DNA of 64,000 bases from Methanobacteriota archaeon (GTDB taxonomy: Archaea; Thermoplasmatota; Thermoplasmata; SG8-5; JAGLSY01), in the NCBI GenBank assembly GCA_020697715.1, contig JAEHCO010000001.1, forward strand, positions 160,001 through 224,000, written 5' to 3'. The position numbers and the translations under genes are program-made. This document shows positions 1 to 64,000 of this stretch, in pieces (the first letter of the stretch is position 1; each line of letters begins with the position of its first letter). Below the pieces are notes generated by a model. It saw nothing but the letters and a program-made list of their open reading frames with translations. It did no database searches and had not been told where the DNA came from.

Positions 1-215
1 CGCTCGAAATGCCGGCAGAATCGATGCAAATGGTGAACATGGCCGTCCACCGGGACCCGAAGGATATGGACGCTCTTTACGGCAAGGCGAAGATCCTACT
101 ATTTGAGAAGAAGTACGCGGCCTCGAAAAGATGCCTGGAAAAGATAATCAACAGGCAGCCAGATAGGGACGAGGCGAAGTACCTGCTGGAGATGATAGAG
201 CAGATTAGCGGTTAA
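1..215 (+). CDS. TPR-containing protein, C-terminal part (probably truncated by window edge)
   Basis: ALYGKAKILL...YAASKRCLEKII...PDRDEA is a TPR-like helix pair; the frame is open to the window start. Confidence 0.6.
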   Translation, partial: LEMPAESMQMVNMAVHRDPKDMDALYGKAKILLFEKKYAASKRCLEKIINRQPDRDEAKYLLEMIEQISG

Positions 216-963
216 GAGTATATTCTGAGAAATCCTCAGCCATCAATTGACTTTTCTTTCTCCGTTTCATTGAGAAGTACATAATCAAAACAATTATAAT
301 TAATGAGCTTGTACAACATAACCAGCCAACCCAATAATTTGGATTTTGACCTTCCCATTGAATCTCAAGTATCTCTCCTGTATTAGCATCAATGATTACA
401 TCGCAGGATACTCTATTACATGGAATATCAAAACCAAGCCCACTGCAATATAATTGAGAAATCGAACAATTCCATATTGGAGTGGAGGTGTTTACATACA
501 TCTCAAGGTTAAATCTACCACTAGGATCTGGAGCCTCAATAAGAAATTCATTGAATGTTTCATTTTCTTGTAATATGCGCCATAACTGGTCACTATCAAT
601 TGACCAGTTATGAATGGGCACTCTGTTCGAATTATCTACCCCAATATACCCAGGTTCATTTTTAATTGTATTGTTCTGATAAACGACAATGCGTGTTTGA
701 TTAGTGGAGTTGGTAAAAATATATTCATCAGTATAATAGAACGTGAAACCAAATACATCATAGCTCTTTCCTTGGTGATAATATAATCCGACCAGTGTAG
801 CATTTTCATCCCAATTTTTGGCATATTCATCTGCAATGATCTTCTTATCCATAGCGGTTTTTTCATCGTCTGCTGAAGTAAAATATGGAATAGCTAGTGA
901 TCCAAATATAAGAATACAAATGATCAATACACATGAAATTATTCTTTTATTCTCTTCCACCAA
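205..963 (-). CDS. Hypothetical membrane-anchored surface protein with PepSY-like motif
   Basis: N-terminal hydrophobic helix, IIDANTGEIL motif, C-terminal TM followed by KRRKK; visibly AT-rich. Confidence 0.6.
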   Translation of the reverse strand: MVEENKRIISCVLIICILIFGSLAIPYFTSADDEKTAMDKKIIADEYAKNWDENATLVGLYYHQGKSYDVFGFTFYYTDEYIFTNSTNQTRIVVYQNNTIKNEPGYIGVDNSNRVPIHNWSIDSDQLWRILQENETFNEFLIEAPDPSGRFNLEMYVNTSTPIWNCSISQLYCSGLGFDIPCNRVSCDVIIDANTGEILEIQWEGQNPNYWVGWLCCTSSLIIIVLIMYFSMKRRKKSQLMAEDFSEYTLNR

Positions 964-1170
964 CTAATCCTCCACTTGCATTAACGGAAAAGGAAGGCTT
1001 GCTTAAATGCCTTGTGTTATGATATACCAATCATATCCACTCCGAGCAGGCCAATGGGGGAAGGGATTGGCCAGAGAGGAGTGGGGTGGGGGGATTGTCG
1101 ATATTTTGGGGTGGGCGATTCAGGGGTTTGACCATTCTATTGAGGGTGTGTCGTGTTCGTTTGTTATGTG

Positions 1171-1352
1171 GGGTGAGGATAAGGACCCCGCCCCTGCGTC
1201 TCTCGGGGCGGGGCTTGATTTTCCTCCTCGCTTTCAAATGCGAGGAGTCAATCTTCCTACTGGCACATCGCAACTGTCACTCACTGAGATATAGAATATA
1301 GTACCCCGCCCTAATGAATATTCTTTGAATAGTCCAGACGGGGCATGCTCGC
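1171..1352. mobile_element. ORF-less hairpin-rich element, possible IS200/IS605-derived miniature element
   Basis: Hairpins CCCCGCCCC..GGGGCGGGG (1186-1213), CTCCTCGC..GCGAGGAG followed by TCAA (1224-1251), and CCCCGCCC..AGACGGGG (1304-1343); ~1275-1350 is similar to 62565-62640. Confidence 0.4.
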
Positions 1353-1404
1353 ACTGGTTCGAACATACATTGTTGGGAATGTGCTTTGTAGAGAATATGC
1401 TGGC

Positions 1405-2550
1405 CTATTTCATGGGAATTGTGCCCGCGACCTGTTCCAATATATCCATGCCCTTCTCGATGTTCTCAATCGTATTAGCATACGAGAACCTGAGATGGCC
1501 TTCTCCACCGCTGCCAAAGGCAGACCCGGGAGCGCATATCATTCCAGCCTCCAGAAGCTTCATCGCGAAATCCATGCCCAGTATATCATGATCGAAGGAT
1601 GGGAAAGCGTAGAAAGCTCCATTGGGCTTCAAGCACGTGAAGCCGTCGATCTTGTTGATACGATCGACGATGACATCTCGCCTTTTCCTGAGTATGTTCA
1701 CTCTCTCATCGATCTTATTGTCAGGTGCTTCCATCGCCTTCTGGCAAGCATATTGCAATGGAGTTGGTGGGCATGCGATATTGTAATATTGAATTTTGGA
1801 AAGGTCCTTGATCAGTTCCTCGGAAGAGGCCATGTATCCCACCCTCCAGCCGGTCATGGCGAAGGATTTTGAGAAGGAGTTTATGTAAACCACATTGTCA
1901 TAATCCCCATTGAGGAAAGAATAATGTTTGCCATCATAGACTATTTTGTCATACACCTCATCTGATATTATTACGAGATCATGATCGATGGCTATGTCCC
2001 TGATCGCCCGAATGGTGTCCTTGTCTATGACCCCGGATGTTGGGTTATTGGGAGTATTGAGAATGATGGCCTTGGTCCTGGTGTTTATGAGCTCCAGTAT
2101 CTCATCTGGCTGTGGAACAAAAGCATGCTCCTGCTTGAGCGAGTATTTCACTGGGAAAGCACCGCACATGATAGCGTGGGGTGAGTAAAGCACGAAGCCA
2201 GGATCCGGGATAAGTATCTCATCACCATGGTCAAAGAGTGCCATCGCGGACACCAAAAGTCCCTGGGTGGCACCTGCGGTGATCATCACGTTCTCACGGG
2301 TGACATCTTTTCTATTTATGTGAAGGCTTTCGGCTATGGAATCTCTTAGTTCCGGCATGCCCTTGGTCGGGCCATAGCCATTATGTCCCTCATTGACTGC
2401 TTTTGACAAGGCCTGCTTTGCCTCATCTATCGGCTCGAAATCCAATTCACCGATACCCAGGTTTATGGTTCCTGGCTTAGCCAATTCGAACATCTTTCTT
2501 ATTCCAGATATCTCAAGTCTTTTTGTCCTTGCTGCTGCCCAATCTCTCAT
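1405..2550 (-). CDS. PLP-dependent aminotransferase class I/II (aspartate aminotransferase-like)
   Basis: NTPNNPTS, SDEVY, SFSKSFAMTGWRVG (PLP lysine), HLRFSYA. Confidence 0.93.
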   Translation of the reverse strand: MRDWAAARTKRLEISGIRKMFELAKPGTINLGIGELDFEPIDEAKQALSKAVNEGHNGYGPTKGMPELRDSIAESLHINRKDVTRENVMITAGATQGLLVSAMALFDHGDEILIPDPGFVLYSPHAIMCGAFPVKYSLKQEHAFVPQPDEILELINTRTKAIILNTPNNPTSGVIDKDTIRAIRDIAIDHDLVIISDEVYDKIVYDGKHYSFLNGDYDNVVYINSFSKSFAMTGWRVGYMASSEELIKDLSKIQYYNIACPPTPLQYACQKAMEAPDNKIDERVNILRKRRDVIVDRINKIDGFTCLKPNGAFYAFPSFDHDILGMDFAMKLLEAGMICAPGSAFGSGGEGHLRFSYANTIENIEKGMDILEQVAGTIPMK

Positions 2551-2771
2551 GGCAACCGCAATGCTTAAACTTGATTTTAAAGGCTTCGGAACATATATCG
2601 CATTTTGTTAAATTATAGTATGGAATAGTAGTCGGTTGCCGTAAGACCATCAATAAAAATTTAACTAAACGCGGGGCTTTTTGCTCCGTGAGTATGGGCT
2701 TATGGCCTATGGAATGAAACTTTCAGGCTCGATTAAAATACATTCAAATCCTTCAGGGCCTGATAGTTTCA

Positions 2772-2786
2772 GGAAAGTTTATATCA
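2772..2786 (+). promoter_or_regulatory. Putative BRE/TATA promoter of the proteasome-exosome operon
   Basis: GGAAAG-TTTATATC about 35 nt upstream of the probable psmA ATG. Confidence 0.45.
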
Positions 2787-2817
2787 CAATGGATATTAAC
2801 CCTGGTTGAGTGATAAA

Positions 2818-3555
2818 ATGCAAGCAGGACAAATGGCTTATGATAGAGCAATAACTGTATTTTCCCCAGATGGTAGACTGTTCCAGGTAGAATATGCGAG
2901 GGTCGCCGTGGGTAGAGGTACGACGACAGCCGGTCTCAAATTCAAGGACGGGGTCGTATTGATGGCAGATAAAAAGATGAGCAGCAGGCTCATTGAATCC
3001 AATTCAATAGAGAAGATATTCTCTATCGACAAGCATGTTGGCTGTGCTACATCTGGCCTGGTTGCCGATGCAAGGGCACTTGTGGATTATGCAAGGGTCG
3101 TTGGTCAGGTCAACAAGGTGACTTATGAGGAAAGGATCAGTGTCGACATACTTGTTAAGAAGATATGTGATTATAAACAGAATTACACACAGTATGGTGG
3201 AGTTCGTCCCTTTGGAACCGCACTCCTGGTTGGAGGCGTTGATTCACATGGAAGCCACCTGTACGAAACAGACCCAAGTGGTGCCTTGATATCCTACAAA
3301 GCAGGAAGCATAGGTTCTGGACGGGCGGTTGTCATGGAACTTTTCGAAGATAAGTTCAAGGATGAAATGAAAATGGAAGATGCCATACTCCTTGGTTTGG
3401 AAGGCTTGAAAAGAGCCAGTGATGATCCACTGACACCAGATACGGTGGAGATCGGGATCATAAGGAAAGGAAAGGATTTCGAGAAGCTGGATGAGGCCGC
3501 TATCAAGAAGTACCTCGATAAGCTATCGGGACAAAAACCGAAAAAGGAAGGGTAA
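2818..3555 (+). CDS. psmA: 20S proteasome alpha subunit
   Basis: YDRAITVFSPDGRLFQVEYA signature, RPFG, ETDPSG; ATG 2818 preferred over TTG 2806. Confidence 0.97.
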   Translation: MQAGQMAYDRAITVFSPDGRLFQVEYARVAVGRGTTTAGLKFKDGVVLMADKKMSSRLIESNSIEKIFSIDKHVGCATSGLVADARALVDYARVVGQVNKVTYEERISVDILVKKICDYKQNYTQYGGVRPFGTALLVGGVDSHGSHLYETDPSGALISYKAGSIGSGRAVVMELFEDKFKDEMKMEDAILLGLEGLKRASDDPLTPDTVEIGIIRKGKDFEKLDEAAIKKYLDKLSGQKPKKEG

Positions 3556-3594
3556 TAAAGATTTTATCTTTATTAAATTCAAGGTGCTGGTTAG

Positions 3595-4326
3595 ATGGTC
3601 AAGGACAGGATGATCCAAAAGGAATACACGGACAACTTAATGGACGGTATGGTGATCGCAAGCCTTGACAGTCATGGACATACATTTGAGATCATTGTAG
3701 AAGCAGATGCTGTCGACGATATTAAGACTGGAAATATAGAAGATATTCTTGAGCATATGCCAGAGGATACGATATTCAAGGATGCACGGAAGGGAGATAG
3801 GGCATCCGAGGACACCCTCAAAACGGCTTTTTCTTCAGAGGATGTCGCTGAGATCGCCAAGGTGATCATTAAAAAAGGCCAGGTTCAGCTTACTACCGAA
3901 CAGAGAAAGGTCATGACCGAAGAGAAGAGGAAGCAAGTGATCCACTTGATCGCCAGAGAGGTCATGAACCCGCAGACCAAGATGCCACATCCACCACAGA
4001 GGATCGAGATGGCCATGGACGAGGCTGGTGTGCATATAGATCCTTTCAAATCGGTCAATGTCCAGATGAAAGAGGTCGTGGACGCTTTAAGACCACTTCT
4101 TCCCATAAGCTTCGAGAAGGTCAGGATGGCGGTCAAGGTTTCCGCAACAGATTATGGCCGATGCTTTGGAGATATCAAGAATTTTGGAAAGATCATTAGA
4201 GAAGAATGGCAAAATGATGGATCCTGGATAGGCATCATCGAGATGGCTGGTGGCCTTCAAACGGACTTCATGTCCAAAATAGGCGAGAAGACCAAAGGGG
4301 CCGCGGATATCAAGGTGGTCAAGTAG
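3595..4326 (+). CDS. sdo1: Ribosome maturation protein SBDS/Sdo1
   Basis: IFKDARKG, QLTTEQR, NPQTKMPHPPQRIEMAM; conserved position after psmA. Confidence 0.95.
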   Translation: MVKDRMIQKEYTDNLMDGMVIASLDSHGHTFEIIVEADAVDDIKTGNIEDILEHMPEDTIFKDARKGDRASEDTLKTAFSSEDVAEIAKVIIKKGQVQLTTEQRKVMTEEKRKQVIHLIAREVMNPQTKMPHPPQRIEMAMDEAGVHIDPFKSVNVQMKEVVDALRPLLPISFEKVRMAVKVSATDYGRCFGDIKNFGKIIREEWQNDGSWIGIIEMAGGLQTDFMSKIGEKTKGAADIKVVK

Positions 4327-4355
4327 ACGGTCCACCTTCCTCCCAGGATGATAAA

Positions 4356-5069
4356 ATGACTTCACAGGAAACTACTTCGAATGAAAGGGTATTTGTTTTG
4401 CCTGGTGATATTCTTGGAGATGATAGTTTTAGATCTGGGTCTGGAACCTATAGTAAAGATGGTTCGATCCATGCTTCACAGGCTGGTATCCTGAACATAA
4501 ACAGGGATTTTATCAATGTCATGCCAATTTCCAGTAAATATAATCCAAAGTTCGGAGACTCCGTAATAGGGATGATTATTGATCATGGACCTTCAAGCTG
4601 GATGGTGGATATAGGATGTCCATACACTGCCATGATGCACACGAATGACGTGCAGTGGAATGTCAAGTTTGGGGAAACTGGAAAGTACCTCAAGCCCGGT
4701 GATGCCATATTGTCAAGGGTCTCCAATGTGAACGAGGTCAAAAAGATACAGATCACGATGAAGGATCATGGCCTGAGGAAATTGGAGAATGGGATACTGG
4801 TCAAGATACCACAACCAAAAGTACCCAGGATAATAGGAAAAGGTGGGTCCATGATATCCATGTTGAAACAGAAGACCCAGACAAAGATGTTCGTGGGGCA
4901 GAATGGCATGGTGTGGATCGAAGGCGAGAATGAGAATATGCAGGCTGTATCACAGGCGATACAGATCATCATAGATAGAGCTCATGTGTCCGGGCTGACA
5001 GAGTATGTGGAGAAGTATCTGGACAATCAAGATATTAGTAGCCAGGATATTGGAAATACTGGGGATTGA
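4356..5069 (+). CDS. rrp4: Exosome RNA-binding subunit Rrp4
   Basis: VLPGD, S1 domain (YNPKFGDSVIG), KH motif PRIIGKGGSMI, GQNG; synteny. Confidence 0.95.
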   Translation: MTSQETTSNERVFVLPGDILGDDSFRSGSGTYSKDGSIHASQAGILNINRDFINVMPISSKYNPKFGDSVIGMIIDHGPSSWMVDIGCPYTAMMHTNDVQWNVKFGETGKYLKPGDAILSRVSNVNEVKKIQITMKDHGLRKLENGILVKIPQPKVPRIIGKGGSMISMLKQKTQTKMFVGQNGMVWIEGENENMQAVSQAIQIIIDRAHVSGLTEYVEKYLDNQDISSQDIGNTGD

Positions 5070-5854
5070 AAATGGACGATATACAACTTATTGATAAGAA
5101 AGGCAAGAGGAAAGATAGCAGAGGTCCTGAAGACCTGAGGCCTATCAAGATCGAGGCCGGTGTCCTGGACAATGCTGATGGATCTGCTTATATCGAATGG
5201 GGTAAGAACAAGATCATCGTGGGTGTCTATGGTCCAAGGGAGATGCATCAAAAACATCTTCAAAGACCTGACAAGGCCATCGTTCAAGTTAGCTATAGTA
5301 TGGCCAGCTTCTCAGTGGATGAGAGAAAGAAGCCAGGCCAAGGTAGAAGAGAGCATGAGATCTCGAAGATCATAGCCGAGGCACTGGAGAGGTCGATCAT
5401 ATCAGATCAATACCCAAGAACCTCGATAGATGTCTACATCGAGGTCTTGGAAGCAAGTGCAGGAACTAGATGTGCTGGTGTGACCGCGGCATCTGTAGCA
5501 ATTGCAGATGCCGGAATTCCAATGATCGGAATGGTGGCATCATGCGCTGCTGGCAAGATAAATGGCCAGGTGGTACTTGACCTGGACAAGCTGGAGGATA
5601 ATATCGGAGACGCTGACCTTCCAGTGGGATACATACCGAAGACCGAGGAGGTCGTGCTTTTGCAAATGGACGGCCATTTCACTCCTGAAGAATTTGATAA
5701 GGCATTCGTCCTGGCAAGGGGTGCTTGCATCCAGATCCAAGAACTTCAGAAGGAGGCTCTTGTTAAGAAATATTCACAAGAACCTGAAGAGAATGGCACT
5801 GATGATAATGGAGAAAATAAAGATGATATGGCCGAGGGAGGGGTGCTACAATGA
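5066..5854 (+). CDS. rrp41: Exosome core subunit Rrp41 (RNase PH-like)
   Basis: RPIKIEAG, ADGSAYIEWG, YGPRE, AGTRCA, LQMDG. Confidence 0.96.
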   Translation: MKMDDIQLIDKKGKRKDSRGPEDLRPIKIEAGVLDNADGSAYIEWGKNKIIVGVYGPREMHQKHLQRPDKAIVQVSYSMASFSVDERKKPGQGRREHEISKIIAEALERSIISDQYPRTSIDVYIEVLEASAGTRCAGVTAASVAIADAGIPMIGMVASCAAGKINGQVVLDLDKLEDNIGDADLPVGYIPKTEEVVLLQMDGHFTPEEFDKAFVLARGACIQIQELQKEALVKKYSQEPEENGTDDNGENKDDMAEGGVLQ

Positions 5855-6630
5855 AAGATATAGTGCCTGATCTCAAGGTCGAGCAGATAAAAAGGCTGGC
5901 GGCCAGCGGTGGTCGTTTAGATGGCAGAGGTCTTGATCAATTTCGTGATATCGAGATACAGAGAGATGTTCTGGGTAGCGCGGAAGGATCGGCCAGGATC
6001 AAACTTGGTAAAACTGAGCTCATTGTCGGCATAAAGGTCGGTATGGGGCAGCCATACAGCAATAAGCCAGATCATGGAATGTTGGCAACTAGTGTGGAGC
6101 TCAAGCCCATCGCCCACCACAGTTTTGATCAAAATATCACGAAGCCCATGTCCATCGAGATATCCAGAGTCGTCGATAGGGGAATTCGGGAAAGTGGCAT
6201 GATAGATCTGAAAAGTCTATGCCTGGAGTCTGGCAGAAAATGCTGGATGGTGAATCTCGATATCATGGTATTGAATTTTGATGGTAATCTGATAGATGCT
6301 TCCACGATCGGAAGTTTGGTGGCGCTTTCCGGTACTACAGTTCCGGCATCGCTATTTGATTTGGGCGAGGATTTCCCACTGCCGATAGGAAATATGCCGA
6401 TTTCGACCACATTTGTCAAGATCGGGGAGCATATTTTGATCGACCCAACAGGCACTGAAGAGGCTGTGGCCGATGCCCGTTTGACCATCACGACGGATGC
6501 CTCGGGTGACATGCGTGCTATGCAGAAAGGTTTAAGTGGGGCTCTTTATTACGAGGACGTTACCAAAGCTATAGAACACTCCATAAAAACAGGTAAGAAC
6601 ATAAGGGAAATCATCCAAAGGAGAGATTAA
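5851..6630 (+). CDS. rrp42: Exosome core subunit Rrp42
   Basis: RLDGRGLDQFR, AEGSA, EISRVVDRGIRES, DGNLIDA, DPT, QKG. Confidence 0.95.
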   Translation: MKDIVPDLKVEQIKRLAASGGRLDGRGLDQFRDIEIQRDVLGSAEGSARIKLGKTELIVGIKVGMGQPYSNKPDHGMLATSVELKPIAHHSFDQNITKPMSIEISRVVDRGIRESGMIDLKSLCLESGRKCWMVNLDIMVLNFDGNLIDASTIGSLVALSGTTVPASLFDLGEDFPLPIGNMPISTTFVKIGEHILIDPTGTEEAVADARLTITTDASGDMRAMQKGLSGALYYEDVTKAIEHSIKTGKNIREIIQRRD

Positions 6631-6632
6631 AA

Positions 6633-7037
6633 ATGGCAAGGCGAACCAAGAAAGTTGGAATCACAGGCAAGTTTGGACCCAGATACGGTGTCACAGTTCG
6701 AAAGAAGATAAAGGAAGTCAGCAAAGCAAGGCAGACCCCTCAGAAATGTCCAGAGTGCCAACACTCTGCAGTCAAGAGGGAGAGCAGTGGTATTTGGATA
6801 TGCAATCACTGCGGTCTTAAATTTGCGGCATCGGCCTACTCTATAAGAACCAGAGAATTCAAGAAGGAACAGGCAACTATGCTGGAATATGAAGAACTGA
6901 GCCCGGATGAGATACCGAACACAAAAGAACCAGAGGTTGTAAGTGAGCCTGAAGTGGTAGAAGAAGAACTTGTCCCGGAAGAGATAGTTCCTGAAGAAAT
7001 AGTCCCTGAAGAGATGGAAACAGAAGAGGTGGAGTAG
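6633..7037 (+). CDS. rpl37ae: 50S ribosomal protein L37Ae (eL43) with acidic C-terminal extension
   Basis: TKKVGITGKFGPRYG, CPEC...GIWICNHC zinc ribbon. Confidence 0.95.
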   Translation: MARRTKKVGITGKFGPRYGVTVRKKIKEVSKARQTPQKCPECQHSAVKRESSGIWICNHCGLKFAASAYSIRTREFKKEQATMLEYEELSPDEIPNTKEPEVVSEPEVVEEELVPEEIVPEEIVPEEMETEEVE

Positions 7038-7094
7038 AATGCGAGAGCGAAGCGATTGTATTCTAAAGCACGAAATGAAATGGAGTGATTAAAT

Positions 7095-7229
7095 ATGTAC
7101 AGATGTGGGAAGTGCAAGAATCAGATCAGGGGAGATACTAACATCGTTGGTATCCAGTGTACGAATTGCGGTTCAAAGATATTCTACAAAGAGAGACCGA
7201 ACGTGAAGAAATCAATACAGGCGAGATGA
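7095..7229 (+). CDS. rpoP: RNA polymerase subunit P (Rpo12), 44 aa, absent from the ORF track
   Basis: Manual translation MYRCGKCKNQIRGDTNIVGIQCTNCGSKIFYKERPNVKKSIQAR; GGAGTGA RBS; canonical position after rpl37ae. Confidence 0.92.
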   Translation: MYRCGKCKNQIRGDTNIVGIQCTNCGSKIFYKERPNVKKSIQAR

Positions 7230-7233
7230 TACA

Positions 7234-7665
7234 TTGCCTGTAAAGAACTTCGAGATGGTCACTATAGATGCCAGACGTTTTTCAAAGTCTGGCGAGAAAC
7301 ATACCAATATCAGAATAGATCATAATAGCTCGATCACCCAGATAGTGGAGATCAATGACAAGGAAGCCAGCATCGACTATCGCTTCACTGCCAATTACAC
7401 TGGTATCGGCGTCATAAAGATCGAAGGCAGAATAGTTTTTGAGGGTGAGGCGGCCGAGATAGCGCATATGTGGGCCACCGAGCACAAGATGCCCGATGAT
7501 GTTGCCAATCAGATCCATGGTGCGATAATGAGCAATTGCTTGCCCGAAGCAGTGATCCTGGCAAGGGATATACGATTACCACCACCTATACCGATGCCAC
7601 AGGTGAAAGTGGGTGGCCAGCAGGAAAAGAAATCCCAGCCTTCAACTGGTATTGAAGTTGCTTAA
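7234..7665 (+). CDS. Conserved-looking archaeal hypothetical protein, possible SecB-like fold
   Basis: Starts 4 nt after rpoP; beta-strand-rich, then a helix and LPPPIPMP. Confidence 0.65.
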   Translation: MPVKNFEMVTIDARRFSKSGEKHTNIRIDHNSSITQIVEINDKEASIDYRFTANYTGIGVIKIEGRIVFEGEAAEIAHMWATEHKMPDDVANQIHGAIMSNCLPEAVILARDIRLPPPIPMPQVKVGGQQEKKSQPSTGIEVA

Positions 7666-7696
7666 CTTCAAAGCTCTGCAGTGATATTGAAGTTGT

Positions 7697-8026
7697 TTAG
7701 GCAAGCTCATCTTTACTTTCAACAATCTCAAATTTCATATCTAAAGTGCTAATCAAAGTGAGGCCTGCAAGAATTATCAGGACAAATAAAAAGATAGAGA
7801 AATGATCCATATAGAATTCTATTCCAGGCCATATATACATGCCAAGCATCAGAGAAAAAGTGATTATTGATGTGATATGGACCATTCGAAATGGTACTTT
7901 TGCCCATATAAGATGTGTCCTACATTTCGGACATGGAGCTTCTTGTCTTATTCCAATAAGATTTGAGAATTCCCATCTCTCAACCCAGCTCATCCGATAG
8001 TCGCATGAAGGACATTCAAACACCAT
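7697..8026 (-). CDS. Zn-ribbon plus two-TM hypothetical protein
   Basis: CPSC...CPKC followed by two hydrophobic helices; GGAGA RBS-like motif. Confidence 0.6.
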   Translation of the reverse strand: MVFECPSCDYRMSWVERWEFSNLIGIRQEAPCPKCRTHLIWAKVPFRMVHITSIITFSLMLGMYIWPGIEFYMDHFSIFLFVLIILAGLTLISTLDMKFEIVESKDELA

Positions 8027-8229
8027 TTTTCACTTCTCCTAATCATCTAATATCAATTAATAATCCATTTATGAGCTTATAAAGATTTCGAGAAATTTCC
8101 CATTAATTTATGAGCGGGTACTGGGAATACCCAAATAACTATTATATCAACATATTTATATTCAACATCCAATATACCGACTGAATACGGCCCAAAATTG
8201 ACATTCGGTATATAGTATAGTTACAGAAT

Positions 8230-11031
8230 TTGATGAGCCAAACTCTGAAATGTCAAATTTGGGCAGGGATGGGATGTCCAATGACACATAGTAATTCTAA
8301 TCGAAAGAAAGCAGTAGAGCAAGGGCTCTCTGAAAATCGCAAATGGCACGCTATTTCTACTGAAGAAATAATGTCTGCCCTGAAAACTGGAACCTCTGGC
8401 ATAAGTGAAAAAGAGTTGGAAGAGCGACGAGCTACTTATGGCTATAATGAAATGACTGGCAAGAAAAAAGATGGAATTCTTATATCCATCTTCCATCAAA
8501 TTCATTCACTTCTTATCTATATTCTATTATTATCGGCCGTGGTCACTGCACTTCTCGACCATTGGATCGACACCGCCGTTATATTGGCCGTGGTACTGGC
8601 CAATGTAATAATCGGACTCACACAGGAAAGAAAAGCAGGCAAGGCCATAGACGCCCTGGACAAGATGATCGTGTCAGAATGTACGGTCGTTCGTGATGGG
8701 CAGAGAAAAGTGATCCCATCCAAAGAGGTCGTTCCCGGAGATATCGTCCTCATGGAATCAGGGGATAAAGTACCAGCTGATATAAGGCTGGTATATTCCA
8801 AAGGCCTGCAGATCGATGAGGCCATGCTTACAGGAGAATCCGTACCCTCTGAAAAGATCACTGAAAACCTGGCAGACGATATATGCTCTGCCGGAGACAT
8901 GAAGAACATGGCCTTCGCCGGCACACTGGTCACCTATGGAAGAGGCAGAGGCGTCGTTGTGTCCACTGCCAATAATACTCAGATCAGCAGGATATCCGCG
9001 TGTATGAGGGAAGCTGAGGAAACCCAAACACCACTGCAGAGGAAGATATCGTCTTTCGCTGTTTATCTATCTGGAACTGTGGCCATCCTGGCAATATTGA
9101 CCTTTTTTGGTGGTCTTCTAGCTGGTCAAGAACCAGTCTTCATATTCCTTGCTTCAGTCTCGATCGCAGTCGCTGCGATACCTGAAGGATTGCCAGCCCT
9201 CGTGACCATCGCCCTGGCTCTCAGTGTAAGAAGGATGGCCGATGAAAAGGCCATTATCAGAAATCTACCCTCAGTGGAGACATTGGGAAGCACCACGATG
9301 ATATGCTCGGACAAGACCGGGACCCTTACAATGAACCAGATGACCGTGACCCGGATCTTCGCAGGCGATAAGAAATATGATGTCACTGGCCATGGTTATT
9401 CCATCAATGGGGAATTTCGCTCTGATGATGAGGTCATCATGCCAAAGGAACAGCCCGCACTTATGAGAACACTGATAGCTGGAGCTGTATGCAATGATGC
9501 ATCCCTGAAGGATGATAATGATATAATTGGTGATCCCACAGAAGGAGCTCTTCTTGTCTCTGCTGCCAAAGGCGATCTTTACCTTCATCTCCCAAGACTC
9601 GATGAGATACCATTCGAATCCGAGACCCAGTGCATGGCGACATTGGACAAGAAGGGCGATAAGAAAATTATATATCTAAAGGGGAGCACGGAGAAGATCA
9701 TCACAATGTGTAGCAAAGCCCTGTCCAGTGATGGAAATATTGTTGATATCGACAGAGAAATGATACAGGCACAGGCAAATGATATGGCCTCCTCCGCTCT
9801 CAGGGTTATCGCGATTGCTGAGAAAGAAATTAGCTCGGATCAAGAAACTATAGATACTAGTGATCTCAAAGACCTTGTTTTCCTCGGATTGCAGGGTATG
9901 ATCGATCCACCAAGGCCAGAGGCCATCGAGGCCATCAAACGTTGCCAGGGAGCCAGCATAAGGGTGGTGATGATAACTGGAGATCATGCGGTCACAGCAG
10001 GAGCGATAGCGGCCAAGCTGGGTATCGCACAGAAGGGTATCAAGATCGTGACTGGAAACATGCTGGAAGCAATGGATGATGATGAACTCTATGATATCGT
10101 CGAGCATCAGCCAGTATATGCACGCGCTTCACCCATACACAAATACAGGATAGTTCAGCAATTGCAGAAGCATAATGAAGTCATCGCAGTTACGGGAGAT
10201 GGTGTGAATGACGCACCTGCATTGAAGGCAGCGGACATCGGCATATCAATGGGGATCATGGGAACCGATGTTACCAAAGAAGCATCGGACATGATACTGG
10301 CTGATGATAATTTCGCCACTATCGTGAATGCTGTGGAGGAAGGAAGGCATATGTACAATAATCTTCAGAAGATGCTCACTTTCTTAATTCCTACAAGCAT
10401 CGGGCAGGCCTCGGTGATAACCATAGCGATCCTCGCAGGTCTTGTCATCCCCCTCATGCCAGTTCATGTTCTATGGGTCAATCTAGTTACCTCGGTGACG
10501 TGTACTCTTCCACTTGCACTAGAGGGGAAGGAAAAAGGCATATTGCAACGTCCACCAAGGGATCCAAAGGCTCCACTTATCAGCAATCGTATGCTGGCTC
10601 GTGTGATCATGGTGTCCTCGATCATGATGCTGGGTGCTTTCATATCTTTCTATTCTGCCTTGAACTCCGGTGCTAGTGAGATGGAGGCCAGGACAGTGGC
10701 CATGACCTCGATAGTCATGATGGAAGTCATTTACATATTCTCATCGCGCTCATTCACCATACCTGCATTGAGCAAGAATTTCTTCAGCAACAGATCGATA
10801 TTCATTGGAGCTGGATTGACTATCCTACTTCAACTCGGTGTCGTGTACATTCCAGTGGTCAATTCCCTCTTCAAGACCGCACCTATCTCCATGGAGGGAT
10901 GGATGCCCATATTGGCAGCAGCCGGAGCATTGTTCACATTTGTTGAATTGGAGAAGATAGTGATGAGAAAATATAATACATATGCACATAATCACAAGCA
11001 TACGCAAGAACCTGATGTTAGCAAGGTATGA
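8230..11031 (+). CDS. Cation-transporting P-type ATPase (P2 type; start may be downstream, ~8281)
   Basis: TGES, PEGL, DKTGTLT, KGS, DPPR, TGD, GDGVND; ~10 TM. Confidence 0.95.
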   Translation: MMSQTLKCQIWAGMGCPMTHSNSNRKKAVEQGLSENRKWHAISTEEIMSALKTGTSGISEKELEERRATYGYNEMTGKKKDGILISIFHQIHSLLIYILLLSAVVTALLDHWIDTAVILAVVLANVIIGLTQERKAGKAIDALDKMIVSECTVVRDGQRKVIPSKEVVPGDIVLMESGDKVPADIRLVYSKGLQIDEAMLTGESVPSEKITENLADDICSAGDMKNMAFAGTLVTYGRGRGVVVSTANNTQISRISACMREAEETQTPLQRKISSFAVYLSGTVAILAILTFFGGLLAGQEPVFIFLASVSIAVAAIPEGLPALVTIALALSVRRMADEKAIIRNLPSVETLGSTTMICSDKTGTLTMNQMTVTRIFAGDKKYDVTGHGYSINGEFRSDDEVIMPKEQPALMRTLIAGAVCNDASLKDDNDIIGDPTEGALLVSAAKGDLYLHLPRLDEIPFESETQCMATLDKKGDKKIIYLKGSTEKIITMCSKALSSDGNIVDIDREMIQAQANDMASSALRVIAIAEKEISSDQETIDTSDLKDLVFLGLQGMIDPPRPEAIEAIKRCQGASIRVVMITGDHAVTAGAIAAKLGIAQKGIKIVTGNMLEAMDDDELYDIVEHQPVYARASPIHKYRIVQQLQKHNEVIAVTGDGVNDAPALKAADIGISMGIMGTDVTKEASDMILADDNFATIVNAVEEGRHMYNNLQKMLTFLIPTSIGQASVITIAILAGLVIPLMPVHVLWVNLVTSVTCTLPLALEGKEKGILQRPPRDPKAPLISNRMLARVIMVSSIMMLGAFISFYSALNSGASEMEARTVAMTSIVMMEVIYIFSSRSFTIPALSKNFFSNRSIFIGAGLTILLQLGVVYIPVVNSLFKTAPISMEGWMPILAAAGALFTFVELEKIVMRKYNTYAHNHKHTQEPDVSKV

Positions 11032-11092
11032 TGAGGTAATTCATGAACAGGAGCAATGGTGAATTGACAAAGATCAAGCAAGGTGCCTGAAA

Positions 11093-11605
11093 ATGTTGAA
11101 TCATTTCGTGAGAGGGATCATAGATGGACTTTTGTCCACTTTGGGTGTGGTGATAGGAGCTTCAGCCGCAGATAATGCGATAATCCTATCTGCTGGTATT
11201 GGTGGAGCAGTTGCGAATGGTGTGTCCAATTTCCTTGGTGCGTTCTCATCAGAAGAATACAAAAGCCAGCTACAGATACAGAAACTGGAAAATGCAATGT
11301 TGAGCAAGAGCATTGAGAACAGCCAGATTGGAAAAAGCATGAAAAAAGAGAGGATAAAAGCCGGATTCCTGGATGGGAGTTCCACGATAATAGGTGGCTT
11401 CATCCCCGTTATGCCATTCATCCTATTGGACCATGGGGAAGCCATACTTTGGTCCGTATTGTGTACTGTTCTCACCCTATTCGTCCTTGGTGCGTACATT
11501 GGAAAGGTATCGAAAAAATGGATATTGTTCTCTGGACTGAAATTGATGATCCTTGGAGTTCTAACAGCCTTGCTGGTGCATTTGATCCAACACTATCTGG
11601 TGTGA
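11093..11605 (+). CDS. VIT1/CCC1-family metal transporter (TIGR00267-like)
   Basis: GIIDGLLSTLGVVIGA, GAFSSEE, IPVMPF; ~5 TM. Confidence 0.8.
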   Translation: MLNHFVRGIIDGLLSTLGVVIGASAADNAIILSAGIGGAVANGVSNFLGAFSSEEYKSQLQIQKLENAMLSKSIENSQIGKSMKKERIKAGFLDGSSTIIGGFIPVMPFILLDHGEAILWSVLCTVLTLFVLGAYIGKVSKKWILFSGLKLMILGVLTALLVHLIQHYLV

Positions 11606-11667
11606 TCACTGTATTAGGGATTCAAAAACTCATGAATATATTTATTATGATCCAATAGTGGAAAACA

Positions 11668-13422
11668 TCACTTCTTCTTTGGTGGTGGTGATGTCTTGGC
11701 CTTCTGCGCCCTCTTCTCCAGAGGTGTCAATTCTCTTTTGGCTGAAGTTTTTGTTTTTGCAGTGGTCTTAACAACTGGTTTGGAAACAGGCTTGGAAACA
11801 GGCTTTTCAGATCTGGCAGGTGGTGGAGGCGGGGTCTTCTTTATGGGTTTGGATACAGGACTGGATGCTGTTTTCTTGACAGGTGTTGATGGTGGATGCA
11901 CTCTCACAACATCACCCTTGGGTTTCGCTTTCCTGGTCTCCTTCCACTTTTCCACATGCTCCTTGCCCTTGACATCCACTCCGGATGAGTGTTTCTTATA
12001 CATACGGGATTTTTCTGTCCAGTCTGTTTTTGGTTCGACCTCTACTTCATCTTCCTCATTCTTTGATTTTGATCTTTCGATGATGAATATCCCGATGGTC
12101 GTGGCAATAACAGTTATTACAATGAGCATGAAGGCCATATTGAGAAATAGATCCTCATACATGTATATGGATGAATAATAGGTCGTCCATTGATCCACTG
12201 GCAAGGGAGTTCCGGCAGGGGTCAATGATTCCTTGAACTCCGGTATTGTGAAGGGAAGAGCAGCTAAAACTGCTGCTGCCAGACCTCTTGGTATCATCGC
12301 ATACAGGAAGGATTTATCCTCTTTGATCTCCTTCTTTATGGTGGTGGTAACTGTCGCGCCTATGTATCGGACCAGGAACAGTCCCAGGAACACCACAGCC
12401 AGGGCGATGATGAACATGTACATTCCCACACCCCATATCCACTCCGGTATGATCAGGTCAACTGGATATTGAGGTAAGAAAGCTAGATCCGCGAAGTCAA
12501 GGCTCAGTGTGAAAGTAAGTCCAAGGTAGACGAAGAAAAAGGTCCTGATAACAAATGATACCTCTGAATGGAATTCCTTTATCTGGTCATCGAACACGAA
12601 GTCCACATTGAGCTTGAACATCCTCTTGAACTCATCCTTATTACTGAGCACTAGACCGAACACGAGAGCCGCTATAGCCCCACTGACATGGATGTATTCA
12701 ACGGCCGAATAAAGTATCAATAAGGCCGCGATGGTTATCATGAAGGAGAAAGGCTTCCCATGTACTTTTTTGAGTATCAGGAGCCAGGCCAGACCGAATA
12801 ATAAACCTATGAAACCAGCGAGTATGAAGGTACTCAGAAGGTCCTGTATCACATCACCAGCATTGGTCGCACCTCCCTTCAATATCTCGATAAGGATAAG
12901 GGCGGTCACTATGCATAGAACATCAGACAAGACCGATTCGAGAGACAGTATGGTTTTCGTATCCTCTTTGGCATTGACCCCCGCCATGATGGGAAGGACT
13001 ACCGCACTGCTTATTCCCCCGATCACACAGCCAAGAAGAAGACCGATCATGATGTCAGTTATGCCCAGCACGAAATAGCATATGATGGCCGTTGCGAACA
13101 TAGTGCCCATGAAACCTATGCCCGTGTGTAGGATCGTTATACCCAACTGGCTCATGACCTTGTCCAGGTTGAGATTCAATCCACCATCGAAAAGTATGAT
13201 CACAAGTGCTAGAGCGGCGAAATACGGGGCTATGGTGATCAAGTATGATTCGGGTATTAACTCCACATTATAACTCATCAGTATGGGTCCAAGGAACAAT
13301 CCAATGAATATCAAAATAAGAATATCTGGCACTTTTGTTCTTTCAAATAGCAGGGAACCTAAGAATCCTATACAGATTATTGCGCCGATACCTGCAAATG
13401 CAACTAAAACATTAAGAGCCAT
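11668..13422 (-). CDS. CPA1/NhaP-type cation:proton antiporter with Lys/Pro-rich tail
   Basis: ILFDGGL, LESVLSD, FFFVYLG, PRGLAAAVLA. Confidence 0.9.
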   Translation of the reverse strand: MALNVLVAFAGIGAIICIGFLGSLLFERTKVPDILILIFIGLFLGPILMSYNVELIPESYLITIAPYFAALALVIILFDGGLNLNLDKVMSQLGITILHTGIGFMGTMFATAIICYFVLGITDIMIGLLLGCVIGGISSAVVLPIMAGVNAKEDTKTILSLESVLSDVLCIVTALILIEILKGGATNAGDVIQDLLSTFILAGFIGLLFGLAWLLILKKVHGKPFSFMITIAALLILYSAVEYIHVSGAIAALVFGLVLSNKDEFKRMFKLNVDFVFDDQIKEFHSEVSFVIRTFFFVYLGLTFTLSLDFADLAFLPQYPVDLIIPEWIWGVGMYMFIIALAVVFLGLFLVRYIGATVTTTIKKEIKEDKSFLYAMIPRGLAAAVLAALPFTIPEFKESLTPAGTPLPVDQWTTYYSSIYMYEDLFLNMAFMLIVITVIATTIGIFIIERSKSKNEEDEVEVEPKTDWTEKSRMYKKHSSGVDVKGKEHVEKWKETRKAKPKGDVVRVHPPSTPVKKTASSPVSKPIKKTPPPPPARSEKPVSKPVSKPVVKTTAKTKTSAKRELTPLEKRAQKAKTSPPPKKK

Positions 13423-13521
13423 ATTCTTCCATTTTCGGAATAGTTCCCAGGTTATTTATACCTTATGTACGAACTTATGTACAATTGCATGTAAATATCT
13501 ATGATCGAATGAGATAGGTGA

Positions 13522-14349
13522 TCATTCATCATCGGCCATATCGTATAATCTGGCCAGTGCTTTCAGCATATCACCGCGCGTTTCCTTTATAGTTGGTCTA
13601 AACTGCCGAGCTACATCCAGTTCCGAAAGGTCAACATTTACTTCGATAATGTCTTCCTCGAACAATGGGCCTTTCGCTAGTACATTTCCTCTTGGTCCGA
13701 TCAGAGCATCGCCACCCCAGAAGACCATGTTCTTTTCAGTGCCCACCAGATTGGTGTAGGCAAAGAATATCGTATTCTCAATGGCTCGAGCTTCCATGAT
13801 CTTTTCGAAGAACTCGCGTGTGGCCGAGGGAGATGCGGATATACAGACCACCATATCCGCTCCTTTGAGAGCATAGTATTTGGTCAGCTCGGGGAAGAAG
13901 ATATCGAAACAAATGATGATGGCCACCTTGCCCACGGGTGTATTGAAAATGGGATATACTGGCCCTCCGGATGCGAAGTATGTCTCTTCCTCAAAGGGTC
14001 CGAAATTCACAAGGTGGGTCTTCCTTGTCATTGATACTGAACCATCAGGCAGAGCGATCAGGGCGGAATTGTACAGGATGCCCTGTTTTTCCATGTCGCG
14101 TTCCGGCATACCGACGATTATGGCTTTTTGCCTATCACTGGCCATTTGAGATATTGCTTTGACAGATGGCCCTTCGATGGTCTCGGAAAGGGTCATGACA
14201 TGATCCTTGATGGTGTATCCGGTCAGGAACATCTCGGGGAAGATCACAAGTTCTGCCTCGGTATTATTCAGAACTTCCTTTATTTTATTCAAATTGGCTT
14301 CCTTGTCACCCAGTTCCGGCCTTATTTGTGCCAGTGCTATCTTCTTCAT
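13522..14349 (-). CDS. Carbon-nitrogen hydrolase (nitrilase superfamily)
   Basis: FPEMFLTGY, RKTHL, ICFDIFFPE (E-K-C triad). Confidence 0.92.
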   Translation of the reverse strand: MKKIALAQIRPELGDKEANLNKIKEVLNNTEAELVIFPEMFLTGYTIKDHVMTLSETIEGPSVKAISQMASDRQKAIIVGMPERDMEKQGILYNSALIALPDGSVSMTRKTHLVNFGPFEEETYFASGGPVYPIFNTPVGKVAIIICFDIFFPELTKYYALKGADMVVCISASPSATREFFEKIMEARAIENTIFFAYTNLVGTEKNMVFWGGDALIGPRGNVLAKGPLFEEDIIEVNVDLSELDVARQFRPTIKETRGDMLKALARLYDMADDE

Positions 14350-15302
14350 GAGTCTAGTAATGCGATTTTCTTTATTATATCTTTGTCGATCTCGCCTCGC
14401 TCTCTGACCTTGACAGCATCCAGAAGCGCATTGTTGAACTTCGCCTCAATGCCCTTTTCCTGGCCCATACGGACTATTACGCCATTTATGTGGTCGATCT
14501 CCGTCCTCCGGGTCGCCTCGACATCCTGGAGCATGCTGGACCTGTTCTTCGCGGTCCTGCGGGCGATGTCCAAGGTCATATCGATAGTTCGATCCCTGAT
14601 AAGTTCCATGCCGATGGAATTAGCCACACTCACACCCTCAGATACGATCTTTTTCACCAGATCGACAAGCCCAGGATCTTCCAAAATAGCTCCATTGGGT
14701 TCTCCCAGCAATGCGGTGATGGGATTGATGGCTGAATTGACGATGGTCTTTGACCATATCTCCTTCCCGATATTCTCGGAAATTGAGGTGATTATCCCAC
14801 TGGCCGTGAAGATATCGGCCACTTTTTGTATATTTTCATGATCATCACATGACAGGTGGCCGATCACGGTGTCTCCAATACCACCGTGCCTTATCATACC
14901 AGGATCCAGCCTCGTGGCCCCATGGCTGGTGATGCCGCCAATTATATGCGTGTCCGGGACATGATCCTGTATGGTCTCCACATTGCCCAAGCCGTTCTGA
15001 AAGGTCATTATCCGAGTATCCGGGCCGATCACAGGAAGGCATTGTTTTATGGCTTCCTCGGTGTCATAGGCCTTGACAGCCAGTATCACGATATCTGGAA
15101 GACTGGTCTTTTCAATGGTCTCGATATCCATGATACATTTTGGCCAGGCATGAAGCAATGTAGCTCCCTCGATCTTGAGACCATTATCACGCATGGTCTC
15201 AATGTGCCTGCCTCTTCCGACAAGAGTCACCTGATGATGCTGAGATAGCAAGCCCCCGAACAAACTGCCCAGAGCTCCAGCTCCCATTATCATTATGTTC
15301 AC
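14346..15302 (-). CDS. panE: 2-dehydropantoate 2-reductase (ApbA/PanE)
   Basis: GAGALG, AVKAY, QNGLG, WSKTIVNSAINP, SSMLQD, TEIDHING. Confidence 0.93.
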   Translation of the reverse strand: MNIMIMGAGALGSLFGGLLSQHHQVTLVGRGRHIETMRDNGLKIEGATLLHAWPKCIMDIETIEKTSLPDIVILAVKAYDTEEAIKQCLPVIGPDTRIMTFQNGLGNVETIQDHVPDTHIIGGITSHGATRLDPGMIRHGGIGDTVIGHLSCDDHENIQKVADIFTASGIITSISENIGKEIWSKTIVNSAINPITALLGEPNGAILEDPGLVDLVKKIVSEGVSVANSIGMELIRDRTIDMTLDIARRTAKNRSSMLQDVEATRRTEIDHINGVIVRMGQEKGIEAKFNNALLDAVKVRERGEIDKDIIKKIALLDS

Positions 15303-15335
15303 TCGAAGGCCTCCATCGATATTGGCTCCTTTGAA

Positions 15336-16892
15336 CTAACCAGATACTGAAGGCACATCATCCTCATAGCCCTGCATGTGTACCACACGCTGTGGGAATG
15401 GGATGTCAATTCCTTCTTCGCAGTATCTTCTGAAGATCTCCTCTCTCATCTCGCCACCAACTCTCCATTGATCATCCAAGTGGAAGACCCAGGTGTAAAG
15501 TTTGAGGTTTATGGCTGAATCTCCAAATTCTACAAGTCTGACAAATGGTGCACTGCCTTCCTCCTGCATGACGTCCTTATGTGCAGTAGCCACTTCCAGC
15601 ATGATGGCCTTCGCCTTGTGGATATCGGCCTTGTAATCGATGCCGATGGTGACCTTGACCTTCATCTTGTTGTCTGGCTCAGTGAGGTTTATAACCTTCT
15701 CATTCGCGATCTTGCTGTTGGGCAAGATGATCATGTCATGATCGAAGGTATTGTAGAGCTTGGTACTCCTCATACCTATCTTTTCCACACGGCAGTAGTC
15801 GCCATTCTCCATTAGGACCAGATCGCCAACTTTGAAGGGGCGGTCCGTAAGCAGGAACATACCGGATATGAAATTGCCCAAGGTATCCTGAGCGGCAAAT
15901 GCGATTACCAAACCCATGATCCCCATTCCAGCTACCAGCACAGTTGGGTCTATACCGAATAGATTGAGGGCGGCGATCGTCGCACCTATGAAAATGAATA
16001 TCATCGCGGCCTTTTCCAGCAGAGGCAATGCGATATCATCTAAGTTGGTCTCACTCTTTTCAGCATAGGATTTACCCCATAGGAGCAGGACATCCTGGAA
16101 TACCTTGTAGGCCATCCAGGATATCAGTATTATCAAGAACAATCCATAGATCGTCTCGATATTGCTGACAAGGGAATATGATAGGTTCAGGACCTCCAAA
16201 GATGAGACCAAGCCATAAGCGGCTATCAGGTAAAATACGGGACCTTTTACAATGGCCAGTACCTGATCGTCGATCTCAGTCTCAGTTTTCTTGGTGAAGT
16301 GCTTGACGACCGGATCCAGAACAAAGAATATTGCCAATCCGACACATGCCCATATCAACACGGTCAGAAGAAAGACACCATACTCATTATCGAGAGGCTC
16401 TAAGGCTCCGAAATAATTATCGATGACACCAAAGGCCTTTGTCGGTGGTATGTAATTGCTGCCCGATATCGTGGTCGCTGTATCGCCAATATCTTTTGCC
16501 CAGGTCTCCTGGGTCGCCACATCGATAATAGTTGCAGTCACTGGGATCATATGATCGGGATAATCCCAAGAGTCTGGGGCAGTGACCGTTAGCTCCACTG
16601 TGAAATAACCATTCGATGGAAGTAAGATGTAGGTCTCGGTGAATTCCGCTGTCCATCCATATTCCTCATAGGGGTCTGTGAGCAATATCATGTGGTCCGA
16701 GCTACCATTGTTATACAAGACCCAGGTATAGGTCACGGAACTCTCAACATCCACTTGTTTATCGTACTCATCTATAGGGAATTGATGGATGTCCCCTTCC
16801 GCGGCCTGAGCCACTCCGGAGAATACTGGCATTACCAGTACGGCCATGATCAAAGTAAGCATCAATGCATAGGTCAATGTCCTAGTTTTCAT
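15336..16892 (-). CDS. mscS: MscS-family mechanosensitive channel with N-terminal extracellular beta-rich domain
   Basis: FAAQDTLGNFISG, DRPFKVGD, IGMRST, PNSKI, GIDIPFPQ; signal peptide. Confidence 0.9.
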   Translation of the reverse strand: MKTRTLTYALMLTLIMAVLVMPVFSGVAQAAEGDIHQFPIDEYDKQVDVESSVTYTWVLYNNGSSDHMILLTDPYEEYGWTAEFTETYILLPSNGYFTVELTVTAPDSWDYPDHMIPVTATIIDVATQETWAKDIGDTATTISGSNYIPPTKAFGVIDNYFGALEPLDNEYGVFLLTVLIWACVGLAIFFVLDPVVKHFTKKTETEIDDQVLAIVKGPVFYLIAAYGLVSSLEVLNLSYSLVSNIETIYGLFLIILISWMAYKVFQDVLLLWGKSYAEKSETNLDDIALPLLEKAAMIFIFIGATIAALNLFGIDPTVLVAGMGIMGLVIAFAAQDTLGNFISGMFLLTDRPFKVGDLVLMENGDYCRVEKIGMRSTKLYNTFDHDMIILPNSKIANEKVINLTEPDNKMKVKVTIGIDYKADIHKAKAIMLEVATAHKDVMQEEGSAPFVRLVEFGDSAINLKLYTWVFHLDDQWRVGGEMREEIFRRYCEEGIDIPFPQRVVHMQGYEDDVPSVSG

Positions 16893-17036
16893 TCTATTGC
16901 CTCCAATTTCATCTCTTGAATTGATATCTTCCTTATAAAGCTTGTTTTATATTCATCAATTACACAAAATTTATTTGCATAATTGATGGAGCTCGAAGGG
17001 TGTATTATTTAATGCAGTGACCCCATATAGATATAG

Positions 17037-18050
17037 ATGCTTGAAAGACCCATCATAGAGCACGATAAGCCAAAAGGAGTGTTCGAGGAAATGATAGATA
17101 CCTTCAAAAATCTATCATGGTATGCCTCTTTTCCACTGTATCTGGCTATGCTGATATTCAGTTGGATCTTGCTCATATACCTGACCCCAGGGGTCCTTGA
17201 TTGGGGAGGAAGTGGAGGATATGGCTGGGTGTCCATATCCATGATCCCAAGTGTGTTTTGGATCATAGAGGGTGCTTATTTCCAATTATGGTTCATGATC
17301 GTGATATCCATTGTGACCATGGCAATTCTTTACAGCCTGTATGGCGTGATCAAAGATATCAAAGGATCCAGATTAGGACCATATATTAAGGATATTGGAG
17401 ACCTGGACCTAATCTCCAGATTCTTCTTCGCCTCGCTCTTTTTCAAATTCGGATTTTTCATGCTGTTAGATCTGGCTGGCATCAGCCCCACCACTCCAGA
17501 TTTCGATTCTTGGCCAATAGAGCAATTGGTCTTCGGTCTCGTGAATGCGTCTGTGAATGAAGAGCTCGTATCAAGAGTGATGTTGATAGGTATTCCACTT
17601 ATGATCATGCATACATGGAACATAGGGCCAAGGATGATACGGTCAAGAGAGAAAAGTGAGTTCAGGGCCAAGTGCAAATTGCTATTGGGGGGCAATATCC
17701 CTATAAATCATCTATCCATAATACTGATCATATTCTCTTCCATCGTCTTTGCAGCAGCTCATATTGATAGCTGGGACATATACAAGTTCTTACCAACACT
17801 TGTGAGTGGCATGATGCTGGGATATCTCTATGTGAAAAGGGGATTGTTCACATCCATATTATTTCATTTTTCGACAAACTTCATATTCTTCTCTGCCCAA
17901 TTATGGGAAGGTGATCTGACCATTCTCATAATAGGATTGACGATGTTGTTATGGATGGTCGTTGGCGGATATCATATGGTCATGATCATCCGTGCGATAA
18001 TGGATTATTTGAAAAAAGCTATTACCAGAAATATACCTGGAATCGGATAA
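17037..18050 (+). CDS. CPBP (CAAX/Abi) intramembrane metalloprotease
   Basis: NEELVSR, FAAAH, HFSTN; multi-TM. Confidence 0.85.
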   Translation: MLERPIIEHDKPKGVFEEMIDTFKNLSWYASFPLYLAMLIFSWILLIYLTPGVLDWGGSGGYGWVSISMIPSVFWIIEGAYFQLWFMIVISIVTMAILYSLYGVIKDIKGSRLGPYIKDIGDLDLISRFFFASLFFKFGFFMLLDLAGISPTTPDFDSWPIEQLVFGLVNASVNEELVSRVMLIGIPLMIMHTWNIGPRMIRSREKSEFRAKCKLLLGGNIPINHLSIILIIFSSIVFAAAHIDSWDIYKFLPTLVSGMMLGYLYVKRGLFTSILFHFSTNFIFFSAQLWEGDLTILIIGLTMLLWMVVGGYHMVMIIRAIMDYLKKAITRNIPGIG

Positions 18051-18069
18051 TGCCCATCTGTATCGAGGC

Positions 18070-18819
18070 CTACAGGCTAAGTAAGTGATCTCGTCCCAAT
18101 ATCGCGTCTTCCAAAGAACGCGATTCAATTATGAAATTACCCTTGTAGCCTACCAATCCATCCATTATCATCTTGAAATCGATATTGCCAGCTCCCGGAG
18201 GCATGTGTTTGTCCTTGTCTCCGACATTGTCACTAAGATGAATATTTGAGAATTTGTCTTTCATATCAAGAAATTCGGGGATCTGGCGGCATATATTGGC
18301 ATGGCCGACATCGAAGCACATCTCGATGTCCAGGCCATTGACCATTTCCTGTAACTCCGATGCTTTGTGGCATATCGTGTATTTCATGGCTGGCATATTC
18401 TCCAGAGCCAGAACAGTTGTGAATTCCGCACAGCCTTTTGACAGGATCTCCAAGCTCTCACGAGTAAGCTTGGGTACTCGGTCTTTACCATACCACTGGA
18501 TCGGCCCCAGCTTACCAGGGTGGACGGTCACCACATCTATTCCAAGATCATTTGCCAGTTCCATTATTTCCATGATCACCCCTATGGAATAATTCCTCGT
18601 TCTCTCATCAAAGGCAGCCAGATTGATATCACTGAAAGGAGCGTGGATCTGGAACTTCATGGAGGTGGTCTCCATGGCCTCTCTCAAGGTCTTGTGGATA
18701 TCCGGTAAAAAATGATCCGCTTCCGAAACTATCTCCCATAGGTCGAAATGTGGCTCTATCGAATCCAATATCTCTTCAAAAGATCTGAGGGAGAATGAGG
18801 GACTTGATACACCTATCAT
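18070..18819 (-). CDS. Sugar phosphate isomerase/epimerase / AP endonuclease 2 TIM-barrel protein
   Basis: HAPFSDINL, VHPG, LENM, FDVGHA, IHLSDN, DKH; ATG at 18819 preferred. Confidence 0.88.
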   Translation of the reverse strand: MIGVSSPSFSLRSFEEILDSIEPHFDLWEIVSEADHFLPDIHKTLREAMETTSMKFQIHAPFSDINLAAFDERTRNYSIGVIMEIMELANDLGIDVVTVHPGKLGPIQWYGKDRVPKLTRESLEILSKGCAEFTTVLALENMPAMKYTICHKASELQEMVNGLDIEMCFDVGHANICRQIPEFLDMKDKFSNIHLSDNVGDKDKHMPPGAGNIDFKMIMDGLVGYKGNFIIESRSLEDAILGRDHLLSL

Positions 18820-18820
18820 T

Positions 18821-19213
18821 TCAATCCTCCAGATCCATTTTTTCCTTGTCCTTATTATTCGGAAGGATGGAATCCAGCAGCACATCCGGATCATCGACTT
18901 CGATGATCACCTTGATATCACCCAATACGGAATTCCCATCCGTGAAATTCACTTTCGAGACATAGGCCACTTGCTTGTTCAAAAAGAATTTGATCTTATT
19001 CTTGGACGAACCTTTGTGCATCACCTGCCTGGCCGTGTCCCTTATCCTCTGCTGGTTTATGAGTTTAAGAAAATTATCAATATCAGGTGTAGATCCATTT
19101 ATGCAACCCTCTTCTATCTCAAGGATCGCCTCAGGAAATATATTCATGATCGCCTGGGCGACCTTCTCGTGATCCTCGGTCTTGCCATATGGCGATGATA
19201 CAAGGCATTTCAT
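18821..19213 (-). CDS. UPF0201/DUF54-family putative RNA-binding protein
   Basis: TEDHEKVAQAIMNIFP, QRIRDTAR, LNKQVAYV. Confidence 0.85.
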   Translation of the reverse strand: MKCLVSSPYGKTEDHEKVAQAIMNIFPEAILEIEEGCINGSTPDIDNFLKLINQQRIRDTARQVMHKGSSKNKIKFFLNKQVAYVSKVNFTDGNSVLGDIKVIIEVDDPDVLLDSILPNNKDKEKMDLED

Positions 19214-19322
19214 AGCCCACCGTAAGAAAGGTTATGATTAATAGATTTCTGAATTGTGGAGAAATAATAGATATGCGATATCTGAAGATTTAATGATCAA
19301 GGCCAGGTATTGGATCCTGGCC

Positions 19323-20261
19323 TTATTCACTTTCCAATATATTGGCCTTCACAGCGTATCTGATCGCTGATTCGGAATCATGTTCAGGTGTCCAGCCAAG
19401 GTCGGCTATCTTATCAACAGATAATCGCATCCTGGGGACATCGCCCTTCCATCCTCTGGCTCCACCAGTGTATGTGAATTCCGTATCTTTCAGTCCAAGC
19501 TCCTCCACAACGATCTCCGCGATACGTGTGACATCCACCCAGTCCAAACAGGCTAGATTGAATAAATTGACCTTTTCATTTGACTTGTTGATCCCATAAC
19601 AGATCGCGGCCGCACACTCCTCCACAAGGAGGTAGGATTTACTCTGGGTCCCATCACCAAGTATCTCCATCTTCTTCGGATCCTTCTTCAGCTTGGCAAT
19701 GAAATCGATTATCACACCATGGGTGGCCCTTCTACCAATGATATTGGCAAATCGGAATATCCACACCTGCATATCGAAGGAACTGGCATAGGCCGAAATT
19801 AAGCCCTCACATGCAAGTTTTGAAGCTCCATAAAGTGATATCGGAAGCATCGGGCCATAGTCCTCTGGAACAGCGATCTCACCCTGCTCTCCATATACGG
19901 TCTGGCTGGATGAGAAAGCTATCTTCCGCACACCCGTCTGCCTCATGGCATCCAGTACATTGTAAGTAGCGATCGTCCCCTGCTGAAGATCATAGTCCGT
20001 ATTCGATGTACCGTGTCGAACATCTGGGTTAGATGCCAGATGTATCACGATATCCACACCCTCCATGGCCTTTATCAGAGATGGGGGGTCCAATGTATCA
20101 GCCTCTATGACCTTGAACCCATCTTTTCCTTCATGGTGTGCGATGAACTCCCTTCTACCACTACTGAAATTATCATATATGGTAACCTGATCGGTCTCCA
20201 TCAATATATCCACGATGTGGCTGCCTATGAAGCCTGCGCCTCCGGTTACAAGGTAATGCAT
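19323..20261 (-). CDS. NAD-dependent nucleotide-sugar epimerase (GalE-like)
   Basis: TGGAGFIGSH, YGASK, RFANIIG, GDGTQSK. Confidence 0.92.
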   Translation of the reverse strand: MHYLVTGGAGFIGSHIVDILMETDQVTIYDNFSSGRREFIAHHEGKDGFKVIEADTLDPPSLIKAMEGVDIVIHLASNPDVRHGTSNTDYDLQQGTIATYNVLDAMRQTGVRKIAFSSSQTVYGEQGEIAVPEDYGPMLPISLYGASKLACEGLISAYASSFDMQVWIFRFANIIGRRATHGVIIDFIAKLKKDPKKMEILGDGTQSKSYLLVEECAAAICYGINKSNEKVNLFNLACLDWVDVTRIAEIVVEELGLKDTEFTYTGGARGWKGDVPRMRLSVDKIADLGWTPEHDSESAIRYAVKANILESE

Positions 20262-20411
20262 ATTATCATGAGGTCAAAATTATAACACTATTTAGTTTTA
20301 TTGAATAGCCTTCGAGCTAGAAATATGCTATCTTATTTGAATATGAATGTATGAGGTAATATCCTATTCAATAACGAACAGCTTTTATATTGGTTCCAAT
20401 GTCATGCTCTT

Positions 20412-21359
20412 GTGACTATTTCAGTTATAATTTCCACATATGGAATGGAGCGGATAGATGACACACGCCAGTCAATAGATTCTGTTCTTCTTCAAATGGA
20501 CAATGAATGTGAATTGATAGTCGTCATTGATGAGAATGATGAATTGGTATCTGATCTAGATGACAAATATGGAGATCGGATAAGAATAGAGATCTCCAAA
20601 GAGAAGGGATTATCCAATGCCAGAAATCTGGGGGTCAAGACCGCCAAGGGAGATATCGTCGCCTTCATAGATGATGATGCGACCATATGTCCAGGATGGA
20701 TCAAGGCCATCAAGACCGCATTGTCGAATGATAATGATATCGCCGCCGTTACTGGAACCATATTTCCGGACTGGATCGGTAAGGGAATGGAATGGGTTCC
20801 AAGATCCATGTATTGGATCGTCAGCTGTACATACATCGATATAGAAGATGGAGAATTCGTTCAGACAGCCATAGGCACTAATATGGCCTTCAAGAAAGAT
20901 GTGCTTCTCGATATGGGAGGATTCCATAGCAAACTGGGAGCTGTACAGAATTGGAGGAAGATAAAAGGCTCATGGGTGCAAAAAATGAGCCTGGTCGGAG
21001 AAGAAAGAGATCTGTGCATAAAGCTGGCCAGGTCTGGATATAAAATAATTAACTCATCCAATATGTGTGTCAAGCACAAAGTATATCCTTACAGGTTGAC
21101 CTTTAAGAATCTCATTAACAGAGGATATAGAGAAGGGCTGACAAAGGGTCATTTGAAAAGAAAATACACCGATGGAAAAGAAGATACTCTTTCTCTGGAG
21201 CAGGAATACATAATGCATACTCTGGCTAGCTTGATGAGAGAGAAAGATAAATCATTATTGTCAAGGTTCAGAGGGATCTTCAGCCTATTTTTTGTATTTG
21301 TATCGGTGTTCACTGGTTATTTTGTTTACTTGGTATCGGGGAAAAAGAACGAAACATGA
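20412..21359 (+). CDS. Glycosyltransferase family 2
   Basis: ISVIISTY, GLSNARNLG, FIDDD, GTNMAF, GEE. Confidence 0.9.
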   Translation: MTISVIISTYGMERIDDTRQSIDSVLLQMDNECELIVVIDENDELVSDLDDKYGDRIRIEISKEKGLSNARNLGVKTAKGDIVAFIDDDATICPGWIKAIKTALSNDNDIAAVTGTIFPDWIGKGMEWVPRSMYWIVSCTYIDIEDGEFVQTAIGTNMAFKKDVLLDMGGFHSKLGAVQNWRKIKGSWVQKMSLVGEERDLCIKLARSGYKIINSSNMCVKHKVYPYRLTFKNLINRGYREGLTKGHLKRKYTDGKEDTLSLEQEYIMHTLASLMREKDKSLLSRFRGIFSLFFVFVSVFTGYFVYLVSGKKNET

Positions 21360-21407
21360 TCTTTGAACTTGATAACATTTATATCTTATGTGTTTATAGC
21401 AACCTTA

Positions 21408-23177
21408 ATGGAAAATCAAACAAAGTCTGGGAATGGAGAATTTGTTTTATTTGATATTAAATCTGATTTCATGCTCAGGTACAATAAGTACATAATTTTT
21501 CTGCTTCCTGCGATCTCACTCCTCTTGTGGACGATCTCTTTAGTACAAGCTAAAGGAGAGACAATGGGTGAGTATGGGATCTTCTCAATTTTGGGGATCA
21601 CATATTATGCGGCGGTCTTTCTCCTACTGGCTTCAATATTTTACACCTTATTCGGTCCAAAGCAAGAAATGGGCAGGCATTTGACTTACGCTTTGCTTTT
21701 CCAGTCATTTTTATTGATGGTGTTCCTCTTATTTACACCATCTTTGATAGAGGGATTTGCCAGATCACCCCATAGCTGGTCAAAATATGGATATGTGGAT
21801 TATATTGTAAGGAATGGTCACATATCTCAAAGTGTCACTCATTATCATAACTGGCCTATCCCATTCATATTCTGTGCCGAGATGGTCTTGATTACATCGA
21901 TCGACCCTATAACATTTCCATTGGTCTTTCCTCTGATACTGGACATCATACTATTTTTTATCATAGTACTATTTTTCTCAAAATTATTTAAAGATATTAG
22001 AATTCGTTTTGTCGGAATTAGTATCTTCTATCTCATACTTTGGGAAAATCAATTTCATTTTGCTCCTCAATTTTTTGGATTTGTTATATTTGTGCTCATT
22101 TTATATTTGGTCATTTTCTATTTGAAAAAAGAGAACATCACAATGCTGGCTATCATGGGAATAATGATCATGCTATTGATCATGACGCATTTATTGACAG
22201 CTTTCGTCGCTTGTTTATTTTTGGGGCTTATAATATTATATCAGATAATTGGGATTAAGCCTAAAGCTCAAAATAGATCGGATAAAAGAGATGGAATGGA
22301 AAAAACAAGTTATGAGAAATTATTTCATAAAGGATCATGGGATATGAAATTCAGATCATTGCAAGTCAATAAGCGCAAGATCATGTTCTTCATAGCGATA
22401 GCGATTGGAGGGATCATCATATGGTACCTGTTCGCAAGGGATTGGGTCGCTTATGCGAATTGGAGTATCGATCTCGATATGATAGGTTTACTTACTTCAG
22501 CTTATATCGATAAACTGAGAACAGGCTCTGATGCTCATGGAACATTAGTATTGATCAGGATGGTATTCACCGCGATCATTGTATCTCTGGCTCTTATTGG
22601 GGCAAAATTGGCATATGATAAAGATAAGGCCGTGACGATGTACATCATCATATTCTCAGCTATTGTACCCGTATTCCTATTTTACTATGGTGTTGAGATC
22701 GTTCAAAGAGCATTTCTATTCTCCGCCTTGCCCCTGGGTGTCCTGATATCTCTTGGGCTTGGTCATAAAAAGTTTCTGGTATTGGTACTTGCATTATCTT
22801 TCATGTTCGTACCCTTACATGCGCTAAGCATGTATGGCAATGAAAAAGTTGACTACACACCCCCTTCTCAAATATCAGGAGCTCGATTTGTTTTTGATAA
22901 TGTACCGCCAGATGGCATAATATCTGGTGGAAATCCCGTGGACAGAAGCCAGTATATAGAAAAATATGGAAGGGTTGATTTTGAAGATATGGACCTTTAT
23001 TATGACTCAGGTTATGACCTTTATTTAGTATATTCGTCCTCGGATGAATATTTCTCTTTATGGTATCACGGAGATGATGCTTACATCGATTCACTTAAAA
23101 GCGAGATTAACAGTGATAATTATATTAAGATATTTGATTCTCCAGATTGTCAAATATACAAATACAAGTATTCTTAA
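21408..23177 (+). CDS. Polytopic membrane protein, possible GT-C/polymerase of the glycan locus
   Basis: About 12-14 TM, YHNWP loop, THLLT; located in the glycan cluster; ATG 21408 preferred. Confidence 0.6.
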   Translation: MENQTKSGNGEFVLFDIKSDFMLRYNKYIIFLLPAISLLLWTISLVQAKGETMGEYGIFSILGITYYAAVFLLLASIFYTLFGPKQEMGRHLTYALLFQSFLLMVFLLFTPSLIEGFARSPHSWSKYGYVDYIVRNGHISQSVTHYHNWPIPFIFCAEMVLITSIDPITFPLVFPLILDIILFFIIVLFFSKLFKDIRIRFVGISIFYLILWENQFHFAPQFFGFVIFVLILYLVIFYLKKENITMLAIMGIMIMLLIMTHLLTAFVACLFLGLIILYQIIGIKPKAQNRSDKRDGMEKTSYEKLFHKGSWDMKFRSLQVNKRKIMFFIAIAIGGIIIWYLFARDWVAYANWSIDLDMIGLLTSAYIDKLRTGSDAHGTLVLIRMVFTAIIVSLALIGAKLAYDKDKAVTMYIIIFSAIVPVFLFYYGVEIVQRAFLFSALPLGVLISLGLGHKKFLVLVLALSFMFVPLHALSMYGNEKVDYTPPSQISGARFVFDNVPPDGIISGGNPVDRSQYIEKYGRVDFEDMDLYYDSGYDLYLVYSSSDEYFSLWYHGDDAYIDSLKSEINSDNYIKIFDSPDCQIYKYKYS

Positions 23178-23232
23178 GCTGCCAGGTCATAAATTAGAGC
23201 TTGGAGATAATTCAATAATATTCTTTCTCAGC

Positions 23233-24438
23233 CTATGGCATTGATGCCAACAGCTTCTTTGTCAATAGCTCATTATATTTATCCCGATCATATTTTTCGA
23301 GGACCATGTCAATTATTTTTTGAGCATTTTCTCTATACTCCGAATTGCTTATCAAAAGCTCGATCGCTTTCTCAATTTCGTTCAGGTCTTCCCATGTAAG
23401 CGCGATCCCATTATTGTACTTATTAATAAAATTATGAACATAGGTGTCTTTGTCTGCAATTACCAGGATCGGAACACCGCAGCTGATATAATCATAGAAT
23501 TTTGATGGGATGGCATAAGTTCCCTGTGGATCATCTTTTTGAAATACCAGTATTCCGACATCAGAACCCTTTAGAAGGGATAACATCTTTTTATGCTCCA
23601 CACCCATCATTGATATCTGCGTCTCTAAATTAGATCCATGAATTGAATTTTCGAATCTCTTACTAGAGCTTGTAGAGAACACCAATAAGTGGTAATCTGG
23701 ATTTTTCTTGATAGTAGGAATTATCACTTCTGGAGAGTAATATGGCGTCTGTAGATTTCCCACATATGCTATGTATCTATGATCTCCTTTGGGCGTATGC
23801 ATATATGCAGGCTGCACAGTTTCTATCTCCTTCCGATCAATGCCATTCCTGACCTCGATCACTTTCTCATGACAGATACCCAGTTCATCTGTTATCGTAT
23901 TATGCACAGATGAAACAAAAATAGCTTTCTTATTGGCAAAGCGAGCGAGCTTATGTGAAAGCCCATGTAACATCAAAGCAATATGTCTCATAAATCCCTT
24001 TCTTTGCTGAATGATGTTCTTATTTACCTTTACCCAATTATCACGATAATCTACAGCATATTTTATATTGAAAAACCTACACCATATCGAACCAGATAGG
24101 ATCACTCCTGGTGGTGTGGAAAAAAAGACTATGTCCGGCTTCCTTTTTTTAGTATAGATCGCTGTAAGGAAAAGCCAAATAATGGCATAAACTGGATTTG
24201 GATCCTGATATTTGAATATGAAATTAGCCCTGTCTTTACCTACACCTACTTTATGAACTGTTACTTTTGGCACTTCAAATTGGTCTTTTTCTTTTTCTTT
24301 ATAATTTGGATTCCACACTACAATATCAATTTGCTGGACCTCGGCCTTCGAGCTTAAATACTTGGCCATCTCAAAGGTTCTTGTTGCCGCTGCCGTGTAA
24401 TTAGGGGGGTAATACTGGCTCATGATCATTATTTTCAT
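23233..24438 (-). CDS. Glycosyltransferase family 4
   Basis: SQYYPP, YRDNW, YVGNL, PSKFYDYISCGVPIL. Confidence 0.88.
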   Translation of the reverse strand: MKIMIMSQYYPPNYTAAATRTFEMAKYLSSKAEVQQIDIVVWNPNYKEKEKDQFEVPKVTVHKVGVGKDRANFIFKYQDPNPVYAIIWLFLTAIYTKKRKPDIVFFSTPPGVILSGSIWCRFFNIKYAVDYRDNWVKVNKNIIQQRKGFMRHIALMLHGLSHKLARFANKKAIFVSSVHNTITDELGICHEKVIEVRNGIDRKEIETVQPAYMHTPKGDHRYIAYVGNLQTPYYSPEVIIPTIKKNPDYHLLVFSTSSSKRFENSIHGSNLETQISMMGVEHKKMLSLLKGSDVGILVFQKDDPQGTYAIPSKFYDYISCGVPILVIADKDTYVHNFINKYNNGIALTWEDLNEIEKAIELLISNSEYRENAQKIIDMVLEKYDRDKYNELLTKKLLASMP

Positions 24439-24502
24439 GGATTTTCTCCGCTATTCCTGATACCATAATAACACAAGGTTATAAAAATTACAATGGCTTC
24501 GG

Positions 24503-26008
24503 GTGTATTGCATGGGCGAGATGGAGAATGCCAGAAAATTTACCTTCGATGTCAGCTGGGCTACAGCCAGTCTGGCCTTCATGATGGTCGTTGGGTTTGC
24601 CATAGGGGTGATACTCGGAAATTATTTCGATGCCAGTGGACTGGGTGCGTATTCCATGACCCTGACCATATGGGGAATAGGGTCATTGACTGCCGGTATC
24701 GGAATTCCGATGGCTGTTATAAAATATATTGCAGAATACAGCGATAGACCAAATATCTGGAATTCCATGGTCTCATCAGCTATGGTATCCGGCGGCTTGA
24801 TCGCCACAGTAGCAAGTATCATCCTATTCCTACTATCGTCTACCATGGAGAATGTGTTTAATATTCCCGATCTGGCTCACCTTCTCAGGATCGTTTCCTT
24901 CTCTTTCCCCTTCATAGTGATCAATGAGATCTTTATCGGCACCCTTAATGCATTGAGAAAAATGAAGGAATACACAATGCTGGAAGTATTTAGACGAGGA
25001 CTTATGCTTGTATTCACTCTGATACTTTTGTGGAGTGGAATGGGCATAGAGGGGGCTGTTATCGCCTTGGTCTTATCACCTATAGTGGTTACCTCCACGA
25101 TGCTGGTGATGCATAAAAAATATTTTCAATTCCAGTTCATTAATTTCAAAAAATATTCGAAAAAACTTGTCAAATTTGGAGGTCAATTATATTTTGCCAG
25201 TGGGGTGAGCCTGATCAATGCCCAGGCAGCTATATTACTTATCGGGTTTTATATGACCGATAGGGATGTGGGAGTTTATGCCATGGCCCTTATGTTCTTC
25301 AATGTCATGATCATGATCCCGCAAGCGATCCAAAAGATCACCTATCCAGCCTTTTCAGTCCATTTTGCAAAAAAAAGAATATCATTAATTCAAGATATGA
25401 TGAAGATCATCATGCGGTTTTCATTCATTCTTATGTCATTGACCTGCCTATTCCTTATATTTTATATCGATGATATCATAGGATTCGTATTCCCGGGGAA
25501 AGATGATTTCCTTCTGGCAGTCGCTCCTTTGAAGATCATGGCGATCGCCGGAGTCCCTTTTGGCATACTCATACCCGTGGGCGCAGTATTCACCTCCGCT
25601 GGCAGGGCGGATATTCCTTTGAAGATCTCCATTGTGAAAGCTTTTACAAACATTGGACTGGCAATCGTTCTGATCCCGATGACTGGCATAGCTCTATGGG
25701 GCTTCTCCATCGGCGGCTTGAATGGTGCCGCTATAGCTCTTGGAGGGAATTTCATAATTGGTATTATCATGACCATCTTTTACCTCAAGCCATCCCTTGA
25801 TATTCATTTGAGCATCAAGAAAATATGGATAGGGTTGGTTCTTTTCTTCATGACGATACTGGCCTTATACTCATTGGGAGGCTTAATAGAGATAGAAGAG
25901 AATATCTTGGGATTGATAATTATCCCATTATATACCTTAGGTCTGTATCTCACAGGGGTCATATCCAGTGATCTGTTCAGTATGATCAAACAACTCGCTA
26001 GTAAATGA
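24503..26008 (+). CDS. Wzx/MATE-like oligosaccharide flippase
   Basis: About 14 TM, LGAYS, GIPMAVIKYIAEY, DVGVYAMA, YPAFS. Confidence 0.88.
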   Translation: MYCMGEMENARKFTFDVSWATASLAFMMVVGFAIGVILGNYFDASGLGAYSMTLTIWGIGSLTAGIGIPMAVIKYIAEYSDRPNIWNSMVSSAMVSGGLIATVASIILFLLSSTMENVFNIPDLAHLLRIVSFSFPFIVINEIFIGTLNALRKMKEYTMLEVFRRGLMLVFTLILLWSGMGIEGAVIALVLSPIVVTSTMLVMHKKYFQFQFINFKKYSKKLVKFGGQLYFASGVSLINAQAAILLIGFYMTDRDVGVYAMALMFFNVMIMIPQAIQKITYPAFSVHFAKKRISLIQDMMKIIMRFSFILMSLTCLFLIFYIDDIIGFVFPGKDDFLLAVAPLKIMAIAGVPFGILIPVGAVFTSAGRADIPLKISIVKAFTNIGLAIVLIPMTGIALWGFSIGGLNGAAIALGGNFIIGIIMTIFYLKPSLDIHLSIKKIWIGLVLFFMTILALYSLGGLIEIEENILGLIIIPLYTLGLYLTGVISSDLFSMIKQLASK

Positions 26009-26030
26009 TATCGGACAAAAGTCTATTTCA

Positions 26031-27011
26031 TCAAAGCCATAGATGTAATGTCACTTCTTCGTAAACTGACTCGAATGAATGCTGGACATGCAATCTTGCA
26101 GACATATGATTCTTACTTGAATAGCCAGAGTCAATATATTCTGCCCCCATCTCTCCCATCAGAGCGATCGTTCCTCCAAACAATCGCTTACCCAGACCCT
26201 TACCTCTGAAGGATGAGTCTAGAGCCAGATGCCGCATTCGGGCATAATTGTAACCTGTTGTTTCTGACAAGGTTTTATCCATTTTAAAAGCGAAATATCC
26301 AGCCACTTCACCATCTGATTCTATGACGGCTATAGGATCTTTATTTTTCCAGGCGGTCTTGACCCATTTCGCAGGCATGGAATTAACCTTTTCCTTGCTA
26401 AATCCAGTATCACAATGAAAATGACTGCGGGGGAATGAATTACCACCCGCAATCTCCACCACCCTTTCTATATCTGCATCGGTCATAAGTCTGACGTCTT
26501 TAGGGCGAACTATCACACCTTCCTCAAATTTCAATACTGGCCATATTATATTTTCATAATATCTAAATCCATTTGATTCAAGTAGATGGATAAGAGCTAT
26601 ATTATCACCATTAATTCTAGATGATACGAATTTAACCCCGCACCCTCTAAGGTGATCCAAGCATTCTCCAACCATATTTTCGATGGCAGGACCATCTCGA
26701 GAAATGAATACATTGATAGAGGCCATTCTGAAACCAAAATGATCCTCATCCCATTTAGGGACCCTGCATCCAATGAGGTTTGGATGGTCGGAGGCCATCT
26801 CGAAGAAGAATGTCCATTCACTATCCATCATATTTCCATTTAATTGTGAAAGAATAAGATCCTCCCACGTATTATCCTTCTTCGATGGATAATGTTTATA
26901 CTGCCCATAGGCATAGCTTGGCAATGACTCTGCCACTTTGGCCAACATGTCTTCGATCTGCCGCTCTGAGAGCTTCGCCCCCTTAGAAAACACAGTGGCC
27001 CCTGTTGGCAT
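26031..27011 (-). CDS. GNAT acetyltransferase, WecD/RffC-like
   Basis: WDEDHFG, SHFHCD, FRGKGLGK acetyl-CoA motif; TAATG coupling at 27011. Confidence 0.75.
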   Translation of the reverse strand: MPTGATVFSKGAKLSERQIEDMLAKVAESLPSYAYGQYKHYPSKKDNTWEDLILSQLNGNMMDSEWTFFFEMASDHPNLIGCRVPKWDEDHFGFRMASINVFISRDGPAIENMVGECLDHLRGCGVKFVSSRINGDNIALIHLLESNGFRYYENIIWPVLKFEEGVIVRPKDVRLMTDADIERVVEIAGGNSFPRSHFHCDTGFSKEKVNSMPAKWVKTAWKNKDPIAVIESDGEVAGYFAFKMDKTLSETTGYNYARMRHLALDSSFRGKGLGKRLFGGTIALMGEMGAEYIDSGYSSKNHMSARLHVQHSFESVYEEVTLHLWL

Positions 27012-27985
27012 TATGGCACCGGCCCATGCATCAATTTCTTGTACCATTGCACCGTCTCTTTAATTCCTTCATCGAAACTTGTTTTTACTTTAAAGTCAAA
27101 TAATTTCTCGGCCAATGTTATATCTCCCCTGTGTCTACGCACATCGGCCAATCGCTCACCTTCAAAAATGAACTCACCCTCATAATCCAACTCTTTAGCA
27201 ATAGCCTTGATCATGTCCAAAATAGTGATCTCCTTAGCAGTGGCTAGATTGATGGTTTTTCCCCTTGTAACTTTGCTATTATAGATCTGAAGCATACCTT
27301 CCACGGTGTCGCTCACATAAATATAATCACGGGTCTGGAGGCCATCACCATGAATTATCGGTTGCTTGCCTGCCATTATTCTTTCGATCGTTATAGGGAT
27401 CACACCTGCATAGCTGCCCTCGTTCTGCCTAGGGCCAAAATTATTGAATGGCCGAACAATAGCGGTGTCAAGGTCAAATGTATTCTCATAAGACTCCACA
27501 AGCAGGTCAGAAGCCGCCTTGCTAGCCGCATAAGGTGTCGTGGGTTTCAGTGGGTGGGACTCTGTCATTATGTGCTCTTGAGCCGTCCCATAGGCCTCGG
27601 ATGATGAGCAATGGATAAGAGTATCATACATCCCTTCCTTCAATAGCTCCAGAACTGAAAGAGCGATGTTTATATTATCCTCACAGGTTATTTTAGGCAG
27701 ATTGTGAGAGGTCAGCAAAGGCACTACAGCGAGATTGAAAACGACATCCACATTCTCTATAGCAAAAATATTCTTCATTTTTTCGTAATGGCCAGCATCT
27801 TGATAATATAGTTTGATATTTTCAAAGCTCTTTATAGCGGGCTCGATATTCTTATGTTTCCCTAAGAAAAAATTATCAATTATTATTATCTTTTCAGGCT
27901 CTTCTTTTACAAGCCTGTCTACCAAATGGCTACCAATGAAGCCTGCTCCACCAGTCACTACTATTGTCTTGTCTTTAAGATTCAT
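27011..27985 (-). CDS. NAD-dependent nucleotide-sugar dehydratase/epimerase
   Basis: TGGAGFIGSH, SSSEAYG, YAASK, RPFNNFGPRQ. Confidence 0.92.
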   Translation of the reverse strand: MNLKDKTIVVTGGAGFIGSHLVDRLVKEEPEKIIIIDNFFLGKHKNIEPAIKSFENIKLYYQDAGHYEKMKNIFAIENVDVVFNLAVVPLLTSHNLPKITCEDNINIALSVLELLKEGMYDTLIHCSSSEAYGTAQEHIMTESHPLKPTTPYAASKAASDLLVESYENTFDLDTAIVRPFNNFGPRQNEGSYAGVIPITIERIMAGKQPIIHGDGLQTRDYIYVSDTVEGMLQIYNSKVTRGKTINLATAKEITILDMIKAIAKELDYEGEFIFEGERLADVRRHRGDITLAEKLFDFKVKTSFDEGIKETVQWYKKLMHGPVP

Positions 27986-27986
27986 A

Positions 27987-28937
27987 TCATGCCTCCGATT
28001 CATCATCCAGATAATTTGGTATCGGATTATCCCTTATCTTTTTTCCTGGTATGCCCATTACTACCGAGTGGTTGGCAATATTCTTTGTAACCACTGTACC
28101 CATACCAAGTGTGCTGTTCTTGCCTATATTCAACCCATCTCTTATGCACACACATGGAGCAACCCAGGTATAATCATCTATGTGAGTACTGCCGCCAACA
28201 AGTGTGAGGGCTATTATCACACAATGCCTGCCTATAATGACATTATGCGCGATGTGGCACAGATTATCTATCTTAGTGCCCTTACCTATAATTGTGTCTC
28301 CTAATGTTCCACGATCTATGCATGTATTTGCTCCGATCTCTACATCATCATCGATGACAATGCCACCAACATGAGGGAATCCCAATAATTCACCCGTATC
28401 GCTCCTCTCATAGCCAAAACCAGTAGAACCGATGACCACACCCGAATGTATTATCACATTCTCACCAATACGAGTATTGTCATTGATGGTCACATTGCCA
28501 TGGATTATTGTGCCTTTACCTATGATGACCTTGCCTATATTGGTATTCGGTCCGATGGAGACCTCTGGATCGATTATCGCCTCTTTGTCAACTGTAGCTT
28601 CTGAAGAAATACCATACTTGATCTTCTCCTCGAAAAATCCTTTCAATATCTTTATGTAGGACATTCTGGGGTTTTCAACAAGTATTATAACTTTTTCTGG
28701 AAAATCAGACTCTGAAAAATCACAGGAGTTCGGACAGATAATTACGGTTGCAACAGAGTCATTGATAATTTTTCTGGCTTCTTCTGTCTCTCTCTTATTG
28801 CAAAAAGCAATGGATGATCTTATGGATCCATTGATAGGAGATGGGGCAGTGATCACCATATCCCTAAATCCCAATATTTTATGTTCATTGATCAAGGATT
28901 GGCATATATCTTTCAATTCAATATTCCATTCATTCAT
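27987..28937 (-). CDS. LpxD-like left-handed beta-helix N-acyltransferase
   Basis: GSTGFGY, VEIGANTCIDRG, KIDNLCHIAHNV, N-terminal LpxD-type VENPR. Confidence 0.82.
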   Translation of the reverse strand: MNEWNIELKDICQSLINEHKILGFRDMVITAPSPINGSIRSSIAFCNKRETEEARKIINDSVATVIICPNSCDFSESDFPEKVIILVENPRMSYIKILKGFFEEKIKYGISSEATVDKEAIIDPEVSIGPNTNIGKVIIGKGTIIHGNVTINDNTRIGENVIIHSGVVIGSTGFGYERSDTGELLGFPHVGGIVIDDDVEIGANTCIDRGTLGDTIIGKGTKIDNLCHIAHNVIIGRHCVIIALTLVGGSTHIDDYTWVAPCVCIRDGLNIGKNSTLGMGTVVTKNIANHSVVMGIPGKKIRDNPIPNYLDDESEA

Positions 28938-29697
28938 CTATTTCAGCCTCCAATTCCAGTAGGTTCATAAGAGTGTCCCCATTCAATAAATCTTTGTATG
29001 TGGGATTAACTTGGAATAATTTGTCCAGATTATCGATCGAATCCCTTATGTATTTGGAAAATGCCTTGACATAATCTCCTCCAGCTTCCGACCAATGAAG
29101 AGGATGAAATACAATCTGAACCTGTCTTTTCTTTGCCTCTTCTATAAAGATGAAGGGATCCTTATCACGAAAGTTCATACATGAATCACTCAGGTAAGCG
29201 ACATCACTGAATACCTCATCTGAATAGGCATTGTTATAGCCTTCGAACATTGGAAATTTACCAGTTACCGAAGGATTGTGGAGGCTGATGGAAACTATCT
29301 TGCGTCCGATCACATTCTCAAGGAATGAACATTCTTCATCCACATGATGTGCCAGTTCTTCCTGGGTCACATTTCCATATATGGTCGGATCAAAATGAAG
29401 ACCGATCTCAAATCCTTTTTTTGACATCGCGATCAGGTATTCTCTATTTTTTGAAGATGCGGCATTGTAGAACTGGCAGGTTGCCATAATAAAGAATGTG
29501 GATCTTATTCCAATTTCTTCTTCTACCAATGCCATTTCATAAGCAAGTGAGATATCGAAGTCAACATCATGTCTGAGTATGACACATGATCCATCTTTTC
29601 TTCCTTTCAGTGTGGTAACAGACGATATCTCCTTGGCTCTAGCCATTAAAGCTCTGAAATAGTCATAGGTAAATGGTTTAGGATCATCACTCATCAT
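28930..29697 (-). CDS. Polysaccharide deacetylase-like protein
   Basis: LRHDVD, STFF, EIGLHF, SLHNP, YLSDS, HPLHW. Confidence 0.75.
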   Translation of the reverse strand: MMSDDPKPFTYDYFRALMARAKEISSVTTLKGRKDGSCVILRHDVDFDISLAYEMALVEEEIGIRSTFFIMATCQFYNAASSKNREYLIAMSKKGFEIGLHFDPTIYGNVTQEELAHHVDEECSFLENVIGRKIVSISLHNPSVTGKFPMFEGYNNAYSDEVFSDVAYLSDSCMNFRDKDPFIFIEEAKKRQVQIVFHPLHWSEAGGDYVKAFSKYIRDSIDNLDKLFQVNPTYKDLLNGDTLMNLLELEAEIDE

Positions 29698-30821
29698 ACT
29701 AACTCCCTGAGTACAGACTCCAATATACTGGACGCCGTATTAATTTCTTCTTCTTCAAGACCATAGTACATTGGTAGTGCTATGGCTCGATTGAAAATAT
29801 CCAATGAATTGGGACATAGATCCCTTGAATCATATACTGGCTGTATATGAGATGCATATGTCCCGATCTGAGCCTGAACTCCCTTAGATTGGAGCTTTTG
29901 AATGACCTTGTTCCGATCAACACCCCTATCTAAAAGAGAAACATAGCTCTGATAAATATGATAAGAATTCTTTGAAGTGACCGGGGCTTCTATAGAATCT
30001 ATCTCCTCGATCTTTTCATCCCAATATTTAGCCAGCTCTCTCTTTCGTTCGATCGTTCTATTGAGCCTCCTTAACTGGACAACACCTACTGCCGCTGTTA
30101 TATCACTCATTTTATAGTTATAGCCAACATCCGTGAACTCGGGAATAAAGAAGCTATCCGTCTCCTCTCTATCCCAGGCTGTTGTTATGCCAAAAACAGA
30201 TAATTTCCTCATCAAGGTTGCAGCAGCTTCATCATTTGTAGCTATCATACCACCTTCGCCCGTCGTCAGGCCTTTGCGCGCATGAAAGGAAAAACATCCA
30301 ATATCACCTATGGCACCTGCAAAACTATCTTTGTACTTTGCACCAAAGGCACAAGCGGCATCCTCGATCACTACTAATCCCTTCTCCGAAGCGATCTTAT
30401 TGATCTCATCCATTTCAGCTGGCTGGCCAAATGTATGTACGGGGATCACTGCCTTTGTTTTTGATGTTATTTTTTCGAGCATCGCCTCTGGATCCATATT
30501 GTATGTTCCAGGATCAACATCTACAAAAATTGGAGATGCACCGCAATACATGACAGAATGCCCAGTAGCGGGGTATGTGTAATCTGCGACCAGAACTTCA
30601 TCTCCTTTGCTGATCCCATGAGCTAGAAGAGCAAGATGCAGGGCGGATGTACAATTAGTGACCGCTATTGAAGAATCTACACCCAGATATTGAGATGCCA
30701 ATAATTCAAACTCCTTCACCTTAGGACCTTGTGATACCCAGCCAGAATCCAGAACATTACGTATTTCCTCGATCTCCTCTGAATCAAAATATGGTCTGAG
30801 AAGTGGTATATTGTGACTCAT
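29694..30821 (-). CDS. DegT/DnrJ/EryC1/StrS sugar aminotransferase
   Basis: NCTSALH, PVHTFG, EDAAC, SFHARK, GEGG, GYNYKM. Confidence 0.94.
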   Translation of the reverse strand: MSHNIPLLRPYFDSEEIEEIRNVLDSGWVSQGPKVKEFELLASQYLGVDSSIAVTNCTSALHLALLAHGISKGDEVLVADYTYPATGHSVMYCGASPIFVDVDPGTYNMDPEAMLEKITSKTKAVIPVHTFGQPAEMDEINKIASEKGLVVIEDAACAFGAKYKDSFAGAIGDIGCFSFHARKGLTTGEGGMIATNDEAAATLMRKLSVFGITTAWDREETDSFFIPEFTDVGYNYKMSDITAAVGVVQLRRLNRTIERKRELAKYWDEKIEEIDSIEAPVTSKNSYHIYQSYVSLLDRGVDRNKVIQKLQSKGVQAQIGTYASHIQPVYDSRDLCPNSLDIFNRAIALPMYYGLEEEEINTASSILESVLRELV

Positions 30822-30867
30822 AAAACCCCTAATCAATTATATGATAATTAGATTTCCCTCTAAATAT

Positions 30868-32037
30868 TCATTGGTCACCTATCAATTTTTCGTAAAGGGT
30901 CACAACAATGTCCATATTTTTGGTAAAATCCCCAATCTCAAGTGCCAGTTTCCTGCTGTTGTCTCCATATGTCTTCATTTTATCCATATCATTGAGAAGG
31001 GCAATGGTCTTTTGTGCCAGGTCCTTTGGATCGCCACCTTTAAAGAACTGGCCATTGAAACCAGGTCTAACTCCAGCCTCCGCACCTGGCCTCTTTGCGA
31101 CTACGCATGGGAGACCGGAACTCATAGCCTCCATGAGAGCAACGCCTATTCCTCCCCCGCCCTTGGTAGGGTGAGGGGTATCGACATACAAATCAGAGCT
31201 GGCCAGATATTTATGGAGGTCAGCATTGGCAATATTGCCAGTGAATACTATCTTATTATCGATCTTCAGATCTTTAGCCAGCTTTTCAAGATCTTTCTTT
31301 TCTGGACCATCCCCGATTATCATGAATCTCACATCATCAAATTCATTCACAATGTCAGGAATGGCCCTGACCAGAGTGTCAATGTTACAAATGTCTACAA
31401 GGTGCCTGACCAGGGTGACCACACGGAGATCTCCATTACCAAAAAGAGATGTTTTGAGCTCGGAAGAGCTGGCATTAGGTGTGAATCTGGTTGTTTCAAC
31501 GCCCCAAGCCTGCAAGAAAATTTTCTCAGGAGGACAACCATATTCGACAAGACGGTCTTTTGCAGTATCATCTCCTGCAAAAACAAGATCTGCCTTACTG
31601 AACATCTGGCTTGATAATTTATTATCCTTATCACGGCCTTTGAAAAGGATGGTAAAGCCCCATGCATGTAAGACCAATGGATGAAAATCAGTTTGTGAAG
31701 CTAGCCAGCCATAATCTGGCAGATAGTGAGCATGGATCAGATCTGGCTTTATTTCATTGATAGCAGTCTTCAATTCCTTGAGACCCAGTGTGATGTAGTG
31801 CTTACCGCCGAAAGCACTCATCGATAGCTTTCGGGGCACTTTTTTGAGGGTCGTAACAGATGGATTGCCCAGAGGGACAAGGTTAATGTTCATTCCTTTA
31901 CCGAAAAGGTCTTTGACCTCGTCCTCTGAATTCTTCGGAAGATAAGCCACATGAACTTCATGATCAGATGCGAAGTGTTCAGCCCATCTCCTGACATGGA
32001 GCGAGTAAACATTACCTATGATCAATATTCGCATCAT
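30868..32037 (-). CDS. Glycosyltransferase family 4
   Basis: DLIHAH, GDGPE, GVALMEAMSSGLP. Confidence 0.9.
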   Translation of the reverse strand: MMRILIIGNVYSLHVRRWAEHFASDHEVHVAYLPKNSEDEVKDLFGKGMNINLVPLGNPSVTTLKKVPRKLSMSAFGGKHYITLGLKELKTAINEIKPDLIHAHYLPDYGWLASQTDFHPLVLHAWGFTILFKGRDKDNKLSSQMFSKADLVFAGDDTAKDRLVEYGCPPEKIFLQAWGVETTRFTPNASSSELKTSLFGNGDLRVVTLVRHLVDICNIDTLVRAIPDIVNEFDDVRFMIIGDGPEKKDLEKLAKDLKIDNKIVFTGNIANADLHKYLASSDLYVDTPHPTKGGGGIGVALMEAMSSGLPCVVAKRPGAEAGVRPGFNGQFFKGGDPKDLAQKTIALLNDMDKMKTYGDNSRKLALEIGDFTKNMDIVVTLYEKLIGDQ

Positions 32038-33335
32038 GCCACCTCCGAGATAGTGTAACGACGCTTGCCGGATTCTGGCCAGTCTATTTTATCCGGATAT
32101 TTTACATCGATATCGATATCATCGCCCAGGTATTCCCTCAAATACTTCAGAAGATACTGGATATCTGTATCTGTGAATTCCGATGTCCTTACTATGTCGA
32201 TCTCCAGCTTATCTATCTTTTTCTGGATTATTCTATATTCCTGTATGCCACTCACATCCTTGAAAAGATGAGGGAAGAATTCCCCGGGGAGTCTTTGACC
32301 AGAAGGCGTGACTATGAAGTCATGAACTCTTCCATCGATAGAGCTCATCATGGAGAGGGAGCGTCCGCAACCACATTTTTCCATTTTGGGTGTTCCCATA
32401 TCACCTATGGAGTATCGCAGCCAAGGCATGACCTGATTGTGCAGGTCTGTGATGATGATATTCCCACTCTCTCCAGGAGATACTGGCTCCCCATCTTTAA
32501 GAAACTCAACAATTGAATTCTCATCGGAAATATGATATCCTTGAAGATGCTCACATTCATGGGCGATCAATGATGTCTCACGGCTACCATAGCCATCATA
32601 AACCCTGCATCCGAAAGTGTCTTCTATCTTCTTTCGCTGAAAATCATACAGGTTCTCGGCAGTTGTGATGATCGCTTGCGGCTCGATGCCTTTGATATTA
32701 TTATCACTGACATATTTTGCGAAAACATACATCGCTCCTGAGAACGATCGTAGGATATTCGGTTTGAATTGAATGATCTGACGAGCATACTGGCTCATGT
32801 CCTCATCTGACATCTTGAAGGCATTGAGCATTAGACGACGTAGGAGAGAATGTCGTATCTTCGTACTCATCTTTTCCAGTTGTTCAATTTCGAAACTAGC
32901 TCCCCATAGATCTACCATACGATCCCTGAAATTATAATGTGCCCAGTTCCACCCTCGATACCGAGCACCATTGGCCCATGCCCACATTTCCCGCTGGACA
33001 TAAAATTTTAAAGGCTCACCTGTTGAGCCACCTGTTTGGGACGGCATGGCCCTGGATCTCAGGTTCCTGGCTAACATCTTGTCCAAATTCTGACGTAGAT
33101 CATCCTTGGTCATTATAGGCAGTTTATGAAGATCTTCCTTGGTCTTGATATCGTCAGGCTTAAGATCTAGTCGCCTGAACATATCATGATAATATGGCAC
33201 GTTCTCGTAGGAGTTCTTTATCAACGCTCTCAGCTTGAGATTTTGGTATCGTTCGATATCCTCTCTGGGCCAATATTGGCTTTTCATCAAGAAATTATGT
33301 GTCTTGCGGACAGTTAAAGCATCGGAAATGATCAT
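32034..33335 (-). CDS. Phenylacetate-CoA ligase-like (CapK-type) adenylate-forming enzyme
   Basis: VPYY, TGGSTGEP, YGSRE, MPWLRYSIGD, GRVHD, SGKRR. Confidence 0.88.
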   Translation of the reverse strand: MIISDALTVRKTHNFLMKSQYWPREDIERYQNLKLRALIKNSYENVPYYHDMFRRLDLKPDDIKTKEDLHKLPIMTKDDLRQNLDKMLARNLRSRAMPSQTGGSTGEPLKFYVQREMWAWANGARYRGWNWAHYNFRDRMVDLWGASFEIEQLEKMSTKIRHSLLRRLMLNAFKMSDEDMSQYARQIIQFKPNILRSFSGAMYVFAKYVSDNNIKGIEPQAIITTAENLYDFQRKKIEDTFGCRVYDGYGSRETSLIAHECEHLQGYHISDENSIVEFLKDGEPVSPGESGNIIITDLHNQVMPWLRYSIGDMGTPKMEKCGCGRSLSMMSSIDGRVHDFIVTPSGQRLPGEFFPHLFKDVSGIQEYRIIQKKIDKLEIDIVRTSEFTDTDIQYLLKYLREYLGDDIDIDVKYPDKIDWPESGKRRYTISEVA

Positions 33336-34243
33336 TTAACGATCACCCACAGATGAACTTCATACTCGGTTTCAACCCCATCTATGTACAATTGCCAGAC
33401 TACCTTATGCTTACCTGGGTCGGGTATGTTGAATGTAATGATATCTTCAAATATCCCATCATGATCCAGTGTTATATCCCTTTCAAAACTATTATCACCT
33501 GTGAAACTAAAAGTTTGATCCCAATTGCTACCATCATTGATAGTGGTTGCATTTTCAATTCCAATAATTACCTTATAATTGACTTCCTCATATTCATGAC
33601 ACCTGATACCAACAATAATTGAGGCTGTGCCATTGGTAGTCATGTTCAATGTATAATTCTCGGCGGTGCCATTTGAGTCCAGTATATATAATTGTGAATA
33701 TCTCTCTCCATCACTTGGTGTCATTAATACATAGGCAAGAACACAGCCAGATAATACTAATACCACAGAAATCATAATAACAAATAATTTCTCGGTCTTA
33801 TCTGATGGTAATAATGTCTGGGGCATTGGTAGAGCTATGTGGTACCTTTCTTGCTCCGTCAGCTGTTGCCGTCGCATGTATGCGAATATTGTTAATATTA
33901 TCTGAATGATAAAAAGGCCTGCTAATGTGGAAGATAGTGTGATCCCATTTGAAGTGAAATTCAATATGAGGCCAATTACCGAAACCACTACTATACTAAG
34001 ACCGAAGCTCAAGGCAATTCTTTCCATATTGCCAATTCCATCTTTACCTGGCCAGAGAATTGCTACGAGAGCGTATCCTGGTATGAACACAAGCAAAAAA
34101 GTCCCAAAGATCACTCTGATAAAATTACCATCAGGCAAAACTATGGCTACAATTACCGCCACAACGGACCACAATAAAAGAAGTATTAGATCCAATGGAT
34201 GTTTTTCACTCTCTACGGTTTCATTTGAATTAGGAGATCTCAT
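33332..34243 (-). CDS. DUF1616-like membrane protein
   Basis: FIPGYAL, ERIALSFGLS, YSQLYIL, C-terminal VHLWV. Confidence 0.8.
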   Translation of the reverse strand: MRSPNSNETVESEKHPLDLILLLLWSVVAVIVAIVLPDGNFIRVIFGTFLLVFIPGYALVAILWPGKDGIGNMERIALSFGLSIVVVSVIGLILNFTSNGITLSSTLAGLFIIQIILTIFAYMRRQQLTEQERYHIALPMPQTLLPSDKTEKLFVIMISVVLVLSGCVLAYVLMTPSDGERYSQLYILDSNGTAENYTLNMTTNGTASIIVGIRCHEYEEVNYKVIIGIENATTINDGSNWDQTFSFTGDNSFERDITLDHDGIFEDIITFNIPDPGKHKVVWQLYIDGVETEYEVHLWVIVK

Positions 34244-34911
34244 CAGTCATCCCCCCCTAAAACCCCTCTCTTGAGATAATACTTATGACCTATATAGCTC
34301 TCCACAGCCGGATCATGAGATGCGATAATGACAGTGGCACCAAATTCCTTATTGGCCTTTTTGAAGGCTTCCATCACGATATCACAATTATCCATGTCAA
34401 GAGATGCAGTGGGCTCATCTGCAAGTAGGACCGTTGGATTATTGGCCAGAGCTCTGGCAACTGCCACTCTTTGTCTTTCACCACCACTTAATTCATTTGG
34501 ATATTTACTTGAATATTCATACAGGTCGAATGTCTTCAGAAGCTCCCTCACCTTCCAATCACCATCATGCCATTTTGCTATTTTCATTGGCAGTAGGACA
34601 TTCTCAAAGACTGTAAGATCATTTATAAGGTTATGAGCCTGGAAGACAATGCCGATCTTGTGAAGTCTGATACTAGCTAATTCCTTATCAGACAATTCTC
34701 CAGTATTGTATCCATTTAGGAATATTTGACCTCTTGAAGGAGTGTCTATGCAGCCTATCAAGTTAAGTAATGTTGTCTTTCCACTTCCAGACCTACCTTT
34801 GATCAATACCATATCATTTGACTGGATGGTCATATTGATCCCTTTAAGGATCTCTTTACGATCATCATAGGATTTCCATACATCCTTCAGTACTATGTCC
34901 ATTTGCTTCAT
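34243..34911 (-). CDS. ABC transporter ATP-binding protein (LolD/MacB type)
   Basis: GRSGSGKT, LSGGERQR, LADEPT, SHD. Confidence 0.93.
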   Translation of the reverse strand: MKQMDIVLKDVWKSYDDRKEILKGINMTIQSNDMVLIKGRSGSGKTTLLNLIGCIDTPSRGQIFLNGYNTGELSDKELASIRLHKIGIVFQAHNLINDLTVFENVLLPMKIAKWHDGDWKVRELLKTFDLYEYSSKYPNELSGGERQRVAVARALANNPTVLLADEPTASLDMDNCDIVMEAFKKANKEFGATVIIASHDPAVESYIGHKYYLKRGVLGGDD

Positions 34912-35001
34912 GATGTGACCTTCAGCTTTCCCTGGAATTATAGGATATAATCCTAATCTGATTTAATATTAAATCCTTTCGGAGTTCTATATTATTGTGG
35001 C

Positions 35002-35706
35002 TCATTCAGATATTACGGGAGTGGTGACAAAGGCATTCTTTCTTCTTATTAGCCTCAGCCAGCTATGTTCATGTTTGGTGCGTCTCATCTTGACACATCG
35101 TATTCGAAGCTGAACATCTGTTTCACCAACGTCATGTAATCGCAGGTAAATGATGCCATCTGCTAGAAAATCCTCATTATTGGCCACCATCAGCTCACTA
35201 CCATGTGTGATCTCCGATATCAGGAACACTGTTGAATCCATTTCTCTTAAAAATCTTATGAAATGAAAGAGATCGACCCTTGGTGAATTGAGCTCGGCCA
35301 AAGAATAAAGAGCTGCTAGAGAATCTACCACGATGAAATCAAAATCCTCCACCTCTGCCCTTTTCTGTATGTATTTACTCAATATACCGAGCCAATTCCG
35401 TCCATGTTCCTCTTCCTGATGACCCATCCTTATCTTTCCCACATCGACCATGTATAATTCCAGGTCGTCCAGACCGGTCATTCCAAGATCCTGCATGGCT
35501 CCTTTAAGACCTTCATACCCTTCTTCGAGAGAAAGATACAGGCCGCGTTTATGTTCTCTCTTCGCATTCTCGTACATTATGCTGAAAGTTAGGGATGTCT
35601 TCATGGTGCCTGGTGTTCCACATATCAATACAACATGCCCTTTGGGAATCCCTCCACCCAGGTTCTCATCGAAGCCCTCAATGTAAGTTTTGATCTTTTC
35701 TACCAT
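35002..35706 (-). CDS. Single-domain KaiC/RAD55-like ATPase
   Basis: GGGIPKG, GTPGTMKT, SLEE, VVDSL, DFLADGII, KMRRT. Confidence 0.9.
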   Translation of the reverse strand: MVEKIKTYIEGFDENLGGGIPKGHVVLICGTPGTMKTSLTFSIMYENAKREHKRGLYLSLEEGYEGLKGAMQDLGMTGLDDLELYMVDVGKIRMGHQEEEHGRNWLGILSKYIQKRAEVEDFDFIVVDSLAALYSLAELNSPRVDLFHFIRFLREMDSTVFLISEITHGSELMVANNEDFLADGIIYLRLHDVGETDVQLRIRCVKMRRTKHEHSWLRLIRRKNAFVTTPVISE

Positions 35707-35862
35707 GGAATCAACTCAAGTATACTCTATAGTACCCAGATAGCGATAATGGTATTAAAATGTGAAGTATGGATGTACCATACGATTGGAAATATATCCT
35801 TAAGATGTGAACAGGTGAAATGTACACAATAAATTTATACCTATTTTTCATTACTCTGGAAT

Positions 35863-36423
35863 ATGGCTGATAATGACATCTTTCTTCCAAAGAAAATGTT
35901 CCTCACGAAGGGAATAGGTAAGCATAAAGAGAAGCTCAGTAGCTTCGAACTGGCATTGAGAAATGCAGGGATCGAGAAATATAATCTGGTAAGGGTATCA
36001 TCCATTTTCCCACCTGGTTGTAAGATCATTCCAAAATCCAAAGGCCTGGGTATGCTGAAGCCAGGGCAGATCGTGTTCTGCGTAATTGCCGAGAATGCAT
36101 CCAATGAACCGAATCGCCTTATGGCCGCCTCTATTGGTGTCGCGATACCAAAGAATACCGAGCATTATGGATATCTTAGCGAGCATCATTCCTTTGGGCA
36201 GAAGGAGAAGGTCGCGGGGGAGTATGCTGAAGACCTGGCGGCGGAAATGCTTGCCTCCACATACGGTATATCCTTCGATGTCCATGCCAGCTACAATGAG
36301 AAGAAAGATTTCTTCAAGATAGACGGCAGGATAGTCAATACAAGAAATCATACCATATCGGCAGTATGCGATAAGAATGGGTTATGGACGACCGTCATAT
36401 CAGTCGCGGTCCTCGTACTCTAG
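35863..36423 (+). CDS. pdaD: Pyruvoyl-dependent arginine decarboxylase
   Basis: SFELALRNAGI, NLVRVSSIFP (Ser-Ser self-cleavage site), GYLSEHH. Confidence 0.92.
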   Translation: MADNDIFLPKKMFLTKGIGKHKEKLSSFELALRNAGIEKYNLVRVSSIFPPGCKIIPKSKGLGMLKPGQIVFCVIAENASNEPNRLMAASIGVAIPKNTEHYGYLSEHHSFGQKEKVAGEYAEDLAAEMLASTYGISFDVHASYNEKKDFFKIDGRIVNTRNHTISAVCDKNGLWTTVISVAVLVL

Positions 36424-36469
36424 AATATCTAAGTTATATCAATTTCATAGGGTCGGACTTTGAGATTTT

Positions 36470-37831
36470 TCAACTTCTCAATGTTCGAGTTATCGCAAAT
36501 TCTTTATTTCGCAATGCGACAGGATGATATGGATTGATCTTCAATACTTCTTCATAACACTGTATGGCCTCGTCGAACTTCCCTTCTGATTGAAGAAGAG
36601 CTGCTTTATTAAGCCAGACCCCGATATCCATACTATCGAGCTTCAGGGCCTTATCATAGCATTCCAAGGCATCTTTATTATTGCCAAGTACCCTGTAAGT
36701 GACACCAAGATTGGACCATATACCCGGATCCTTCGGACTTATCTCCAAGGCCTTGCGATACCAAATTATTGCCTCATCGGTCTTGCCCAATGTTCTGAGC
36801 AAAATACCTTTATTGGACATCAGATCTGCATCACTTGGATTAAGTTCAAGTGATTTGTCATAACACAATAAAGCCTCTCCCAGCAATCCAAGACGATGCA
36901 GTGACACGCCCTTATTGAACCAAGCCCAGGAATCATTGGGGTTCTCTTCTAAAGCCATATCAAAACATTCGACAGCCTGTTCGCTTTTGCCCATCTTTTC
37001 CAGAGCGACCCCTCTATTGAACCAAGAATCATCATCTGGCCTTGTATTGAAATCATATGCTGATATTTCATCTTTGGTTAGATCAGACATGTGCTTCTTG
37101 GTCTCAGATGATTTCTTAACAGGGGGTTCCTCGACCTTTGGTGGCTTTTCTGGTTCTTCCTCTATGGCTTCTTCATGTGCAGGCTCTTCAGTATTCTTTG
37201 TCTTGAGCTTTCCGGATATTTTAGCTTCATGCCTTGAAGGAATTACCTTTTCATCTGATTCCAATGATGGTTTCACATGATCTGCTTTGAATTCATAGCC
37301 ACAAATGTCACATGTGTCTACATCTGTGTGCCACATGGCACCGCATTCAGGACATTCTAACTTATTTCCGGTCAACATTATATTTCGCACATCCTTTATC
37401 TGGTCGAACTTTCTGGCCAAAGCACTGGATATCTCCTCATTTATGGAACCTGGATTCAAAGGCACTATGAGGCTGGAACCATTCTTAGCCGCATATTTAC
37501 CTAGATCTGATAGGAACTCTTCCGTAACATCATATCCGTTCTCCAATATTAGATATTCGACCTCGTCTATCATCACAATGCATTCTTTATGGTCCTTCAT
37601 GAACTTCTTCAAGCTCTTTAGAACCTCTCCAGTGAGTACTTTGGGATCTGCGGGGTCTGAAAGCCAAATGAATTCCGCCTTCTTAAGGTTATACTCTTTC
37701 TTCAGCTTGCGCGGAAGTTTGGTGGTCAGGCATATACATGGGATCCCATGTTTATCGAATTCTGCAAAAAGCTCAAAAGTAAAATGTGTTTGTGTTTCAT
37801 ATATCAGATGATTCTTACCTCTTTCTATCAT
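36470..37831 (-). CDS. DUF835-like domain + double Zn-ribbon + TPR protein
   Basis: CLTTKLP..IWLS..IDEVEYLILENG; CPEC..CDIC; about 5 TPRs (WFNKG, WSNLG). Confidence 0.8.
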   Translation of the reverse strand: MIERGKNHLIYETQTHFTFELFAEFDKHGIPCICLTTKLPRKLKKEYNLKKAEFIWLSDPADPKVLTGEVLKSLKKFMKDHKECIVMIDEVEYLILENGYDVTEEFLSDLGKYAAKNGSSLIVPLNPGSINEEISSALARKFDQIKDVRNIMLTGNKLECPECGAMWHTDVDTCDICGYEFKADHVKPSLESDEKVIPSRHEAKISGKLKTKNTEEPAHEEAIEEEPEKPPKVEEPPVKKSSETKKHMSDLTKDEISAYDFNTRPDDDSWFNRGVALEKMGKSEQAVECFDMALEENPNDSWAWFNKGVSLHRLGLLGEALLCYDKSLELNPSDADLMSNKGILLRTLGKTDEAIIWYRKALEISPKDPGIWSNLGVTYRVLGNNKDALECYDKALKLDSMDIGVWLNKAALLQSEGKFDEAIQCYEEVLKINPYHPVALRNKEFAITRTLRS

Positions 37832-37853
37832 TCTACCTTCCCCATATTATGTT

Positions 37854-39662
37854 CTACGTCAATCCTCTCCTTTCCAGTTCTTTCAAAGCAATGTCCCTGT
37901 TCTTGGCTGCAAGCCTTCTCCCAGGGTCTATCTGCATCGCTTTGTCATAACATTCTATTGCTTCCTTCAGGAGACCCATACTACCAAGGACAACACCTTT
38001 ATTGCTCCAGACCCCCGCATCCCTTGGATTGATCTCAATGGCCTTATCATAAGCTTCTATGGCCTCTTTTATCCTTCCTACACTTCTCAGAGCAATACCC
38101 TTATTGCTCCAGATACTTGAATCGCCTGGGTTTACAGCAAGGCCTTTATTGTAAGAGTCAATGGCTTCATCAACACGACCCAATGTCCTCAATGCAATTC
38201 CTCTATTTCCCCACACTTCGCTATCATTTGGATTGATCTGGGTTACAAGGTCATAACATTCAAGAGCCAGTTCTATCCTTCCTAACATCTGAAGGACAAC
38301 ACCTTTATTGAACAAAGATTCGGCATGAGATGGGTCTATGGCCAAGGCGCTGTCATAATATTTTATGGCATCTTCAAACTTCCTCTGCCTTCCAGCAGCG
38401 ATCCCCATATTGAATTTTTCACTGACCTGAGACTTCTCGGTTGGTGAAAGACGTCTTTTAGCAAGCCTTCCTTTGATATGCTTCTCCATTGCATCGTTTA
38501 TGTCCATTGAAAGAGAATCCAAGTTCTTACGGGAACCTCTAAGCTTGCTAACATCTCCATCATAATCACCTAGCACGTTCTTGTACTGGCCTTCTACTCC
38601 ATCAATATTTTTTAGCATTGCTTTCTTTATGTCGCCCATTACCTTGTGCAGGTATTCCTCAGCCTTGCCCGAAAATATCAGAGCGACAGATACGTATTCG
38701 CCGTCTGCAATGATAATTATGTATCCTTTCACATCTATTCTACTAAATTCAGATTTTTCACCTGTCGCGAAGGAATTGTTGATGAAATCCAAAATCGCCT
38801 GTAACATACCTCCTATGAGATCCGGATCTATAAGATCCTGGTCTCTCCAGGTTTTCCTCTGAATGAGGGTGCCAGTGCTCCTGTGAATTAGATATATGTC
38901 CTCTATTTCCAGATCAGGGATGTCATCTTCTATTTCCACTCCCTGGGTAGCTAGTGGATCAGGTGGGGCATCTATTCTCAGATCCTGAGGCGTGGACATT
39001 GCTGGCTGTGATTGCGCAGCTGGCGTGTATGAAGTTGGAGAGGGGGTGTATGATGATGGCTCGGGAGAGGGGGCTGGCGCCGCCTGGGGTTGTGCGGCAA
39101 CAGGCTGGGGGGCCGGCTCCGGCTCTGGTTTGCCCGCGATCTCATTTATCGTTCCAACCATATCAAAGTCCCTGGAAAGGGTTGTGACCGTCTCTTTATT
39201 GAAGGAATTTGGATTTATGGCGATCATGATGGTCCCTCCATTCATGGATGCCAGATCATTAGTACGCTTGATGAATTTCCTTACCTTGTCATATTCATTC
39301 TCCAGAGTCAGATAGGCAAATCCGTCAAGCAGAAGTATGGACTCTTCATGTGCCTTCAAGAATTTATTGATCACTCTTGTTATCTCGAAGTCCAGTCTTG
39401 TAGGGACTAGAGTATCGGGCTCATTGCTGGAATCCGATAGCCAGTATATCTTTGCCTCTTCAGAAAGACCGTATATTTTTTTCAATTTTTTCGGGTAGAG
39501 GGTTGTTATGCATAGACCTGGAACTCCCGATCTGACCACTTCATCAAATAGTCTAAAGGTCTCGTCTGTCTTGTCCTCATAAATAAGATAGTTCAATCCT
39601 GTGTCAATAGCCGTTTGCCTCACCCCTGAGTCTATTATAGGGATGTTATATGGCTTTACCAT
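37854..39662 (-). CDS. DUF835-like domain + Pro/Ala linker + longin-like domain + TPR protein
   Basis: GLCITTLYP..YWLS..LLDGFAYLTLEN; IEDIYLIH..DPDLIGGMLQAI..F; about 6 TPRs. Confidence 0.8.
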   Translation of the reverse strand: MVKPYNIPIIDSGVRQTAIDTGLNYLIYEDKTDETFRLFDEVVRSGVPGLCITTLYPKKLKKIYGLSEEAKIYWLSDSSNEPDTLVPTRLDFEITRVINKFLKAHEESILLLDGFAYLTLENEYDKVRKFIKRTNDLASMNGGTIMIAINPNSFNKETVTTLSRDFDMVGTINEIAGKPEPEPAPQPVAAQPQAAPAPSPEPSSYTPSPTSYTPAAQSQPAMSTPQDLRIDAPPDPLATQGVEIEDDIPDLEIEDIYLIHRSTGTLIQRKTWRDQDLIDPDLIGGMLQAILDFINNSFATGEKSEFSRIDVKGYIIIIADGEYVSVALIFSGKAEEYLHKVMGDIKKAMLKNIDGVEGQYKNVLGDYDGDVSKLRGSRKNLDSLSMDINDAMEKHIKGRLAKRRLSPTEKSQVSEKFNMGIAAGRQRKFEDAIKYYDSALAIDPSHAESLFNKGVVLQMLGRIELALECYDLVTQINPNDSEVWGNRGIALRTLGRVDEAIDSYNKGLAVNPGDSSIWSNKGIALRSVGRIKEAIEAYDKAIEINPRDAGVWSNKGVVLGSMGLLKEAIECYDKAMQIDPGRRLAAKNRDIALKELERRGLT

Positions 39663-39832
39663 TAAATACCTTTTTGGAGAATAATGTACTATAAATTATA
39701 ATTTCGATGTTACATGATGTGATCGAGAATTATCATAAATGATTAAAAAATCTTAATTTATGTATGTTATATGCTTCCATCATGGGTAAACAATAAATAA
39801 TACATTGTATAATCAGTAGCCAGGAGCTAAAG

Positions 39833-41146
39833 TTGATAATAATGAACAATCAACCAAAACCTAGAACTAAATACATTGTTGCTACATTGACATTGGTAAC
39901 TTTCATCATTCTAATATCAGGTATATCAAATTCGGCTGTTTCGGCCGAGCAGAGAAGGTCTATAACTTCTCAAGAAAGATATGAGACCTTGCCCTTCAGT
40001 CCTGGTAGTCTGATCATCCCGATGGATGAGAAACAGAATGATAGATTACAGGCCTTTGGCATGCTACACGCGCTCCTAAGAAATGAGACTATTTGTTATA
40101 GGCTCATTGGCCCTCCAACTACTTTCATAAAGACTATGACATATTCAAATGGGAGTAATTATTCTGGCGGCCCTATAATTTTGGTGGAGTATAATATTAC
40201 TTTATTGGCTGGTATCATAACTCAATTCTCCGAGGTCACCATACATGAGGTGTCTGAGACATTCATAGGGCAAAAGGTCTATAAGATCCAGGAACCTACA
40301 AAGATATTGATAATAGGGAGAGAAGGCACTGACTATCAAGAAAGCCTGTCTGCCGAATTATTGAATAATATGAAGATACCGTATAAGGTGAAACAGATCT
40401 GGCACATCTATCCCGATTCAACAGATTTCTTGGACAATGACCTTATAATCATCGAAGATCCCGGCCAGAACGGAGAAATGAGGACTTGGAAGATGGAGAT
40501 GATAAGAACAGCTGTGGCCAGTGGCAGGAACTTTATATTCATTGGCAAGGCCATCAAGGATCTAGTGGACATATTTCCAATGTGTGTGAGCACTTATGCT
40601 GTGAACAGTGAGGTGAATTATCAGGCCACATTTGACAATATCGGTGAATCACCATCTCAGTATCATGGATCTGAGATCATCAATGTGACCACAAGTAAAT
40701 TTATAGCCACAACGCCCGTGAACCCTGATCTGGACCTCAAGCCCATGCTTTATGCAGATGGATATGATGCCCAGATACTATTCGCTTCCTATTTCAGATA
40801 TGGGGATGGTACTGTGGAATTATTCTCATTCGATCCAGAGAAACAGAATGGAGAAATGAGAGAAATGGCTTCCATATTCCTTGGCAATAGGTTCGTGCAA
40901 GCTCCACCAGCTCCATTGAAACCACCAGTTCCTTTGGCACCATCCGCAATGCCTATGCCATCACCGGCCTTACCGCCGCCGCCGCCACCGCCGCCGCCAC
41001 CACCACCAAGCGTGCCAATGGCTACAGCGGCTATCCCCGCACAGTACCTATTCGCAGGATTTGCAGGTCTTGCTTTAGGTGATAGATTGAAGGGCAAGAC
41101 CAAAACAAAAACTGCCGTAAGACAGAAGATCAAGATAAGTACATGA
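39833..41146 (+). CDS. Secreted/surface protein with poly-proline stalk
   Basis: Signal peptide, GSLIIPMD..AFG..YSGGP motif, Pro12 run, hydrophobic then basic C-terminus. Confidence 0.7.
   Translation: MIIMNNQPKPRTKYIVATLTLVTFIILISGISNSAVSAEQRRSITSQERYETLPFSPGSLIIPMDEKQNDRLQAFGMLHALLRNETICYRLIGPPTTFIKTMTYSNGSNYSGGPIILVEYNITLLAGIITQFSEVTIHEVSETFIGQKVYKIQEPTKILIIGREGTDYQESLSAELLNNMKIPYKVKQIWHIYPDSTDFLDNDLIIIEDPGQNGEMRTWKMEMIRTAVASGRNFIFIGKAIKDLVDIFPMCVSTYAVNSEVNYQATFDNIGESPSQYHGSEIINVTTSKFIATTPVNPDLDLKPMLYADGYDAQILFASYFRYGDGTVELFSFDPEKQNGEMREMASIFLGNRFVQAPPAPLKPPVPLAPSAMPMPSPALPPPPPPPPPPPPSVPMATAAIPAQYLFAGFAGLALGDRLKGKTKTKTAVRQKIKIST
40973..41008 (+). repeat. (CCG/CCA)12 run encoding 12 consecutive prolines
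   Basis: Read directly from the sequence. Confidence 0.9.
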
Positions 41147-41155
41147 GGGTTGAAT

Positions 41156-42385
41156 ATGAAAACAATTAGAATGCTAGGATTTGCAATCGTGATATCGCTC
41201 CTATTCACTATGACAATGGACATCGTATGTTGTCAGGATGAAGTAGAAGTTCTGGATGAGGGAACAAGACAGGGATTCATAGGATGGCAACATGTTGATT
41301 TTGATGAGAATTTGGAGGTGGACTATGCACCAATTCACCCCAAACCTACGGATCCAGTTACCATAACCCTCAGATCTCTTGAGCCAGAGGTTACCATAAA
41401 CACGGCTTATATGGATGTCACGGTCACTTATCCTCAAGGTGGTGTCGCCACTGGTGGAAGGACATTCCTGAGGATCAGTGAAACGGAGATGAAGTGCATG
41501 ATAGGCCCATTTGATTACAATGGGACCACGGTGACATTCTTCATCAATGCCTATGATTATAATAATGTCCAGATGCAATCTTCAGTATACACGATCAATG
41601 TGGTGGGAGAAGAGAGAACTGGCGGATGGCAAAGATTGACCTTTGATGGGAATATCAATCTTACACAAACTCCCGTATCTCCAAATGCCAGTGAACCTGT
41701 CAATATAATTGTCGAATCCCGTGATGGAGTTCCTATAGAAGGGGGGAATCTGTATTTCGTCTACAAGCCAATAGATGGCGATATTGAGTCTGGTGGATGG
41801 GCTTTCGATAGAGTGAACATGACGACATTGGAAAGGGAGATACCAGGTAATTTCCACGATGCAGGTGCAAATATATCATACTGGGTGGTCGTATGGGATG
41901 AATACAGTAATCTGACAAAGTCAGAGCCCATGAATTACTCCATACCGGGAGTTGTTATGTTCAATTACCCGTTCATATATACAGTAAGAGAAGATAATGG
42001 AGATATCGACAATTCGAAATGGTATCCGGATATGATAATATTCATGTCCTTTGCCGTGATGGCAATAATGATAGTCCCACTTTACACCTTCATTTACATC
42101 AAAGAGGTGAAGATAAGAAAGAAGAAGGGTGATCTGATCATAAAAGAAAGTGAGAAAGAGATCCTGGGTGGGATGAAAGAAGATGATGATCTGGAAGAAG
42201 ATCATCAAATATTGGATGGAACTACTGATCAATACAATCTGGAAGTTGAAGGAAATGGCGAAGCCATGGACGGAATGATGGAAATTGAAGATACAGTAGA
42301 GATGGAAATAGAGGATCCAGTGGAGGACGAGATACTGGATGAGACTGAGGATCAAAAACCCAAGAAAGGAAGGTGGTTCAAATGA
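41156..42385 (+). CDS. Single-pass membrane protein: two Ig-like repeats, TM, acidic cytoplasmic tail
   Basis: Signal peptide; internal duplication (FDENL..P.P.P.DPVTI vs FDGNI..PVSP..EPVNI); TM, KKK, D/E-rich tail. Confidence 0.7.
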   Translation: MKTIRMLGFAIVISLLFTMTMDIVCCQDEVEVLDEGTRQGFIGWQHVDFDENLEVDYAPIHPKPTDPVTITLRSLEPEVTINTAYMDVTVTYPQGGVATGGRTFLRISETEMKCMIGPFDYNGTTVTFFINAYDYNNVQMQSSVYTINVVGEERTGGWQRLTFDGNINLTQTPVSPNASEPVNIIVESRDGVPIEGGNLYFVYKPIDGDIESGGWAFDRVNMTTLEREIPGNFHDAGANISYWVVVWDEYSNLTKSEPMNYSIPGVVMFNYPFIYTVREDNGDIDNSKWYPDMIIFMSFAVMAIMIVPLYTFIYIKEVKIRKKKGDLIIKESEKEILGGMKEDDDLEEDHQILDGTTDQYNLEVEGNGEAMDGMMEIEDTVEMEIEDPVEDEILDETEDQKPKKGRWFK

Positions 42386-45042
42386 ACACAAGCATGGCTA
42401 ATCCCGGAGCATATGGGGTGATCAGTAATCTAAGAAAAATAGCCTCACGAGAATCAAAAGAGCCTAAAATGGTCATGGTTTTGTTATTCTTCATCCTGGG
42501 ATTGTTCGGATGTACATGGATACCTTTCCTCCCACTGTGGATGTCCATACTTGTGGCATTCGTCATAGCTGCGATATCATACGGCTTTCCCTACCTTTCA
42601 ATGATAGTGCTCAGCATCTTCGTGATAGGGGCTGCCGGATACCAGACACCGGAATTCGGACTTTTCATGCTGCTGTTTTCCATGGTCGTGCTGGTAATAG
42701 CGATGTTCGATTGGAAATTGGGATACTTGGTATTTCTATCAATATTCCTTTCCAGGTTCGGTCTTTCACTTATGGTCCCGATAGTGGCAGCTACACTATT
42801 TCCTTTATTATTATCAATATCCACTATCGTGATTGCGGGAGTGTTCCTCACCTTCATGGTCACATGCGGGAATATGACGATCGCCGGTATGCTGGTAGGC
42901 CCTGTGCATGATACCAGCTTCATTGTATTTTACAAACCAGAGATCGTTGATTTCATACCTTCGGACCTCGGTGTCGCCCTTGGATACTTACAGGATGCGG
43001 ATATGAGCATGATGGGAAATATCATAGCTGATAATCTGGGACTCACCATCATGCCGATAATTCAATTGATCCTCTGGGCATTCGTGGCCTTCCTCGTTTA
43101 CATGCTTTTCAACAGGAAGAAGATACAGGGAAGGTTCAATATCGCATTGACCCTCGTACCTTCAATCACCGCGATGATGATATTCATTAATTCCATAAAT
43201 CTCATGCTCACACCCACACCTGATGCTATCAACATGGGATATATGATCTTACCCATGGTCATAGCTTCTATTCTCATTGGAAGAGTTGGGCATGAATTAT
43301 ATTTCATATACTTCACGAATTTGGAAGTGGAGACCAATGTTGGAACCCGGATATCGGATATGGATAATCTAGGGGAGAGCAGCTTCCAATTGATAGGGGG
43401 TCTGGATGATGTTAAAGAGGACATCAAAGAATCCATAATGATGCCGCTTCTGATGAATGAGGTCACCGCCAAATATGGGGTGGAAGCACCTCATGGTATC
43501 CTTCTATTTGGACCTCCTGGCTGTGGAAAGACAATGCTGATGAAGGCATTGGCCAATGAGCTTCGAGTGGAGATGATCACCATAAAATGTTCCGATATCA
43601 TGTCAAAATGGTATGGTGAGAGTGAGAATAAACTAGCGGACTTATTCGAAACTGCAAAGGAGAGAAGACCATGTATCATCTTCTTTGATGACATGGAAGC
43701 GATGGCCAAGCACAGGGATCTTTATGCTGGAGATGATGTCACACCAAGGCTTCTCAGTATCATGCTGGCAGAGCTTGATGGTATGGACAATGCCGCAGGC
43801 ATCATACTTGTGGGTACCACCAATAAGCCAGAGTTGATAGATCCAGCTCTTCTAAGGCCAGGAAGGTTCGACAAGATCATATACGTACCTCCGCCATCTG
43901 TCGAAGAGAGGGTGGAGATCCTCAAGGTCCATCTTCGTAACAGACCTCTGGAAGATGATATCGACCTTCGCCTCGCAGCATTGAAATCAGAAAGGTTTTC
44001 AGGAGCTGACCTTTCTAATCTTGCCAAAGAGGCCGCTGTTCTCGCAATGAGGAGATCTGTAGAAAGTGGGGAAGATTCGTATATCACTGGTGATGATCTT
44101 GTGGAAGTGGCTACGACAGTCAAGCCCAGTATTAATCTGGCCATGCTGAAAGAATATGAGCTTCTCAAGATGGATTATGAAAGGAAGATGCATCATAGCG
44201 AGAGGGATGAGAAGTGGCAGAAGATCAAATGGGAAGATGTTGCAGGCGCGGATAGAACAAAGAAGGATATCCGTGGGTATATTGACATCCTGACCAAAGA
44301 GCCCAAGATATTGGAAGATTTCCGCCTGAAAACAGGACGAGGGATGTTATTGTTCGGACCTCCTGGTTGCGGAAAGAGCCATATTATGAAGGCCGCGGCC
44401 AATGAGCTGAAGATACCTTTACAGATCATAAGCGCACCCGAGATGATTGGATCTGGTTTGGGAACCATGCCAGTTAATCAAATATTCTTCCGAGCGAGAG
44501 AGAACACACCTTCAATTCTGATGATAGAGAACATCGATGCCCTGGGATCAAGGGAATCATTCGAGAATCCAGAGGCTTTCAATGTGATATCCCAGATACT
44601 TGACGAGGTGGACAATGTCGAGGCCAGGGAGCATGTGCTTATAGTGGCGACCACCAATGATCCGGACAGCCTTCACCCCAGCTTGATGAGGCCAGGCAGG
44701 TTCGATAAGATATTCCTGGTACCACCTCCAAGCTCCAAGGCCAGAAAAGAGACCTTTAAAATATATCTGAAAAACATACCAACAGCACCCGATGTCGATA
44801 ATGAGCTACTGGACATACTGGCAATGAAGACCAGCGGATACAGCAATGCGGATATAGCCGCCATAGTCGATGAAGCAAAGCTTACAGCGGTCGTCAACAA
44901 TGATCCTGGTGGCGAAGTATGTGAAAGGGCTGTGTGCAAGGACCATCTATTGAATGCGCTGAAGATGGTGGAGACATCCATTACCAAGGAATATCTGGAA
45001 TCGACAAAGGCATTCATGGAGCGCTATAAGGTGAGGAAGTAA
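42382..45042 (+). CDS. Polytopic membrane protein fused to tandem Cdc48/p97-like AAA+ domains
   Basis: About 9-10 N-terminal TM; GPPGCGKT and GPPGCGKS; SKWYGESE; two RPGRFD; ATGA overlap with the upstream gene. Confidence 0.9.
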   Translation: MNTSMANPGAYGVISNLRKIASRESKEPKMVMVLLFFILGLFGCTWIPFLPLWMSILVAFVIAAISYGFPYLSMIVLSIFVIGAAGYQTPEFGLFMLLFSMVVLVIAMFDWKLGYLVFLSIFLSRFGLSLMVPIVAATLFPLLLSISTIVIAGVFLTFMVTCGNMTIAGMLVGPVHDTSFIVFYKPEIVDFIPSDLGVALGYLQDADMSMMGNIIADNLGLTIMPIIQLILWAFVAFLVYMLFNRKKIQGRFNIALTLVPSITAMMIFINSINLMLTPTPDAINMGYMILPMVIASILIGRVGHELYFIYFTNLEVETNVGTRISDMDNLGESSFQLIGGLDDVKEDIKESIMMPLLMNEVTAKYGVEAPHGILLFGPPGCGKTMLMKALANELRVEMITIKCSDIMSKWYGESENKLADLFETAKERRPCIIFFDDMEAMAKHRDLYAGDDVTPRLLSIMLAELDGMDNAAGIILVGTTNKPELIDPALLRPGRFDKIIYVPPPSVEERVEILKVHLRNRPLEDDIDLRLAALKSERFSGADLSNLAKEAAVLAMRRSVESGEDSYITGDDLVEVATTVKPSINLAMLKEYELLKMDYERKMHHSERDEKWQKIKWEDVAGADRTKKDIRGYIDILTKEPKILEDFRLKTGRGMLLFGPPGCGKSHIMKAAANELKIPLQIISAPEMIGSGLGTMPVNQIFFRARENTPSILMIENIDALGSRESFENPEAFNVISQILDEVDNVEAREHVLIVATTNDPDSLHPSLMRPGRFDKIFLVPPPSSKARKETFKIYLKNIPTAPDVDNELLDILAMKTSGYSNADIAAIVDEAKLTAVVNNDPGGEVCERAVCKDHLLNALKMVETSITKEYLESTKAFMERYKVRK

Positions 45043-45043
45043 G

Positions 45044-45382
45044 ATGGAAACGATCTCCTGGATACTGATCGTATCTATCGTGGTATTCATCCTCCTCGGG
45101 GTCTGGGGTATCAAATTCCCCAGGGCGGGAAAGGATTGGAACAAAAGCCGATCCGAGACCATGTCCATGATATTCAGTATGTTGATCTTCCTGGCCATGT
45201 TCCTCATGTTGTGGTATCTGATGGGAGTCATTGAATGGCCTGATGCCATGGATCTTATTGTCTGGATCTCCGCCATAACGTTCTTTGTCCTGATAATACT
45301 GGCAATTGTCCTTCCCAAAGGTACAAGACTGAGGCTTGGTAAGAAAGATAATAAAATTCAGGCTGCGGACGATGATGACTGA
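45044..45382 (+). CDS. Small 3-TM membrane protein
   Basis: Starts 1 nt after the AAA stop; three hydrophobic helices. Confidence 0.7.
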   Translation: METISWILIVSIVVFILLGVWGIKFPRAGKDWNKSRSETMSMIFSMLIFLAMFLMLWYLMGVIEWPDAMDLIVWISAITFFVLIILAIVLPKGTRLRLGKKDNKIQAADDDD

Positions 45383-45414
45383 AGAATGGACATGAATGGA
45401 TCAAAAAAAATTTA

Positions 45415-45439
45415 TCAGGGGTGTTTGAAACACCCCTGA
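45415..45439. terminator. Perfect inverted repeat between convergent genes
   Basis: TCAGGGGTGTTT-G-AAACACCCCTGA, with an A8 run on the left and a T-rich stretch on the right. Confidence 0.6.
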
Positions 45440-45514
45440 CAATTGTTATTTTTCAGGGTCCATCTTGGATGGATATTGATTCATCTGTGGTGAATCGACT
45501 TTCATCAGAATTCT

Positions 45515-46774
45515 TCACCTATGATGAAGATTCTTTGCCGCTATCACACTCAATCCATTCTTGGTCAAAGCATCTGCCGTCCTATTGATAGCCAGGTGCT
45601 TGTCCATGTAGTTCTGTGTGAGGTCTTCCATCATCCCGTTCTTTATGACATCGGCCTTGGGTAGGAAGTATTCCAGTATGTCAGATGGGTGGCTTCTTGA
45701 CTCCTCGATGTCCATGTCCCCGCCTTCGTGCTTGGCGCTGATATTCGGAACGGTCTTGGCAATATGCATCAATTCATCACGGCGATCGTATGGCTGGCGC
45801 ACGATGCTCTTGTATGATTCGAATATGTGATGTTCGAACCTGACCACATCGTCCAAGCTCATGGCCTTCCTGATCTCCGCACTTATCTCGATGGTCTCAT
45901 TGTTCACTGAATTGGAGAAGTTGAAACCGATCAGTGATGTTGTGCCGTCTCCCCTGCTGAACAATTTGGCACCCATCAGGGTCCAGAATATGGAATATGG
46001 ATTGTCATTACCCATGAATACCGATATTTTAAATTCATTGTTCACACCTAGCTTGTGAAGCATATAGGCCAGCATCACAGTTCCTGGGTTGACATTGAGC
46101 ACTTGATTGACACCGTAATTTGTGTAATAATACAGGAACTCGTCTATCCATTTGAGTCCGTGATCATTTGGCTGGCCCACACCACCGAAATAACCAGTGA
46201 TGGTCTCCGGACCACCAAGATGTACATTGGATCCGTCTGTTCCTTTTGTGTCCAGGGTCTCGCACACACTGGCTCCGACGATCTTCATGGCTGCCTGAAC
46301 TGCCAGAAGGTCATCATCGTCCTCCTGTTCCTTCATCATTCGAACGCGGATGAAACGACCAGGCATCAATTCCTGGTTGGCTATTGCCTGTCTCGCTTGC
46401 TTCATGAAGAAAGGAAAGTACTGAAGAGCACTGATCTCCAGAGTTACGGCGATGTCATCATCGAACTCCAGGCCAGTGGCATTATCGCCCACTATCTTCT
46501 TCTTGTAATCCTGGATGCTGATGAAGGCTCCATTGTCCCTCTGCTCTATCAGCCACTTCAGATCTGCCAGGTATGGTGAGTTCTTGGCTTCCAGTTGGCC
46601 GAGGAGATTTTCCAGCTTTCCAGCCTCCTCCGCCTTTCTGTTTATCTCAGCCACTCCACCATACTTGTCAATGATAGCAAGTAGATCATTGACCAGCTTA
46701 TTATCTGGATCCATTAGAAAATCATTTACCTCATTCAATCTTTTATCGGATATCTTTAACAGTTCTCTGCTCAT
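45515..46774 (-). CDS. Uncharacterised soluble protein, enzyme-like
   Basis: 419 aa with GGAGG RBS; motif-like segments LDTKGTDGSNVHLGG, FEHH, KHEGG. Confidence 0.75.
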   Translation of the reverse strand: MSRELLKISDKRLNEVNDFLMDPDNKLVNDLLAIIDKYGGVAEINRKAEEAGKLENLLGQLEAKNSPYLADLKWLIEQRDNGAFISIQDYKKKIVGDNATGLEFDDDIAVTLEISALQYFPFFMKQARQAIANQELMPGRFIRVRMMKEQEDDDDLLAVQAAMKIVGASVCETLDTKGTDGSNVHLGGPETITGYFGGVGQPNDHGLKWIDEFLYYYTNYGVNQVLNVNPGTVMLAYMLHKLGVNNEFKISVFMGNDNPYSIFWTLMGAKLFSRGDGTTSLIGFNFSNSVNNETIEISAEIRKAMSLDDVVRFEHHIFESYKSIVRQPYDRRDELMHIAKTVPNISAKHEGGDMDIEESRSHPSDILEYFLPKADVIKNGMMEDLTQNYMDKHLAINRTADALTKNGLSVIAAKNLHHR

Positions 46775-46829
46775 ATCTTTGCCTCCCCTTGGGTTGTATC
46801 AGGTTAATAGAATGTGATTAATAAAGATT

Positions 46830-47270
46830 GTGAAGTATCATAAGGATTTTAAGGCACGGGACCATGCTGAACATGTGGACTATGAAAAGACACTTGAGGA
46901 TATCCAGGAAGCTCTGGAGCTATTAGCCAGTCAACCAAATATTCCGATCATCGTGGAAGGCCGCAAGGATGTCAGGGCCTTACGGGAGCTTGGAATTGAA
47001 GGTATCGTAATAGTTCTAAATGATGGTAATTCGATCATCGACACTTGCACAAATCTATCTAAAGAACATAAAAAAGCCATAATTCTCACAGATTGGGACA
47101 GGAAAGGAGGGCAACTGGCTCGCCTGCTGATGGAAGCACTGGAGGCTAATGACATGAGATACGACAATGATATCAGAGCCACGATATCCAGACTGTCGAA
47201 AAAGGAAATTAAAGATATTGAGTCGCTACCGAAATACCTGGCCAGGCTGGAAGAGATGGCAAAAGGGTAG
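46830..47270 (+). CDS. Small Toprim-domain protein (RNase M5/primase-like)
   Basis: IIVEGRKD, ILTDWDRKG, KDIESL; start uncertain. Confidence 0.87.
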   Translation: MKYHKDFKARDHAEHVDYEKTLEDIQEALELLASQPNIPIIVEGRKDVRALRELGIEGIVIVLNDGNSIIDTCTNLSKEHKKAIILTDWDRKGGQLARLLMEALEANDMRYDNDIRATISRLSKKEIKDIESLPKYLARLEEMAKG

Positions 47271-47391
47271 GCATAAGGGCATTGACACTACAAGGGCGGG
47301 TGTCAACGATGTCCCAATGTGGTGGGGGTCTGGAAGGCGGGCGGACTAATTATTCACAACAACCCTTTTATCCCACCGAGCCAATACGCGA

Positions 47392-47889
47392 ATGGAGGAA
47401 TTCGATATGGAATTATTAACAGTCAAGATCAACAATCCGGATGAGTTGAACATCATCATAGGTCAGTCACATTTTATCAAGACCGCGGAAGACATCTACG
47501 AGGCCATGGTGAACACCGTGCCCAATGTGAAGTTCGGTGTCGCTTTCTGCGAGGCCTCGGTGAACCGTTTGGTCAGGGTGGAGGGGAATGATGATGAATT
47601 GAAGAAGCTGGCTGCGGAGAATGCGTACGCGATCTCCGCCGGTCACATATTCTTCCTCATCATGAGGGACGCATTCCCGATCAATGTCCTCAGGTCGATA
47701 AAGAACGTACCTGAGGTTTGCAATATATTCTGCGCGACCGCCAATGCCGTTGAGGTGGTAATCGCTGAAAGCGAGCAGGGGCGTGGGATACTGGGCGTTA
47801 TAGATGGTCAGCCCCCACTTGGGATCGAGGATGCGGAAGCAGAGGCCACGAGGAAGGAATTCCTGAGAAAGATCGGATACAAAAGATAG
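47392..47889 (+). CDS. Adenosine-specific kinase family (DUF355/COG1839-like)
   Basis: GQSHFIKT, FCEAS, FPINVL, CATAN, GVIDG, IGYKR. Confidence 0.88.
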   Translation: MEEFDMELLTVKINNPDELNIIIGQSHFIKTAEDIYEAMVNTVPNVKFGVAFCEASVNRLVRVEGNDDELKKLAAENAYAISAGHIFFLIMRDAFPINVLRSIKNVPEVCNIFCATANAVEVVIAESEQGRGILGVIDGQPPLGIEDAEAEATRKEFLRKIGYKR

Positions 47890-47943
47890 TAGCGGACTTA
47901 AGAAATCCAAATACCTAAATATCGTCGATCATTTGTACCCTCG

Positions 47944-50232
47944 ATGGTAGAGGAAAGCCAGCCTGTTAGTGATACGAAAGTCGAGGTCAAATTGAAGAGA
48001 GACCTCGGTCTCTTCAGTATTTTGATGATCGGGCTTGGGCCGACACTTGGTTCCACCATCTTTCTTCTTGTAGGATTTGGGCTTGAGATCGCCGGACCTG
48101 GACTTGTACTTGTTTTTGTCCTGAACTTCATTGTCACGGTCTTCACAGCCATGGCCTATGCCGAGCTCAGCAGCGCCTTCCCCGATACTGGCGGAGGATA
48201 TCTGTGGGTGAAGGAAGGTATGCCCCAGCCTATTGGTTTTCTGGCAGGCTGGATGTCCTGGTTCGGGCATTGTATCGTGACCAGTTTCTATGTCTTTGGT
48301 TTTGGGAAGGGAGTGATGTGGATACTGGAGGCGAATGAGATCGCCATACCCTTTGACGCGGATCTTCTTGTGAAATCATTGGCTGTCGCGGTGTGTTTGG
48401 TCTTCATCCTCATCAACTACAGAGGAACGAAAGAAACTGGTAAGTCCAGTATCTACATCACACTTATCCTGATAGCGATCATATCCATATTCATCATTTC
48501 CGGAGTCATCTATATAATTCTAAACCCAGGAGCGCATGGAGGGGATGTGACCTCGGTCGTCAGCAACCCGATACCAAATGGCTGGGGCTCGATCCTGATA
48601 GCTATGGGATTCACATTCATTGTTTTCGAGGGTTATGAGATAATATCTCAATGTGGAGAGGAATGTATCGACCCTCTCAAGAACGTGCCAAAGGCCAGCT
48701 GGTTATGTATCATCATATCCACCATCATATTCGTTCTGGTGGCCGCTGTTTGTACAGGGGTGATCGACTGGACGACCATCGGGCACACGGTAGCAGGGGA
48801 TGATGTCGTGGCCCATGTGGCAGACATCACCATTCCCAAATACGGAATACTACTGGTGGCCACAGGTGTTATCCTCGGAACACTGGCCGCGATCAATTCC
48901 ACCTTATTTTCATCATCCAGAGTGTCATACGCCATGGGTCGTGATGGAGCCCTTCCGGATGCCTTCGGCACACTCAGCAAAAAGAAGAACACACCTCATG
49001 TGGCCATATTCACCAGTGGAGCCATCGTCATAATGATGACATTGTTCCTCCCCATCGAGGATATCGCCGCGTCAGCCGATATCATGTTCCTCCTGCTCTT
49101 CTTCTTCGTGAACCTGGCTGCCATCACACTAAGATACAAAAGACCGGATATCAAGCGCCATTACATGATGCCCTTCTTCCCATGGGTTCCGATTATCGGC
49201 ATTGGAACAAAATTTGTCCTGGCCATAGGATTATGGTGGGAGTTCCCAATGGCTTGGGTAATTGCTGTCGTGTGGATCGAGATCGGCCTGATGGCCTTCT
49301 ATTTATATGGCGGAAAGGAAAAGATCGAAAAGACCGATCACCCGGATGAAGTTGCTGAAAGGGCGAGCAAGAAGAAGGGTAAGAAATACAAGATACTGGT
49401 ACCTGTTACAAGCGATGAGCAGAAATCCCTTGTTAAATTCGCCGCCCTGGTCGCCAGAGTGGAGAATGCGGAGGTATACCTGGTAAAGGTGATCGAGCAG
49501 GCAAAAGGAGATCACCTGGATTCGATGGCCTATAAAGAACTGGCACCTCATATCAAGGTAGTGGACAAGCTGAAGAAGATACTTGACAGAGAGCAGATAA
49601 AATGCCACAGTAAAGTCCTGATCTCCAGACTGGCTTCCGATGCTATACTGGATCTCATAAATGAAGAAAAGATCGATCTGACAATAATCGGATGGAGGGG
49701 GCAGACAAAGCCTGGTCAGATCTTCGGACACAATATTGATGAAATGGTCCAGAAGGCGAACAGTGATGTCATCGTGTTCAAATCCAAGGAGATGGGCAAG
49801 GAAGTGAAGAAGATACTCGTGGTCTCAACCCCTGAGTGGCATTCCAGTTATGCAACCAATTATTCTATCCTTATCGCGAAACAGGATTATTCCCACATCA
49901 CGATATTCAGCGCAAGCGCGACCGAGGCTAAAAGAATAGAGGAAGACAAGTATGCGGACAAATTGACACAATTATGCCATATTCATGATGTTGAGCATAC
50001 GAAGAAGGTCATCATGGTCGATAATATCGAGGATGCCATAGTGAAAGAGGCTGCTGATCATGACCTGGTTGTCTTCGGAGCCGCAGAAGAGTGGACATTG
50101 AAGAAGTATGCCTTTGGTAGCATGCAGGACAGAATGGCGAAAGGCATACAGAAACCAATACTCATGGTGAGGAAGATCACACATAGGTCATCCAGCATAT
50201 CTGATGATCCTGCATCAGATAAAAAGGATTGA
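47944..50232 (+). CDS. APC amino-acid permease with two C-terminal USP domains
   Basis: YAELSSAFP..GG, FEGYE, SRVSYAMGRDG; ILVPV, IIGW, VVFGA..GS..PILMVR. Confidence 0.92.
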   Translation: MVEESQPVSDTKVEVKLKRDLGLFSILMIGLGPTLGSTIFLLVGFGLEIAGPGLVLVFVLNFIVTVFTAMAYAELSSAFPDTGGGYLWVKEGMPQPIGFLAGWMSWFGHCIVTSFYVFGFGKGVMWILEANEIAIPFDADLLVKSLAVAVCLVFILINYRGTKETGKSSIYITLILIAIISIFIISGVIYIILNPGAHGGDVTSVVSNPIPNGWGSILIAMGFTFIVFEGYEIISQCGEECIDPLKNVPKASWLCIIISTIIFVLVAAVCTGVIDWTTIGHTVAGDDVVAHVADITIPKYGILLVATGVILGTLAAINSTLFSSSRVSYAMGRDGALPDAFGTLSKKKNTPHVAIFTSGAIVIMMTLFLPIEDIAASADIMFLLLFFFVNLAAITLRYKRPDIKRHYMMPFFPWVPIIGIGTKFVLAIGLWWEFPMAWVIAVVWIEIGLMAFYLYGGKEKIEKTDHPDEVAERASKKKGKKYKILVPVTSDEQKSLVKFAALVARVENAEVYLVKVIEQAKGDHLDSMAYKELAPHIKVVDKLKKILDREQIKCHSKVLISRLASDAILDLINEEKIDLTIIGWRGQTKPGQIFGHNIDEMVQKANSDVIVFKSKEMGKEVKKILVVSTPEWHSSYATNYSILIAKQDYSHITIFSASATEAKRIEEDKYADKLTQLCHIHDVEHTKKVIMVDNIEDAIVKEAADHDLVVFGAAEEWTLKKYAFGSMQDRMAKGIQKPILMVRKITHRSSSISDDPASDKKD

Positions 50233-50288
50233 TCATTCACTATACCTGCTAGTATTGACGAAGTATATTGTTGATGGAATATTTTAGA

Positions 50289-51656
50289 TCAATTGAAGGA
50301 TGATAGTGCTATTCCATCCTTCTTCAATCTATCGTGAAGAGCCTTGATGAGCTCAGATCGTACAATATCTCCCTGGGATGGGTCCAAAACCCAGGCATTG
50401 ACACGGTAGATCGACGTATCCTTTGATATGGACAATAATCGGACAGTTATCGGATACTTAGGATCCTGGCCAGATACACCTGCGGATGAAGCCGTGATAG
50501 TATTCTCAATAACCTGGAAATCAACTTCTGAGCTTAATGGTATATCGATATCCAATCTAAGACCATCGACTGTAGTGAAGTTGTGAATTGTGGAATCCAT
50601 GACCTTGTTATTTGGAATATCCATGAAATCTCCGAAATTGGTCCTCACCCTTGTGAAGATCAGGTGCTGCTCAACTACCTCTCCAACATCCTCATCACCC
50701 AATTTGACCCAGTCGCCTTTGTTAATGCTGTCAGTAAGCAGGAGTATGACACCGGATATGGCATTCTTCATGCCTGGGGAGGTTCCGATTATCAGTAAGA
50801 TGGAAAGAGTTAATCCAATTATGACAAAGACAACTAGTTCCATATGCATGAATCCAAGAATATCCAGTATGATCATCAAGGTTAAAACAAAAGCCAGCCA
50901 GTAAAGCAAATATCTGATCAAGTTCTTCAGCAGATCGATGAGTTTATTTGGGAATTTCGTAGGCTTGGACTTGAAGTCATCCAGCATCATTGACAAAAGC
51001 TTTCCTACAAGGTACAGTACCACAATAATAGTGATGAGCGAAAGAACTTCCTGAAGGATCAGTGTCCCATCCATCCCAGTTATGCCAGTGACCTCGAATA
51101 TCTGATCTCGAACTTCCTGATTGGGGGTGGTTAGAAGACCTACAAGGAAAGCGATGACTATCCCGAAGAATAGAAGTATGTATTTGACAAAGCCCTGGGC
51201 GAAGTCCAGTATACCTGACTTCACCATATTATCAGGATCTCCTTTTGCTTCTTCACCCTTAATGGAGATCCAGACCGAGCTGAGCTGGGCTAGCAGTAAG
51301 AAACTGAAAAAGGTCACTCCAGCCATTAATATGAATATATAATCTAGAGTTGTTTCAAAGAGAGTGAGGAAAAGTTCGATCTCCAGTAATGCGCCTACAT
51401 AAAGTATGGAGATAAGAACGAAGATGATGCTCATTACCCGAACTGCCGTGAATACGGAGTCCAATGTTCGGTCATCCACATATGTTCTTTCTTTCAATTT
51501 GAGAAAACTGATATATCTTGATATATGAGAGAAGATAAACAGCAATACGGTGAACAAGACTATACCAATTACCACTAGGAGTGCGTAGTCTCCTGGTCCT
51601 GCTTCGTTCATGATACCAGTCATTGTTTCCGAACTGCTTGCTAACATATTATCCAC
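50289..51656 (-). CDS. MscS-family protein with extended/duplicated TM region
   Basis: NAISGVILL..GDWV..G.V..TRVRT..IPNN; about 7 TM. Confidence 0.8.
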   Translation of the reverse strand: MDNMLASSSETMTGIMNEAGPGDYALLVVIGIVLFTVLLFIFSHISRYISFLKLKERTYVDDRTLDSVFTAVRVMSIIFVLISILYVGALLEIELFLTLFETTLDYIFILMAGVTFFSFLLLAQLSSVWISIKGEEAKGDPDNMVKSGILDFAQGFVKYILLFFGIVIAFLVGLLTTPNQEVRDQIFEVTGITGMDGTLILQEVLSLITIIVVLYLVGKLLSMMLDDFKSKPTKFPNKLIDLLKNLIRYLLYWLAFVLTLMIILDILGFMHMELVVFVIIGLTLSILLIIGTSPGMKNAISGVILLLTDSINKGDWVKLGDEDVGEVVEQHLIFTRVRTNFGDFMDIPNNKVMDSTIHNFTTVDGLRLDIDIPLSSEVDFQVIENTITASSAGVSGQDPKYPITVRLLSISKDTSIYRVNAWVLDPSQGDIVRSELIKALHDRLKKDGIALSSFN

Positions 51657-51719
51657 AATGGGATGAAATAATCGATTATTTATATTTATGCACAGAAGCT
51701 AAGGGATATGATACAAACA

Positions 51720-54700
51720 TTACTGGGGCAGGGATGCTTTCCTCTTCCTGCGAACTATGCTGAATATGACCATTGGCATGAAGATGACGAATGCAAGTGC
51801 GCTGTATTCGGATATGATGATCACCATCGTACCAGATGCGAACATCACCCATGTTATTCCAGCATTGGCATTACTGCCTGCTGTGAAATGTGGCGCACCG
51901 ATCAGGACATCTATTTTATTATCTCCATCCAGGTCGCCAACCTTACAGACAGACCATCCAAAGTGTGAACTGGCATTGGCAGAATAATTTACATAATCCG
52001 CATTGGCGGCGCTTATCGCACTAGCCATAGTGGCAGAGCCATTGAAGATATACACCGCTCCTTTTCCACTACTGTAATACGGTGCTCCGACAATGACATC
52101 GTCGTATGTGTCACCATTGAAGTCATCCAAGCCATGAACGGAGTAGCCGAACTTATCACCGGAGGTTTCGCCTGTGAGAGTGACGGCTATCTTGCAATAC
52201 TTGTAGCTTATAGTTATTGAGGAAAGGACTGGAGTATAGCAAACCTGTGTTGTGCTCATCACTATCTTGTATCGGAGATCGTCGCCCTGGGCTTCCCCGC
52301 CTGTGAAAGAATACTCAATTCCATCAGAAACAGCGGTGTAAGTGGTTCCACCATCACGTGACACGGAGACCGTCATGCTGGCTCCGTTCGTCACCGCTGT
52401 CCAATCCGCGGTCATTGATGTTATCTGACCACTGACCGCCGTTGTGGAAGATTCATAGGTTCCTGGTGTGTTGTATTTATACACATTCACATCATCAATC
52501 CAGACATCTGACATCCCTGCTGTTCCAGAAAGGAAGGTTATGGCACTCATAGAGTCCACTGTAGCGACATTGGCCATAAGGGCATCCGTGTATTCCAGTG
52601 TACCGTTGATGAACATATCGAACTGATCATTGTCACAATCTGCTACAACGGTTATAGTGTACCAGCAACCTGTAGCATAGGGCATTATTACCTCGGTACT
52701 GTCTCCGCCCTGGAAGTCCCTAACACAGATATCACCATCAATGAACTGCATCTGGAAAGCAAAGGTCGCGCCATCGAATCCAGCCATGGAAAAGTAGTCA
52801 TCCGCGGTCTGAGATTCGAAATATATCTTGAACTCCATACAGACAAAACCTGTAGCATCCGTGAAAGTGTCATCTATCTGGATGTTCTGGTCCACACTGT
52901 TCGTATCGTTAAAGTTAAGACCATTAGAGGCCGAGACCGAGTAAGTGTCATCAACAGCCACATCACACCCAGTACCTTCTGCCGTTATGGTCCACCCAGT
53001 TGGATCATTCCCCACGGTCTCTCCGGTATCAAAATTATCTTCATATGTTATGGTCTTATCGAGCATCAGGTCTCCACCGGAGGAGGCGTATATGTTTGTG
53101 TTAGGATTTGCCGATGCCAGACTGCTTCCAGTAGCCGTGAAATCAGACTGAGATGTATCTGTCCTAGAGCCAGTTCCATCTATGTCCCCTCCCTTGTATA
53201 TGTAGGCATTGCCATTTGAAGTTCCAGGAGCTCCAACTATAACATCATCATTGCCACTATTATCTACATTTCCAGCACTGGCCACGCTCCAGCCAAATTT
53301 ACTCTGAACAGCGGCCCCGGAAACATGGAGGTACATGTGATCGATATAAACAGTATCAAGGTTGGAATCTCCAGACGTGGCATCCACCACCCCAATATAT
53401 AGAGTTCCAGTATAGGCATCCAGGGTGGCGTCCGAGTATGTCTGATATACATCATCATCACTTGTCTTGGTCATATCCAGCATCTTGGTCCATGTATCTA
53501 CAGCTCCTGTTCCAGCAGTGGAATAATAAAATTCGAAATTCTCACTATCCAGATCTGTCCTGTACCCATCAAGATAGAAGGTGGAATCTGTCCCAGCAGT
53601 AACGGACATGGTCCATTTATGTTCTAATCTAGTAGAAGCGATCGATACGGTGGTGTTCACACACATGAAATCGATTTCTAAAGTGTCTGCCTGACTATTG
53701 GCAGAAGTATTGTCAATAGCGCCGACATAGAACGCTCCTCCGGTGAAGCCATCTGCATCCAGATCGAAGGTGTAAGTTGTCTGGGCCTGGGCGTCGACAG
53801 AGAACATGTAAGTCCATGCGCTAGTTCCAACATCTCCAGAATTTGTTGTGGCATAATAGAACATAAATTCATCATTTGGACTGCCACCTGAATCCCAGCC
53901 AGCACGTAGTTGGAACTCATACTGATCGGCAGATGCGGGTGTTGATGTGAAGGTCCATTTATGTTCAAGGCTGTAATGTGGCACAGCTGTACTGTCCATG
54001 GTCACATTCACATCATCCAGCCATACTGCTTCACCACTTCGCATTGATGCAGCACGCCACTGGATCTGGAAAGCACTATGCAAATATTGCGAGTCGGTTA
54101 TAGTCTCTTGATAATTGTACCATGTATCCTCGGTAGTTTGCAGGGTTGCCAAATCTTCTATGAGGTCCCAGGTTCCGGTATTGTCATAGTAATAGAGGGT
54201 GTAATCATTGGGATCGGCATCATCTTCGCGCCACCAAAAGTCAACATCAATGCTTGTTGCAGATGAAGTATCCATTGATGGGGATTGAAGAGTGCCAGAT
54301 AAGCCAGGATTTGCACCATCGAAATCTGCAGAATATGAGCCCGTATGGAACTGATCTGTTTCTGGATTCCATACTGTTCCTGCGGCTTCAGTCCAATCGG
54401 TGGGCCAAGAGGTGCTCTCAAAGCTCTCTGTGGGAATCAGAGTAGTAGTACTGCTGCCCCCAGTGATCTGGTACTCTACAATGTCCTGGGTTGTTCCATC
54501 CTGGTCTGCCGTATCAGTGTAATCATTTACATTTGAGCCAGAATCTGATTCATTATATGTTTCTGAAGTAGCAAAATCCTCATCATAGACAGCTGCAGAA
54601 CTTACCTCAGTTATGCTCTGATAGCCATCATTCTGCGTCTGAGTATTGGTGTGGGTGCCGGAGACCGTGCCAGTGTCTGCAACATCAGCCCCTGTGGTGT

Positions 54701-57700
54701 AATCGGTCGTCAAGAAGGCTTTTTCCGATAGTAGCTCCTTATATGGAACTGATGTGAAATACAAATGATCCACATATAGAGTGTCATTAACAGTATTGCC
54801 TTCACTACTATCAGTATCAATGACTCCCACATAGACAGTTCCTGAGAGACTGCAAAGAGTGTCATCCGTATATGATTGATATGCGTCATTTTCTGTTGTC
54901 TTGGTCACGGTCAGCATCTTGGTCCAGCCAGAGTCACCTACTGTTCCTGTGCCCGTTGTTGAATAATAGAAGTCAAAGTCATCTCCTTCTGTATTGGAAG
55001 TGTGGTTTGCCTCGAGGTAGAACGTGTTCTGAGATCTGGAGGATATGGACACATTCCATTTATGCTCCAATCGGCTTACTTTCGGAGTGTAGGTCACCAC
55101 TATATCGTCCACGTATGCATCCTCATTGAGAGCGGATCTGTACAGATAGAATCGTATTGCCAGATTTGGATTGTTGTTGGCAGAAGCTGGCAGGAGGAAA
55201 GATTTGTCTGCATAAGCCAAGTCCCCTGTCAGTTCTTCAAGTATGACATAGCCGGAACCGACATCATACTCTGCTCTGAAATAATCCACTCCCGAATCCA
55301 ACCCGGTTGCGGCAACGGAGTAAGATAGAGTTATGCCCTCTTTTCCAGTTGAATCTATTGTCCTGGCTATGTGATTTGTAGTAACTGAATTTCCGCTTCC
55401 CAGGTCGCAAGAATATGTGCCAGTATTGACGTTCTCAGTACTCGCAGCAGGATCCCCAGTGACAGTCCATCCACCAGTCGTCAGATCGCCGCTTTCAAAT
55501 CCATCACTGAAGAATGATATGCCGCCCCCTGAACCGCCTCCCCATACTTCTTCAATCTCTTCATAACCATCATTACTGGATTGGGTACTGGTGTAGGTAT
55601 TGGTCAAGGTCCCACTGACATTCCAATCTGTATCGGCAGTCTCCAATACAGGTAGACTGAACACATAGGCTCTCTCATTACCTGGTTCACCGATTATGAC
55701 CTCGCTTCCTGCTGTGCCATCCGTGTTGCCAGCATCGGAAACAGAGAAGCCGAAATTACCATTGGACACTGTACCGTTCAATGATACATCTGCTGTCGCG
55801 GCTGTTGTTGGAATGCTTCCGTCTCCGTAGAAGATATAGGCCTTACCTTTGCCCGAGTTGGCATATGGAGCGCCGACAATGACATCGTCATTATTGGCAT
55901 TATTGTAATCACCTGCTCCACTCACGCTCGCCCCAAAGTCATCCCCACTGGCTCCACCAGTAATAGTGACATTCGCGCTCGTAGATGCTAGGTCCCAACT
56001 GCCATCACCGGTAACCTCCTCCCAGTTGAGACCCTTTCCATAAAATATGTACGCATTGCCATTTGTCGTATCTGGCGCGCCCACTATAATATCGTCATAA
56101 CCATCATTATCTACATCACCAGCATCACTCACATCCCAACCGAAATGGTCGCCCGACGCCGCGCCCGTTATGGTGACATTGGCAAATGCCGCCTGCATGT
56201 AATTGCCATTCGATGAGTTGAAACCGTAATATCCGAAGAATACGTAAGCGCGACCTTCATTGCCGCTTGCACCTGGTGCTCCAACCACCACATCGGGGTA
56301 ATTGTCATTATTGACATCGCCAGCATATGACACGTTCCATCCAAATAGATCACTGGCCGCTGATCCATTACCTGATGTGACCTCACTTAACTGTAGCATA
56401 TCCCCGGCCATTGGAGCTTCAGGATCAGGAGCGGAGCGAGTTACTGGTAATGTAAGGGGAGTGTCTTCCTCAATGGCTGTATCTGAATCCTCATTCCATG
56501 AGATGGTCTCGAAAGAGGCTGATATATCCTCCACAGTCTGTATATCCAGCATGACCTCCAATTGTTTGGTATCATATTGGAAATCAGGCATCTGGATGTC
56601 TGCCCAGCTCCATTCTCTCTGCGATAGGCCTGTGAACTCTCTGGTAAATGAAGATTTGATCTCACCGTATTTACCACTGAATTCTATAATGTAATCCACA
56701 CCCAGCCCGGAGCGAGAATATCCCGTAGAGGTGTCATTGTCCACATCCACATAGATCGTGGAGGTGTCATAGCCATTCAATGGTGGTATGTGGTCAGGAC
56801 CGATGTATTTGGTCACTTTGGTATCCTCATTATAGAGTTCTTCATCAGTTCCGCCTGCATCGTGGTCTATCTCGCCATCACCATCATCGTCATTGGATTC
56901 CGAGTCCGGGATCCCATCATTATTGAAATCATGTTCATAACCAGGTTCATACTGATCCAATATACCATCACCATCACTATCTACCTGGGCAGTGGTGGTG
57001 GATGGAGGTGGTGGCGTGGAAGAAGGTGCCCTTGCAGTGGCAGTTAGAGGTACACTAGCCCCGCCCATGATATCGCCATTTGACCTCATATAGAAGGCTA
57101 ATTTTGTACCATCATTATAAGCGCCATATCTGCTGATATCTATGGAGGTGCTGGATCCTGTATCAGGCTCTCCTATTTCATCATTGGAAGCGGAGGACCA
57201 ATCACTGAAACCACCGTCTATCATTACCCCGAACGGAACAACATCAATGTATCCAAGGTCATAACTGGAAGATTCGGTATTTAGAGAAGCTACTCCATCG
57301 ACCACTGATATTCCAGCAGAGCTTGTTATTTCCGCGCCCAGTGTTGTTCCGGAGCTGGCAGATGCTGATATATCCACTTCCAATGTAAAGCTCTGTGTCT
57401 GTCCTGCAGGGATGGTGGTTCCCATGGCGAGGCTTAATGTTGATGATAATTGTGATGTCTCTACCACGGTGCTACCTGCGCTATTCAATACCCTGACAGA
57501 AGATATTGATGACAATGGAATCGTTCCTTTTAATGTGACCTGGACAGAATCCAGGACCGCATCTATTTCTGTTGCTGTGACATCGAAAGCGAGAAGCGAT
57601 TGACCAGATCCAGAAAGGATCTCCGAGCACGAACTTCTCTGTTCGACAGTGAGTATGGCTAAAGAATTACTGACCAGATGATCTGAATGATCATGGTATC

Positions 57701-60395
57701 CGTCATATGATTGTGAATGTACGGCGATCGTCACAGGGCCAGGATCCACCATGTCCAAAGCAGACCAAGCCACTTGTGTCTCGACCGTCTGTGCTTGTGA
57801 TCTGGCAACTATGCTTCCAACCGAGGTGAAGCCACGCCAATCATCATTGTCACTTCCTCCGAAAGAATTGAGCTGGGAGCTGATCACGTTTCCGTTCCAA
57901 CCCTTTATCTCTATCATGAAATTAGCGCCCATCTCTTCAAATTTGTAGCCTGTTGTGGGATCTTGGTCCGTGTCAATGAACAAGTGGAAAATATCAACAA
58001 GACCAGCATCGTTAATGGGCTCGCCTGCCATAATCTGGCCACCATCCACCACGTCGATGTAGAATGATAGGTATTTGTCATCATTGTTCTCCGCGGCCAC
58101 ACCGACAATATCTATATTGGGATTGAAATCCACACCTTCTGATGATGATGTGGTCTCACCGACACCTTCCCAGTCGGAGAAATCTCCATCGATCACTATG
58201 CTATCATTTTCGACTGCTGGTGGGGAGAAAGACACCATGGGTACGAGCAGAAGGAGAACGGCCACCAAAGGAATGATGTATAGTTTCCATTTATTGCGAC
58301 GGGCTTCTCTATTGAATCTAGCTCCTCCAAGACCATTGGTCATACCGGTCCCATTTGTCAAACCATTAGTCATGCCACTTCTTAATGCCCTCAGACCATT
58401 GGTAAGGCCATTTGTAACACCATTCGTAAGACCATTGGTAAGGCCATTTGTAACACCATTCGTGAGGCCGTTGGTCAGACCATTCGTCATGCCGTTTGTA
58501 CGACCGAGACCATTTGTCAAACCATTAGTCATGCCGTTTGTACGACCGAGACCATTTGTCAAGCCATTAGTCATGCCGTTTGTACGACCGAGACCATTTG
58601 TCAAGCCATTAGTCATGCCGTTTGTGCGACCGAGACCATTTGTCAAGCCATTGGTCATGCCGTTTGTACGACCGAGGCCATTTGTCAAGCCATTAGTCAT
58701 ACCGTTTGTACGACCGAGGCCATTTGTCAAACCATTGGTCATACCATTGGTTCTTCCCTGGCCCTTACTGCTAGCTTTGGCCAGGCCATTCGTCATGCCT
58801 TTACGAAGGCCATTCGTCATACCCCTGTCCTTCGCTACTGGCGACTTGGATTGAAGTGGCTTGGTGACAGATTCTATCATTCTCGCTTCATCATCTGAAA
58901 CAGGCTCGGGTGCGTGAGGCGTGGCCTCCGCGCCTTCTGAGAATAAATGGGCCAGTTCATCGATCGCCGATTCCTCTTCTTCTGAAATGTCAGGAACAGG
59001 GGCCTTGAAAACCTCTGGTTCAGAATCCAGAGGTTTAACAGTTGATTCGATCAGATCGATCTCATCATCATCGAGATCCAGAGAACTCAGATCTTCAGAA
59101 AGATCAAGGTCTAATGAATCTAATTTACTCGTTATGCTATCCAAGATCTCTGATTCTTCCTCAGAGACCTCTGTTATATTTCCTGGCAGGTCCTCATCTT
59201 TGTCATCCAGCTCAAGAATGTCATTTTGGATCTGTCTCTGCTCTGCCAGCCAGACCTCCTTGTCCACCTCGGAATCATCCTCCACGGATTCCAATTCAAG
59301 GAGTAGATCTTCCATATCATCATCTGTTTCGGTGATGGTGGTCGTCACACCAAGCTCCATGGCTCTTTTATAACAAGATGCGGCCTTCTTATGTTCGCCC
59401 ATCTTGGTGAAGACCTCGGCCTTCATGTTCCAAACACCAGGATAATTAGCATCGATCTTGGTGATCTCGTTCAGAGCCTGAAGAGCCTCGTCATTCTTAT
59501 CCATCTTTGACAATACCTCGCCTTTCAGGAACCATTGTTCTATGTCTGAAGGATCTGAACTTATAACAGCCTCTATATCGGCCAACTGTGAAGCCAGATC
59601 AGAATCAACATCATCTTCTGCTTCATCTTTGAACTTCATTCCACATTGATAACAGACATTATCTCCCACTTCCAATATCGTAGCACAAAGAGGACACGCG
59701 AATTCCTCGACTGTTTCTTCAATGTTCAATTCATCTATGACTGGTTGTCCTATCCCCTCGGATTTCTCATCCAGTGTGACGATTATCTTGATCTTCTGAG
59801 CGGACTTAAGACCTATGCCTTCTACCGAGGACAGCTCATCCACACTTGCCTCTCTCAGGTCGTCCACTGACCTGAATCCCGCATTGTATAGCGCTTTTCC
59901 CTTTAGAGATCCCAAACCAGGCACTGAGGTCAATAATTGAATGGCCTTTGTCTGTCGCTGTCTATGCGGATCAGCCATTTCCTCGGATACCATTTGCTCC
60001 AATATTTGATCCACACTTTCTCTCGATGACAGTGTATGACTGAGTGGATGGGCTTGACTGGATGAGGTATCTTTGAGGTTTTTAAGAAGTAGATCACTGG
60101 AACCATTGTAATTTCCAATTCCAGCTTGGGCTCGAGCCATGTTCAAAGTAAGTCCCGGAGTATTTGGAGCCAAAGCATTGACCTTGTCAAAACATTTGAG
60201 TGCTTCTTGATCTTTACCAAATGATAAAAGGGTCTCTCCATGAGCCATCCATAGTCTTGGATTATTAGGATTGGCATTGAGCAATCGCTTTTGTCTTTCC
60301 AGAAGTGATTCACTAACCTTGACAGGCTTGGTATCTGAGGCTTTTCCCCATTTGGCGATAAAATCCTCAGTGAATCGCTTTTTCTCTGGTGCCAT
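51720..60395 (-). CDS. Giant (~2,891 aa) receptor/adhesin-like protein: TPR, HhH, Zn ribbon, TNG repeats, TM, seven FG-GAP repeats with inserts, C-terminal anchor
   Basis: Uninterrupted ORF; ATG 60395 with GGGAG upstream preferred over TTG 60473; motifs detailed in findings. Confidence 0.88.
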   Translation of the reverse strand: MAPEKKRFTEDFIAKWGKASDTKPVKVSESLLERQKRLLNANPNNPRLWMAHGETLLSFGKDQEALKCFDKVNALAPNTPGLTLNMARAQAGIGNYNGSSDLLLKNLKDTSSSQAHPLSHTLSSRESVDQILEQMVSEEMADPHRQRQTKAIQLLTSVPGLGSLKGKALYNAGFRSVDDLREASVDELSSVEGIGLKSAQKIKIIVTLDEKSEGIGQPVIDELNIEETVEEFACPLCATILEVGDNVCYQCGMKFKDEAEDDVDSDLASQLADIEAVISSDPSDIEQWFLKGEVLSKMDKNDEALQALNEITKIDANYPGVWNMKAEVFTKMGEHKKAASCYKRAMELGVTTTITETDDDMEDLLLELESVEDDSEVDKEVWLAEQRQIQNDILELDDKDEDLPGNITEVSEEESEILDSITSKLDSLDLDLSEDLSSLDLDDDEIDLIESTVKPLDSEPEVFKAPVPDISEEEESAIDELAHLFSEGAEATPHAPEPVSDDEARMIESVTKPLQSKSPVAKDRGMTNGLRKGMTNGLAKASSKGQGRTNGMTNGLTNGLGRTNGMTNGLTNGLGRTNGMTNGLTNGLGRTNGMTNGLTNGLGRTNGMTNGLTNGLGRTNGMTNGLTNGLGRTNGMTNGLTNGLTNGVTNGLTNGLTNGVTNGLTNGLRALRSGMTNGLTNGTGMTNGLGGARFNREARRNKWKLYIIPLVAVLLLLVPMVSFSPPAVENDSIVIDGDFSDWEGVGETTSSSEGVDFNPNIDIVGVAAENNDDKYLSFYIDVVDGGQIMAGEPINDAGLVDIFHLFIDTDQDPTTGYKFEEMGANFMIEIKGWNGNVISSQLNSFGGSDNDDWRGFTSVGSIVARSQAQTVETQVAWSALDMVDPGPVTIAVHSQSYDGYHDHSDHLVSNSLAILTVEQRSSCSEILSGSGQSLLAFDVTATEIDAVLDSVQVTLKGTIPLSSISSVRVLNSAGSTVVETSQLSSTLSLAMGTTIPAGQTQSFTLEVDISASASSGTTLGAEITSSAGISVVDGVASLNTESSSYDLGYIDVVPFGVMIDGGFSDWSSASNDEIGEPDTGSSTSIDISRYGAYNDGTKLAFYMRSNGDIMGGASVPLTATARAPSSTPPPPSTTTAQVDSDGDGILDQYEPGYEHDFNNDGIPDSESNDDDGDGEIDHDAGGTDEELYNEDTKVTKYIGPDHIPPLNGYDTSTIYVDVDNDTSTGYSRSGLGVDYIIEFSGKYGEIKSSFTREFTGLSQREWSWADIQMPDFQYDTKQLEVMLDIQTVEDISASFETISWNEDSDTAIEEDTPLTLPVTRSAPDPEAPMAGDMLQLSEVTSGNGSAASDLFGWNVSYAGDVNNDNYPDVVVGAPGASGNEGRAYVFFGYYGFNSSNGNYMQAAFANVTITGAASGDHFGWDVSDAGDVDNDGYDDIIVGAPDTTNGNAYIFYGKGLNWEEVTGDGSWDLASTSANVTITGGASGDDFGASVSGAGDYNNANNDDVIVGAPYANSGKGKAYIFYGDGSIPTTAATADVSLNGTVSNGNFGFSVSDAGNTDGTAGSEVIIGEPGNERAYVFSLPVLETADTDWNVSGTLTNTYTSTQSSNDGYEEIEEVWGGGSGGGISFFSDGFESGDLTTGGWTVTGDPAASTENVNTGTYSCDLGSGNSVTTNHIARTIDSTGKEGITLSYSVAATGLDSGVDYFRAEYDVGSGYVILEELTGDLAYADKSFLLPASANNNPNLAIRFYLYRSALNEDAYVDDIVVTYTPKVSRLEHKWNVSISSRSQNTFYLEANHTSNTEGDDFDFYYSTTGTGTVGDSGWTKMLTVTKTTENDAYQSYTDDTLCSLSGTVYVGVIDTDSSEGNTVNDTLYVDHLYFTSVPYKELLSEKAFLTTDYTTGADVADTGTVSGTHTNTQTQNDGYQSITEVSSAAVYDEDFATSETYNESDSGSNVNDYTDTADQDGTTQDIVEYQITGGSSTTTLIPTESFESTSWPTDWTEAAGTVWNPETDQFHTGSYSADFDGANPGLSGTLQSPSMDTSSATSIDVDFWWREDDADPNDYTLYYYDNTGTWDLIEDLATLQTTEDTWYNYQETITDSQYLHSAFQIQWRAASMRSGEAVWLDDVNVTMDSTAVPHYSLEHKWTFTSTPASADQYEFQLRAGWDSGGSPNDEFMFYYATTNSGDVGTSAWTYMFSVDAQAQTTYTFDLDADGFTGGAFYVGAIDNTSANSQADTLEIDFMCVNTTVSIASTRLEHKWTMSVTAGTDSTFYLDGYRTDLDSENFEFYYSTAGTGAVDTWTKMLDMTKTSDDDVYQTYSDATLDAYTGTLYIGVVDATSGDSNLDTVYIDHMYLHVSGAAVQSKFGWSVASAGNVDNSGNDDVIVGAPGTSNGNAYIYKGGDIDGTGSRTDTSQSDFTATGSSLASANPNTNIYASSGGDLMLDKTITYEDNFDTGETVGNDPTGWTITAEGTGCDVAVDDTYSVSASNGLNFNDTNSVDQNIQIDDTFTDATGFVCMEFKIYFESQTADDYFSMAGFDGATFAFQMQFIDGDICVRDFQGGDSTEVIMPYATGCWYTITVVADCDNDQFDMFINGTLEYTDALMANVATVDSMSAITFLSGTAGMSDVWIDDVNVYKYNTPGTYESSTTAVSGQITSMTADWTAVTNGASMTVSVSRDGGTTYTAVSDGIEYSFTGGEAQGDDLRYKIVMSTTQVCYTPVLSSITISYKYCKIAVTLTGETSGDKFGYSVHGLDDFNGDTYDDVIVGAPYYSSGKGAVYIFNGSATMASAISAANADYVNYSANASSHFGWSVCKVGDLDGDNKIDVLIGAPHFTAGSNANAGITWVMFASGTMVIIISEYSALAFVIFMPMVIFSIVRRKRKASLPQ
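58330..58825 (-). repeat. Coding tandem repeat: 7 x 42 bp (GRTNGMTNGLTNGL) plus 12-bp TNGx units
   Basis: Unit markers at 58501, 58543, 58585, 58627, 58669, 58711 and 58753, mostly synonymous differences. Confidence 0.95.
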
Positions 60396-60597
60396 GGTCT
60401 CCCTGAATCCCTTGCATAGGTGATCGTGGAAATGTGACGCCTGTTTATTTATCGGTCTATTAGGCGTGCGCAATATTGTTTAATTTACCATATACATTAA
60501 AACATAATGCATGGGGATATAATAAGGTTCTATGCAATATATTACATCGACTATTTTAATTGTTAATATTTATATAACAAAAAAGTTTTAACAATAC

Positions 60598-61326
60598 TTA
60601 GGCCAATGCTCTCTCGATCGGATAATAGGGGATCTCCAAACGTTCAAGGTTATTGCCTATGTTTATCGTGATGACAAGGCCCCTTCCCTTTATTTCCTTT
60701 ATTTCAGGATTGAGGAATTCGGCCTTCATTCTCTTAATAAGACTTGCCCTGAAGGTCTTCAGGCTTGATCTTTCTATCCTTGCCAAGTCCTTGATCTTAC
60801 TTGTCGGGTAATATCTCAGGTGCCTGCCATCCTTCAATACAGATATCAAGCCAGAACCTTCCAATCTATCGAACATAGATCGGGAATGATTCTTATCTTC
60901 CAGGGCCATCTTCAATGCCCCTGTGCTTGAGCCGGGTTCCTTCACTATCTGCTTGAAAACAATATTATGAGAAGGGTCGTTCAAAAGACTGAGAGCTCTT
61001 TTGGAATCGTCCTCTTTCAGCATACCTGTTGGGAAATACACCATCCTGTTGAAATAAGATTTACTCTGCACATAATCTCTATCCTCAAGAGCATCCAGAT
61101 GCCAGATGACAGTTGGTCGAGAAAGGGCAAGTTCTGAAGATATACGAGAAACAGTGATGCATGGTGTTAGACATAGAAGCTGGAATATATTTTTCCTATT
61201 ATGGTTCGAGATCACACTGGCTTTCCTTCGAGAGCTTGTGGTCTCTTCTTTATCAGGGAGCTTGTCCTCGACAACCCTTTTCAATGCATCTCCTATCTTT
61301 TCCATTGGAGACCGCCTAGCCCTCAT
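60598..61326 (-). CDS. Tandem winged-helix transcription regulator
   Basis: RKNIFQLL..PC..ISSEL.LS.PTV.WHL..L and IFK-like..PG..L...GLI..KDGR..RYY. Confidence 0.82.
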   Translation of the reverse strand: MRARRSPMEKIGDALKRVVEDKLPDKEETTSSRRKASVISNHNRKNIFQLLCLTPCITVSRISSELALSRPTVIWHLDALEDRDYVQSKSYFNRMVYFPTGMLKEDDSKRALSLLNDPSHNIVFKQIVKEPGSSTGALKMALEDKNHSRSMFDRLEGSGLISVLKDGRHLRYYPTSKIKDLARIERSSLKTFRASLIKRMKAEFLNPEIKEIKGRGLVITINIGNNLERLEIPYYPIERALA

Positions 61327-62239
61327 CGATCAGCTCATATTCTGAAAGAATTTGAGTCAATATATACTCTGGATCCAGATGGCCAATATCCTCTTCTGAT
61401 AATTTATTGATGGTCCTGATAAGGCTCTGCTTGACCTTGGGTGTCAGCTTCGCCTTCTTATCTGCGGGCAATTGCTCAAATATGCCATTCAGCAATGAGG
61501 TCATGTCCACAATGTTCTTTGGAACTTGATTGGCAAGTTTGGCTCTTTGAGTGATTATGCCACTTCCTCTAACGATCGTGTACGGATGCCAAAATTTGCT
61601 GTGCCTGCTACTCCGGCACTTGATGATCTTCATTTCTCTTCTTTCAGGGCTATCGTGACTTCTGTATCTGAGGTGAATGACATTATCAGCCAGGTACATC
61701 GGAATTACCAACTCCGGTCCTGATAGATCACCAACAACACCATGTTCCTCCAGGGTGCACACCACCGTTCCTATGTTCCTCGTCCCCCTGAGAAGTGATG
61801 AAACTAAGTCTCTTTGCTCGTACTTATCCTCGGTGGACCAGAGCACGGGTGTAAGGGGATCGATGACTATCCTGGCATTATATCCTTGCCATTCATCAAC
61901 AAAGCCCGCCAATTCTGTTTTGATAAAATCCGAGAACTCGCGGCCACCGGCATCGACGAAGATCAGCATCCCTTTATCAATATAATCCTCAACATCTTCC
62001 CAACCCATTTCTATCACGCCCTTGATGATCTGCTTCGGGCTCTCATCAAGAGTTATGAATATGGCATCTTCTCCCAATTCCAGACCTCGCTTCAGGAAAT
62101 AAGTTGCAAAAGTGGTCTTGCCAGCACCGGAAGTTCCGATAACCGCAGTTATCGTATTCTCATTAATGCCTCCGTCCATCAGACCGTTCAGTCCATAGAC
62201 ACCACTCTTGATCTTTTTCAAAGGTATGTGGCTCACCAT
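61316..62239 (-). CDS. KaiC/RAD55-like ATPase with C-terminal helical extension
   Basis: SGVYGLNGLMDGG, GTSGAGKT, TLDE, VIDP, YLADNVIHL, KCRSS. Confidence 0.9.
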   Translation of the reverse strand: MVSHIPLKKIKSGVYGLNGLMDGGINENTITAVIGTSGAGKTTFATYFLKRGLELGEDAIFITLDESPKQIIKGVIEMGWEDVEDYIDKGMLIFVDAGGREFSDFIKTELAGFVDEWQGYNARIVIDPLTPVLWSTEDKYEQRDLVSSLLRGTRNIGTVVCTLEEHGVVGDLSGPELVIPMYLADNVIHLRYRSHDSPERREMKIIKCRSSRHSKFWHPYTIVRGSGIITQRAKLANQVPKNIVDMTSLLNGIFEQLPADKKAKLTPKVKQSLIRTINKLSEEDIGHLDPEYILTQILSEYELIDEG

Positions 62240-62448
62240 CCAAGGGAATCCAATTTCTTTTCTTTCTTCGTGGCCTTCTTGAATTCCTTGTAGTGTTCCT
62301 TGCAGATCTTCACCTTGCTACCACTGCCAGTCAGGCTGTGATTAAGTTCTTTATCCACCTTCTTCCTTGATAAGGACCGGGTTGATTCATTATCGCAGTT
62401 GGAGACCTCGCATATGATGATCTCATCTGACTTTCTTTCTCTGGCCAT
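62233..62448 (-). CDS. Small basic C3H Zn-finger protein
   Basis: CEVSNC...ICKEHYKEFKK; stop overlaps the KaiC-like start. Confidence 0.78.
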   Translation of the reverse strand: MARERKSDEIIICEVSNCDNESTRSLSRKKVDKELNHSLTGSGSKVKICKEHYKEFKKATKKEKKLDSLGW

Positions 62449-62502
62449 TGTATTCTTTAATCATGTATGGATATTAAAAGGTATCGAAGATAATGCCAAA
62501 GT

Positions 62503-62642
62503 TTGAACCTCCCCGCCCATCGTTGAACTCCTGACGAGGTTTCCGAATAGGGAGCACTCTGTGTTTGTCACTTGCTGGGTCATCGAATATAATACCCCGC
62601 CCTGCTGAATATTTTGCGATTGTTCCAGACGGGGCATGCTTG
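62503..62642 (-). mobile_element. ORF-less element with IS200/IS605-like terminal hairpins
   Basis: Minus strand reads GCATGCCCCGTCT..AGGGCGGGGTA ... GAAACCTCGTC..GGCGGGGAGGTTCAA; similar to 1275-1350. Confidence 0.45.
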
Positions 62643-62797
62643 AATGCAAATGCCTTGCAGGGATTCAGCAGGATTTTATCCTCACCCAGCTTCACAAGCT
62701 ATTCTCCCAACAAAGGTGGGTCTTATTGTTTTCTCAGTGTGGAGGGGGCCTAGAAGGAGGGCACAATAGTAAAGAGAATATCTACCTCTGGCCTTCA

Positions 62798-63235
62798 TCA
62801 TCTGGCATCGTCCATTATCTCTCTCAAAAATATATCGGCCGCTTCCATCGCATTCTCTTTATTGGCCGGATAAGCTCCTGTCTTCAGGGAACAATCTATG
62901 ATGTTCCTATCATCCGCAAGCACGATCTGGCCTTCATAAGCCATATCCTTACTCAGTCTGATATGGAGATTGCAATTATCGTCCATCCTGTCATCCATCT
63001 TTTCGAGCATTTCCTCTATTATTCCAGTGCCCTTCAGCTTCTTGAGGAAGGCCTTGATGTCCCGATTCCTTGAGATCGTGGCCTCCATGATGGTGATGGA
63101 ATTGCCAAAATGGCCTTCTGTCCTTATTTCGGATTTCTCGGCATCGGCTACGATGAAGGTCAGTGCTTTCCTGACCTTGTCCTCGGATTCCGTTGCCTGG
63201 ATGAATGTTCTGAAATGCACTCTTAGGAACGCCAT
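62798..63235 (-). CDS. COG1325-like predicted exosome-associated RNA-binding protein
   Basis: ATESEDKVRKAL, GHFGNSI, LHIRLSK..AY, GAYP. Confidence 0.85.
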   Translation of the reverse strand: MAFLRVHFRTFIQATESEDKVRKALTFIVADAEKSEIRTEGHFGNSITIMEATISRNRDIKAFLKKLKGTGIIEEMLEKMDDRMDDNCNLHIRLSKDMAYEGQIVLADDRNIIDCSLKTGAYPANKENAMEAADIFLREIMDDAR

Positions 63236-63330
63236 TGACCCATAATGATACATGATGTATCTAAAAGTTAGCACTAATTATCACTTAATTATAAAAAGCA
63301 GTTATTGTATCCCCATGCGGGTGAGGCAAA

Positions 63331-63876
63331 ATGATCGAAATAAGATTTCATGGTCGGGGAGGCCAGGGAGCAGTTATTGCATCCAATATTCTTGCTGAAG
63401 CAGCATTCCTTGAAGGTAAGTCAGTTTCAGCTTTCCCATACTTCGGTGTGGAAAGAAGAGGAGCCCCGGTCACCGCGTACACGAGAATAGACGATAAAGA
63501 GATCAGAGTGAAGTCCGGTATCTATGAGCCAGACTATGTCATAGTGATGGATCAATCGCTTATCAAAGCAGTTGATGTTGTTGCTGGGCTCAAACCTGGT
63601 GGAAAGGTAATAATCAATACCACCAAGAGTCCTGGTGATTTTGATCTTGGAGAAGCTGAGGTTCATACTGTGGATGCCACTGGCATCGCAATAGACAATC
63701 GACTTGGAAGCAAGGCAGCTCCTATTGTGAACAGTGCTATTCTTGGTGGTTTTATTAAGATATCTGGCGTGGTGGAACTTGATTCACTCCTGAAAGGTGT
63801 GAGGTCTCTTGCTCCTGTGAAGAAGGAAGAGAATGCGACCGCGGCCGATCAGGCTTACTCAAAGGTGGTGAGTTAA
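63331..63876 (+). CDS. porC: 2-oxoacid:ferredoxin oxidoreductase gamma subunit
   Basis: [34 protein letters not shown]. Confidence 0.93.
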
Positions 63877-64000
63877 TGGGTATGGAAAAATACAAGGGAT
63901 ACAAAGACCTGCCAATAATGCCAATAACCGACACCCCATCGACTGTCAACCAGACAGGGTTCTGGAAGACCTTCAAGCCTATTTTCGAGAAGGACAAATG
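63876..64000 (+). CDS. porD: 2-oxoacid:ferredoxin oxidoreductase delta subunit, partial
   Basis: TAATG coupling; [13 protein letters not shown]...NQTGFWKTFKPIFEKDK(C) matches the TGxWR..P..D..KC pattern. Confidence 0.82.
   Translation, partial: MGMEKYKGYKDLPIMPITDTPSTVNQTGFWKTFKPIFEKDK

Follow-up and report, generated by a model that had tools for sequence, protein, structure and literature searches.

A membrane-embedded tandem AAA ATPase and its surface partners look like an undescribed cell-envelope machine of an uncultured Thermoplasmata-group archaeon

Results

Four genes on the forward strand, g1 to g4, lie tightly packed at positions 39833-45382 of the window (i.e., the whole 64,000-nucleotide stretch of DNA that was analyzed), as read from the list of open reading frames and the printed sequence. 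The first, g1 (39833-41146, + strand; 437 amino acids), has a TTG start with an ATG 9 nt further in, and is followed by g2 (41150-42385, + strand; 411 amino acids). For g3, also on the + strand, the list of open reading frames gives a GTG start at 42373 (889 amino acids), and starting from the ATG at 42382 yields 886 amino acids and an ATGA overlap with the stop codon of g2. Spacing in the printed sequence amounts to a gap of 3 nt between g1 and g2, an overlap of 4 nt between g2 and g3, and a gap of 1 nt between the stop codon of g3 and the start of g4 (45044-45382, + strand; 112 amino acids). Because the same gene order is repeated in distant genomes, this arrangement is not due to chance, and the tight coupling of the four genes that had been proposed for this locus is upheld. 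The operon is flanked upstream by a divergent gene on the - strand that ends at 39662 and downstream by a convergent - strand gene (45515-46774); the interval that separates g1 from the divergent gene, which is of the DUF835-TPR type (39663-39832, no strand assigned), defined by the ends of the reading frames and the printed sequence, is the presumed operon promoter. A DUF1616 gene occurs about 5.6 kb upstream of the operon, inside the window.

The product of g1 is secreted, and consists of a hydrophobic N-terminal signal or anchor (about residues 12-38), a conserved head (about residues 40-365), a run of exactly 12 prolines (residues 381-392, encoded by 12 codons at 40973-41008, + strand) and a C-terminal anchor module (41009-41143, + strand), in which a short Gly/Ala-rich hydrophobic stretch precedes a Lys/Arg-rich tail. 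The 14 aligned orthologues have a mean column identity of 54%, and 13 of them keep the proline run, which in the remaining one (L048) is interrupted, with 8 consecutive prolines. None of 14 members matched a Pfam family (E≤1), and a profile search of PDB recovered no solved relative of g1, the best E-value (0.024) falling on the proline run. Clusters that resemble g1 in the Atlas, which serve only as leads, were headed by a DUF4350 cluster (score 0.85), with IPTL-CTERM and LPXTG-anchor clusters at 0.80-0.83; when 11 DUF4350 domains, taken from related genomes, were compared with the g1 family by profile-profile alignment (hhalign), the probability was 0.5%.

The head of g1 is tied to the ATPase encoded by g3: Its profile matched 22 of the 201 genomes of the class, all within the 47 that are ATPase-positive, and none of the 154 negatives. 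Across loci, g1-type heads are found in 14 of 40, and a protein with polyproline plus tail in 26 of 40, plus one further case. In other lineages the ATPase has vWA-headed proteins beside it, and the anchor module is homologous to their C-terminus (hhalign probability 96.9%, E = 2e-10, over 33 columns); a search for this module in a set of 5.8 billion proteins, whose reach is limited by its word index, returned three matches among 64 candidates, all of them g1 orthologues. Genomes contain one or two anchor-bearing proteins, and with so few carriers the idea of a sorting signal in wide use was rejected for the anchor. A paralogue, g1b, is flanked on either side by an SBP_bac_5 solute-binding protein, each about 1,000 amino acids long.

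The protein encoded by g2 (41150-42385) begins with a signal peptide and contains two repeats, each about 100 amino acids long (approximately residues 45-150 and 158-262; 28% identity, E = 2e-11), a membrane-spanning segment at residues 291-320 and an acidic cytoplasmic tail of about 90 amino acids. It matched no Pfam family, and its best PDB profile match had an E-value of 0.33; the repeats may be Ig-like. Wherever a locus includes 1.8 kb or more of upstream DNA (35 loci), a g2-like ectodomain is present, and g2 is covalently fused to the ATPase in 9 of 40 loci. The short protein encoded by g4 has three hydrophobic segments; of the 38 loci with downstream DNA, 28 have a same-strand match to its profile and the other 10 have none. 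All three of these partners conform to their earlier descriptions, i.e., as a surface protein with a polyproline stretch (secreted head, 12-proline stalk and C-terminal anchor in g1), a single-pass repeat protein with an acidic tail and a small protein with three membrane-spanning segments.

The first 330 residues of the g3 protein (42382-43371, + strand) are strongly hydrophobic, and an AlphaFold2 model of this region shows some ten membrane helices packed in a bundle (pLDDT 88.2, pTM 0.86), from which a beta-hairpin loop (about residues 163-192) points outward. Because the membrane-spanning segment of g2 runs from outside to inside in the fused forms, the ten-helix domain both begins and ends in the cytoplasm, and the distribution of Lys and Arg agrees with this topology. 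The last membrane helix is joined to the first AAA module (D1) by a conserved linker helix of about 20 residues, with an invariant Gly and Arg. In an alignment of 41 membrane-domain sequences, P48, F49, P51, Q88, G127, G169, G321 and R323 are invariant, and no Cys, His, Ser, Asp or Glu is.

This membrane domain matched none of the characterized families, an outcome in favor of the original prediction: Searches of Pfam with 41 members (E≤10) gave scattered single matches and nothing consistent, its profile had no match among PDB sequences, and a Foldseek comparison of the model with PDB reached a best E-value of 0.5 and a TM-score of at most 0.22. The predicted count of nine or ten helices ahead of D1 and D2 is borne out by the model and by the two AAA modules that follow. 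The suggested likeness to Derlin or rhomboid proteins found no such backing, there being no Derlin, rhomboid, exosortase or insertase entry among the 50 rows listed by either fold search. In the second of these searches, which was independent of Foldseek and covered 48,161 chains, S-components of ECF transporters made up 11 of the top 14 rows. These rows aligned 137-163 residues over model residues 105-317 with Z-scores of 6.9-8.5 (e.g., 5kbw_A at Z 8.5, rmsd 4.4 and 146 of 170 residues aligned, and 3p5n_B at Z 8.3), and for helical bundles a Z-score below about 13 may mean a shared arrangement only.

Two PF00004 modules with lids follow the membrane domain. D1 (43372-44211, + strand) has the Walker A motif GPPGCGKT, retains its Arg fingers, and carries the pore loop (K/R)WYG, which is invariant in all 40 rows of the family; its Walker B motif is DD in the window, and across the family reads DE in 24 of 40 rows and DD in 16. 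D2 (44212-45042, + strand) keeps Walker A and has EN at Walker B (DE in 16 of 40 rows), and its pore loop is devoid of the aromatic motif of Cdc48. In the clade represented by the window, the Walker B motifs of both modules thus deviate from DE, and as a result hydrolysis may be slow or regulated. The protein terminates about six residues beyond the D2 lid, in ...YKVRK (family C-termini being ...Y(K/G)x R(K)); there is consequently neither a protease domain nor a C-terminal HbYX motif, just as first described.

The AAA modules most resemble those of classical AAA proteins. Among NCBIfam models, CDC48, PAN, FtsH and CdvC scored best against g3, with CDC48 at the top for D1 and for D2, and no MoxR model was present among the best 25 of 69 models for the whole protein or the best 10 for each module. 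The CDC48 model (TIGR01243) attained 441.2 bits against a cut-off of 802.65 and aligned to profile positions 451-731 only, and the FtsH model (TIGR01241) attained 391 bits against a cut-off of 600. No Cdc48 N-domain family was included among the best 25 of 39 Pfam families on g3, and the nearest solved relative of both modules was VAT (399.7 and 287.1 bits). In a tree of 46 AAA modules, with Cdc48-D1, Cdc48-D2 and PAN from the same genomes as comparators and no FtsH or Vps4 rows, the g3-D1 modules formed one clan (support 100/99) and the g3-D2 modules another (100/100), and the Cdc48-D1, Cdc48-D2 and PAN modules grouped together, apart from both (100/98). Since both clans lie outside Cdc48 and PAN, g3 represents an AAA subfamily of its own rather than a Cdc48 whose N-domain has been swapped, contrary to how it had been viewed before. 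Apart from g3, the AAA matches in this genome comprise one Cdc48 and one PAN-like gene, and no FtsH. The genome's own DUF4350 gene is located elsewhere, between giant subtilases.

The fusion of this membrane domain to AAA modules recurs in 47 of 201 genomes of the class (29 of 141 high-quality genomes) and in 36 of 301 sampled genomes of the phylum. Members form 34 clusters of proteins of 823-1522 amino acids, every one of which has AAA domains. A search of 1.84 billion representatives recovered 28 clusters at 50% identity, none on a clearly complete protein that is ATPase-less, with six of the 28 being short or of unchecked architecture. A related-locus search seeded with a single protein returned three loci. 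In the searches made, operons of this type were found only among Thermoplasmata-group archaea, and operons of other lineages include vWA proteins (PF00092) and giant Big_7/Big_13 proteins. Members are present in several Thermoplasmatota classes, uncultured lineages included.

Discussion

The fusion of a ten-helix membrane domain to a tandem AAA ATPase is real and old. Its recurrence across the class and the phylum dismisses the concern that it is an artefact, and the partner genes are co-conserved as had been anticipated, the g2-like ectodomain accompanying the ATPase in 35 of 35 loci and the g1 head being confined to ATPase-bearing genomes (22 of 22). The locus looks like an undescribed cell-envelope machine of an uncultured Thermoplasmata-group archaeon. 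We know of no archaea with FtsH, and of no archaeal classical-AAA machine that pulls proteins from or through the cytoplasmic membrane. In this family, a classical AAA motor is covalently joined to a large membrane domain for which Pfam offers no family, sequence searches no solved relative and fold searches no clear one. Among the articles listed by full-text searches, none dealt, by its title or the opening of its abstract, with a Thermoplasmata AAA ATPase that has a polytopic membrane domain, and the supplements of two articles (PMC5898192, tables; PMC3493965, Fig. S1) might list the family under an arCOG or cluster name.

The reading that we prefer, to which we assign a probability of about 0.45, is that the operon encodes a self-contained envelope machine, i.e., a dedicated dislocase or force-coupling device that acts on the tails of single-pass partners. 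The g3 protein would presumably assemble into a hexamer, as do classical AAA proteins, so that the N-terminal ten-helix domains make a large membrane collar with the D1 ring directly below. Bound to this collar, and covalently fused to it in other lineages, g2 would place a crown of beta-rich domains outside the cell, and g4 would serve as a small membrane subunit. The dedicated partner would be g1, with an extracellular head, a rigid polyproline stalk and a short conserved membrane anchor, and its basic tail would reach the cytoplasm beside D1. As the conserved motor, D1 would grip the cytoplasmic tail of g1 with its aromatic pore loops; elsewhere in the family it would act on the vWA-headed anchor proteins and perhaps also on the giant proteins with Ig repeats, whose tails are long and charged. 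Pulling driven by ATP would either dislocate the partner from the membrane or pass force to its extracellular head, and D2 would be a degenerate ring with a structural or regulatory role. Threading is assumed to proceed from the membrane face to D2, on the basis of Cdc48, FtsH and Msp1.

The anatomy fits an action on membrane-anchored proteins, with an invariant D1 pore loop, D1 positioned under the membrane domain and single-pass partners, every one of which has a conserved cytoplasmic tail. Several observations weigh against this reading: The partner set varies between lineages, given that g1-type heads are encoded in 14 of 40 loci and that g4 is undetected in 10 of 38; both Walker B motifs deviate from DE in the window's clade; the occurrence of only one or two anchor proteins per genome suits a subunit as well as a substrate; and a protein with no protease domain or HbYX motif leaves unexplained what becomes of an extracted chain. 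A complex prediction combining the membrane domain, g4 and residues 355-437 of g1 received a score of 0.00 and a mark of 0.32, with the controls unfolded, and speaks neither for nor against binding. Extraction, secretion or remodelling could each be the function of such a machine, and its comparison with ERAD is by way of analogy.

An explanation that is possible, though we consider it doubtful, is that the operon specifies a biogenesis or secretion complex that assembles or exports the heads, vWA proteins and giant Ig-repeat adhesins, as a variant of the arCOG01314 (DUF4350) system in which a membrane-embedded classical AAA protein replaces the MoxR ATPase as assembly chaperone. The types of parts match those of that predicted system (PMC5898192), the top Atlas lead for g1 is the DUF4350 cluster (0.85, a lead only), vWA (PF00092) and giant Big_7/Big_13 proteins are encoded in the operons of other lineages, and a DUF1616 gene, which is on the list for the arCOG01314 system, is found in the window some 5.6 kb upstream. 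However, the g1 family shows a profile-profile probability of only 0.5% with the 11 DUF4350 domains, the genome's DUF4350 gene is situated elsewhere between giant subtilases, and the ATPase is of the classical AAA type and not MoxR. Moreover, the membrane domain is N-terminal to D1, and the usual threading would run away from the membrane. It is also quite unlikely that g3 provides general quality control of membrane proteins, standing in for FtsH by pulling out damaged proteins for other proteases, with its neighbors being incidental or regulatory. Such a role would suit a membrane-anchored classical AAA protein with an intact D1 pore loop, which scores 391 bits with the FtsH model (although under the cut-off of 600) in a genome with no FtsH among its AAA matches; but the patchy spread of the family (47 of 201 genomes; 29 of 141 of high quality) is unlike that of a housekeeping function, its dedicated partners strictly co-occur and in some lineages are fused, and it has neither a protease domain nor an HbYX motif with which to dock onto the proteasome.

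The resemblance of helices 5-10 to ECF S-components (11 of the top 14 rows; 5kbw_A at Z 8.5) and the position of g1b between two SBP_bac_5 proteins raise the very unlikely prospect of a transporter whose collar binds and moves a ligand or, in a bolder form, of an uptake system whose AAA rings pull a captured extracellular polypeptide inwards. But Z-scores below about 13 among helical bundles may reflect a common arrangement only, Foldseek returned nothing and no signal exists at the sequence level, and to our knowledge no transporter is powered by a classical AAA ring. Least probable of all is a sorting-signal system in which the polyproline, anchor and basic tail form a C-terminal signal and the ten-helix domain is the processing enzyme. 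With a signal peptide, a domain, a Pro-rich linker, a hydrophobic stretch and then a basic tail, g1 is laid out like surface proteins that undergo sorting, and its look-alikes in the Atlas, as leads only, include the IPTL-CTERM and LPXTG-anchor clusters (0.80-0.83). Exosortase and archaeosortase, which process PEP-CTERM and PGF-CTERM proteins, have conserved catalytic Cys, Arg and His, whereas no position of the membrane domain is occupied by Cys, His, Ser, Asp or Glu in all 41 sequences; and whereas sorting systems usually serve several clients per genome, the module is carried by one or two proteins.

A more daring version of the dislocase or force-coupling reading, which we regard as unlikely, is that of a self-contained prokaryotic retro-translocon or winch, in which an AAA motor fused to a membrane ring of about sixty helices would grip the cytoplasmic tail of the polyproline-stalked surface protein and pull this protein, or cargo captured by its head or by the outer crown, through the membrane or against it. 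If true, ATP hydrolysis in the cytoplasm would be converted to mechanical work outside the cell, and in its working principle the machine would correspond, in archaea, to ERAD dislocation or to the inside-out force coupling of integrins, built on a membrane fold unseen in solved structures. More generally, the family may bring to light a novel membrane fold, along with a novel means of coupling ATP hydrolysis to the cell surface. Since the set of surface partners is encoded alongside the motor, the genome already names the candidate substrates or subunits, and a role in the envelope or with extracellular proteins would bear on how Thermoplasmatota live.

Among known systems, the ECF S-components (RibU, ThiT, FolT, BioY and PanT) have a six-helix arrangement similar to that of g3 model residues 105-317, but the Z-scores do not rise above the background that helical bundles give, sequence similarity is absent, and g3 has four extra helices as well as the AAA fusion. 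Coupling of an AAA+ ring to the passage of proteins across a membrane is also seen in PTEX, where HSP101 sits on the EXP2 pore, and in Bcs1. HSP101 is of the ClpB type and works in the direction of export with the pore at the D2 exit, as opposed to g3, in which the membrane part is on the D1 entrance side, and Bcs1 has one membrane helix and one ring.

MBA, a membrane-bound AAA protein whose description is ascribed to Serek-Heuberger et al. (2009), reportedly has a single AAA domain with a few N-terminal membrane helices and is confined to Sulfolobales. Like g3, it is an archaeal classical AAA protein with N-terminal membrane helices, and the two AAA modules of g3, against the one reported for MBA, set the two apart. 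The MBA of Sulfolobus constitutes a separate cluster of archaeal AAA proteins (PMC3493965). The arCOG01314 (DUF4350) secretion or membrane-remodelling complex, itself a prediction, includes a signal-peptide protein whose large extracellular domain is flavodoxin-like and whose single membrane segment is C-terminal; the other parts are an AAA+ ATPase, membrane proteins of the Ig-like kind and secreted proteins that combine Ig and vWA domains (Makarova, Galperin, Koonin 2015, PMC5898192). Its ATPase is of the soluble MoxR/GvpN type (COG0714), in contrast to the membrane-embedded classical tandem AAA of g3, and its DUF4350 head shows no profile similarity to that of g1 (probability 0.5%).

Closer to g3 in their motors are the type II classical AAA unfoldases Cdc48, p97 and VAT (of Thermoplasma; PDB 5vc7 and 5g4f), which have the same tandem D1 and D2 with lids, second region of homology and Arg fingers. 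The N-domain of these proteins (a double-psi barrel plus a beta-clam) is absent from g3, which has the ten-helix membrane domain at its N-terminus, as is the proteasomal HbYX motif of Cdc48 and PAN; and unlike Cdc48, g3 has D1 as its active-looking ring and a degenerate D2. Cdc48 and VAT are soluble. FtsH (two membrane helices, one AAA ring and an M41 zinc protease) and Msp1/ATAD1 (one membrane helix and one ring) differ from g3, with its approximately ten helices, two rings, dedicated partners and no protease, but share with it an N-terminal membrane part, an AAA ring beneath the membrane and an aromatic pore loop. The pulling by FtsH and Msp1 on the cytoplasmic ends of membrane proteins would offer the likeliest working analogy for this machine.

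Results

The operon consists of four plus-strand open reading frames: g1, encoding a polyproline-stalked surface protein of 437 aa (39833-41146); g2, a two-repeat single-pass protein of 411 aa (41150-42385); g3, the membrane-embedded tandem-AAA ATPase of 886 aa (ATG at 42382, extended to a GTG at 42373 in the ORF listing); and g4, a 3-TM protein of 112 aa (45044-45382). The tight coupling originally claimed for these genes holds: g1 and g2 lie 3 nt apart, g2 and g3 share an ATGA overlap, and 1 nt separates g3 from g4. The next gene upstream is divergent and the next one downstream convergent, so that the four make up a single unit. The genome that harbors them (G000; window at G000:C11:160001-224000) spans 2.12 Mb in 34 contigs, is 93.8% complete, and has close relatives labeled Methanomassiliicoccales or Methanobacteriota MAGs.

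The membrane domain of g3 (residues 1-330) occurs in 28 clusters, mostly of long proteins, among 1.84 billion representative proteins; in about half of these it sits near residue 410, behind a g2-like ectodomain. Of 201 genomes sampled from the class, 47 carry it (29 of the 141 high-quality ones); across the phylum, other classes included, 36 of 301 genomes do, with 19 of 24 in one family. Such recurrence rules against the possibility, raised in the original prediction, that the fusion of membrane and AAA domains is an artefact, and the patchiness of the distribution indicates that g3 is not a housekeeping gene. Among the papers listed by full-text literature searches, none deals with this family in its title or in the opening of its abstract.

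Archaeal AAA proteins have been sorted into six clusters: Vps4, MBA, Mm0854, AMA, PAN and CDC48 (PMC3493965). Pfam recognizes two AAA modules with lids in g3 (D1 and D2). The best NCBIfam model for the whole protein is CDC48, aligned over the D2 part of that model only, at 441 bits against a cut-off of 802.65; PAN (395 bits vs. 500) and FtsH (391 vs. 600) follow. Taken singly, D1 and D2 each score best with CDC48 (261 and 188 bits), and Thermoplasma VAT is the best solved relative of both. G000 also encodes an ordinary Cdc48 (738 aa) and a PAN-like protein (407 aa). For a maximum-likelihood tree we took 46 single AAA modules from one genome set: D1 and D2 of 15 g3-family and 6 Cdc48 proteins, together with 4 PAN modules. 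In this tree, the D1 modules of g3 form one clan (100/99) and the D2 modules a second (100/100), and both Cdc48 modules group with PAN apart from the two (100/98). On this placement against Cdc48 and PAN, g3 is its own tandem-AAA subfamily and no recent N-domain-swapped Cdc48; the description of g3 as a Cdc48/p97-like ATPase with a replaced N-domain is therefore not supported.

The two modules differ in their motifs across 40 family rows. In D1, the Walker A lysine and an aromatic pore loop, (K/R)WYG, are invariant (40/40 each), the second pore loop is conserved, Arg fingers are present, and Walker B reads DE in 24 rows and DD in 16. In D2, the Walker A lysine is likewise kept (40/40) within a P-loop that is degenerate in several rows, there is no aromatic pore loop, the Arg fingers are largely retained, and Walker B is DE in 16 rows, each of which has DE in D1 too, DD in 2 and variable in the rest. 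This pattern of conservation suggests that D1 is the motor and that D2 is a degenerate ring. Because Walker B is unusual in both rings of the window's clade (DD in D1 and EN in D2 of the window's g3), fast hydrolysis should not be assumed there. The family C-terminus is conserved as ...Y-x-x-R, which differs from HbYX and bears out the absence of that motif noted originally.

That the membrane domain might match a characterised family had been considered as well; no such match emerged. Pfam assigned no family to residues 1-330 and gave no consistent match at E<=10, a PDB profile search returned 0 matches, and Foldseek with the confident AF2 model (pLDDT 88.2, pTM 0.86) against 350,542 PDB chains found no match (best E 0.5). 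A Foldseek-independent search of 48,161 chains placed ECF S-components in 11 of its best 14 rows, the top match among them (5kbw_A) covering model residues 105-317 with 146 aligned, an rmsd of 4.4 and a Z of 8.5; such a Z is helical-bundle background, and we take the likeness as a lead only. The model comprises an amphipathic N-terminal helix and about 10 membrane helices, with a beta-hairpin loop at residues 163-192 and, at 308-326, a linker helix leading into D1. By the distribution of Lys and Arg, both termini of the domain and the 244-253 loop lie inside and the hairpin loop lies outside.

The partners of g3 are co-conserved, as the original prediction required. In a survey of 40 loci with profiles made from the window's proteins, a g2-like ectodomain was found in all 35 loci with at least 1.8 kb of upstream DNA, joined to the ATPase as a fusion in 9 and encoded separately in 26, of which 12 have two copies; the 5 loci that lack it have less than 350 nt upstream. 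A g4-like gene follows the ATPase in 28 of 38 loci with downstream DNA, and the 10 loci with no detected g4 all belong to one divergent subfamily. The g1 head occurs in 14/40 loci and a polyproline-plus-tail protein in 26/40, with one more behind masked bases. Among the 201 class genomes, the g1 head profile hits 22, all of them among the 47 with the ATPase (0/154 without it).

Where a g1-like head is missing, its place is taken by a vWA domain (PF00092) and a further domain. Since the C-terminal anchors of g1 and of the vWA-headed proteins are homologous (hhalign 96.9%, E 2e-10), the anchor is, by this comparison, the constant part and the head the exchangeable one. The g1 orthologues hardly vary in their 12-proline run, in the short hydrophobic stretch rich in Gly and Ala, or in the basic tail; the head is less conserved and has no Pfam relative and no PDB sequence relative. 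Each of four genomes tested has one anchor protein, and G000 and two others of its genus have two each; on these counts the anchor is a dedicated partner, and a role as general sorting signal is rejected. The g2 protein has one TM and a pair of repeats homologous to each other; the long acidic tail that it carries is confined to the window's clade.

A g1 paralogue, g1b (G000:C11:625516-626877; L075:7517-8875), is 57% identical to g1 with the same 12-proline run and anchor. Its gene is 420 kb away from the operon, and on either side of it is encoded an SBP_bac_5 solute-binding protein of about 1,000 aa with additional Ig-like domains; G000 has a single membrane ATPase of the g3 family. In one family (G002:C15, G002:C5 and G029:C1:3021258-3022166), g1-type heads occur away from the ATPase within open frames of 1,550-1,700 aa, so that giant surface proteins, too, use this head as a module.

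In some operons there are also giant Big_7/Big_13 Ig-repeat proteins (1,450-1,750 aa), which are single-pass with charged cytoplasmic tails of 170-200 aa; in one locus (L049) such a protein ends in an HhH/RNA_pol_A_CTD-like domain (38.5 bits). The fused ATPases of one family (L047, L050, L071) extend after D2 into a proline run and then a SAP domain (PF02037; 25-29 bits vs. a cut-off of 23.9). Both domains are of a DNA-binding type and would lie on the cytoplasmic face of the proposed envelope machine.

Several neighboring genes deserve mention. Divergent from the operon, two adjoining minus-strand paralogues with DUF835 and TPR repeats (36470-39662; 453 and 602 aa, with a Pro/Ala-rich linker in the second) are kept beside it in the closest relatives only. 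The minus-strand gene at 45515-46774 encodes a 419-aa protein that matches no Pfam family; three related genomes also have it near the operon, at identities of 96%, 72% and 65%. A giant minus-strand ORF (51723-60473; 2,917 aa) has about 725 N-terminal residues with TPR repeats, a helix-hairpin-helix (HHH_5, 50.5 bits) and an acidic region, then a TM (~732-752), a stretch of about 2,100 residues in which FG-GAP (integrin-alpha-type) repeats occur, and a C-terminal TM with a basic tail. In other lineages, similar giant surface proteins whose cytoplasmic tails contain HhH are found beside the ATPase. KaiC-family ATPases are encoded at 35005-35706 and 61319-62239 (both minus strand; 122 and 128 bits). 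A glycan-synthesis cluster (19326-34911) contains epimerases/dehydratases, GT2 and GT4 glycosyltransferases, a Polysacc_synt flippase-type protein, a DegT aminotransferase, and hexapeptide and GNAT transferases, and closes with a DUF1616 (PF07760) membrane protein and an ABC ATPase. The true DUF4350/GIFT-domain protein of the genome (720 aa; G000:C29:15074-17233, L115:8074-10233) is flanked by two giant subtilase-domain proteins (1,594 aa and >2,504 aa), with no MoxR or vWA gene in the surrounding 18 kb.

Discussion

Several other roles for this machinery can be envisaged. A complex for assembly or secretion, like the one predicted for arCOG01314, among whose listed components is DUF1616 (PMC5898192), is possible, if doubtful. 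General quality control is unlikely, and the presence of g3 in 47 of 201 class genomes is patchier than such a role would lead one to expect. A transporter seems less probable again. Least probable of all is a sorting enzyme: the residues invariant in 41 aligned membrane domains are P48, F49, P51, Q88, G127, G169, G321 and R323, with no Cys, His, Ser, Asp or Glu among them, which argues against a hydrolase-type activity.

Several observations point to one membrane complex of the g1-g4 products: g2 is in some loci fused to g3, g1 strictly co-occurs with the ATPase, the genes are translationally coupled, D1 is positioned beneath the membrane, and the tails of all partners are cytoplasmic. In this complex the motor would act on its partners' cytoplasmic tails. 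In Cdc48, FtsH and Msp1, threading starts at the N-terminal face of the ring. In g3 this face would be turned to the membrane, such that, if threading proceeds as in those ATPases, pulling would be directed out of, or against, the membrane, i.e., in the manner of a dislocase or a force coupler.
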